Shown in pieces: positions 1 through 32,000 of a stretch of DNA of 32,000 nt. Each line of letters starts with the position of its first letter. Position 1 is the first letter of the stretch. The position numbers were made by a program, and so were the translations under genes. The notes beneath the pieces were generated by a model. The model saw nothing but the letters and a program-made list of their open reading frames with translations. It did no database searches and was not told the origin of the DNA. Origin of the DNA: Geobacter sulfurreducens PCA (GTDB taxonomy: Bacteria; Desulfobacterota; Desulfuromonadia; Geobacterales; Geobacteraceae); contig NC_002939.5 in the NCBI RefSeq assembly GCF_000007985.2, positions 3,480,001 through 3,512,000 of the forward strand, given 5' to 3'.

Positions 1-1091
1 AGGAGTATATCGGTGCCACCATCGACCACTATGCCAAAGGATTGAGGGACGAAGCGGGGCGCCCCCTGGAACGCCTCTGCACTCGGGTTATCCTCGTGAC
101 CCACTCCATGGGAGGGCTCGTGGCCCGGTCCGCCTGCGTGCTCCACGGTGCCGCAGAAAAAGTGCTCGGGGTCGTCCACGGCGTGCAGCCGGCCACCGGC
201 TCACCCGCCGCCTACTGGCGGATGAAAGCCGGGTTCGAACGCCCTGCCGGCGGACCCCGCAAGAGCATCTGGGATTGGTTTCTCAATCCCGTGAAGATGT
301 TCGAGCGGCGGGCCATGGGGTATGCCTCGGCCTGGATCCTCGGTACCGACGGTGAGGAGGTGACGGCGCTCTTGGGGAACATGCCGGGGGGGCTGCAACT
401 GCTGCCGAATAAGGATTACCGGGACAATAGCGGCAGCCGGCAGTGGCTCGCCTACCCAGGGGCCGACGGCCGTACCCTGAGCCTTCCCCGGAGCGACCCC
501 TACGAGGATATCTACCGCGTCCGAGACAACGTACCCTGGCGGATGGTGAACCCGGACTGGCTCGATCCAGGGAATCCAACTGGCAGCTCCAAGAGCTATC
601 GGAGCAAAACATCATGGGATCATTATGAGGAATATCTCCTTGAGGCCGAAGAATTCCACGACAACCTCGGCTCCCGGGTCCACGACGACACGGTCCAGTT
701 CTACTCCACCACCCTCGACTCACCGGACCGGATCGTTTACACCCGCGAACCCCACGTGCATTCTACGCCCCACCAGTTCAGGAATAAGGGGGCATTCCGG
801 GCCTATGTGGACAGTAACGACGAAATACGGGAAACCTTCGCAGGAGCAACGGCGGTGGTCGCCCTGGAACCCTTCTCCGGCACCGGCGACGGCACCGTCC
901 CCGATTCGTCGGGCAAGGCCCTGAAGGTTCCCACGGCACGGATCGGTCGGGATTCGCCCGCCGATTTCTTTTCCATCGACCATCAGGGAATCTATGGGAC
1001 GGATACAGCGAAGAAAATTGTCTTCACCACCGTCTGGAACCTGGCGATCAAGCGGATCGAGGAACAGGTGGGGGGGCCGGCCGGTGATTGA
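1..1091 (+). CDS. alpha/beta-hydrolase, lipase/esterase-like (5'-truncated by window edge); possible T6SS-associated lipase
   Basis: The frame is open from the window edge (codon phase from nt 3: EYIGATIDHYAKGL...), so the track start at 42 is an internal TTG. It has a GxSxG nucleophile elbow in VILVTHSMGGLVARS. Further on are GTGDGTVPDSSG (Asp candidate) and SIDHQGIYG (His candidate), giving a Ser-Asp-His triad order typical of PGAP1/lipase-like hydrolases. It lies 101 nt upstream of tssB on the same strand. Confidence 0.7.
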   Translation, partial: EYIGATIDHYAKGLRDEAGRPLERLCTRVILVTHSMGGLVARSACVLHGAAEKVLGVVHGVQPATGSPAAYWRMKAGFERPAGGPRKSIWDWFLNPVKMFERRAMGYASAWILGTDGEEVTALLGNMPGGLQLLPNKDYRDNSGSRQWLAYPGADGRTLSLPRSDPYEDIYRVRDNVPWRMVNPDWLDPGNPTGSSKSYRSKTSWDHYEEYLLEAEEFHDNLGSRVHDDTVQFYSTTLDSPDRIVYTREPHVHSTPHQFRNKGAFRAYVDSNDEIRETFAGATAVVALEPFSGTGDGTVPDSSGKALKVPTARIGRDSPADFFSIDHQGIYGTDTAKKIVFTTVWNLAIKRIEEQVGGPAGD

Positions 1092-1192
1092 AGGCAGGCT
1101 GAACCAGTACGGTTGACAGAAGGGTAAAGCTAAATTCAACGGGATACACGCCACGGACGGCACGTTCCCATCACACACAAAAGGAGAACTAC

Positions 1193-1678
1193 ATGTCGAA
1201 TGAAGCATCCGTAGCACCGAAGGAACGGGTGAACATCGTCTACCGTCCCGCCGATGGCGAAGGGCGCGAGGAAGTGGAGCTTCCCCTTAAAATCCTGGTG
1301 TTAGGGGACTTTACCGGGCAACCGGACGAGCGGCCCGTGGAGAAGCGGGACCCGGTGCCAGTGGACAAAGAAAACTTCAGCGAGGTCATGAAGGCCCAGA
1401 GAATCATGCTGAACATCGCCGTCTCCAACCGGCTTTACGATGCACCCGACGAGGAGCTGCCGGTGAAGCTGAAAATGGAATCCCTGAGAGATTTCGGCCC
1501 GGAGGCCATTGTGGAGCAGGTCCCGGAGATGAAACGCCTGTTGGAGTTGCGCGAGGCACTGCGGGCGCTGAAGGCTCCCCTCTCCAACATTCCGGACTTC
1601 CGGAGAAAAATTCAGGAACTGGTCACTGACGATGCCGCCCGCGCCAAGCTGCTGGCTGAAATAGGGATCGAAGGGTAA
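1193..1678 (+). CDS. tssB: T6SS contractile sheath small subunit TssB (VipA)
   Basis: AAGGAGA RBS at 1181-1187. The 161-aa product has KERVNIVYR...ELPLKILVLGDFTG, which is characteristic of TssB. It is followed 10 nt later by tssC. Confidence 0.95.
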   Translation: MSNEASVAPKERVNIVYRPADGEGREEVELPLKILVLGDFTGQPDERPVEKRDPVPVDKENFSEVMKAQRIMLNIAVSNRLYDAPDEELPVKLKMESLRDFGPEAIVEQVPEMKRLLELREALRALKAPLSNIPDFRRKIQELVTDDAARAKLLAEIGIEG

Positions 1679-1688
1679 GGAGGAAACA

Positions 1689-3173
1689 ATGAGCTCAGAG
1701 ATGAACGGCACTGCCCCCTTTCAGGACCAGGGTGCGACTGACGTGTCGCTTTTGGAGGATATCGTCCGGGTCACTAAACTTCAACCGGCCGACGAAGCTT
1801 ACTCTATCACCAGAAGAGGGGTCGCGGCCCTCATGGCCCAGCTTCTGGAGCCGGGAGCCGAAGCCCGGAAGGTATCCAAAGCAGTGCTTGATGACATGAT
1901 CGCCGAAATCGACCGCAAGCTCTCCCTCCAGATGGACGAAATCCTCCACCACCCCCAGTTCCAGGCACTTGAATCATCCTGGCGTTCGCTCCACTTCCTG
2001 GTAGATCGAACCGACTTCAGGGAAAACAACCGGATCGAATTCCTGAACGCCACCAAGGAGGAACTGCTGGACGACTTCGAGGACGCGCCCGAGGTGGCCA
2101 AATCGGGCCTCTACAAGACCGTTTACTCCGCCGAGTACGGTCAGTTCGGCGGTAAGCCGTTCGGAGCGATCATCGGCAACTACGACTTCGGTCCGGGGGC
2201 CCAGGACATAAAGCTCCTCCAGAGCCTGGCTGCCGTAGCCGGGATGGCCCACGCCCCCTTCATGGCCGCCGCATCTCCCCAGTTCTTCGGCTGTGATGAC
2301 TTCACCGCCCTGCCGAATCTCAAAGACATCTCATCGATCCTCGAAGGCCCCCAGTACGCCAAGTGGCAAGCGTTCCGCGAGAGCGAAGATGCCCGCTACG
2401 TGGGACTGGCCCTGCCCCGGTTCCTCCTGCGACTCCCCTACGGCGAGGCCACCAGGCCGGCCAAGTGTTTCAACTACGAAGAACAGGTCTCCGACAGCCA
2501 CGACCGCTACTGCTGGGGCAACGCAGCCTTCGCCTTCGCCACCCGGCTCACCGAGAGCTTTGCCAACTTCCGCTGGTGCGCCAACATCATCGGTCCCCAG
2601 GGTGGCGGAACGGTGCATGACCTGCCGCTCCACCAGTACCAGGCAATGGGAGCCATCCAGACCAAGATCCCCACCGAAGTGCTCATCAGCGAGCGCCGCG
2701 AATTCGAGCTGGCCGAAGGAGGGTTCATTGCCCTTACCATGCGAAAAGGCAGTGACAATGCCGCCTTCTTCTCCGCGAACTCGGTCCAGAAACCGAAATT
2801 CTTCGGCAGCTCCAAGGAGGGAAAAGAGGCCGAGCTCAACTACAAGCTGGGGCTCCAGCTCCCCTATATGTTCATCGTCAGTCGCCTCGCCCACTATCTG
2901 AAGGTGATCCAGCGGGAGCACATCGGCACGTGGAAGGAACGGGGCGATCTGGAGAATGAGCTCAATCTGTGGATTCGTCAGTACGTCTCCGAGATGGACA
3001 ACCCCATGCCCGGCGTTCGCAGCCGCCGTCCCCTGCGCCAGGCCGAAGTGACCGTTGAGGAAGTCCCGGGCGAACCGGGCTGGTACCGGGTGGGCCTCAA
3101 GGTCACCCCTCACTTCAAGTACATGGGGGCATACTTCACGCTGTCACTGGTGGGGAAACTGGATAAAGAGTAG
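1689..3173 (+). CDS. tssC: T6SS contractile sheath large subunit TssC (VipB)
   Basis: 494 aa with AGGAGG-like RBS (aaggaggaaacaATG). Motifs typical of TssC include HPQFQALESSWRSLHFLV, GLALPRFLLRLPYG and ...WYRVGLKVTPHFKYMGA. It sits in the conserved tssB-tssC-hcp order. Confidence 0.95.
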   Translation: MSSEMNGTAPFQDQGATDVSLLEDIVRVTKLQPADEAYSITRRGVAALMAQLLEPGAEARKVSKAVLDDMIAEIDRKLSLQMDEILHHPQFQALESSWRSLHFLVDRTDFRENNRIEFLNATKEELLDDFEDAPEVAKSGLYKTVYSAEYGQFGGKPFGAIIGNYDFGPGAQDIKLLQSLAAVAGMAHAPFMAAASPQFFGCDDFTALPNLKDISSILEGPQYAKWQAFRESEDARYVGLALPRFLLRLPYGEATRPAKCFNYEEQVSDSHDRYCWGNAAFAFATRLTESFANFRWCANIIGPQGGGTVHDLPLHQYQAMGAIQTKIPTEVLISERREFELAEGGFIALTMRKGSDNAAFFSANSVQKPKFFGSSKEGKEAELNYKLGLQLPYMFIVSRLAHYLKVIQREHIGTWKERGDLENELNLWIRQYVSEMDNPMPGVRSRRPLRQAEVTVEEVPGEPGWYRVGLKVTPHFKYMGAYFTLSLVGKLDKE

Positions 3174-3254
3174 GGACGCGACAGAATCCGAGACTGTGCC
3201 TGCAATGCGGACCATCAGGGGCCGCAATTTAACATCACAAGGAGGTAGCAGCAG

Positions 3255-3740
3255 ATGGCAATGCCCGCCCACATGACCCTGACTGGAGAAAAACAGGGAA
3301 AGATCGACGGTTCCTGCGAACTGCAGGGGCGCGAAAACACTATCCAGCTTTACGAAATGAAGCACGACATCCACATGCCGCGCAATCCCCATGACGGCCT
3401 GCCCACCGGCAAGCGCGTCCATGGCCCCCTGTCGATCGTCAAGATGTTCGACAAGAGTTCGCCGAAACTCTATCAGGCCCTCTGCACCGGAGAGCACATG
3501 AAAAACGTGCAGATCAAGTGGTACCGTATCAACAAACAAGGGCTGGAAGAGCACTATTTCACCACCACCCTTGAGGATGCCATCGTGGTCGAGATGAAAC
3601 CCTACATGCCCATGACGCTCCTTCCTGCGAACGAGCCCTACGGCCATATGGAAGAGGTGGCATTCTCCTACAAGAAGATCAAGTGGACCTGGGAGCCCAA
3701 CGGTATCGAGGCTGAGGATTCCTGGAGCGTGCCCAAGTAG
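3255..3740 (+). CDS. hcp: T6SS inner tube protein Hcp (TssD)
   Basis: 161 aa with AAGGAGG RBS upstream. The sequence is Hcp1-like (AHMTLTGEKQGKIDGSCELQGRENTIQLYEMKHDIHMPRN...GKRVHGPLSIVKMFDKSSPKLYQAL). Confidence 0.93.
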   Translation: MAMPAHMTLTGEKQGKIDGSCELQGRENTIQLYEMKHDIHMPRNPHDGLPTGKRVHGPLSIVKMFDKSSPKLYQALCTGEHMKNVQIKWYRINKQGLEEHYFTTTLEDAIVVEMKPYMPMTLLPANEPYGHMEEVAFSYKKIKWTWEPNGIEAEDSWSVPK

Positions 3741-3757
3741 TTATTTTCTGATGGTAT

Positions 3758-3788
3758 GCCCTCCTCGGCGACGGGGAGGGTGCATTTT
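3758..3788 (+). terminator. candidate rho-independent terminator/attenuator after hcp
   Basis: Short GC stem ccctcc (3759-3764) pairs with ggaggg (3775-3780), followed by tgcatttt. The stem is only 6 bp, so this may be partial termination at most. Confidence 0.4.
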
Positions 3789-3858
3789 CAGATAATCTCA
3801 ACATTGCAACATGGCGTGTGCATTACCCGAAGATGGCAAAGCAATTGCGAGGTAGCAA

Positions 3859-4314
3859 ATGAGATTCTGTGGCGTGTGTGTAGCTATCTATATGCTACTG
3901 CTCGGGGCTGTCTCGGCCCACGCTGACCAGCAGGTGACTTTTTCTGCCACAAAGCACGAGCGAGAGAGAAAAATCGTAAAGACACTGTTGAAGAAAGAGA
4001 TCCGGGAAGCAAAGACCCTCTCGAAAGAACCTGTTCAGATCGATATTGCACTGGCCGACCTTAATCACGACGGTACACGTGAGATTCTGGCATATGTGCG
4101 ACAGTCTCCCTATTTTTGCGGCACTGAAGGGTGCTGGTTCGTGATTTTTAGGCAAGAAGGCCGAACATGGCGTAACATACTTCAGTTGATAATTCAGGAA
4201 AATGTCAGCCTATCCAGCATTTCAACATCAGATTTTGTTGATCTGATTGTGGAAGACAAGTCAGTATGGAGTTGGCATGATTACAAATACGACTTCTCGC
4301 ATAAACTTCCATGA
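3859..4314 (+). CDS. Sec-exported hypothetical protein (candidate immunity protein for the adjacent cell-wall hydrolase)
   Basis: GAGGT RBS 5 nt upstream of the ATG. The N-terminus MRFCGVCVAIYMLLLGAVSAHA/DQ looks like a signal peptide with an AHA cleavage site. The gene is AT-rich (hand counts 24/60 and 23/60 G+C in 4141-4200 and 4201-4260). I recognise no family. Confidence 0.6.
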   Translation: MRFCGVCVAIYMLLLGAVSAHADQQVTFSATKHERERKIVKTLLKKEIREAKTLSKEPVQIDIALADLNHDGTREILAYVRQSPYFCGTEGCWFVIFRQEGRTWRNILQLIIQENVSLSSISTSDFVDLIVEDKSVWSWHDYKYDFSHKLP

Positions 4315-4353
4315 TTCATTCAACAACTTGATACCGAACAGTAATAATTTCCA

Positions 4354-5286
4354 TTGAGGGCGTATGCCGTGAGTAAGACGTTTGAGGATTTTTTGACTGC
4401 TTTGGCACAGAAAGAGTCGAGCAGGAGATATGACATCGAAAACTACAGTGGCTATTTGGGTAAGTACCAAGTGGGGGAGTATGCCCTGATCGATGCGGGA
4501 TATTATCTCCACGATGGAACGGGCGCCAGGAAAAATGCAGAAGGCAAATACGTTGACAACGATTGGATCGGTCACTGGACGGGACGGAAGGGCGTTAAGA
4601 GCAAGGTGGATTTTCTCTCTGCCCCTGAAGCCCAGGAAGACGCAATCCGGCACCACGTGGCCAACCTCTGGAAACAAATCAAAGCGTTGCATCTGGATTT
4701 GTACGAGGGCACAACGGTCAACGGGATCGTTATCACGAAATCGGGAATGATCGGAGGAGCCCATCTGAAGGGGGTCGGAGGGCTGAAAAGTTATCTCAAA
4801 TCTGCAGGCCGCAACATTCCGAAAGATGGAAACGGCACGTCCATTGAACACTATGTGTCAACGTTTGGTGGCTATGATATTGAGAGCATTCTGAAGGAGG
4901 CATGCGGAGCAACCGACAACGCAGAGAATCACCGAGCCATGACCACTGTTGGTCAATCCCGATCAAAGACTAAATTGGCGAAAAAGCATGTTGGAAACGG
5001 GGGCAACGCTCAACATTATGTTGTAAGGCCTGGAGATACCCTGTCTAGAATTTCCCGCATGCATAACCTCTCAGTGGCCGAAATACTTACGGTTAATCCC
5101 TCAATAACCGACAGGAACCGGATAGCTGTCGGACAGAAGTTGGTAATCCCTTCGGACAAAACTGCCAGTCACAGTTACGGCAAGACACCCTATGCGCCTG
5201 CATCACATCCTCAAGTTGGCTCAACACCTCGGCAACCGTGGTGGGGAGAAACATTTGTCGGAGGATTCCGCAAGAAATGGAACTGA
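4354..5286 (+). CDS. lysozyme-like (SLT/GH23-type) domain protein with C-terminal LysM domain; candidate peptidoglycan-targeting T6SS effector
   Basis: The N-terminal LAQKESSRRYD...GYLGKYQVGEYAL resembles the SLT catalytic E-S motif and the GxxGxxQ motif. Residues 221-266 (nt 5014-5151), HYVVRPGDTLSRISRMHNLSVAEILTVNPSITDRNRIAVGQKLVIP, are a textbook LysM. There is no hydrophobic signal peptide. The start is uncertain (TTG 4354 or GTG 4369). Confidence 0.65.
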   Translation: MRAYAVSKTFEDFLTALAQKESSRRYDIENYSGYLGKYQVGEYALIDAGYYLHDGTGARKNAEGKYVDNDWIGHWTGRKGVKSKVDFLSAPEAQEDAIRHHVANLWKQIKALHLDLYEGTTVNGIVITKSGMIGGAHLKGVGGLKSYLKSAGRNIPKDGNGTSIEHYVSTFGGYDIESILKEACGATDNAENHRAMTTVGQSRSKTKLAKKHVGNGGNAQHYVVRPGDTLSRISRMHNLSVAEILTVNPSITDRNRIAVGQKLVIPSDKTASHSYGKTPYAPASHPQVGSTPRQPWWGETFVGGFRKKWN

Positions 5287-5342
5287 GGGGGTCATCGCCA
5301 CCGCCTCTCTGAGCAATTCGTAAGTTTCACGAGGAAAACGCC

Positions 5343-7436
5343 ATGACAATCCAAAAGGCCGCGGCAAGCCTCCTTTCTCAGGGCTCAACATCAAGCTTTC
5401 AGTTCGAGATTCCCGCCACCAGGCACTTACTGTCGGTAGCGGGATTCACCGTCGACGAGCGTATATCCCATCCCTATGACATCCACCTCACCCTGGCCAC
5501 AAAGGACAATGTGGATCTCGACGAGGTGATCGACAAGGAAGCCGTGCTTTCCGTAGATCATGAGGGCGGAACGCGCTATTTCCACGGTGTTGTCCGGGAA
5601 TTCACCTCTCTCGGGACGGACGGCGACTACGACCTCTACCACGCCCACATTGTGCCGGCCCTGTGGTTCCTTTCGCTGGAGCAGGATTGCCGTGTTTTCC
5701 AGTTCAAGAACGTTCAGGACATAGTCGCCGAAATCCTCGAAGAGAGTAATATCACCAGTGACCGCTACCGCTTCGCACTCTCCAGGGAGGACCGCCTGCG
5801 CAAATTCTGCGTCCAGTACCGGGAAACGGACCTGAACTTTGTCTCGCGACTTCTCGAAGAGGAGGGAATCTTCTACTTTTTCGAGCACTACGAAGACAAG
5901 CACGTCATCGTCTTTTCCGACACCGGCTCAGGCTATCTCTACATGCCCGGCAAGCGCCAGATCCCCTTCAACACCAATGACGGCATGGTGCCCGGAAAGG
6001 AGAGCGTCTTCGACTTCATCTACTCGCGCCGCGTTCGCCCCGGCAAGGTGTCACAGCGCGATTATTGCTACAAGCACACGAACCTCGACTTGACCACCCA
6101 GCGGCAGGGAAAGGTGTCCGCTCAGCGGGAGGTCTACGACTTCCCCGGCAATTACTTCAATGAGGAACGAGGTACCTATCTGGCCAACGTCCGCCTGGAG
6201 CGATTGCTGGTGCTCGGCGCGACCGCAGAAGGGCAGAGTTCGTGCCCTCGCATGATGCCGGGACACGAGTGGGAACTTTCCGGCCACGATTATGCCGGGA
6301 AGTATCTGCCAGTGGCAGTCATCCATCATGGCGCTCAGCCCCAGGTGCTTGGCGAGCATGCCGGAGATGGCGGCTTTCGCTACGACAACGAATTTATCGC
6401 CGTGCCGGCCGCCGTAACGGTCCGCCCCCAGATTGTCGCCGGCAGGCCCGCCATCGTCGGACTCCAGACTGCCGTCGTTACCGGCTCGCCCGGCGAAGAA
6501 ATCCACGCCGACCCCGACGGCTACCTGCGGGTGAAAGTGCAGTTTCCCTGGGACCGGCGTGGCCGGAAGGATGGCAGGACCTCATGCTGGGTCAGGGTCG
6601 GCCAGCCCTGGGGAGGCGGTGGATGGGGAACCCAGTTTCTGCCCCGTGTTGGAGACGAGGTGCTTGTCACGTTCCTTGAAGGCGACCCCGACCGCCCCAT
6701 GGTAATCGGCAGTGCGTACAACTCCGAAAATCAACCACTGTACGCTTTGCCCGCCAGTAAAACCCAGAGCGGCATCCGCACCCGCAGCTACCCAAACGGC
6801 GGTACTGACAATTTCCATGAACTCCGCTTCGAGGATAAGAAGGGAAGCGAGGAGATCTACCTGCAGAGCGAAAAGGACTGGAACATTCTGGTTAAAAACG
6901 ACAAGGGGCAGACTGTCGGGCGGAACGAGAGCCTGACCGTCGGCAACAACCGCTCAAAAACGGTGGGGGTGGATCAGAGCGAGAGTGTCGGTGTCAACAA
7001 GTCCATCCAGGTAGGGGCAAACCACAACGAAAGCATCGGCGCCAACATGACTCTGAGCGTAGGCGGTTTCAAGAATGAGACTGTCGGCATAAATTCACTC
7101 GAAACAATCGGCGGTGCAAAGGAGCTAGCCATTGGCGGCCTCTACCAAGTTGCGGTAGGCGGCGTCATGAACGAGACGGTTGCCGGCGCCAAAACGGAAG
7201 AAGTCGGACTGGCAAAAGCGGTGTTCGTCGGCAACAACATGAGTGAGAACGTAAAAGGTGACAGAACCACCAATACAAACGGCAACTACACGGAAACCAT
7301 CAGCGCCAAATATTACGCCAAAGCTGACGAATATGTCATCGAGGCGCCCAAAATCACGCTTAAGGCCGGTTCTTCATCCATTGTCATGGATGGGAGCAGC
7401 ATAACGATCAAGGCGAGCAAAATTTTCCAGAATTGA
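5343..7436 (+). CDS. vgrG: T6SS spike protein VgrG (TssI), no C-terminal effector extension
   Basis: 697 aa. It has the gp27-like N-terminus (FQFEIP...ISHPYDIHLTLA), a gp5 OB region (WVRVGQPWGGGGWGTQFLPRVGDEVLVTFLEGDPDRPMVIGSAYN) and C-terminal beta-helix repeats (xVGxNxSxxVG). Confidence 0.95.
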   Translation: MTIQKAAASLLSQGSTSSFQFEIPATRHLLSVAGFTVDERISHPYDIHLTLATKDNVDLDEVIDKEAVLSVDHEGGTRYFHGVVREFTSLGTDGDYDLYHAHIVPALWFLSLEQDCRVFQFKNVQDIVAEILEESNITSDRYRFALSREDRLRKFCVQYRETDLNFVSRLLEEEGIFYFFEHYEDKHVIVFSDTGSGYLYMPGKRQIPFNTNDGMVPGKESVFDFIYSRRVRPGKVSQRDYCYKHTNLDLTTQRQGKVSAQREVYDFPGNYFNEERGTYLANVRLERLLVLGATAEGQSSCPRMMPGHEWELSGHDYAGKYLPVAVIHHGAQPQVLGEHAGDGGFRYDNEFIAVPAAVTVRPQIVAGRPAIVGLQTAVVTGSPGEEIHADPDGYLRVKVQFPWDRRGRKDGRTSCWVRVGQPWGGGGWGTQFLPRVGDEVLVTFLEGDPDRPMVIGSAYNSENQPLYALPASKTQSGIRTRSYPNGGTDNFHELRFEDKKGSEEIYLQSEKDWNILVKNDKGQTVGRNESLTVGNNRSKTVGVDQSESVGVNKSIQVGANHNESIGANMTLSVGGFKNETVGINSLETIGGAKELAIGGLYQVAVGGVMNETVAGAKTEEVGLAKAVFVGNNMSENVKGDRTTNTNGNYTETISAKYYAKADEYVIEAPKITLKAGSSSIVMDGSSITIKASKIFQN

Positions 7437-7467
7437 ACCCAGGGCCACGGGATATGCGGAGAATGAT

Positions 7468-7970
7468 GTGAGAAAAAAGGCTTCAGCTATTTCGTTTGGA
7501 ATTAACGGCACCCTGTCGGAAGGGTTTCGCGTCGGCCGCATCGTTTCCGCAACCGACAACAGGTTTATCGTCGATTACCCGGAGAACTCTCTGGGTCCCA
7601 TCGCCGCCCGGCTCACGACCTCGGTGAAAAACCGGCTTCTGGACACGGGCAACCCGGCAGAGGAAAAGAAATTCTCCTGGCATTTGAGAACAACGATCCC
7701 GGACAGCCGATCATTGTCGACACAATGTACTCACTACTTGATGAGATCGCCGATGCGACAGCGGCCGAAACTGCGAAGGCCGTTCCGAACGAAGTGATTG
7801 TCGACGGGACGCGGATCACGTTTGATGCTCGGGAAGAAATCGAGCTCAAATGCGGAAAAGCCAGTATCGTTCTCACCAGCGCCGGCAAGGTAATCATCAA
7901 GGGAGCCTACCTGCTCAGCCAGTCTTCTGGCGAAAACAGGATCAAAGGCGCGTCCGTTGGAATCAATTGA
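7468..7970 (+). pseudogene. DUF6484-like small protein split by a frameshift into two ORFs (7468..7797 and 7725..7970)
   Basis: The N-terminal part (GRIVSATDNRFIVDYPENSLGPIAARLTT...) reads in frame 1. The conserved continuation EILLAFENNDPGQPIIVDTMY...VIVDGTRITFDAREEIELKCGKASIVLTSAGKVIIKGAYLLSQSSGENRIKGASVGIN reads in frame 0. The switch must lie at or near the A-rich run gaggaaaagaaatt (7660-7673). Upstream of it, frame 0 gives only Arg-rich nonsense and has a stop at 7503. Confidence 0.6.
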
Positions 7971-7990
7971 ATTATCACACTACTCAACTG

Positions 7991-9244
7991 ATGAATCCAA
8001 CAATATCATCCATATTACACCAACTTGCCGAGGAGGCAGCGTTTCTTTGGCATCTTCGAGGTGGCATCCTGCAATCTCCGCATTTTTCTCTGAGTGACCT
8101 CGAACGTTTCGATGAACGACTTGAAGCACAGGTCGATGGCTTGCGGGTGGGCGGCGACGCGTCCTGGGAGATATGCCGATCTGCGCTTCCGGGCGACACG
8201 GTCGAAGGACTCTTCGCCCCGGCGGTATTGGCCTTCGAAGGCGTCAACAGTGAGCACCTTCAGCAGGTCATGGACGCGATGGGGACGGATCGGGAGAAGG
8301 CCCGCGCCGTCATTTCCGCACTGGGGTGGCTTCCCTACGAACAGGCCAGGCCGCGCATAGAGCAATTACTGGCAGATGAATCGCCCTTTCATCGCTACAT
8401 CGGCATGGCGGCTTGCGCCATCCACCGGCACGATCCGGGCCCACAGCTGACAAGAGCCGTGAACGATACCTCCCCGTTATTGATGGCCCGCGGGCTCCGT
8501 GCATACGGGGAGTTGGGCAGAGGTTGCGAACTGAATGATTTCAGGCTGCAAGAATACTTGACGGACCACGACGACGAAATCCGTTTTGCCGCCGCATGGT
8601 CCGCGTCCCTTGCGGGCATTGGCACAGCCGTCGGCGTGCTGAGAAGTTTCGTCGCATCCTCATCCCGATATGCCGAGAAAGCCCTGAACGTTTCCGTGCG
8701 GTGCATGCGCCCCGAAAGCGCACGTGCCTGGCAACGGGAGCTCGCTCAATCGTCTGAAACGATCAGATTTGCTGCGATATGCGCGGGGGCTCTGGGCGAT
8801 CCGTCCCTTGTTCCGTGGCTCATCGACCGGATGGATACGCCGACGATCGCACGAGTGGCGGGTGAAGCGCTCACCATGATAACCGGCATCGATATCGAGC
8901 TCGAAGAACTGGCAGGCTCACGGCCCGAAGGCTTCAATGCCGGCCCCACCGATGATCCGAAGGATCTCAATGTGGCCATGGATGCCGATGAAAACCTCCC
9001 CTGGCCCGATGCCGACCGGGTTGCCGCATGGTGGGGCAAGAATAAAGGCCGCTTTCAAAGCGGAACCCGTTACTTTCTCGGGAAGCCGGTCTCGCCTGAA
9101 CATCTCCGGCTGGCTCTCAAAACGGGCCTTCAGCGTCAGCGTGCGGCTGCCGCCCTTGAGCTGGCGCGAATGAATCCTGGGCGACCGATGTTTGAAGTGC
9201 GGGCACCAGCGGCCAGACAGCGCAAAGAGGTTGCGGCCATATGA
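7991..9244 (+). CDS. TIGR02270-family / HEAT-repeat-like protein of unknown function (T6SS vgrG-linked)
   Basis: 417 aa from ATG 7991. The track start at 7850 overlaps the previous gene and encodes R/Q-rich junk. The N-terminus ILHQLAEEAAFLWHLR...FDERLEAQVDGLRV and the helical repeat character match my recollection of TIGR02270, a family noted in Myxococcus, Geobacter sulfurreducens and P. aeruginosa. Its stop overlaps the next start (ATGA at 9241-9244). Confidence 0.7.
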   Translation: MNPTISSILHQLAEEAAFLWHLRGGILQSPHFSLSDLERFDERLEAQVDGLRVGGDASWEICRSALPGDTVEGLFAPAVLAFEGVNSEHLQQVMDAMGTDREKARAVISALGWLPYEQARPRIEQLLADESPFHRYIGMAACAIHRHDPGPQLTRAVNDTSPLLMARGLRAYGELGRGCELNDFRLQEYLTDHDDEIRFAAAWSASLAGIGTAVGVLRSFVASSSRYAEKALNVSVRCMRPESARAWQRELAQSSETIRFAAICAGALGDPSLVPWLIDRMDTPTIARVAGEALTMITGIDIELEELAGSRPEGFNAGPTDDPKDLNVAMDADENLPWPDADRVAAWWGKNKGRFQSGTRYFLGKPVSPEHLRLALKTGLQRQRAAAALELARMNPGRPMFEVRAPAARQRKEVAAI

Positions 9245-10284
9245 GGACCCTGGCGATTACCGGGGCAAGCTGCGTTACTGCCGTAGGGCATGACGGCCCC
9301 TCGACGGCGGCTTCAGTCAGGGCGGGAATCTCCCGCTTTGCCGAGTACGACGACTATCGGGACGAAAACGACAACCCTATCACCGCGGCGCGAATCTGTG
9401 GGATTCATGACAGCTGGGATACCCCCCAGCGGATGGCCGGTGTCGCCGCTCTTTGCCTTGAAAAGCTCCTTGACGAGTATTTTCGTCGAGACGCACGTAG
9501 GCCTTCACAGATCCATCTCTTCCTTGGAGTAGCCTCCGACGAACGGCCCGGTCCGCGCTATGAAGAAAGCAGCCTGTTCCCGTTGCGCGGGATAATCGGG
9601 AAATGGACGGACAAACCCGGCCTTCAGGCTATCCGCCGGGGAAACGCATCCATGATGTGCTCCCTTGAACAGGCCGGTCGCCTGATCGACAGCAATCCCG
9701 ACGCGGTGTGCATCGTCGGCGGAGTTGATTCATTGCTAAGAACCTCGACCCTGAATTGGTTCGAAAAGGACTGCCGCCTCAAATCCGCAAGCTATGGCCG
9801 TCACCAGGGGCTCATTGCCGGAGAGGCGGTCGGGTTCATGGTCATTGGAGAACACGCAGGAGCAAAGCAGGCAGACAGGCCGATCCTCGGGAGTATTGCA
9901 GGGCTTGGGCTGGCAGTAGAACCAGCGCCGCGGGCATCGAGCGCCCTCGGACGAAACAGCGGGCTCACCGAGGCCTGCCATGCCGCCCTGAGCGGGGTGC
10001 AAAAAAAGGCGATCCGCGCGATATTCAGCGATCTCAATGGTGAAAACTCCCGAGCAAGGGAATGGGGCATGGCCGAAATGCGCTGTTTCGACAAACCGGA
10101 TGAAAGCAGGCGGCTCTGGACGCCGGCTAACTGCTACGGCGACATCGGCGCCGCCAGCGGCGTGGCCTTGGCAAGTATTGCCATGCAAGGGCTTGTTCGT
10201 GGATGGTTGCAATCGCCGATACTGGTAACCTGCTCCGATGACCATGGGCCATGCGGTGCCTTGGTATTGGAGAGCGAGAAATAG
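9241..10284 (+). CDS. beta-ketoacyl synthase-like (thiolase-fold) protein, probably catalytically degenerate
   Basis: 347 aa. It has a KS-like N-terminus (LAITGASCVTAVGHDGPSTAASVRAGISRF), a ...VCIVGGVDS segment and the C-terminal pattern TCSDDHGPCGALVLESEK. The canonical Cys/His/His motifs are altered (see findings). Confidence 0.8.
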   Translation: MRTLAITGASCVTAVGHDGPSTAASVRAGISRFAEYDDYRDENDNPITAARICGIHDSWDTPQRMAGVAALCLEKLLDEYFRRDARRPSQIHLFLGVASDERPGPRYEESSLFPLRGIIGKWTDKPGLQAIRRGNASMMCSLEQAGRLIDSNPDAVCIVGGVDSLLRTSTLNWFEKDCRLKSASYGRHQGLIAGEAVGFMVIGEHAGAKQADRPILGSIAGLGLAVEPAPRASSALGRNSGLTEACHAALSGVQKKAIRAIFSDLNGENSRAREWGMAEMRCFDKPDESRRLWTPANCYGDIGAASGVALASIAMQGLVRGWLQSPILVTCSDDHGPCGALVLESEK

Positions 10285-10303
10285 AATCCCCAAGGAGGCG
10301 ATC

Positions 10304-10684
10304 GTGGGAAAATCAACGGTTTTCGTTAACAAACAGGGAATGAGCAACAAAGGGAGTGGAGCTGTTGTCGTAAGCGGTCCGGATGTCTGTCTTACCCCGA
10401 TGGGCACTACAGTCGTACCGATACCCTATACCAACGTCGCCAGATCGGCCAGTCTCGCCGATGGCACAAAGACGGTGAAGATCGACGGCACCATGGGCGC
10501 AATCGATGGGTGCTGCTATAAAAAAAGCAGTGGTGATGAGTCTGGCAGTAAAAAAGGAGTTGGGTCGGGCACGATACAGGACAAGGCCGAGTTCATCAAC
10601 TACTCATTCGATGTCAAGATTGAGGGGAAAGGGGCATGCCGCAACTTCGACCCCATGACGCAGAACAATAAAAACGCCATGTAA
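10304..10684 (+). CDS. DUF4150 PAAR-like spike-cap protein without toxin extension
   Basis: AGGAGG RBS at 10293-10298, then GTG at 10304. The 126-aa product has VFVNKQGMSNKGSGAVVVSGPDVCLTP...PIPYTN...TVKIDG...SSGDE...KGVGSGT...NFDPMTQNNKNA, typical of DUF4150. The protein ends right after the PAAR-like domain. Confidence 0.85.
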   Translation: MGKSTVFVNKQGMSNKGSGAVVVSGPDVCLTPMGTTVVPIPYTNVARSASLADGTKTVKIDGTMGAIDGCCYKKSSGDESGSKKGVGSGTIQDKAEFINYSFDVKIEGKGACRNFDPMTQNNKNAM

Positions 10685-10735
10685 GCACGAGGTTTCCTCG
10701 GCCGCATCGCCACAGTTTTCGGGAGAGCACAAATC

Positions 10736-11113
10736 ATGGGAGTGAACAACGATTCCAATGCCGGGCCGTCGAGCGGCGAGCAGAAAGTTGTGCCCGATAA
10801 ACGGACCTTTCGCCTTAAGGTGGTCGAGTATCTTTCGTGGGACACATGCGATGAGAACAGCCGGACTTTCAAACTCGGTCACGAAGACAACAAACCCATC
10901 GGCGGCAGAGTATTCAAAATCAAGATGCCGGACGGCAGCATCGTTGAAAAGTCTACCGACGAAAAGGGAATAATTGAACTGACTGATCAGGACGCCAATG
11001 CAACGTTCGAAGTCATCTTCGAACCGGAAGAAGCCGCCCTTAACAACAAATACACCCTTTTCTACAACCGGACGGCTGTAGTGCAAACAAAACTCCCTGG
11101 GGACACCCCGTGA
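10736..11113 (+). CDS. hypothetical 125-aa protein, beta-sandwich-like; first gene of a three-gene coupled unit
   Basis: ATG at 10736. The segment GGRVFKIKMPDGSIVEKSTDEKGIIELTDQDANATFEVIF resembles carboxypeptidase-regulatory/prealbumin-like beta-sandwich repeats. Its stop overlaps the next start (GTGA at 11110-11113). I recognise no family. Confidence 0.5.
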   Translation: MGVNNDSNAGPSSGEQKVVPDKRTFRLKVVEYLSWDTCDENSRTFKLGHEDNKPIGGRVFKIKMPDGSIVEKSTDEKGIIELTDQDANATFEVIFEPEEAALNNKYTLFYNRTAVVQTKLPGDTP

Positions 11114-12993
11114 CAGACGCCAGCCACAAGCGAATCGAGGAAAACGATCCCAAGGGAAAGGTTCTCCAGCACGTCAAGCCCGACATGATGTGTGGCGAGA
11201 TCCACACTATCAGCATGTACCAGCCGACCGTCATTGTCGATTCCCACATGCACATTCAGAGCGGGCGCTGTGCCCCCCTGCAGTTCGTCAGGGACCAGGG
11301 GCCGGGCCCAGTGGCCATGCTGCAGACCGCGACTTCCGCCTCCCGGGGATGGATAGAGGGGAGCGGCCTCACCCTTGGCGCCATCTTTACGGCCTTGCTC
11401 GAGCCTGTCTGGGCTCCAGTGCGTGCCGTATCCCAGTTGTTCGACAATTCCCCCCACAATCCTGATGAAGGCATCCTGCAGGCCTCACCCTTAATTGATC
11501 TGGTAGCACAGCAGAAGAAAAAAACCATCGAGGTTGCCGAAGGCTTCATACTGGAGCGCGAGAAGGTTCTAACCAACTACCTCATGAAGGAAGCCCTTTA
11601 CAAGGATGCCCCCCACCTCATCTTCACCAGCGTAGTCATGACCATGGACATGGAGTACTGCCATATTGACGGCTACTTCGGTCTCAAGGTCTACAACCCC
11701 CTCTATACAAACCGAGAAGACATCGAAGCGAACAAGCCCTGCGCCTACTGGACGCCGCAGCATGGCGAGTGGGTAAAGGCCCCGCGCGACAATAGCGTCT
11801 ATGTAAGGCGGGACAAGCAGGCGAATACCTCGGAAAAGCACATGACGCCGGAGGAGTTTGATAGCTACCAGGAAGAGGCACGGATAGAAGGAATAACCGC
11901 CTCCTACCTGGATGACAAAGGCAATGCCAGAGAGGTGAAAATCGTCGCCGCGCCGGTGCTGCTGCCGGACGCGGAGACCGTTCTCTACGAGAACTGGATA
12001 AAGCAGCTGCAATACACCGAGCTTGCCGTCGTGAAATATCCTCTGAAGCTTCTCCCCATGTACCACTTCGATCCGCGCCGCTGGCATCTGGAGAAAAACG
12101 CCACCGAGGTGCTCGACAAGGTTGGAGACAGGGGTATCTACCTGGGGTTCAAGATGTACACCGCCCAGGGGTATCGTCCGTGGGATCCGCGGCTGCCGAT
12201 TCTGAAGGACTTCTACGCCAAATGCTGTCTGCGCGGCACCCCCATCGTGAACCACTGCACCCCGAAAGGGGCTGCCGCCTACGAACGAGATGAATACTTC
12301 GGTTTCGAACACCCCCTCGACGGGGAGAACGACCGGAAACAGAAGCAAGACAAAAGGTCGGCCTACTTCAGCAGGCACTTCGTCTCCCCCCAGGCCTGGA
12401 AGGAACTGCTGGACGGAGGCGCTGAACTGGTGGATGGACGGATGCACGTATCGTTTAAAAACCTGTACCTCTGCCTGGCCCACTTCGGCGGGCCTACCGA
12501 CCTGGGCATGGAATGGAACCGCCAGATTATTGAGATGATCGAAAGCGGGGAATACCCCAACCTCTACACCGACATCTCGTCATCATTCGCCGACAGCGGA
12601 TTTCGCAAGGATTTCAAAGCCATCATCCGGAAGCACCCAAAAATCAAAGACCGCATCCTGTTCGGCACCGACTGGTACATGACCTTCGTCTACAGCGCTC
12701 CCTTCGTGGGCAAGAATCTGTGGGACTACTGCACGGAAACCAAGAAGTTCCTGGATGACTTCGATACCAGCCTCTGGCCGGCCTTCACCCAGTATAACCC
12801 CTACCGCTTCTATCGGCTGGATCAGCAGATTGGACGGATTGCGGAGAACATCATTGAGATGCGGGCGAAAGATAAGAAGATTTTAGAAGTGCTCGATGAA
12901 CTCGAGGAGTATCAAATCAATGAAATTCGTAGAGAAGTTGCCTGGATCAAGTTTGCCAATCACGGCCATGTAATATTCAAGGAGACACCATGA
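11110..12993 (+). CDS. amidohydrolase_2 (ACMSD-type metal-dependent TIM-barrel hydrolase)-like protein with a large insertion; candidate T6SS cargo effector
   Basis: 627 aa. The ordered motif set is VIVDSHMHIQ (HxH, residues 44-48), GFKMYTAQG, PIVNHCTP, LCLAHFGG and ILFGTDWYM (Asp). About 300 residues separate HxH from GFKMY. There is no signal peptide. The start could instead be the internal ATGs (MMCGEIH...). Confidence 0.6.
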   Translation: MTDASHKRIEENDPKGKVLQHVKPDMMCGEIHTISMYQPTVIVDSHMHIQSGRCAPLQFVRDQGPGPVAMLQTATSASRGWIEGSGLTLGAIFTALLEPVWAPVRAVSQLFDNSPHNPDEGILQASPLIDLVAQQKKKTIEVAEGFILEREKVLTNYLMKEALYKDAPHLIFTSVVMTMDMEYCHIDGYFGLKVYNPLYTNREDIEANKPCAYWTPQHGEWVKAPRDNSVYVRRDKQANTSEKHMTPEEFDSYQEEARIEGITASYLDDKGNAREVKIVAAPVLLPDAETVLYENWIKQLQYTELAVVKYPLKLLPMYHFDPRRWHLEKNATEVLDKVGDRGIYLGFKMYTAQGYRPWDPRLPILKDFYAKCCLRGTPIVNHCTPKGAAAYERDEYFGFEHPLDGENDRKQKQDKRSAYFSRHFVSPQAWKELLDGGAELVDGRMHVSFKNLYLCLAHFGGPTDLGMEWNRQIIEMIESGEYPNLYTDISSSFADSGFRKDFKAIIRKHPKIKDRILFGTDWYMTFVYSAPFVGKNLWDYCTETKKFLDDFDTSLWPAFTQYNPYRFYRLDQQIGRIAENIIEMRAKDKKILEVLDELEEYQINEIRREVAWIKFANHGHVIFKETP

Positions 12994-14213
12994 ACTACTT
13001 GAAATGGCTATATTTTACTTTGATCAGCATCATCTTGTTTTCCACAAATGCGATCGCTCATGGAGGTAGTCAAATGGAACCCTCTTATCTGTACGAAATA
13101 CAAGACTTCACATCTGCGCAGTCTCTCGAACCCCGAATTTTCACGATTGGTGGTGGCCTATTCGGCGGCTACCGCAACGTTTCTGTCTTTCCAGTGCCTT
13201 TTGATAATGCTGTGGGAAGCAACGACATGGGCAACGCCATTACCATCATCTCCTTTCCCAAGGGGAAGATCGATTACGACCGCTACTTCCGCAATGCCGC
13301 GGACGACATGAGCGGCGGTGGAGAGTTTGTTTCGCAAACCGCCAAGGATATCCTGGGCTACGGCCAGGTTCGGCGTTTCCTGTTGTTTGACTTCAAAAAG
13401 AAACTGCACCGGGAGTACCGCATAGTGTTTCCAATTACACAATACATTGAAAAAATCGCTCTAGCCGATTCAGAACGCAAACGGTTTCTGTTTGAAATAG
13501 AATCGCAGAAGCGTAATGCCAAAGAACCATTCGATTCAAACAACTTTTTACAATTGATTGATTTGAGTGATGATAAGCACAAGGTAATAAAGGAAGTATT
13601 TAAGCCGGCTGGTACAATATGGACAACTACGAAAGAGAGAGTATTTCTGTACCATATCTTAGAAAAGAAACTTCAAGTTTTCGACATGAAGCTGGAGGTG
13701 GCCCACCATCCGCTGGAGGATGCTCTAAAGCAGTATAAAGACAAAATTGATTTTTCACGAATATATGTTCATCCCCAATTCCCCTTTGCTATTCTTCGCG
13801 GGAAAAAAGGGGCCGTCTATATTGGGTGGGAAAAGAAAAATATACCAGTGCCACATTTGTTGATAAGTGGTGCATCCCAGTTTGTTATCTCGCCAGATGG
13901 TCAATGGGTCGTTTTCAAATATGAACGCACAGGTGCTGCCAAGACCTACCTCATGCCCGTATCCGAAAAATACCCCCATTACCTGGGTTCCCCCATCCTG
14001 CTGGCAGATACGTATTTCGATGAAGGAAAATTCGCCTGGACCACCAACCCGACCGGTTTTGTCGGTTCAAGACTTGACAAGATCTACCACTGGGATTTGG
14101 AAAACCGGGACTTTCCCGAAAAGGGCAAGATGTCGTTCCACGACTACATCGTTAAGAACGATCTGGAAAAGCTGACCAGAGAGAAGAAGCAGGGACTTGG
14201 GAACAAGCATTGA
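12990..14213 (+). CDS. Sec-exported 407-aa protein, beta-propeller-like; candidate immunity protein
   Basis: Its start overlaps the upstream stop (ATGA at 12990-12993). The signal peptide is MNYLKWLYFTLISIILFSTNAIA/HG. An SPDGQWVVFKYERTG motif resembles TolB/WD40-like propeller blades. The gene is strongly AT-rich (22/60 G+C in 13441-13500, against 36/60 in 22081-22140). Confidence 0.55.
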   Translation: MNYLKWLYFTLISIILFSTNAIAHGGSQMEPSYLYEIQDFTSAQSLEPRIFTIGGGLFGGYRNVSVFPVPFDNAVGSNDMGNAITIISFPKGKIDYDRYFRNAADDMSGGGEFVSQTAKDILGYGQVRRFLLFDFKKKLHREYRIVFPITQYIEKIALADSERKRFLFEIESQKRNAKEPFDSNNFLQLIDLSDDKHKVIKEVFKPAGTIWTTTKERVFLYHILEKKLQVFDMKLEVAHHPLEDALKQYKDKIDFSRIYVHPQFPFAILRGKKGAVYIGWEKKNIPVPHLLISGASQFVISPDGQWVVFKYERTGAAKTYLMPVSEKYPHYLGSPILLADTYFDEGKFAWTTNPTGFVGSRLDKIYHWDLENRDFPEKGKMSFHDYIVKNDLEKLTREKKQGLGNKH

Positions 14214-14313
14214 ATGCCGCGACAAGACATTGGCGTATCGTGCGATGGTTCAGGCGTATTGCTGCGTGATGACTGTTTCAACAGCCTGCTGCGATATCAA
14301 CGAGGTAAAAAGT

Positions 14314-14433
14314 ATGGCAAAGACGTTGCGGCTCATCCTGTCCCCTGGTGATCAGCCTGCTCTGGATTATTACGGCCGGTACACTGACCCATCTGCGGTT
14401 GGCGGAAATTGTTGTGGATGCTCTGCAGCATAA
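14314..14433 (+). CDS. possible 39-aa Cys-rich peptide (MAKTLRLILSPGDQPALDYYGRYTDPSAVGGNCCGCSAA)
   Basis: GAGGT at 14302-14306, 7 nt before the ATG. It ends 21 nt before the DUF2169 start. Support is limited to the ORF, the RBS and its position. Confidence 0.25.
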   Translation: MAKTLRLILSPGDQPALDYYGRYTDPSAVGGNCCGCSAA

Positions 14434-14454
14434 CGTTAGAAAGAGACAGACCGG

Positions 14455-15462
14455 ATGGACCTCCTCAACTCCACCCCCTTCGCCGCCACCCCGCTCTTTC
14501 TCTCCGACCGCCACGGCGCCGAAACGCTCCTCGTCATCGTCAAGGGAACGTGGCGGATCAATCGGGACGGAACCCTCTCCGTGGCGGAAGAGCAGGTGCC
14601 AATCCGCTTCGAGCCTCTCTACTCCGGCGATCCCGCCTCATCGAGTCTCATCCACGACACCGACATCATACTGGAAAAGCCGGGGACCGACTGCATCCTC
14701 CTCGGCCACGCCTGGGCGCCAAAGGTGGGAGTCGAGTCGGTGGATGTGACCTTCGCCGTGGGGCCGGTGCGAAAGGCGGTGCGGGTCTTCGGCGAACGGA
14801 TCTGGATGAAGTGCCTGGGAATGGTGTCGATGTCGAGAGCTGCTCCGTTCGAGAAGATTCCCCTCGTCTGGGAGCGGGCCTTCGGGGGGGCGGATACGAG
14901 CTGGCCCGACCCGAAAAACCATGAATTCTGCCTCGAAAATCCGGTGGGTAGGGGCATTCTGGCGAAAAGAACGAAACAGGAGATCGACGGTCTTCGCCTT
15001 CCCAACCTGGAAGACCCGACACATCCCATAAGAAAGACCGACGACCATCCCCGGCCCATGGGGTTCGGGCCGATTCCGCCCCACTGGCAGCCTCGGGCGA
15101 AGTACGCCGGCACCTATGACGATCACTGGCGAAAGTACGTGAACCCCCTCCTGCCGGAGGATATGGATTCGCGCTTCCACTCGTCCGCACCACCGGGCCT
15201 CATGTCAAACCGTCACCTGTCGGGCACGGAACAGGTGCTTGTCGCAAACGCCTCGCGCAACGGCAGGCTGGAATTTACCCTGCCCGGCATCGCACCCCGC
15301 GTCTCGGTGGCGATCGGAGCGACGGTCCATGAACTGAAGATGCAGCTCGATACGCTCATCGTCGAACCGGACGAGGAGCGCCTTGTCCTTGTGTGGCGCG
15401 GAAACCACAATGTTCATGGGAAGCTTCACAGCCTGAAGAGGGTATGTATCGAGGCGAGATGA
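14455..15462 (+). CDS. DUF2169-family T6SS adaptor/chaperone protein
   Basis: 335 aa. The N-terminus LLNSTPFAATPLFLSDRHGAETLLVIVKGTWRI, together with PLVWERAFGG, NPVGRG, LPNLEDP, GFGPIPPHWQPR and LDTLIVEPDEERLVLVWRG, matches DUF2169 architecture as I know it. Confidence 0.85.
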   Translation: MDLLNSTPFAATPLFLSDRHGAETLLVIVKGTWRINRDGTLSVAEEQVPIRFEPLYSGDPASSSLIHDTDIILEKPGTDCILLGHAWAPKVGVESVDVTFAVGPVRKAVRVFGERIWMKCLGMVSMSRAAPFEKIPLVWERAFGGADTSWPDPKNHEFCLENPVGRGILAKRTKQEIDGLRLPNLEDPTHPIRKTDDHPRPMGFGPIPPHWQPRAKYAGTYDDHWRKYVNPLLPEDMDSRFHSSAPPGLMSNRHLSGTEQVLVANASRNGRLEFTLPGIAPRVSVAIGATVHELKMQLDTLIVEPDEERLVLVWRGNHNVHGKLHSLKRVCIEAR

Positions 15463-15533
15463 AAGGTCCCCGCTGACTGGCTGCGAGCGCGTGCAGAGGG
15501 AAAATTCCGGCAAACGGCACGGCTGCGCCGCCA

Positions 15534-15561
15534 TTGACAGCGGTTGTTCCACTGCTACAAT
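15534..15561 (+). promoter_or_regulatory. sigma70-type promoter for the ferredoxin-rubredoxin unit
   Basis: TTGACA (15534-15539), a 16-nt spacer, then TACAAT (15556-15561), about 32 nt upstream of the ferredoxin ATG. Confidence 0.5.
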
Positions 15562-15592
15562 GGACTCCATTCGACACACAAGGAGGCTTCAC

Positions 15593-15784
15593 ATGGCACG
15601 AATACCGACGGTTGATCAGGATTCATGCATCAGCTGCGGGCTCTGCGTATCGACCTGTCCGGGAGTGTTCCGGTTCAACGAGGACGGCAAGTCGGAGGTG
15701 TATGATCCCAACGGGGCCAGCGAGCAGGAAATTCAGCAGGCCATCGACGGGTGCCCGGTTCAGTGCATCAGTTGGAAAGGATAG
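15593..15784 (+). CDS. small monocluster [4Fe-4S]/[3Fe-4S] ferredoxin
   Basis: AGGAGG at 15581-15586. The 63-aa product is MARIPTVDQDSCISCGLCVSTCP...GCPVQCISW (CxxCxxC...CP motif). The upstream part of track ORF 15491.. is non-coding-like. Confidence 0.85.
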   Translation: MARIPTVDQDSCISCGLCVSTCPGVFRFNEDGKSEVYDPNGASEQEIQQAIDGCPVQCISWKG

Positions 15785-15850
15785 CCATCAACCACGGCTC
15801 GGAGTGATGGAGAAGAAATCCCTCTCCGGCTGGAAAGGAGACCATGGTCC

Positions 15851-16009
15851 ATGGAGCGTTGGAGATGTACCATCTGCCAGTACGAGTATGACCCTGAAGC
15901 GGGAGACCCGGAAAACGGCATAGATCCCGGCACGCCTTTCGAGGAGTTGCCCGATGACTGGGTCTGCCCCATCTGCGGGGCGGGCAAGGATCTGTTCGAG
16001 CCGGCCTGA
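15851..16009 (+). CDS. rubredoxin
   Basis: Absent from the supplied track because it is under 60 aa. My translation is [52 protein letters not shown], with two CxxC knuckles and the conserved rubredoxin core. AAGGAGA lies at 15834-15840. Confidence 0.9.
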
Positions 16010-16037
16010 TCGGCGGCTCCCATTGTCACAGCGGCAT

Positions 16038-16069
16038 AAGCCTCCCGCACGGGAGGCTTTTCATTTTTT
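16038..16069 (+). terminator. rho-independent terminator after rubredoxin
   Basis: aagcctccc (16038-16046), loop gcac, gggaggctt (16051-16059), followed by ttcatttttt. Confidence 0.75.
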
Positions 16070-16246
16070 AGCCGCTTGGCTGGATTCCTTGATAATGTCT
16101 ATCTGTGTACTGCCCTTGACCACCCGTACCCGCCAGACAAGGCCACAGTCGCCGCACTCCTTCACGGGCGACTCTTCCGAGCTGAACCCTTCCGAATGCA
16201 TGTCGATCTGGACCGCTGTTCTGCTGCCGCAATGGGGACACTTCAT
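16061..16246 (-). CDS. small zinc-ribbon protein (61 aa)
   Basis: On the minus strand, AAGGAGA lies 6 nt upstream of the ATG (rc of 16244-16246). The product is MKCPHCGSRTAVQIDMHSEG...VKECGDCGLVWRV, with two CxxC pairs. The longer track ORF to 16429 has an R/P-rich N-terminus that is unlikely to be coding. Confidence 0.55.
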   Translation of the reverse strand: MKCPHCGSRTAVQIDMHSEGFSSEESPVKECGDCGLVWRVRVVKGSTQIDIIKESSQAAKK

Positions 16247-16328
16247 CGTTTTCTCCTTTCGCCCGGCCGCCGTTGGCCGACGATCTCGCCGTGCATGAAA
16301 GCCGGCGACCTGAACTAAATGGTTATAC

Positions 16329-16357
16329 AGTATAGCAGCAAACGGAGGAAATGTAAG
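16329..16357 (-). promoter_or_regulatory. possible sigma70 promoter for the zinc-ribbon gene
   Basis: The minus strand reads CTTACA, a 17-nt spacer, then TATACT. This is a by-eye match only. Confidence 0.3.
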
Positions 16358-16404
16358 ACCGGGACGCGAAGTCGCGCGGGATAAGTACTCCACGGTCGTT
16401 GCGC

Positions 16405-16433
16405 TTGATTTTTCGCCGGACGGATGCAATACT
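16405..16433 (+). promoter_or_regulatory. possible sigma70 promoter for tatA
   Basis: TTGATT (16405-16410), a 17-nt spacer, then AATACT (16428-16433), about 35 nt upstream of the tatA ATG. The hexamers are weak. Confidence 0.3.
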
Positions 16434-16468
16434 CGCTGACAACTCTATGGTTTTTTGGAGGTTACTGT

Positions 16469-16660
16469 ATGTTCGGATTCGGCATGCCAGAGCTTATCGT
16501 GATTCTGATTATCGTTCTGGTGGTATTCGGCGCGGGACGGCTGCCGGAAATCGGTGGTGCACTCGGCAAGAGCATCCGCAACTTCAAGAAGGCGTCCGAG
16601 GGGAAAGAGGAGATCGAGATCAAACCTCAGAAGAAAGACGAACCCAAAAAAGACGCCTGA
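16469..16660 (+). CDS. tatA: twin-arginine translocase subunit TatA/E
   Basis: GGAGG lies 7 nt upstream. The product [42 protein letters not shown]... is canonical TatA (TM helix, then an amphipathic helix). Confidence 0.9.
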
Positions 16661-16676
16661 TCCGCTCGAACAACAC

Positions 16677-16709
16677 AAAAAGGGGCCGGCAATCCGCCGC
16701 CCCCTTTTT
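16677..16709. terminator. bidirectional rho-independent terminator between convergent tatA and the TPR gene
   Basis: The sequence is aaaaa-ggggccggc-aatcc-gccgccccc-ttttt, an 8-bp GC-rich stem with two bulges. An A5 run on one side and a T5 run on the other allow function on both strands. Confidence 0.55.
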
Positions 16710-16780
16710 GTTATGCATCAGGCTCCATCCCGCCGCGCCGGACGTTTTCTCCCGAATCTGCGGCGCAACCGGCCCACTGA

Positions 16781-18697
16781 TTATGTGCCGCTTTTTTTCT
16801 TTCCGGACGACGAACTCTTTTTCGTCGATTTCTTTTTCGTTGTACTCTTCTTGGCGGAGCTTTTCTTGCCGGACCTCTTCTTGGAAACGGCGGACTTGCG
16901 CCCTTTGGTCCCTTTCTTCTTCACGTACCGCTTCGGCTCCGGGCTCAGCTCATCCTTGATGTTGCTGAGAAGAACAGCCGTCTCTTCCATGCCAGGGTCG
17001 GCCTTTTTGGCCGCTTCCAGGGCCTCCTTGGCCTCGGTAAGTTTGCCGGTTTTCAGATAGATGCGCCCCAGGGCGTTGAGAGCCTTTGCGTGATCATCCT
17101 TGAGTTCGGTCGCTTTCCGGTAGCTCACCTCGGCTGAATCGTAGTCCTTGCGGAATTCATGAATGAGCCCGAGCTTGTAGTGGCTCATGGCATCGTTGGG
17201 AGCCAATTCGACCCCTTCCTGGAGAAGGGGGACCAGTTCATCGTATTTCTTCTCCTTGACGTAAATAGCTGTCAGGATGTTGCGGGCCTCGGCATCGTCT
17301 TTTTTGATGCGGAGCACCTCGCGATACTGCTTGGACGCGTCGTCCATCTGGTTCAACTTGCGGTAGACGGCAGCGAGTTCCCGATGGGCTTCCAGGTTGT
17401 CCGGGTCCAGTTTGAGGGCCTCGTTGTAAGAGGCTATGGCATCCTTGGTGTTCTTCGAGGACATGAAACCGCGGGCAAGCTTGAGATGGAGGACGGGATT
17501 GCTGTCGCCCCGCTTGAGGAGTTCGCGGTACTGCTCAATGGCTTGGGGATGGCTGCCGCGCAGGGTGTAGATATCGGCGAGTCGGCGCCGGGCGTCACCG
17601 TGCTCGGCAGAGAGTCGAACCGCCTGTTTGTATTCCACCACGGCCTCGTCGATGAGCCCCTTGCGCTCGTAGATAATGCCGAGGTTGTAATGATTAGCGG
17701 CATTGCCGGGCTTTACTCGCAGCAGTTCGCGGTAGGATGCAATGGCATCGTCATCGAGCCCCGCGGCTGCCTGGGCACCGGACAGCTTATGCAGCACCTC
17801 CGCGGACCCGGGACGCTCTTTCAGGGCAGCACGGTACTCCTCCACGGCCTTGGGGAACTCTTTGGCTGCCATCCGTTCGTCACCCCGACGGAGGTATTCT
17901 TCGGGAAGGACGCCTCGTTGGCGCCCGGAAAGGGTGTATTCGTACTCGGCGGCCTTGCGATCACCAAGTTTTTCATATGCTTCTGCAAGGAGGAGGTGGA
18001 TGCCGCGGTTGCCGGGATTGGCCAGTTGGGCCTGCTTGAGTTCCTGGACCGCGCCTTCGGTGCGGCCATCGGCCAGATAGAGAGATGCGAGGGCAAGGCG
18101 GGCATTTTCATTGGCCGGAGCAACGGTGAGGGCCTTTTTCAGCTCCTTCTCCGCCTCTTCCTTTTTGCCTGCCTGCCGGTAGACCTGTGCGAGGTCCACA
18201 CGAATCGACGGGTCGTCGGGGAGTTCGCGCAGGGCTTCGGCATAATGATAAAGGGCTAGGGAATAGAGGGAGCGTTCAGCAAAAATTTTGCCGAGGCCCT
18301 GATGATAGCGGGGCTTGGAATCTTCGGCCAGGGCGCGGGTCAGTTCCACCACGGCCTCGTCGGCGGAACCCTTGGCCAGCAGGGCCAGGCCGAGACTTCC
18401 TTGGGCATCGGGAAACGAAGGGTCCATCCGGAGCGTTTCGCGATATTCCGTCACCGCCTGGTCGAAGCGTTTTTCACGCTCGGCCCGGAGCCCCTTGACG
18501 AAATGGCCGGCAGCGCCGTCGGAGCAATATTCGAGGATTCGTTTTTCAGTATTCGCCCGGGCGTCCTCATCCTCGCCCGAAAGTGATTTGACAAGCCTCT
18601 TCGCCTCCCAGCACCGCTCCTGGGCGGCAACTGCCTCCCCCCCCAGCGCGGTCGCGGCCGACAGGGAAAGCACGAAGAGTGTAAGGTATTTTTTCAC
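16781..18697 (-). CDS. exported multi-TPR-repeat protein with C-terminal Lys/Ser-rich polycationic tail
   Basis: GGGAGGA RBS then GTG (rc of 18695-18697). The signal peptide is VKKYLTLFVLSLSAATALGGEAVAAQ. About 15 TPR-like 34-aa units follow (e.g. AEAYEKLGDRKAAEYEY, YNLGIIYERKGLIDEAVVEYKQAVRL). The C-terminus is KKKGTKGRKSAVSKKRSGKKSSAKKSTTKKKSTKKSSSSGKKKSGT. Confidence 0.8.
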   Translation of the reverse strand: MKKYLTLFVLSLSAATALGGEAVAAQERCWEAKRLVKSLSGEDEDARANTEKRILEYCSDGAAGHFVKGLRAEREKRFDQAVTEYRETLRMDPSFPDAQGSLGLALLAKGSADEAVVELTRALAEDSKPRYHQGLGKIFAERSLYSLALYHYAEALRELPDDPSIRVDLAQVYRQAGKKEEAEKELKKALTVAPANENARLALASLYLADGRTEGAVQELKQAQLANPGNRGIHLLLAEAYEKLGDRKAAEYEYTLSGRQRGVLPEEYLRRGDERMAAKEFPKAVEEYRAALKERPGSAEVLHKLSGAQAAAGLDDDAIASYRELLRVKPGNAANHYNLGIIYERKGLIDEAVVEYKQAVRLSAEHGDARRRLADIYTLRGSHPQAIEQYRELLKRGDSNPVLHLKLARGFMSSKNTKDAIASYNEALKLDPDNLEAHRELAAVYRKLNQMDDASKQYREVLRIKKDDAEARNILTAIYVKEKKYDELVPLLQEGVELAPNDAMSHYKLGLIHEFRKDYDSAEVSYRKATELKDDHAKALNALGRIYLKTGKLTEAKEALEAAKKADPGMEETAVLLSNIKDELSPEPKRYVKKKGTKGRKSAVSKKRSGKKSSAKKSTTKKKSTKKSSSSGKKKSGT

Positions 18698-18968
18698 AAA
18701 GGTCCTCCCAGAGTGGTTTGCTGCGAACTCGCCGCAACGTGAGGTTCGCAAGGGTCGGTGCCTGGCGGGCAGGCCTGGGCCGGAACGGATAATGCGGGTA
18801 TCGTCGGGAGACGGAAACCGTAGGGGTGCTCCGGGCGGAGAAAACACGCGGCGTGAGTCTGTGGCGCCGCAGACCCCGTGGGAAGGAGAAGGCAGCCACC
18901 GGAGCGACAGGGTCCGGACGGGAAGGGGCGGTGCGGACATTGTTCCAGCCAGAATTGACGACGGGCGG

Positions 18969-18997
18969 ATTATACACAGACGTCAGCCAAATTTCAA
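18969..18997 (-). promoter_or_regulatory. near-consensus sigma70 promoter reading toward the TPR gene
   Basis: The minus strand reads TTGAAA (rc of 18992-18997), a 17-nt spacer tttggctgacgtctgtg, then TATAAT (rc of 18969-18974). This predicts a leader of about 265 nt. Confidence 0.55.
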
Positions 18998-19071
18998 ATC
19001 ATTGTCATGCAATCCCAAGCGGCAAGCCGAGTTATACCGGTTTTCGCTGTTGGGCTCCGGAGGGTATTACC

Positions 19072-19100
19072 TTGACTTCACGGCTAAAGATGATTAAATC
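19072..19100 (+). promoter_or_regulatory. possible sigma70-like promoter for hsp20-lon
   Basis: TTGACT (19072-19077), a 17-nt spacer, then TAAATC (19095-19100). There is no convincing sigma32 -10 (CCCCATnT) element. Confidence 0.3.
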
Positions 19101-19170
19101 TTCAAAAGCCGGAAGGGTGGGCACGAAGATGTGCGCCCTCTTCCGGCCTTTCTGAACTCGCGGGGTGAAC

Positions 19171-19620
19171 ATGGCCGCATCTCCCAAGGATCCGCTCGAC
19201 TGGGCAGCACTGCTGCAGCTCCAGATGGACGAGGCGTTCGACTTCATTCTTCGCTCGGAAGCCGGCAGCGTCGCCGAATGTGATCTTTCGCCGCCCGTCG
19301 ATATTTTCGAGACGCCGGATGCCTTTTCCGTGGAGTTCGACCTTCCCGGCACCGATCCCGCCGACTTGTCGCTGAAGCTTTGCTGCAACATGCTGATCCT
19401 TGAAGGGGTGAAGCGGGACGATTCCCGCGAAGGGGGCAGCTACCTCTGCCTCGAGCGCCGCTTCGGGCGCTTCTGCCGAACCGTCGAAATCCCGCCGACG
19501 GTTGATGTAAGCGCCGTCCGTGCCGACTATCGCCGCGGCGTACTGACAGTGACCTTTCCCCGCCTCAGCGACCGGCGGAAGGTCATGCGGGATATACCGA
19601 TCATACAAGGAGACAACTGA
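19171..19620 (+). CDS. Hsp20/alpha-crystallin family small heat-shock protein
   Basis: The alpha-crystallin domain reads [30 protein letters not shown]...LILEGVKR...[16 protein letters not shown]...[16 protein letters not shown]. The start is ATG 19171 or GTG 19165. Its stop overlaps the lon start (TGATG). Confidence 0.85.
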
Positions 19621-22079
19621 TGGATGACCATAAACAGGAAAACGAGGAGCTAAAAATACCGGACGTGCTGCCCCTGTTGCCGGTTCGGGACGTTGTGGTC
19701 TATCCGTACATGATTCTTCCGCTTTTCGTGGGCCGGGAGATTTCGATCAACGCCGTTGACCAGGCGCTTTCCAAGGACCGGCTCATCTTCCTGGCCACCC
19801 AGAAAGAGATCGGCGACGAAGATCCGACCCCCGAGGGGATCTACCCCGTGGGCACCGTAGCGATGATCATGAGGATGCTCAAGCTGCCGGACGGACGGGT
19901 CAAGATTCTCGTTCAGGGCCTTGCCAAAGGGCGGATCACTTCGTTCGTAGAATCGAAGCCCTACTACTCCGTAGCTATCGAGCGGGTGGTCGAGCCGACC
20001 CCTCCCGAGGATTCGCTGGAGGTGGAGGCCCTCATGCGGGCCGTGAAGGAGCAGCTCACCAAGATCGTCTCCCTCGGCAAGCCCGTCTCGCCCGAGGTGC
20101 TCGTCATCGTCGAGAACATGCAGGAGCCCGGCAGCCTCGCCGACCTGGTCGCCAGCAATATCGGCCTCAAGGTGGAAGAGGCCCAAAAGCTTCTGGAGAT
20201 CATCGACCCGGTGGAACGCCTCCAGCGGGTGAACGAACTCCTGAGCAAAGAGCACGAGCTCCTGGACATGCAGGCGAAGATCCAGACTGCAGCCAAGGAG
20301 GAGATGGGCAAAAGCCAGCGCGAATATTTTCTGCGCGAGCAGTTGCGAGCCATCCAGCAGGAGCTGGGCGAGACCGATGCCAGGTCCGAAGAAATCATGG
20401 AATTGCGCAAGGCCATCGAGCAGGCCAAGATGCCTCCGCCCGTCGAGAAGGAGGCCCTCAAGCAACTGGGACGCCTGGAGCAGATGCATCCGGAGGCCGC
20501 CGAAGCCGGAATGCTCAGGACCTACCTCGACTGGATGGTGGAACTCCCCTGGAGCACCTCGACCCGCGACATTCTCGACATCAAACGGGCGAGGAATATC
20601 CTGGACGAGGACCATTACTACCTGGACAAGATCAAAGAGCGGATTCTTGAATTCCTGGCGGTGCGCAAGCTCCGCAAGAAGATGAAGGGACCGATCCTTT
20701 GCTTCGTGGGCCCTCCTGGGGTCGGCAAAACCTCTCTCGGCAAGTCCATTGCCCGGGCCCTGGGCAGGAAGTTCGTACGCATCTCCCTCGGGGGCGTGCG
20801 GGACGAGGCCGAAATACGGGGCCATCGGCGCACCTACGTGGGAGCGTTGCCGGGGCGGATCATCCAGGGACTCAAGCAGGCGGGCTCCAACAACCCGGTC
20901 TTCATGCTCGACGAACTTGACAAACTCGGCGCCGATTTCAGAGGCGACCCCTCTTCGGCGCTCCTCGAGGTGCTCGATCCGGAACAGAACCACATGTTCT
21001 CGGATCACTACATCAACCTCCCCTTCAACCTTTCCAACGTGATGTTCATCGCCACCGCGAACCAGTACGACACCATTCCGGGGCCGCTGCTGGACCGGAT
21101 GGAAATGATCAACCTGTCGGGTTACACCGAGGAAGAGAAGCTGGAAATCGCCAAACGGTATCTCATCCCACGCCAGACCAAAGAGAACGGGATTACCGGC
21201 AAACACATCAGCTTTACCGACGACGCGCTCCGCACCATCATCGCCAAGTACACCCGCGAAGCAGGACTGCGGAACCTGGAACGGGAGATCGGCAGCGTCT
21301 GCCGCAAGGTAGCGCGCAAGATCGCCGAGGGGGAGAAGAAACTCTATCGCATCACCCCCGCCACGGTGGCCAAGTACCTCGGTCCGGCCAAGTATCTGCG
21401 CGAAGTGGAGATGGAGCACAACGACGTGGGCGTGGTCACCGGCCTTGCCTGGACGCCGGTGGGGGGAGAGGTTCTCTTCGTGGAGGCCACCATTATGAAG
21501 GGCAAGGGTGGGCTTACCCTCACGGGACACCTGGGAGACGTGATGAAGGAGTCGGTCCAGGCCGCCCTGTCCTACATCCGCTCCAAGGCACAGGAACTTC
21601 ACCTGCCTGAGGATTTCCTGGCCGGGGTCGACATCCACGTTCACGTGCCAGCCGGCGCCATCCCCAAGGACGGCCCCTCAGCCGGCATCACCATGGCAAC
21701 CGCCCTGGTCTCGGCCCTGACCCGCGTGCCGGTCCGCAAGGACGTGGCCATGACCGGCGAGATCACCCTGCGGGGCAAAGTGCTTCCCATCGGCGGGCTC
21801 AAGGAGAAGATGCTGGCCGCCATCCGGGCGGGGATCACCACCATCGTCATCCCCGAGCAGAACGTCAAGGACCTGGACGAGGTACCCAAGCCCATCCTCA
21901 AAAAGGTCACGGTGGTGTCCGCCAAGGTTATCGACGACGTACTGAAGGTGGCCCTGGAAAGCTATCCGCCGCCTCCGCCCGCCGCCGCCGAGGGGAAACC
22001 GGCCGCAAAGGCGCGTACCGCTCCGCGTCGCGGCATAGCGGCTCCCACTAAAGCCACTGCCGCCGGGGCCAAGGGGTGA
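19620..22079 (+). CDS. lon: ATP-dependent protease La (Lon)
   Basis: 819 aa. It has the LON N-domain ([24 protein letters not shown]), Walker [16 protein letters not shown], and a protease domain with [15 protein letters not shown] (catalytic Ser) and [20 protein letters not shown] (Lys). Confidence 0.97.
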
Positions 22080-23062
22080 GACTCGGCGAGATCGGTGAAT
22101 TCGGCCTTATCGACAGGATTGCCGGCAAAGTAGCCGCCGGTGCCGGGGTTCGCCTCGGCATCGGCGACGACGCTGCCGTTACCGAAACGGAAGCGGGGCG
22201 CCTCCTGCTGTCCACCGCCGACATGCTCGTTGAAGGCATCCACTTTGACCTCTCCTTCACCGACCCCTTCAGGCTCGGCCGCAAATCCCTGGCGGTCAAC
22301 GTCTCCGACATTGCCGCCATGGGGGGACACCCTCGCCATGCGCTGCTCTGTCTTGCCATTCCAACCGATCTGCCGGTTGAATTTCTCGACCGGTTCGCCG
22401 ACGGCGTCATCTCCCTGGCAGAGGAATTCGGTGTCACCCTCATCGGCGGCGATACCTGCCGCTCCTCCTCCGGGCTTGTCATCTCCATCACCCTCCACGG
22501 CGAACAGGTCCCCACACGGATCATCCCGCGCAACGGGGCTCGGCCGGGCGACGACGTGTTCGTCACCGGTACCGTCGGAGATTCAGCCCTGGGGCTCGAA
22601 CTGCTGCGCAGAGGCGAACGCTCCGGACATGCCGTCGAACGCCACCTCAACCCCTCGCCCCGCGTCTCCGCCGGCCTGAGCCTGGCCGAATCGGGCATGG
22701 CCTCGGCCATGATCGACGTGAGCGACGGTGTCCTTGCCGACCTGGGGCACATCCTGACCGGCTCGGGGGTCGGCGCCCGCATCGACGCATCCCTCATCCC
22801 CCTTTCTCCCTACTTCAGCCAACGGGCGCCCGACGTGGCACCTGACCCCCTCTCTCTGGCACTGGCGGGAGGCGAGGACTACGAACTACTCTTTACTGCG
22901 GCGCCGGGACGGACGGCCGAGGTGGAAACGCTGCTGGCGGCGTGCGGCGTTACAGCGACCCGGATCGGTTCCATCGTTGCCGGGTCGGACGTCACGGTCA
23001 CCGCAGCAGACGGGACCCTTATCCCTCCGAGACGCCGCGGCTTCAACCATTTCGCGCCGTAA
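22076..23062 (+). CDS. thiL: thiamine-monophosphate kinase ThiL
   Basis: The GTG start overlaps the lon stop (GTGA). The product has [15 protein letters not shown]...GIGDDAAV...[11 protein letters not shown]...[13 protein letters not shown]...GGDT...[11 protein letters not shown], the ThiL/AIR-synthase-related fold motifs. Confidence 0.9.
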
Positions 23063-23152
23063 ATCCTGCGCCGGCCCACTGCCTCGCGGCATCGCGCGTG
23101 CGCCGTCACGGAACACTTCTTGCTGTCTGTGGAAAGACGGATCAATCACCAC

Positions 23153-24043
23153 ATGATAAACAGGCACATGAACGAGCACAGACGGGTGAGCATCCCTCCC
23201 GAGGAACCGGCCGGCGGCTTTTCGGACACGGCATTCTCACGCATACGCGACATCCTCTGCACAAGGCGAAATTTTGACATCGCCAGCTACAAGGACAAAT
23301 ACATCAAGCGCCGGATCTCCATCCGGATCAGGGCGACCCGGGCGGCAACGGTCGACGACTACTGCGATCTGCTCCAGCGGAGCGAAGAAGAACTGGACCT
23401 GCTGGTTAAAGGGCTGACTATTCATGTGAGTCAGTTCTTCCGCAACCGATCCACCTTTGAAAAGCTCGGCACCGAGGTGTTCCCCGCGCTTTTTGCCCGA
23501 CTGAGAGCCGAAGGGCGGGAACACCTGACCCTGTGGAGCGCCGGATGCGCCGGAGGCGAGGAGCCGTTCACCCTGGCCCTCATCCTGGCAGAGCGGTTCG
23601 CGAAGGAGTTGGAAGAGTTCAAGGTTTCCATCGTTGCGACCGATATAGATGATGGGATCCTTGAAGCGGCACAGCAGGGGATGTATGGTCACGAACGTCT
23701 CCAGGAAGCCCCCGCTCACGTGCTCGACCGCCATTTTTGCCGTAACGGCGACAAATACTGCCTCAGTCCGGCCATCCGCGGGATGGTGGAGTTTCGCCGC
23801 GGAGACCTCTTCGACACCGGAAACCATGTGGAGAGCGATCTGATCCTCTGCCGCAATGTTCTTATCTACTTTGAACGGCGGGAGCAGGAACGCATTCTTC
23901 TGGGGCTATCCAATGCCCTCACCCAGGGCGGCATCCTGATCCTCGGCAAGGCCGAGACCCTCGTAGGAGAACTGCGGCGGCGCTTCGGGACCATCTGCCC
24001 GGTGGAACGGATTTACACGAAGAATCGCTTTTCGGTATACTAA
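23153..24043 (+). CDS. cheR: chemotaxis protein methyltransferase CheR
   Basis: It has the CheR N-domain (F..IRDIL......[18 protein letters not shown]), [10 protein letters not shown], and the SAM-binding segment [19 protein letters not shown]...VATDID...[10 protein letters not shown]. The start is ambiguous (TTG 23120, ATG 23153 or ATG 23168). Confidence 0.88.
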
Positions 24044-24102
24044 CAGCCGTGATTTCCCCCCGACGACGTGCGGCTGCGGCGCCGTCGGCCAGTGGAGCGA
24101 GT

Positions 24103-25389
24103 ATGCGCATCCCTCTTGGCTACAAGTTCATCCTCGGATTCGTGGTGGTCGTGGCTGCGGTTGCCTTTGTTCCCACCGGCATCCGTCTCCTCGGCTACGC
24201 GCCCGAAATCACCCATATCCTGACTTACGTCGTGGCCATGACCATCGGCCTGATTCTCGGCTGGATCTTCTCGCGGGGAGTCGCGCGCAACATGGGGCTT
24301 CTGACCGATTCGGCCGAGGCCATCAGCCGCGGCGACCTGACCAGGGACGTGGCACTCCCGCCCGGGCGCTTCCCCGATGAGACAGTTGACCTGGGCGATT
24401 CCATCAACATCATGGTCGGCAGCCTCCGGGAGCTTGTGGGACACATCCGGACCACGGCCGAAAAGGTTGCTGCTTCTGCCCGCACCTTGTCCGATTCGAC
24501 GGTCGAGGTGAACTCCTCCTCCGAGGAGGTGGCCCAGGCCGTGGAGCAGATCGCCCGGGGCGCGGGCACCCAGGCTGAGATGGTGGAGCGAAGCTCCCGC
24601 ATCATCCATGAAATGGCCATCTCCGTAGAACTGGTGTCGAAGCGGGCGCGGGAATCGGCAAAGGCGGCCCAGGAAACGAGTCGCACCGCACGGCGGGGGC
24701 AAAAACTGGCCAATGACTCGCTGGAGCGGATGACCAGCTTCTTTGGCAAGGTTGAGGAGAGCAGCGCCCAGTTTCTCTCGTTCAACGCCCGACTGCAGCA
24801 AGTAGGCAAGATCGCTGACTTCATCGCCGAGATCGCCCGCCAGACGAATCTCCTGGCCCTCAATGCCTCCATAGAGGCGGCCCGGGCCGGAGAGTACGGC
24901 AAGGGGTTCGCCGTAGTGGCGGACGAGGTCCGGAAACTGGCGGACGGCACCGGCAAATCGGCGGCTCACATCACGGAACTCATTGCCGCGGTGCGCGAGG
25001 AAAGCCGTCGCGTCCAGCAACTCATCGAAGAAAGCTCCCGCGACATCGGCGAAGGGAAGCGCAACGTGGATATCACGGCCGGCGCCTTCCAGGATATTCT
25101 CTCCAACGCCCTGGAAACGGAGCGGAGGGCGGGCAGCATCGCCGACCTCTCCCACATCCAGACCGATGGAGCGCAGAAGATGGTCACTGCCGTCGACGAA
25201 ATCGCCCGGGTTGCCGAAGACAACGCCGCCGCCACCGAGGAGGTATCGGCCGCCTCCGAGCAGCAGGCAATCGCCATGCACGAGATGACCGTGGCCGCTC
25301 GCGACCTGGCCGACCTGGCCGGAGTCCTCATGGGAGTAGTGGAGCGCTTTATCCTTCCCCGTTCCGAGGGCGGCAACAAAGCGCCGTGA
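24103..25389 (+). CDS. methyl-accepting chemotaxis protein with two TM helices, a minimal periplasmic loop and a HAMP domain (DifA-like)
   Basis: ATG 24103 is preceded by GGAG. TM1 is [20 protein letters not shown], the loop is about 11 aa ([11 protein letters not shown]), and TM2 is [22 protein letters not shown] follows, then the conserved signalling hairpin [40 protein letters not shown]. Confidence 0.9.
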
Positions 25390-25802
25390 GTGACCGAATG
25401 GACCGCTACGTCATCTTTACGGTGACTGACCGGAAACTGGCCCTCCCCCTGGACAAGACGGCGGAGGTGTTGGAGGGCGCCGCCACCCATCCGGTGCCGG
25501 CAGTCCCGCCGTTGCTCGGCAGGGCACTGAACGTACACGGAAGAATCGTTCCGGCCCTGGATCTGGCGACGTTTCTCCATGGAGGGGCGATCGGGCGGAA
25601 CCATGCGTTTCTTGCACTCAACCACCACGTGGCCGACCTGGCCCTGCTGGTTGAGGGACCGGTGGCCATCGTGAGCGTGGAGGAAAGCGACCGGTCCCCG
25701 AGTGAACATCCGCGTTTCGAGGGATACCTGGAGATTGCCGGTGAGCGGGTCGGCATCCTGGCGACCGGCAGACTGATCGAAGAAGTGGAAGAGATTCTGT
25801 GA
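25386..25802 (+). CDS. cheW: CheW-like coupling protein
   Basis: A single CheW domain ([22 protein letters not shown]....[29 protein letters not shown]). The GTG start overlaps the mcp stop (GTGA). ATG 25398 is an alternative start. Confidence 0.85.
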
Positions 25803-25818
25803 CTGTTATGGAGGGCTC

Positions 25819-26184
25819 ATGGCCAAAAGAGTAATGATAGTGGATGACGCTCTGTTCATGCGCAACATGCTGCGGGGCATACTCGAGGATGCGGGGTACG
25901 AAGTGGTCGCCGAGGCTTCGGACGGCGCGGAGGCAGTGGTAACATTCCGTGACGTGCGCCCCGACGTCGTCACCCTCGACATCATCATGCCCGTGAAAAA
26001 CGGTATTGAAGCCCTGCGTGAAATCATGGCCATCGATCCCAAGGCCCGCGTGGTCATTTGCAGCGCGGTCGGCCAGGAGAGCCTTGTGGACAAAGCCCGG
26101 AGCGTGGGCGCGAAAGACTTCATCCTCAAACCGTTCAATCCGGAGCGGGTCAAGGATGTGATGAAGCAGGTGACCGAGGGCTAG
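25819..26184 (+). CDS. cheY: CheY-like single-domain response regulator
   Basis: 121 aa. It has VMIVDDALFMR (acidic pocket), VVTLDIIMP (phospho-Asp), ICSAVG and AKDFILKPF (conserved Lys). Confidence 0.93.
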   Translation: MAKRVMIVDDALFMRNMLRGILEDAGYEVVAEASDGAEAVVTFRDVRPDVVTLDIIMPVKNGIEALREIMAIDPKARVVICSAVGQESLVDKARSVGAKDFILKPFNPERVKDVMKQVTEG

Positions 26185-26186
26185 AC

Positions 26187-27872
26187 ATGGACATGTCCCA
26201 GTACCGGGACCTCTTCGTTGCCGAGGCCCGGGAACACCTGGAGCGCCTGGGCGAAGAGGTACTGGCCCTGGAAAAGGACCCGGCCAACGGCGAACGCCTC
26301 GACTCGCTCTTCCGCACCGCCCACTCCATCAAAGGCATGGCGGGCTCCATGGGATATGACGGCATAGCCGACCTTTCCCACCGCATGGAAGACCTGATGG
26401 ACCGCGTCCGCAAGGGCCGGATTCCCTTTGGCCGGGACATCGCCGACCTGCTGCTGGCCTGCGCGGACCAGTTGGGACGAATGGTGGAAGACGTGACCGG
26501 CGGCGGGAACGGCTCCCTCGACGCGACAGACCTCTGCGCCAGACTCGCCCTGGTTGCCGGGCAGGAGGCCGCAGCCCCGGCGGCTCCAGCCGATGCAGAG
26601 ACATCCCCCTCCCCGCAGCCATCCGACCAGCCGGAACCGGCACGTCGCGACGAAAGCGACGGGGCGCGAACCGTCCGGATCCGGTCAGAGCTTCTTGACC
26701 GATTTGTCAACATAACCGGCGAACTGGTCACCGGCAAGAACCGGATCATGGAACTGGCGGCGGGACTCGAATCCGAACCACTGCGGGATGCGGCGGCCGA
26801 ACTGTCGAAACTGGTCCGCGACCTGCAGCGCGAGGTCATGTCGGCCAGAATGATGCCCTTCGGCACCATCTGCGACCGTTTCCCCCGCATGGTGCGGGAT
26901 CTGGCTCGCCGTAGCGGGAAAGAGGCGACGCTGGCCATCGACGGCAAGGATCAGGAACTGGATCGCGGCATTCTGGAAATTCTCCCCGACCCTCTGCTCC
27001 ATGCCCTGCGCAATGCCGTCGATCACGGCATCGAGTCGCCGGAGGAACGGAGTGCGGCCGGAAAGGGAGCGGGGGGTCGGATCGTCCTGTCGGTTCGCAG
27101 GGAAAAAGACCATCTGGACGTGACAGTGACGGATGACGGGCGGGGCATGGATCCGGCAGCTCTCGTCAACGCCGCCCTTGCCAAGGGAATCATCACCCCG
27201 GAAGAGGCGGCGACGCTCAGCCGGCAGGAGGCGTTGATGCTCGTCTGCAGGCCGGGCTTTTCCACGGCCAGGAGCGTCACCGAGGTATCCGGAAGAGGGG
27301 TGGGGATGGATGCGGTGCAAGCCGCTGTAAGTCGGGCGGGTGGCAGCCTGTCCATCCAGTCCGAGCGAGGCCGGGGAAGCAGGATCACCCTTCGGCTCCC
27401 CCTGAGCGTGGCGATCATCCAGGTGCTCCTGGTGGGCTGCGGCCCGCTGACCATGGCGGTTCCCGTCAACGCCGTCCGCCGGACCGTCGAGCTGGACCGG
27501 CGGCTCCAGCGCATCGAAGATGGGCGGGCTGTTTTTGATCTGGGCGGGGAAACCCTCCCGCTGGTTGACCTGGGCCTGCTCGTGGGGACCGGCCCGACTG
27601 CCGGCGGGGATTTCTCGCCCGTTCTGACGGCCGACGTTGCAGGACGCACAATGGGGTTTGCCGTGGACCGTTTTTTCGGACAGGCAGAGGTATTCACCAA
27701 GCCGCTCGGCACGCCGCTCAACCGTGCCAGGGGGCTTGCGGGAGGAGCTATACTGGGAGACGGTCGGGTCATCTTCATCCTCGACCTCCCCAATCTTGTC
27801 GACGGGGCCACCAGCCGGCGCCGCGTTTTCATGCACCCTGACGGTGCGCACAAAGGGGGAACGACCGCATGA
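26187..27872 (+). CDS. cheA: chemotaxis histidine kinase CheA (Hpt-linker-dimerisation-HATPase-CheW; no evident P2 domain)
   Basis: ATG 26187 lies 2 nt after the cheY stop. The Hpt motif is FRTAHSIKGMAGSMG. A Pro/Ala-rich linker follows, then VRIRSELLDRFVNITGELV (P3), HALRNAVDHGIE (N box), DDGRGMD (G1), GRGVGMD (G2) and a C-terminal CheW-like domain. Confidence 0.93.
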   Translation: MDMSQYRDLFVAEAREHLERLGEEVLALEKDPANGERLDSLFRTAHSIKGMAGSMGYDGIADLSHRMEDLMDRVRKGRIPFGRDIADLLLACADQLGRMVEDVTGGGNGSLDATDLCARLALVAGQEAAAPAAPADAETSPSPQPSDQPEPARRDESDGARTVRIRSELLDRFVNITGELVTGKNRIMELAAGLESEPLRDAAAELSKLVRDLQREVMSARMMPFGTICDRFPRMVRDLARRSGKEATLAIDGKDQELDRGILEILPDPLLHALRNAVDHGIESPEERSAAGKGAGGRIVLSVRREKDHLDVTVTDDGRGMDPAALVNAALAKGIITPEEAATLSRQEALMLVCRPGFSTARSVTEVSGRGVGMDAVQAAVSRAGGSLSIQSERGRGSRITLRLPLSVAIIQVLLVGCGPLTMAVPVNAVRRTVELDRRLQRIEDGRAVFDLGGETLPLVDLGLLVGTGPTAGGDFSPVLTADVAGRTMGFAVDRFFGQAEVFTKPLGTPLNRARGLAGGAILGDGRVIFILDLPNLVDGATSRRRVFMHPDGAHKGGTTA

Positions 27873-28483
27873 AATTCGATGCATTGACCGAGGAGCACCT
27901 GGACGCCCTCAAGGAAGTAAGCAACATCGGTGTGGCTCACGCAGCCACTGCCCTTTCCCAGCTGATCGGCAAGGGGATAACCCTCCAGGTGCCGAAGGTC
28001 CACCTCATGAAGATCACCGAGGTTCCCGAAGCGTTCGGCGGAGCCGAGCGGATCGTTGTCGGAATTTATCTCCAGATGCTCGGCGACGCCCGGGGCAACA
28101 TCCTCATCGTCCTGCCCCGGGAGAGCGCCCTCAAGCTCCTTTCACGGCTTCTCCCCCGTGAAAAGAGCGAAGGGTCCCTCCTCACAGAGCTAGAGATCTC
28201 GGCGCTCAAGGAAGTGGGGAACATCCTGGCCTCGGCCTACCTCAACGCCCTGGGCGCTCTTATGCGCAAGACCCTGATTCCTTCGGTTCCGGTCCTTTCC
28301 TTCGACATGGCAGGTGCGGTCATCGATTACGTCCTGATCGAACTGGGCGAAGTAGGCGACCTGGCTCTCATGGTGGAAACCGAATTTTTCGGCGAAGAGG
28401 AGAAAATCGGCGGTCAGTTCTTCCTGCTCCCCGACCCCGAATCTCTCAGGATCATCCTTGACGCCATCGGAGTAAAACTTTGA
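27869..28483 (+). CDS. cheC: CheC-family CheY-P phosphatase
   Basis: The ATGA overlaps the cheA stop. The CheC motif is duplicated: DALKEVSNIGVAHAATALSQL and SALKEVGNILASAYLNALGAL (the E-x2-N active-site signature appears twice). Confidence 0.8.
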   Translation: MKFDALTEEHLDALKEVSNIGVAHAATALSQLIGKGITLQVPKVHLMKITEVPEAFGGAERIVVGIYLQMLGDARGNILIVLPRESALKLLSRLLPREKSEGSLLTELEISALKEVGNILASAYLNALGALMRKTLIPSVPVLSFDMAGAVIDYVLIELGEVGDLALMVETEFFGEEEKIGGQFFLLPDPESLRIILDAIGVKL

Positions 28484-28968
28484 GCCGGATCGTCAGCGTC
28501 GGCATATCGGAATTCAAGATTGCATCGGCCCCGACGATCCTCATGACCTACGGCCTCGGCTCCTGCGTCGGCATTGCACTCCACGATCCGGTCGCGCTCA
28601 CCGGCGGGCTCGCCCACACCCTCCTCCCCGCTCCGGTCCGGGGGATGGACTCCATGGTTAAATCAGCAAAATTCACCTGTTGGGCGGTTGACCTGATGGT
28701 TGAAGAGCTCATTAAATGCGGTTGCGTCGCTGAACGTCTTGTGGCAAAATTGGCCGGCGGCGCGACCATGTTCGAACCACAACACCGCACCACCCACAGT
28801 GGCATCGGCGAGCGTAACGTGACGGCGGCCAAAGAGGCTCTCGAGCGGCGCGGCATTCCTCTGGTGGCATCGGACACCGGCGACGATTACGGCCGGAGCC
28901 TGGAATTCAATACGGTAACAGGAGTCATCACGGTGCGGGCGCTGCAGCGTCCCATCAAGCGCATGTGA
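28480..28968 (+). CDS. cheD: chemoreceptor glutamine deamidase CheD
   Basis: The TTG start overlaps the cheC stop. It has LMTYGLGSCVGIALHD (catalytic Cys), GGLAHTLLP (His) and IGERNV. Confidence 0.85.
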   Translation: MSRIVSVGISEFKIASAPTILMTYGLGSCVGIALHDPVALTGGLAHTLLPAPVRGMDSMVKSAKFTCWAVDLMVEELIKCGCVAERLVAKLAGGATMFEPQHRTTHSGIGERNVTAAKEALERRGIPLVASDTGDDYGRSLEFNTVTGVITVRALQRPIKRM

Positions 28969-29007
28969 TCGCACGGTCCGGACGCCGGCGGGCAACGGAG
29001 AGGTGAT

Positions 29008-29820
29008 ATGAAGGGGCTCAGACTCCTGGCGGCGATCATGGCGGTCGCCCTGCTTCCATTGACGGTCATGGCCGCGCCAGGCCCGGTGAATGTCGGGCTT
29101 CAGGACGTGATCGACACCGTGGAAAAAACATTCAGGCCAAACCGGACTTCGGGAATGCCCCCCCTCGTTTCGGTGACGGCCGACTTTTTCCAGCGCTCGA
29201 CCCTGGCGGCCCAGAACCGCGAGATGCGGGCCGACGGCCAGATGTTCTTCAGGCCCGCCACGAGCCGGGAACCGCTCATGTTCCGGTTCGATTACTTCCG
29301 CCCCCTGAGACACGAGATCGTCAGCAACGGCCGGACCCTCTGGACCTACCTCCCCGAAAACCGCCAGGTAATCGTGAGCGATGTTTCGCCGGTCTTCAAC
29401 CCCTACACCTTCGACCCTGAGCGCAACCAGGCGTCCAACTTCCTCCAGGGGCTCGGCCGGATATCCAAAGATTTTCTCGTCGTCTTCTCACCCCAGGGGA
29501 GGGACATCGGGGGCAATTACGTGTTGGAACTGACGCCGCGCCGGGCAACGGCAACCATCGCCAGGCTCTACATGGCGGTCAACGGCGAGGCGGTGGCAAA
29601 CTATGTCCGCAGCGGCAGGAGGATTGCCGACAGCATTGCATCCCTCGGCCGCCAGGAGTGGACGTTTCCCATCCTTTCCACCACCGTGGTGGACCACCAG
29701 GGAAACACCACGATCATCGAATTCAGCAACGCCCGGACGAACATCCTCTTGAGCGAGTCGCTCTTCACCTTCGCCATCCCGCCGGGAGTTCAGGTGGTTC
29801 AACCGCCCCAGCGGCGCTGA
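29008..29820 (+). CDS. LolA-like (outer-membrane lipoprotein carrier fold) exported protein, paralog 1
   Basis: The signal peptide is MKGLRLLAAIMAVALLPLTVMAAP. LolA-family features include ADFFQRS......GQMFFRP...[28 protein letters not shown]. Confidence 0.7.
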   Translation: MKGLRLLAAIMAVALLPLTVMAAPGPVNVGLQDVIDTVEKTFRPNRTSGMPPLVSVTADFFQRSTLAAQNREMRADGQMFFRPATSREPLMFRFDYFRPLRHEIVSNGRTLWTYLPENRQVIVSDVSPVFNPYTFDPERNQASNFLQGLGRISKDFLVVFSPQGRDIGGNYVLELTPRRATATIARLYMAVNGEAVANYVRSGRRIADSIASLGRQEWTFPILSTTVVDHQGNTTIIEFSNARTNILLSESLFTFAIPPGVQVVQPPQRR

Positions 29821-29911
29821 CCCCGAATCTGGCTCAGGCGAGGGCGGCGTGACATATGCCGCCTCGCCCTTTTCAATCGCGTCATCCTTTGAACAGAACG
29901 AGGACCGGAAC

Positions 29912-30640
29912 ATGACTCTGCCGCGCATACTATTGCTGTTTGCCGTCACCCTGCTTCTGGGGACAGGTGCCGCCACGGCGGCGCCGTCAGCCCCCCTGGC
30001 CGACGTGGTAGCCACTTTGGAACAGGGATACGCTTCCCTCAAGGACCTGCAGGCATCCTTCACCCAACGGACCGAAATGGCGGCGGTCAAGCGGTCCCAG
30101 ACCGGCTCCGGCGAGCTGTTCATCCGCAAAGGTGCCGGCGACCGGGCGCTCTTTCGCTTCAACTACGTCAAACCGTCCCAGCAGATCGTCTCCAACGGCA
30201 AGACCGTCTGGTACTATCTGCCCGAGAACCGGCAGGTCATGACCATGGATGCCTCTGCCCTCTTTGCGGGCGGCGGGGGGGTCGCCCTTTCCTACCTGAC
30301 CGGCATAGGCCAGATATCGCGCGACTTCGCCGTAAGCTTTGCGGGCAACGGACGCGACGCCAAAGGGAACCACGTCCTGGACCTGGTGCCCAAAAAACAG
30401 GGCCAGGCCTTTGCCCGGCTCCAGCTCACCGTTTCGGCCAAGGCGGTCGAAGAGTACCAACGGGCGGGCAAAGCCACGGTACCCTTTCCCATCGTTTCAT
30501 CTGTTGTGGTTGACCAGATGGGGAGCCGCACGTCCTTCGAATTCTCGAAAATACGGGTGAACCGTGGGCTGGCCGGTTCTCTCTTTACATTCAAGGCTCC
30601 TGCCGGCGTTGAGGTAATCCAGGCACCGGGAGTCAAATAA
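29912..30640 (+). CDS. LolA-like exported protein, paralog 2
   Basis: GAGGA lies 7 nt before ATG 29912. The signal peptide is [25 protein letters not shown]. It has ASFTQRTE...GELFIRKG...[31 protein letters not shown], which aligns by eye with paralog 1. Confidence 0.7.
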
Positions 30641-30660
30641 CATTATTCAGGGAGGAAACT

Positions 30661-31146
30661 ATGCCCTCATTCGACATCGTCTCGAAGGTGGAAATGCAGG
30701 AGGTCGACAACGCGGTGAACCAGACCGTGAAAGAGATTTCACAGCGCTACGATTTCAAGGGAAGCAAGTGCGAGATCAAGCTGGAAAAGGACGCCATCAA
30801 GCTGTTGGCCGACGATGACTACAAGCTCAAGGCAGTGGTCGACATTCTCCAGTCCAAGTGCATCAAGCGGGGAATATCCATCAAATCGCTCCAGTACGGT
30901 AATGTGGAACCGGCATCCGGCGGCATGGTGCGGCAGGCGGTCGATATCCAGCAGGGTATCTCCAAGGAGAAGGGAAAGGACATCATTGCCGTCGTCAAGG
31001 AGTCCAAGCTCAAGGTTCAGGCGCAAATCCAGGATGACCAGGTGCGGGTGACCGGCAAAAACCGCGACGACCTCCAGGATGTCATCAAGCTTCTCAAGGG
31101 AAAGGATCTGGGGGTGGAACTCCAGTTCGTCAATTTCAGGGACTAA
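30661..31146 (+). CDS. yajQ: YajQ-family (UPF0234) nucleotide / cyclic-di-GMP-binding protein
   Basis: 161 aa. The sequence [35 protein letters not shown]...[19 protein letters not shown]...LQFVNFRD is the canonical YajQ sequence pattern. GGAGG RBS upstream. Confidence 0.9.
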
Positions 31147-31158
31147 CGAGGGGATTCA

Positions 31159-32000
31159 GTGAGTAACGCAAAAGAAAAAGTCAGCATGGTCAGCCTTGGC
31201 TGCCCCAAAAATCTGGTGGATGCAGAGGTAATGCTCGGCCGCCTGGCAAAGGACCGCTACGAGATCACCACCGATGAGCGCGAGGCGGACATTATCATCG
31301 TCAACACCTGTTCCTTCATCAAAGAGGCGAAACAGGAGAGCATCGACACGATCCTCGACCTGGCCGACCGGAAACAGGACGGCCGCTGCCGGCTCCTCAT
31401 TGTGACCGGGTGCCTCCCCCAGCGCTACCAGGAAGAGCTGGCCAGGGAACTGCCCGAGGTGGACATCTTCGTGGGCACCGGCGACTATCCCCGCATCGCG
31501 GAGATCATCGAGGAGAAGAGTTCGCGGCCGGAGCAGCTGCGCTATATCGGCGACCCAAACTTCGTATTCGACGAAAGCCTCACGCGCCTCAACTCCTCCC
31601 CGGCCTACACCGCCTACCTGAAAATCGCCGAGGGATGCTCCAACTGCTGCTCCTACTGCGTGATCCCGTCTCTGCGGGGAGCCTTCCGCTCCCGTCCTCT
31701 GGAGAGCGTCCTCGCTGAGGCCCGCTCCCTCGTGGCCGGCGGGGCGCGGGAGATCAACCTGATTGCCCAGGACATCACCACCTACGGCCGCGACCTGCCC
31801 GGCGCACCCTCCCTGGAGACCCTCATCCGCGAACTGGCCGCCATTGACGGCCTCGCCTGGATCAGACTCCTCTATGCCTACCCCGACGGTATTACCGACG
31901 GCCTGATCCAGACCATCAAGAACGAACCAAAAGTCTGCAAATACCTGGACCTGCCCATCCAGCACATCAGCGACCCGATCCTGAAGCGGATGAACCGCCG
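31159..32000 (+). CDS. rimO: ribosomal protein S12 methylthiotransferase RimO (3'-truncated by window edge)
   Basis: Missing from the ORF track because the frame stays open to nt 32000. My translation from GTG 31159 is [29 protein letters not shown]...[18 protein letters not shown]...[23 protein letters not shown]...[12 protein letters not shown]...[11 protein letters not shown]. This gives an MTTase N-domain plus the CxxxCxxC radical-SAM motif. The SLGCPKN..D.E start is RimO-like. Confidence 0.85.

Follow-up and report, generated by a model that had tools for sequence, protein, structure and literature searches.

The DNA analysed here, a 32,000-nucleotide stretch of the Geobacter sulfurreducens PCA genome (the window), carries a type VI secretion system (T6SS) VgrG-PAAR module, and the features of this module are collected in Table 1. 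The gene at 9241..10284 is a real, intact open reading frame that is kept by purifying selection. Its start codon overlaps the stop codon of the HEAT-repeat gene in the tetranucleotide ATGA, a Shine-Dalgarno sequence (AAGAGG) lies 5' of the start, and dN/dS against the nearest relative was 0.27, with values of 0.13-0.26 for the neighbouring genes. An antisense ORF of 223 aa (9736-10407) was rejected, as it lies wholly within a conserved coding region of GC-rich DNA.

Table 1. Genes of the module and positions of interest within the ketosynthase-fold gene (coordinates are those of the window).
Feature	Coordinates	Strand	Basis or remark
VgrG spike protein, 697 aa	5343..7436	+	Pfam Phage_GPD 2e-95, Phage_base_V, Gp5_trimer_C
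DUF6484 / TvpC-like, OB-fold and short beta-prism	7468..7970	+	Split by 2-bp insertion near 7660-7661
TIGR02270-family HEAT-repeat protein, 417 aa	7991..9244	+	TIGR02270 646 bits; Pfam HEAT_2
Ketosynthase-fold protein (PRK06147 / thiolase-like / TvpD family), 347 aa	9241..10284	+	ATG start
Asn135 codon	9643..9645	+	At FabF Cys163 nucleophile position (hhalign)
Asp264 codon	10030..10032	+	At FabF His303; begins near-invariant D-L-N-G-E-x-x-R-x-x-E motif
Ala296 codon	10126..10128	+	At FabF Lys335
Asp301 codon	10141..10143	+	At FabF His340
S-D-D-H-G loop	10234..10248	+	At FabF F-G-F-G-G gating / oxyanion loop; C-terminal hairpin aligns
PAAR-like DUF4150 protein, 126 aa, no toxin domain	10304..10684	+	GTG start; Pfam Tox-PAAR-like 4.9e-38
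125-aa protein	10736..11113	+	No Pfam or NCBIfam match
627-aa protein, Amidohydro_2-like C-terminal part	11110..12993	+	Pfam Amidohydro_2 4.3e-10
407-aa protein, N-terminal signal-peptide-like segment	12990..14213	+	Sequence reading
DUF2169 protein (TvpA-type PAAR chaperone)	14455..15462	+	Pfam DUF2169 4.1e-107; far end of module

The start of the HEAT gene was set from a 417-aa orthologue in a related locus (L073), and that of the PAAR-like gene, which has AAGGAGG 7 nt 5' of its GTG, was set from 126-aa orthologues. The PAAR-like protein is presumably the client of the accessory proteins. In relatives, the 125-aa protein forms fusions with either its PAAR-like or its amidohydrolase-like neighbour. 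The amidohydrolase-like gene is conserved downstream of the PAAR-like gene in Geobacter-type loci, and the gene for the 407-aa protein follows it in relatives, sometimes in several copies; the two products are a candidate effector and a candidate immunity protein, respectively. The DUF2169 gene has the same position in the nearest relatives.

The two halves of the TvpC-like gene lie in different frames, and the Pfam DUF6484 match on the first half is weak (21.7 bits, below the cut-off of 27.6). The nearest relatives have an unbroken DUF6484 ORF of 166 aa here, and the DNA alignment at the apparent frameshift reads GCAGAGGAAAAG versus GC--AGGGAAAG. The frameshifted gene next door raises the possibility that this strain no longer has an active module, and that the 347-aa protein is a decaying evolutionary relic without function. 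Such a relic is highly improbable, however, given an intact ORF with a dN/dS of 0.27, motifs and synteny that are strongly conserved across phyla, and hits of the family profile, at E <= 1e-30, to 2,531 clusters (50% identity).

Fold and family of the 347-residue protein

The AlphaFold2 model of the protein (mean pLDDT 94.8, pTM 0.94) has the thiolase-type alpha-beta-alpha-beta-alpha fold. The best 50 Foldseek matches in the PDB were all FabF, FabB or KS/CLF chains, with query-normalised TM-scores of 0.71-0.82 and E-values down to 8e-21; for FabF and FabB the TM-scores were 0.78-0.82 with E-values of about 1e-20. In the NCBIfam search, model NF004798 (PRK06147) was matched with 386.9 bits (cut-off 342) over approximately the full length, residues 1-346 corresponding to profile positions 3-344 of 349. 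The fabF model TIGR03150 gave 15.5 bits only, against a cut-off of 493.75, and a weak match was obtained to AmcF (cispentacin subunit). Pfam PF00109 was just above threshold (22.6 versus 20.8 bits) over residues 2-51 only, and PF02801 did not match the protein. NCBI and JGI name the product 3-oxoacyl-ACP synthase.

The product of 9241..10284 belongs to the already described family known as PRK06147, "thiolase-like" or TvpD. It shares with P. aeruginosa PA0098 and V. parahaemolyticus VP1399 the same length class, a PRK06147 match above the cut-off, and the same neighbours (VgrG, DUF6484, DUF2169, DUF4150 PAAR-like and HEAT); P. mirabilis PefC is presumably also a member. Compared with FabF and FabB, fold-determining Gly, Asp and Glu residues are kept (FabF G17, E191 as D163, G228, G232, E233 as E195, D265 as E227, G339 and G402), whereas identity is about 15%, the catalytic residues are all replaced, and approximately 67 FabF residues fall opposite gaps in the hhalign alignment, among them 112-123, 131-135 and 374-401 (precursor numbering). 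The segments that form the acyl pocket and gating loops of FabF are largely deleted.

Residues at the catalytic positions

Catalytic positions were assigned with hhalign by aligning the family alignment to a reference set of 11 diverse KAS I/II sequences, all 11 of which have Cys, His, His, Lys and Phe at these positions. Ten diverse KAS genes were gathered by tblastn spread over plasmids; the E. coli FabF search gave only sequences at least 88% identical. The alignment had a probability of 99.8% and an E-value of 1.6e-26, and the global and three local modes gave an identical catalytic mapping, in which N135 corresponds to FabF C163, D264 to H303, A296 to K335 and D301 to H340. C163 is the nucleophile that heads helix N-alpha-3 of FabF. 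An HMMER profile agreed with hhalign at the Cys position of FabF chains 3o04 and 9s5h_B and, for 9s5h_B, at both His positions as well. HMMER was not relied on because the Cys register of the family HMM shifted between E. coli FabF alone and the other FabF chains, and profile-profile alignment was preferred. Single-sequence phmmer against PDB sequences reached FabF at an E-value of about 0.6, which is too weak for residue placement.

A first-pass annotation, made by eye from the sequence, had described a ketosynthase fold whose Cys-His-His triad was replaced. The profile alignment it had called for confirms this, as Cys, His, Lys and His are not found at the catalytic positions and Asn, Asp and Asp take the places of the triad. 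Its three fold markers (ITG..CVTAVG, IVGGVDS and GPCGALVLE) all align with their FabF counterparts, its statement that no Cys occupies the nucleophile position holds for all 263 family sequences, and its exchange of the second His for Asp is recovered as D301. Its account of the first His stands in part: a His is indeed missing, while the residue it had paired with His303, N266, is displaced by D264 in the profile methods. The register becomes S263 if it is anchored on the strand end of the model (E260-263), which is irrelevant to the conclusion because columns 261-268 are without His in all 263 family sequences.

Conservation was assessed in a family set of 263 sequences, 143 of which were those listed from a search of 50%-identity cluster representatives. 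Column 135, Asn in this protein, is Asn in 146 sequences, His in 109, Gln in 4, Ser in 2, Ala in 2 and Cys in none; within the 143 listed sequences it is His in 71%. Asp is found at column 264 in 260 of 263 sequences (the others being 2 gaps and 1 Thr) and at column 301 in 232, where His occurs once. Column 296 is Ala in 236 sequences and never Lys, and Lys is likewise missing from columns 295, 299 and 300 across the set. The Phe400 gating / oxyanion loop (G-F-G-G) is absent, FabF 386-401 having no counterpart in hhalign; Phe is rare in columns 331-340 of the 263 sequences, and an S-D-D-x-G motif is conserved in the family. Loss of the catalytic residues is common to Pseudomonas, Myxococcota, Planctomycetota and other loci, and the comparison with orthologues proposed in the first-pass annotation gave the same result, since Pseudomonas loci of PAO1-type gene order are likewise without Cys, His and His.

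These alignments support the view that Claisen condensation by the canonical machinery would be impossible for the 347-aa protein. That it is a genuine, very divergent ketosynthase with another nucleophile, such as Cys140 or Cys157, has a negligible probability. Its database name and the short PF00109 match would favour such an enzyme, but the elbow Cys and a Lys335 equivalent are missing from the 263 sequences, the two His positions hold a single His among them, at column 301, PF02801 is not matched, the fabF score is far below its cut-off, and no ACP, malonyl-transferase or reductase genes, nor other fatty-acid synthesis genes of the FabF/FabB context, were found in the window or the related loci. 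The Cys offset from the aligned position, Cys140, was rejected as an alternative nucleophile because the family does not conserve it and the nearest relative, 94% identical, has Tyr in its place.

The residues that replace the catalytic ones are among the best-conserved columns of the family. In the 143 listed representatives, conservation was 98% for D264, 97% for G267, 97% for R271, 95% for E274, 93% for E268 and 99% for G300. A rewired site is therefore worth weighing, in which D264, N266, E268, R271, E274, D301 and D333/D334 together with R102 would bind a cation, a cofactor or a client peptide, or would catalyse another reaction. The replacement columns are the most conserved ones among the listed representatives and coincide in the alignment with the location of the KAS active site, and the glycine-rich oxyanion loop has become the acidic S-D-D-x-G loop. 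Against this, the old nucleophile position varies freely (N, H, Q, R and others), a buried salt-bridge network stabilising the shortened fold would give the same conservation, and no ligand-related gene is conserved nearby in the related loci. On balance we consider such a site unlikely. It overlaps with a scaffold function and does not exclude one.

The larger branch of the family (H-type), represented among the related loci by Pseudomonas sp. SMN5 and several MAGs, has His at the old Cys position, and this His covaries with a Cys beside the old His position and with Cys237. An active site rebuilt for a cation, cofactor or client, with the H-type forming a zinc site or a position-swapped Cys-His(-Asp) centre and the N-type of Geobacter having degenerated further, is slightly less probable again than the rewired site in general.

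Related loci and the proposed role in spike assembly

Neighbourhoods were counted in the 43 related loci that have at least 3 kb on both sides. A PAAR-like gene was present in 39 of them, a DUF2169 gene in 31, a TIGR02270/HEAT gene in 31, a TvpC-like gene in 27 and a VgrG gene in 26. VgrG, DUF6484 (frameshifted), DUF2169 and DUF4150 PAAR-like genes are all in the window and the same set recurs in the related loci; the context in the window is that of Class II Tvp, or synteny type A. Gene order is HEAT, TvpD-type, PAAR-like in Geobacter-type loci and DUF2169, TvpD-type, PAAR-like in most other loci. TIGR02270-PRK06147 fusions in both orders exist in the related loci and, together with the ATGA overlap, point to the HEAT protein (PA0101 type) as a probable direct partner of TvpD. 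The published models of the Tvp complex do not include the HEAT protein.

No canonical KAS or ACP gene was found within 8 kb of the gene in 58 related loci, nor in the window. This, together with the deletion of the acyl-pocket and gating segments, argues against an acyl-ACP ligand. The chain-length factor (KS-beta) is a nucleophile-less ketosynthase paralogue with Gln at the Cys position, which acts as the non-catalytic partner of an active KS-alpha encoded alongside it in a polyketide cluster. Chains 6kxd_B and 6kxe_B of this type are among the Foldseek matches (19% identity), whereas the present family has Asn or His at the Cys position and Gln in only 4 of 263 sequences. A role as the chain-length-factor-type partner of an active KS was rejected, with no KS or ACP encoded nearby in the 58 loci or the window.

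There is a precedent for giving a ketosynthase-like fold that lacks the catalytic residues a structural accessory role in a T6SS, namely TsmK (AsaB) of the Acinetobacter membrane complex, termed a "pseudo-ketoacyl synthase" (PMC10564176). TsmK differs in being Acinetobacter-specific and membrane-associated, in stabilising TssM/TssL, and in only partly resembling a KS domain (10% identity to 4TKT) (PMC10564176). Its gene belongs to the core T6SS cluster of a TssJ-less system (PMC10564176), whereas the gene studied here lies in a VgrG-PAAR module.

The family itself has been noted before. PRK06147 was proposed from genomic context as a likely T6SS adaptor in 2020 (PMC7714669), a "thiolase-like" gene was listed in DUF2169 synteny type A in 2025 (PMC11883445), and the name TvpD was given to a predicted PAAR co-chaperone in 2026 (PMC13373197), with an AlphaFold model that places the PAAR domain of Tse7 in a groove made by PA0097 and PA0098 (PMC13373197). 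T6SS killing by P. mirabilis needs the whole pef operon and not the toxin-immunity pair alone (PMC5714391). The presence of such a protein in a spike module, which the first-pass annotation had called unexpected, is thus not so, because PRK06147 has already been reported beside VgrG, DUF6484, DUF2169 and DUF4150 genes. Beyond the literature searched are the strong conservation of the replacement residues, the HEAT fusions in both orders and the TvpC-like frameshift in the window.

The 347-aa protein is probably a dead KAS I/II descendant of the PRK06147/TvpD family, non-enzymatic, that helps to load the PAAR-like protein onto VgrG. Among the possibilities raised in the first-pass annotation, that of a pseudo-enzyme or scaffold fits best with the family-wide replacement of Cys, both His, Lys and the Phe loop. 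An ancestral KAS I/II-type ketosynthase would have lost the triad, the Lys, the Phe loop and most acyl-pocket segments while keeping the fold residues. The TvpD-type protein, the TIGR02270 HEAT protein, which is translationally coupled to it from just upstream, and the DUF2169 TvpA chaperone would then jointly hold the DUF4150 PAAR-like protein, with the TvpC-like VgrG mimic as the first site and VgrG itself as the second, allowing a loaded spike tip to be assembled. We infer the physical contacts and the chaperone role from the published P. aeruginosa AlphaFold models and from synteny.

It counts against this role that the complex in the literature was predicted for proteins of P. aeruginosa, which has another gene order and a toxin-bearing PAAR protein. 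The PAO1 order is VgrG, OB-fold, DUF2169, thiolase-like, PAAR-toxin, immunity, HEAT (PMC7970981); here the HEAT gene is directly upstream and DUF2169 closes the module, whereas in PAO1 DUF2169 lies upstream. In P. aeruginosa the toxin domain is part of the PAAR protein, whereas the window has a short PAAR-like protein and a candidate toxin encoded by a gene of its own. The strong conservation of the replacement residues is not obviously needed by a pure scaffold and makes a functional site possible.

A Geobacter transcriptome study listed GSU3181, GSU3168 and Gmet_0287 as effectors under the name "tse, fatty acid metabolism protein", and found GSU3181 51-fold up in DIET co-culture (PMC10580878). 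A secreted effector with a lipid or fatty-acid target would accord with this listing and with the PAAR-like DUF4150 gene that adjoins each of the three. The label is annotation only, however, and the protein lacks the catalytic residues. Genes of this family have no immunity-like partner; they sit between HEAT/DUF2169 and PAAR-like genes and are in some genomes fused to HEAT. In the window, a separate candidate effector/immunity pair lies downstream. An effector of this kind is very improbable.

Meaning for the family

The product of 9241..10284 is otherwise an ordinary member of a described family and is largely known. The conserved replacement residues are obvious targets for mutagenesis; if they do form a rewired site, TvpD proteins would assemble the spike in a ligand-dependent or even enzymatic manner rather than act as inert scaffolds. 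The label of "fatty-acid-metabolism effectors" given to the Geobacter orthologues is at odds with the residue-level evidence, as is the name "3-oxoacyl-ACP synthase" that public databases carry for the 347-aa protein and thousands of its relatives, which are more plausibly accessory proteins of T6SS spike assembly.

Fold and catalytic positions of the ketosynthase-like protein

The ketosynthase-like (KS-like) protein matched NCBIfam model NF004798 (PRK06147) over its full length with 386.9 bits (cut-off 342) and belongs to this known, named family; its nearest homologue, 94% identical, is a "MULTISPECIES [Geobacter]" entry. Sequence by itself is weak evidence for ketosynthase kinship: in Pfam, PF00109 covered residues 2-51 only (22.6 bits) and PF02801 gave no match, and the fabF model scored 15.5 bits, below its cut-off of 493.75. 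The ketosynthase fold proposed in the first-pass annotation was borne out by an AlphaFold2 model built from a family alignment of 40 sequences (pLDDT 94.8, pTM 0.94), whose top matches among solved structures were FabF, FabB, and KS/CLF chains (E down to 8e-21, query-normalised TM 0.71-0.82, identity about 15%).

Catalytic positions were assigned with hhalign by aligning the family against 11 diverse KAS I/II sequences, namely E. coli FabF and ten plasmid-borne genes from Bacillus, Rhizobium, Streptomyces, Rhodococcus, a haloarchaeon, Ralstonia, Rhodobacter, and Lachnospira. Cys163, His303, Lys335, His340, and Phe400 of FabF were present in all 11. The alignment (probability 99.8%, E 1.6e-26, 344 columns) was run in one global and three local modes with identical residue mapping, and placed Asn135 at Cys163, Asp264 at His303, Ala296 at Lys335, and Asp301 at His340. 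HMMER family-profile alignments to FabF chains 3o04 and 9s5h_B gave the same Cys position, and that to 9s5h_B the same two His positions. From sequence and model DSSP, a gapless match of helix 134-151 to FabF 163-180 likewise set Asn135 on Cys163, 25 residues ahead of a shared G-G. The canonical Cys, His, and His are absent from the catalytic positions, which upholds the earlier reading that the nucleophile and the second His (to Asp) had been replaced. Loss of the first His also stood, with a change of register: His303 had been paired with Asn266, the profiles pair it with Asp264, and anchoring on the strand end would give Ser263. This choice leaves the conclusion unchanged, since none of 263 family sequences has a His in columns 261-268 (window protein numbering).

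S-D-D-H-G stands in place of the Phe400 gating/oxyanion loop, and the hhalign alignment leaves about 67 FabF residues unmatched, including 112-123, 131-135, 210-218, and 374-401 (precursor numbering), segments that take part in the acyl pocket and in the loops covering the active site. Fold-holding FabF residues are retained (G17, G228, G232, G339, and G402; E191 as Asp163, E233 as Glu195, and D265 as Glu227). No canonical ketosynthase or ACP was found in the window or in 58 related loci. The protein is a ketosynthase fold without any condensation machinery, conserved and under selection; a real ketosynthase is unlikely.

Family-wide loss and conserved replacements

Searched with the family profile, 1.84 billion cluster representatives yielded 2,531 clusters at E <= 1e-30; family statistics cover 263 sequences (the window protein, its 120 closest homologues listed, and 142 more listed by the representative search). 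Column 135 held N in 146, H in 109, Q in 4, S in 2, and A in 2, and never C. Column 264 was D in 260, column 296 A in 236, and column 301 D in 232, with a single H. The best-conserved motifs were (C/G/S)-D-L-N-G-E-x-x-R-x-x-E-W and P-A-x-C-x-G-D-x-G-A-A. Catalytic loss recurred in loci from Pseudomonas, Myxococcota, Planctomycetota, Kangiellaceae, Teredinibacter, Hahella, and others, where the Cys position was even more varied (N, H, Q, R, and others), so the missing triad is no mere divergence of the window copy. The 94% identical relative has Tyr in place of the offset Cys140 noted at first pass.

Judged by its dN/dS of 0.27 (neighbouring genes, 0.13-0.26), the gene is under purifying selection; a decaying relic is unlikely.

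The 109 H-type sequences carry His at the old Cys column, with Cys263 in 77 and Cys237 in 65, a covariation that could be explained by zinc binding or by a Cys-His pair with swapped positions. In the 146 N-type sequences, which include the window protein (N135, G237, S263, C298), columns 263 and 237 are mostly Gly or Ser. The main alternative to a purely structural role, and one compatible with it, is a binding or catalytic site made up of the conserved polar residues where the old active site lay; the replacement pattern would accommodate this, and we consider it rather improbable.

Gene neighbourhood and partners

The window covers a Geobacter T6SS locus, running from a PGAP1-like lipase fragment through TssB, TssC, Hcp, a LysM protein, and VgrG to the DUF6484 TvpC-like, TIGR02270 HEAT, KS-like, and DUF4150 PAAR-like genes, followed by a 125-aa gene, an Amidohydro_2-like gene, a 407-aa gene, and DUF2169. 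The layout, identical in the nearest relatives, is a rearranged Class II / synteny type A module.

Features of the T6SS module and adjoining ORFs (window positions)
Feature	Position	Strand	Remarks
PGAP1-like alpha/beta-hydrolase ORF	42-1091	+	just upstream of tssB
DUF6484 / TvpC-like gene	7468-7970	+	split across two frames by 2-bp insertion near 7660-7661
TIGR02270 HEAT-repeat gene	7991-9244	+	stop overlaps KS-like start by ATGA
KS-like ORF	9241-10284	+	347 aa, ATG start; ribosome-binding site AAGAGG
DUF4150 PAAR-like gene	10304-10684	+	126 aa; own AAGGAGG site, 19 nt after KS-like gene
125-aa gene	10736-11113	+	
Amidohydro_2-like gene	11110-12993	+	627 aa
407-aa protein gene	12990-14213	+	signal-peptide-like N-terminus
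DUF2169 (TvpA-type) gene	14455-15462	+	far end of module, ~4 kb downstream of KS-like gene
4Fe-4S ferredoxin-like ORF	15491-15784	+	small; directly after DUF2169 gene

Partners were sought with jackhmmer in 43 related loci with 3 kb or more of sequence on each side; because the seeds were the window's own proteins, the counts are lower bounds: PAAR-like in at least 39, DUF2169 and HEAT in at least 31 each, TvpC-like in at least 27, and VgrG in at least 26. The KS-like gene kept company with VgrG/PAAR-like chaperone genes throughout, and with lipid or polyketide genes never. Most other lineages have DUF2169 directly upstream of the KS-like gene, a place occupied by the HEAT gene in Geobacter-type loci. 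The KS-like gene is translationally coupled to this HEAT gene, and the two are fused both HEAT-first (proteins P0241, P0242, and P0097; loci L023, L026, and L028) and KS-like-first (P0277, P0281, and P0301). Fusion in both orders is classical evidence that two proteins act as one unit, and these sequences point to a direct HEAT-TvpD partnership. Published Tvp complex models omit the HEAT protein (PA0101 type).

The PAAR-like and 125-aa genes are fused in five related loci (L014, L019, L023, L026, and L029) and the 125-aa and amidohydrolase genes in three (L018, L022, and L027), so that the three proteins resemble a "specialised PAAR effector" in split form. The 407-aa gene, multiplied in some relatives and with its signal-peptide-like N-terminus, fits an immunity gene. 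Some genomes have two KS-like copies in a single 17-kb stretch (L018, 7998-9044 and 14395-15450; L043, 582-1682 and 7968-9083), and each copy is associated with separate accessory or effector genes. The PGAP1-like ORF is probably the lipase-type effector listed as GSU3171 (PMC10580878); it is listed from position 42 and its Pfam match starts at profile position 89 of 233, so its N-terminal part may extend past the window start. In the nearest relatives, a rubredoxin-like gene is found beyond DUF2169 as well.

Proposed role

PRK06147 was proposed from genomic context as a fourth T6SS adaptor class, with 74% of 407 homologues adjoining DUF2169 (PMC7714669), and figures in DUF2169 synteny type A as the "thiolase-like" gene (PMC11883445). 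The name TvpD, for "an additional predicted PAAR chaperone" of Class II Tvp systems, rests on AlphaFold models that place the Tse7 PAAR domain in a groove formed by PA0097 and PA0098 (PMC13373197). The PAO1 order is VgrG1b, OB-fold, DUF2169, thiolase-like, PAAR-toxin, immunity, HEAT (PMC7970981), and in P. mirabilis the toxin-immunity pair alone was insufficient for T6SS killing, the whole pef operon being required (PMC5714391). TsmK of Acinetobacter, an unrelated precedent explicitly named a pseudo-ketoacyl synthase, acts in membrane-complex assembly (PMC10564176).

The KS-like protein is probably a non-enzymatic scaffold; with the HEAT and DUF2169 proteins it would shield and position the PAAR-like tip protein, which would be placed first on the TvpC-like VgrG mimic and next on VgrG, in line with the proposal for P. 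aeruginosa. The orthologues GSU3181, GSU3168, and Gmet_0287 were listed as T6SS effectors under "fatty acid metabolism protein", GSU3181 being 51-fold up in DIET co-culture (PMC10580878, Table 1). The label seems to be taken from the database name alone; the present results argue against it, and an effector role is unlikely.

The cited family papers do not apply "catalytic" or "active site" to PRK06147/TvpD, and the searchable literature yielded no residue-level demonstration of the family's catalytic death, no report of the replacements as its best-conserved positions, none of H-type/N-type covariation (H135 with C263 and C237), and none of HEAT-TvpD fusions, the VgrG1b-cluster PNAS paper lying outside both surveys. 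The four observations are useful leads, unsurprising to a T6SS specialist.

For the strain itself, the TvpC-like gene is an intact 166-aa ORF in the two nearest relatives, which read GC--AGGGAAAG where the window reads GCAGAGGAAAAG. In S. marcescens, TvpC is indispensable to its VgrG pathway (PMC13373197). Should the insertion be genuine and not a sequencing error, this strain may have an inactive spike module.

Follow-up and report, generated by a model that had tools for sequence, protein, structure and literature searches.

What is the function of three overlapping genes in Geobacter sulfurreducens PCA that lie between a bare type VI secretion system (T6SS) spike-tip gene and a chaperone gene, at positions 10736-14213 of the window (the whole 32,000-nucleotide stretch analysed here)? 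The original prediction, which read them as a T6SS effector cassette, gave coordinates for the three ORFs that were exact on re-reading, as were the GTGA overlap of the 125-aa and 627-aa genes (11110-11113) and the ATGA overlap of the 627-aa and 407-aa genes (12990-12993). An AAGGAGA ribosome-binding site precedes the start of the 407-aa gene. Domain matches also agree with the placement of the cassette between a toxin-less PAAR-like gene (PF13665) and a DUF2169 gene (PF09937). The analysis below favours, with good though incomplete confidence, the reading of these genes as cargo of a VgrG/DUF4150 PAAR-like spike, consisting of a split polymorphic toxin and its immunity gene. In databases, the 627-aa protein is labelled only 'amidohydrolase family protein'. 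The features of the locus are as follows.

5343..7436, +, VgrG spike protein (Phage_GPD, Phage_base_V and Gp5_trimer_C domains, E=2e-95)
7468..7970, +, DUF6484 (TvpC-like) accessory gene, frameshifted in the window
7850..9244, +, TIGR02270 HEAT-repeat accessory protein (NCBIfam TIGR02270, 646 bits; cut-off 207)
9241..10284, +, PRK06147 ketosynthase-like protein, proposed T6SS adaptor, TvpD (NCBIfam PRK06147)
10238..10684, +, toxin-less PAAR-like (Tox-PAAR-like/DUF4150) spike tip (PF13665, E=4.9e-38, residues 44-148)
10736..11113, +, 125-aa prealbumin/TTR-like linker module (ORF and homologue comparison)
11110..12993, +, 627-aa putative effector with a GTG start (ORF; divergent amidohydrolase-superfamily barrel)
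11110..11229, +, N-terminal ~40 residues of the effector, putative docking segment
12750..13950, no strand, AT-rich recombination patch (sliding-window three-way DNA comparison)
12790..12993, +, C-terminal helical tail of the effector (residues ~561-627), strain-variable (allele comparison)
12990..14213, +, 407-aa exported seven-bladed beta-propeller, cognate immunity candidate
12990..13058, +, Sec signal peptide of the 407-aa protein, MNYLKWLYFTLISIILFSTNAIA then HGG (read from sequence)
14455..15462, +, DUF2169 (TvpA-type) chaperone of DUF4150 PAAR-like proteins (PF09937, E=4e-107)

A divergent amidohydrolase-superfamily barrel

The 627-aa protein is a divergent (beta/alpha)8 TIM barrel of the amidohydrolase superfamily. 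The motifs noted earlier are present in the right order (DSHMH at residues 44-48, GFKMY at 346-350, NHC at 381-383, AHFGG at 457-461 and FGTDW at 518-522), with key residues that are invariant in the family. Pfam Amidohydro_2 (PF04909) is matched above its cut-off (40.3 versus 26.4 bits), covering only residues 345-570, and no match was detectable in a sequence-profile search against solved structures. The predicted fold was borne out by the AlphaFold2 (AF2) model (pLDDT 87, pTM 0.88), for which the top Foldseek matches are all amidohydrolase-superfamily barrels. All are weak, with E-values of 5e-5 to 1e-3 and target TM-scores of 0.36-0.55, and the structures nearest to the model (LigJ, IDCase, LigW, LigI and BB4693) belong to decarboxylases, hydratases and lactonases, not peptidoglycan hydrolases.

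Strand-end and core residues are invariant in 67/67 homologues, which span the Desulfobacterota, Myxococcota, Acidobacteriota and Fibrobacterota; the invariant positions are H46, H48, D180, Q299, R323, R324, K348, Y350, H382, H458, D488, D521 and W522. Candidate metal ligands, assigned from predicted secondary structure, are the HxH of strand 1, Lys348 (strand 4), His382 (strand 5), His458 (strand 6) and Asp521 (strand 8). The insertion of about 300 residues that had been proposed holds as to the extra sequence, but not as a single element, since the AF2 model contains two: a helical insertion (residues ~49-170) and a mixed beta/alpha insertion (~185-310), which lie on either side of strand 2 (171-177) and both precede barrel strand 3 (314-319). 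Each contains invariant residues, and the conserved residues of both are probably functional.

Compared with the Amidohydro_2 enzymes (ACMSD, LigI, LigJ, LigW, IDCase and BB4693, structure 3IRS), the effector candidate has in common the (beta/alpha)8 barrel, the HxH after strand 1, a His after each of strands 5 and 6, and the Asp after strand 8. However, only its C-terminal half fits the Pfam model, and it differs from these enzymes in having ~250 additional residues in the two insertions (including the invariant D180, E182, H185, Y213, W214 and Q299), a strand-4 Lys that is invariant and matches the arrangement of binuclear amidohydrolases, and a variable C-terminal helical tail. Its putative role is that of a toxin, whereas theirs is catabolism.

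Linkage to the type VI spike

A survey of homologues for T6SS linkage lends support to the proposal that the 627-aa protein, with its amidohydrolase_2-type barrel, serves as a cargo effector. Homologues are fused to a Tox-PAAR-like domain (P0064, P0103, P0105, P0113, L009, P0389) or to a canonical PAAR motif (L045, L066, L074, P0351), are encoded directly after vgrG (L033, L069), or lie within core T6SS clusters (L003, L013, L028). In fact, PAAR-like protein, linker and effector are found in every split and fusion combination across loci, and no recognisable metabolic operon surrounds the homologues in the 77 loci with neighbours examined. Comparative genomics thus points to the 627-aa protein as a T6SS effector, with secretion and toxicity as predicted properties. 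The protein is absent from the G. sulfurreducens effectors named in the one study of the system (PMC10580878).

The 125-aa protein was rightly described as a small beta-sandwich, of prealbumin/TTR-like type: the Pfam SpaA prealbumin-like fold is matched by 17 of its 29 homologues (best E=4.9e-5). Its description as an independent flanking gene was rejected, as its homologues in 31 loci are fused to the C-terminus of the PAAR-like protein, to the N-terminus of the effector, to both, or are free-standing, which identifies it as the linker of a split PAAR-like-linker-toxin chain. The best match of its profile in the PDB is weak (E=0.14) and falls on 6H56, a structure of the effector domain of P. 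aeruginosa VgrG2b, within a stretch that is presumably the TTR-like part of VgrG2b. The C-terminal TTR and metallopeptidase effector of VgrG2b acts in the periplasm. In both systems a metalloenzyme toxin would be tied to the spike via a prealbumin/TTR-like beta-sandwich; however, the catalytic fold is a zincin in VgrG2b and a TIM barrel in Geobacter, and the Geobacter linker follows a DUF4150 PAAR-like protein, not VgrG, and is a separate polypeptide in this genome.

A docking site for the linker or PAAR-like protein may be provided by the N-terminal segment of the effector, which is conserved (E10, Q11, N12, G16, K23, G29, S35 and P39 are near-invariant) yet predicted to be disordered (pLDDT < 50 for residues 1-32 in the AF2 model). 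In the fused homologue L037, the linker domain runs straight into this segment.

The genes around the cassette are of the kind expected of Tvp systems such as P. aeruginosa PA0095-PA0099/Tse7 (PMC13373197), where DUF6484, PRK06147 and DUF2169 genes likewise surround a PAAR-like gene. VgrG and PRK06147 genes are each found upstream in 23/77 related loci, the TIGR02270 gene in 18/77 (fused to the ketosynthase-like protein in Smithella loci) and the DUF2169 gene in 14/77. PRK06147, matched here with 386.9 bits (cut-off 342), has been put forward as a T6SS adaptor (PMC7714669) and as part of Tvp complexes (PMC13373197), and the role of DUF2169 as a chaperone of DUF4150 PAAR-like proteins is documented (PMC13373197; PMC11883445 appears relevant too). 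The PAAR-like protein is bare, with no extension beyond the PF13665 domain; its likely start is GTG 10304, giving 126 aa, the length found in the related loci L081 and L083. The TIGR02270 gene probably starts at ~7991, which would make its product as long as in relatives, 417 aa (the length called in L081). In contrast to the Tvp systems, DUF2169 stands after the cargo, a TIGR02270 HEAT protein is additionally present, the toxin is separate from the PAAR-like protein, and the DUF6484 gene is frameshifted. This gene is intact in L081 and L083 (166 aa); relative to these two, the copy in the window has 2 additional bp at ~7659-7662 and falls into two ORFs, 7468-7797 and 7725-7970. Because of this frameshift in the TvpC-like gene, T6SS delivery of the 627-aa effector may be impaired in this strain.

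The exported propeller and a shared allelic replacement

The features originally read in the 407-aa protein, a Sec signal (...STNAIA/HG) and a propeller-like SPDGQWVVF motif, are both present. Its AF2 model (pLDDT 86, pTM 0.83) is a seven-bladed beta-propeller with Foldseek matches to WD40/propeller structures. A hydrophobic N-terminal signal is found in 61 of 64 homologues, many of which have a lipobox-like xSSC/xSGC. With phmmer, the homologous gene is found immediately after the effector gene in 69 of 77 loci, and a profile search adds L050 and L072. It comes after the effector wherever the locus is untruncated and is often repeated in tandem, in arrays that reach six or more copies; this behaviour is immunity-like. 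Such arrays, and orphan cassettes of a truncated toxin with its immunity gene, are seen in L027, L074 and L020. Together with the signal peptides and its co-replacement with the effector tail, this genomic pattern strengthens the case for a periplasmic immunity-like partner and marks the 407-aa protein as a cognate immunity candidate that would protect the producer.

The AT-rich composition noted earlier was counted correctly (22/60 G+C at 13441-13500, 26/60 at 12841-12900). Horizontal acquisition was suggested on this basis, and exchange is upheld for the AT-rich part but not for the whole cassette, as only the effector tail and the immunity gene have been replaced. Outside ~12750-13950 the window is ~100% identical to G. 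sulfurreducens CP072789; within it, identity is 56-93% to CP072789 and 97-100% to G. anodireducens, and the flanks show the reverse. The G+C content is 0.44-0.48 in the patch versus 0.57-0.62 in the flanks. DNA comparison thus indicates a ~1.2-kb allelic replacement that spans the last ~65 codons of the effector and most of the immunity gene. In fact, 23 of 27 differences between the effector and its CP072789 counterpart fall at residues 561-623, and none separates it from the G. anodireducens protein after residue 530. The helices at 555-625 are modeled with high pLDDT, and effector-immunity specificity may lie largely in this C-terminal tail. As in Rhs/CdiA-type polymorphic toxin loci, the 3' end of the toxin gene is exchanged between strains along with the immunity gene, and toxin copies that are displaced and lack their N-terminal part each retain an immunity gene of their own (L020); however, the exchanged part is here only the C-terminal portion or tail of one catalytic barrel and not a self-contained toxin domain.

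Probable cell-wall target, proposed mechanism and the Myxococcus precedent

Distant homologues have a LysM, PG_binding_1 or OmpA_C-like module, mutually unrelated types that bind peptidoglycan, either in the same polypeptide as the catalytic domain or in the gene just before it. The effector therefore probably attacks the cell wall of rivals, and the envelope target that had been suggested is likely. The fourth type of fusion partner, seen in one homologue, is an M19 dipeptidase. Pfam finds no peptidoglycan-binding domain in the window effector. A precedent exists in Myxococcus xanthus, where TsxE (MXAN_5572, amidohydrolase 2 and LysM) and TsxI (MXAN_5571) were defined genetically in 2018 as a T6SS effector-immunity pair (Troselj et al., PMC5801462); TsxE is T6SS-dependent, is neutralised by its immunity protein, and its victims round up (PMC5801462).

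The pair might instead act on a periplasmic substrate other than a peptidoglycan amide bond, such as lipid II or undecaprenyl-linked precursors, the lipoprotein-peptidoglycan link, LPS or phospholipid head groups (by chemistry like that of phosphotriesterases or lactonases), or some other molecule of the envelope, in which case the peptidoglycan-binding modules would only retain the toxin in the periplasm. The chemical breadth of the fold family (phosphotriesterases, lactonases, dihydroorotase and TatD-like proteins are among the Foldseek matches as well), the missing binding domain of the window effector and the fact that no substrate is known even for TsxE speak for this alternative, but it is considered unlikely given the independent recruitment of several types of peptidoglycan-binding module, the M19 fusion and the rounding of TsxE victims.

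Considerably less probable is a non-hydrolytic reaction of the Amidohydro_2 type, be it decarboxylation, hydration or the opening of a lactone, with an envelope component that carries a carboxylate as its substrate; the D-Glu and meso-DAP residues of peptidoglycan stems, for example, offer free carboxylates. Decarboxylases and hydratases (ACMSD class, LigJ, IDCase, LigW) make up both the nearest Pfam family and the best structural matches, and a carboxylate could be bound by the adjacent Arg323 and Arg324 and by Tyr350, all three invariant; however, the structural matches are too weak for chemistry to be transferred, and the invariant strand-4 Lys and strand-6 His resemble those of hydrolytic binuclear amidohydrolases. 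We know of no precedent for a toxin with such chemistry. That an ordinary metabolic amidohydrolase and an unrelated propeller, or a non-toxic structural or adaptor protein, merely sit within a T6SS island is highly improbable: the generic database label and the omission from PMC10580878 are outweighed by the lack of a metabolic operon in the 77 loci, by the many homologues with PAAR, PAAR-like or peptidoglycan-binding fusions, by those with obligate propeller pairing, immunity arrays or orphan cassettes, and by the strain-level swapping of effector tail and immunity.

For the favoured spike-borne toxin and immunity pair, the following mechanism is proposed. The 125-aa protein would join the effector, by its conserved N-terminal segment, to the bare PAAR-like tip, so that the effector would leave the cell on the spike, with the DUF2169, PRK06147, TIGR02270 and DUF6484 proteins assisting spike-tip assembly. 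In the periplasm of the target cell, the presumably metal-dependent barrel would most likely hydrolyse an amide bond in peptidoglycan or in a molecule linked to it, so that the victim loses its shape and lyses. The exported propeller encoded directly downstream would guard the producer, and specificity would lie largely in the effector tail, which is swapped between strains together with the immunity gene.

The Geobacter effector is probably a relative of TsxE, as judged by description rather than by sequence. Both have a Pfam amidohydrolase_2 domain, vgrG/PAAR linkage (the N. exedens TsxE homologue carries PAAR), a downstream immunity gene without a recognisable family, and a suspected cell-wall target; cells intoxicated by TsxE round up. 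Moreover, the Myxococcota family members L072 and L050 have the LysM/PG-binding and amidohydrolase_2 layout of TsxE, with a gene of the 407-aa family downstream. Unlike TsxE, the Geobacter effector has no LysM domain, is not encoded directly after vgrG, and would be delivered via a separate DUF4150 PAAR-like tip, a free-standing linker and Tvp-type accessory genes. The original statement that no characterised T6SS effector has an amidohydrolase_2 fold is contradicted by this pair (PMC5801462): with TsxE/TsxI validated in 2018, the Geobacter cassette is not the first amidohydrolase_2-type T6SS effector.

Locus layout and predicted spike-loading genes

The window holds the end of a type VI secretion system (T6SS) cluster, within which three consecutive ORFs overlap one another.

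Overlapping ORFs of the effector locus (forward strand)
10736-11113, forward: 125-aa ORF (linker), overlapping the next ORF at GTGA 11110-11113
11110-12993, forward: 627-aa ORF with a GTG start (effector), overlapping the next ORF at ATGA 12990-12993
12990-14213, forward: 407-aa ORF (candidate immunity protein), start preceded by AAGGAGA

Both the ORFs and their GTGA and ATGA overlaps lie exactly at the positions originally predicted, and the neighbors anticipated on either side are also present: upstream, a bare Tox-PAAR-like/DUF4150 cap without a toxin (PF13665, E=4.9e-38) and downstream, a DUF2169 adaptor (PF09937, E=4e-107). The gene order runs from a PGAP1 lipase through TssB, TssC, Hcp, a small exported protein, a LysM protein and VgrG to DUF6484, TIGR02270 HEAT, PRK06147 ketosynthase-like and PAAR-like proteins, the three ORFs and DUF2169, beyond which the genes are unrelated (TPR, Lon, chemotaxis). 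With the exception of one patch, the DNA is ~100% identical to that of the G. sulfurreducens comparison strain CP072789 over 3100-20700.

The set of DUF6484, PRK06147 and DUF2169 genes around a DUF4150 PAAR gene is that of the published Tvp spike-loading systems (PMC13373197), and the combination that defines such a system in that work, DUF2169 (TvpA) paired with a PAAR-like protein of the DUF4150 type, is found in the window. As for the additional components of the P. aeruginosa type, PRK06147 scores above its cut-off and DUF6484 is there but is broken by a 2-bp insertion. Compared with CP072789 and with the second comparison genome, G. anodireducens, the window has an extra AG and a G>A substitution at ~7659-7665 (region 7640-7800), which put the TvpC-like DUF6484 gene out of frame (ORFs 7468-7797 and 7725-7970); each of the two relatives carries this gene intact, at 166 aa. 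Since TvpC is reportedly essential to VgrG1-Paar1 spike assembly in Serratia, the frameshift may have crippled the delivery route of this strain, or it may be a sequencing error.

In one study of the Geobacter T6SS (PMC10580878), the PRK06147 protein was named effector ‘tse4’ and the amidohydrolase was omitted; elsewhere PRK06147 has been proposed as an adaptor (PMC7714669). The counterparts of the PRK06147 (9241-10284) and TIGR02270 HEAT (7850-9244) genes form one fused ORF in Smithella/Syntrophales loci (L015, L020, L022, L023, L032, L034 and L037), which argues for joint action as accessory factors and conflicts with the ‘tse4 effector’ label of the ketosynthase-like gene. Taken with the later literature, the comparative data would make the PRK06147 protein the adaptor and the amidohydrolase the toxin.

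The stretch from hcp to vgrG encodes a small exported protein of 151 aa (3859-4314; signal peptide ...LLLGAVSAHA; G+C 0.46) and a 310-aa LysM protein (4354-5286; weak transglycosylase-like N-terminus; G+C 0.50), the latter being the ‘tse3’ of PMC10580878; the two genes are AT-rich, and the two proteins look like a second pair of immunity protein and cell-wall effector. The PGAP1-type alpha/beta hydrolase (42-1091) is a lipase-like effector of a paralogous PRK06147/PAAR-like module situated just upstream of the window, and the PGAP1 gene and the amidohydrolase pair share an island in Pelotalea (L002) and at locus L026. Following DUF2169, small ferredoxin-like and rubredoxin genes occupy 15590-16060 (according to the gene calls of the identical locus L081). 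The strong terminator-like hairpin that closes them (16038-16059) is probably where the T6SS island truly ends.

Predicted fold and active site and spike linkage of the 627-aa candidate effector

The amidohydrolase fold postulated for the 627-aa protein is borne out at the levels of both sequence family and predicted structure. The Pfam family Amidohydro_2 (PF04909) matches with 40.3 bits against a gathering cut-off of 26.4 (E=4.3e-10), the match being confined to residues 345-570 (profile positions 108-289), and the family is also detected in most of the effector homologues. An AlphaFold2 model, built on a 72-sequence alignment (pLDDT 87.3, pTM 0.88), contains eight strand/helix units, and a Foldseek comparison with the PDB yielded 13 matches at E<=1e-3, all of them weak (E no better than 5e-5; target TM-score 0.36-0.55) and all of them barrels of the amidohydrolase superfamily: BB4693, LigJ, IDCase, LigW, LigI, dihydroorotase, isoaspartyl dipeptidase and phosphotriesterases. 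Searches of PDB sequences with the effector sequence or the 72-sequence profile returned nothing useful. As modeled, the effector is a (beta/alpha)8 TIM barrel.

All of the sequence motifs noted at the outset are present (DSHMH 44-48, GFKMY 346-350, NHC 381-383, AHFGG 457-461 and FGTDW 518-522), and residues of metal-ligand type fall on or next to predicted strands 41-48, 379-382, 454-457 and ~516-519. In terms of the predicted barrel, H46 and H48 follow strand 1, K348 lies on strand 4, and H382, H458, D488 and D521 follow strands 5, 6, 7 and 8, respectively. These residues are among those invariant in 67/67 full-length homologues from four phyla, namely H46, H48, Q299, R323, R324, K348, Y350, H382, H458, D488, D521 and W522, while D180 is invariant wherever it is aligned. 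The model thus places the HxH, His, His and Asp expected of a metal/catalytic site at the strand ends, in a predicted arrangement that would suit a mononuclear site of the ACMSD kind or, given the Lys on strand 4, a binuclear site with a carbamylated lysine.

The original prediction also described a single insertion of about 300 residues before the GFKMY strand. A large amount of extra sequence does precede this strand, but it amounts to ~250 residues and is divided into two insertions, one helical (49-170) and one mixed (185-310), which lie on either side of strand 2 (171-177, with an invariant MDMEY.H after it) and ahead of strand 3 (314-319, with an invariant DPRRW after it).

A word-indexed search returned 367 relatives of the effector and an exhaustive search at least 373 clusters at 50% identity (E<=1e-30), the family spanning Desulfobacterota, Myxococcota, Acidobacteriota and Fibrobacterota. 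When the ORFs of 77 fetched genomic loci were scored against the window proteins, the proposed linkage to vgrG, PAAR and DUF2169 genes was recovered: a PAAR-like protein and the 125-aa domain lie upstream of the effector in 31/77 loci, and other partners are VgrG (23 loci), PRK06147 (23), TIGR02270 (18) and DUF2169 (14). Furthermore, spike domains are fused to the effector in some homologues, with Tox-PAAR-like PF13665, in several cases at the N-terminus, in P0064, P0103, P0105, P0113, L009 and P0389, and PAAR (PF05488) in L045, L066, L074 and P0351; homologues P0286, P0343 and P0279 have PAAR or immunity-like genes among their neighbors. In other Desulfuromonadales the effector-immunity pair lies within the core T6SS cluster, beside TssA/TagF or TssK and TssBC-Hcp, and in Holophagaceae and Chitinispirillia it comes immediately after vgrG (direct vgrG-effector order in L033 and L069). 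A metabolic role for the enzyme can be rejected, as a recognizable metabolic operon surrounds the effector in none of the 77 loci examined. Gene linkage and spike fusions instead identify the protein as a predicted T6SS cargo effector.

In ~19 loci the domain of the 125-aa protein extends the C-terminus of the PAAR-like protein, and in 3 loci it begins the effector polypeptide; PAAR-like protein, linker and effector make up a single polypeptide in L009, L037 and L038, and in ~8 loci the domain is free-standing, as in the window. These four arrangements indicate that PAAR-like protein, linker and amidohydrolase constitute one functional chain, which in G. sulfurreducens is split at the domain borders. 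The Pfam matches of the window protein itself are all sub-threshold (SpaA, E=0.036), and 17 of 29 linker homologues match the SpaA prealbumin-like fold, the best at E=4.9e-5. The top PDB profile match of the linker is a weak one (E=0.14) to 6H56, the P. aeruginosa VgrG2b effector domain, the matched stretch of which we take to be its TTR-like part. Residues 1-~40 of the effector are conserved yet predicted to be disordered, and we infer that they dock onto the linker.

The propeller protein and the exchanged effector tail

The 407-aa protein has no family match in Pfam or NCBIfam. Its AlphaFold2 model is confident (pLDDT 86.3) and contains ~28 strands, and of its 617 Foldseek matches in the PDB at E<=1e-3 the best are WD40-type propellers, in keeping with the propeller-like motif that had been recognized in the sequence; on this model the protein is a multi-bladed beta-propeller. 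A homologue of this protein (p407) is encoded directly downstream of the effector in 69/77 loci by phmmer, a profile search adds the gene in two myxobacterial loci that phmmer missed, and the other loci are incomplete contigs. Signal peptides are found in 61/64 p407 homologues and a lipobox-like cysteine in many.

In addition to this linkage, p407 paralogues occur in tandem, up to six or more at a time (L027, L074, L006, L035 and L037), and in a Smithella metagenome-assembled genome (L020, 8989-20953) a full-length effector-immunity pair precedes three effector copies that lack their N-termini, beginning at profile positions 171, 171 and 372 and each accompanied by its own propeller gene, an array of orphan cassettes like those of Rhs/CdiA loci. 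Such linkage, arrays and orphan cassettes are classic immunity-gene signatures of polymorphic toxin loci.

Disrupted effector copies are found at two further loci, each with an intact immunity gene downstream: an insertion of ~950 bp splits the copy in L034 (7924-11065), the profile positions on its two sides being 291 and 286, and the copy in L028 (9956-11177) has an internal deletion (profile positions ~49-296).

The low G+C counts reported for the 3' end of the effector gene (26/60) and for the immunity gene (22/60) are exact, and a three-way DNA comparison of the window, CP072789 and G. anodireducens supports the suggestion that this part was acquired by exchange. On either side of a patch at ~12750-13950, the window shares 99-100% identity with CP072789 and 90-98% with G. 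anodireducens, whereas within the patch, with a G+C of 0.44-0.48 versus ~0.6, the relation is reversed (56-93% and 97-100%, respectively). Of the 27 residues at which the effector differs from that of CP072789, 23 lie within 561-623, and the immunity proteins are only 75% identical; relative to G. anodireducens, the effector differences are scattered over residues 8-530 with zero in the tail, and the immunity proteins are 99% identical. The reversal indicates that the C-terminal helical tail of the effector and the immunity gene were inherited as a unit, which also accounts for the low G+C. Such co-inheritance supports physical contact between effector tail and immunity protein and, together with the adjacency, the signal peptides and the arrays, it upholds the proposal of a periplasmic immunity-like partner.

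Scans of 10200-16800 for promoters, terminators and repeats gave matches at chance level only, and mobile-element repeats flanking the patch were not found; an origin of the patch from an insertion element is rejected on the latter ground.

Probable relation to TsxE/TsxI and to the cell wall

The statement that no T6SS effector of this fold has been characterized does not hold. TsxE of Myxococcus xanthus (MXAN_5572), encoded after vgrG2, contains amidohydrolase 2 and LysM domains (Troselj et al., PMC5801462), and, of the pairs considered here, T6SS-dependent secretion, toxicity and neutralization have been demonstrated only for the one that it forms with TsxI (MXAN_5571); sensitive cells round up, and a Nannocystis homologue carries PAAR (PMC5801462). 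The target of TsxE was not known in 2018, and a 2023 review gives no mechanism. The shared domain pair, the genomic context and Myxococcota members of the family with the same layout make it very probable that the window effector belongs with TsxE; among the Myxococcota members are P. pacifica L072, Myxococcales L050 and Anaeromyxobacter P0368. The two differ in that the window protein has the amidohydrolase 2 domain only, without LysM, and in that it is separated from vgrG by ~3.3 kb of accessory, PAAR-like and linker genes, whereas TsxE lies directly downstream of an orphan vgrG; LysM or other peptidoglycan-binding domains are combined with amidohydrolase 2 in distant family members (L045, L066, L077 and L072). 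A two-homologue myxobacterial profile gave 28 matches in a set of 5.8 billion proteins, none labeled M. xanthus, and the clusters of the GC-richest or LysM-bearing candidates and their neighbors bear only the names Anaeromyxobacter and Chitinivibrionales. A literature search joining T6SS with an amidohydrolase TIM barrel or PF04909 found nothing. The G. sulfurreducens pair is best described as a new member, of split architecture, of a widespread T6SS effector-immunity family whose type member is probably TsxE/TsxI; the original interpretation is upheld for the most part, for a kind of system that was already known.

The composition of other family members points to the cell wall. In Fibrobacterota the homologue is a fusion of PAAR, LysM and amidohydrolase, or else its gene abuts a small LysM ORF, Desulfobacterales homologues carry LysM together with PG_binding_1 or OmpA_C-like modules, and in a Myxococcales homologue a PG_binding_1 protein is encoded just upstream. 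It is chiefly because three kinds of peptidoglycan-binding module have been recruited independently that a cell-wall substrate is argued. In a metagenomic homologue of 1181 aa (P0278), the amidohydrolase domain is preceded by a Peptidase_M19 (membrane dipeptidase) domain; this predicted two-enzyme toxin hints at peptide-stem chemistry.

A joint reading of these observations is offered tentatively, as a possibility rather than an expectation: a mechanistically new class of T6SS cell-wall toxins, probably including TsxE, in which an amidohydrolase-fold TIM barrel with two family-specific insertions would cut or modify peptidoglycan in a manner unlike that of Tae, Tge and Tpe, specificity residing in a detachable C-terminal helical tail that is read by a periplasmic beta-propeller. 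Were it true, strains would switch compatibility by exchanging just the tail and the immunity gene.

Four of the new points are the most useful: the set of catalytic residues shared across the family, the repeated fusions to peptidoglycan-binding modules, the propeller as immunity protein, and the natural chimera of effector tail and immunity gene. The effector list of G. sulfurreducens gains a well-supported pair that is absent from the sole published inventory and, if TsxE belongs to the same family, its target and mechanism gain a footing in the form of a defined family, residues to mutate and fusions that point to peptidoglycan. Furthermore, strains that differ only in effector tail and immunity gene are natural chimeras with which to ask which surfaces set specificity and hence compatibility between strains, a property that bears on Geobacter consortia and on direct interspecies electron transfer.
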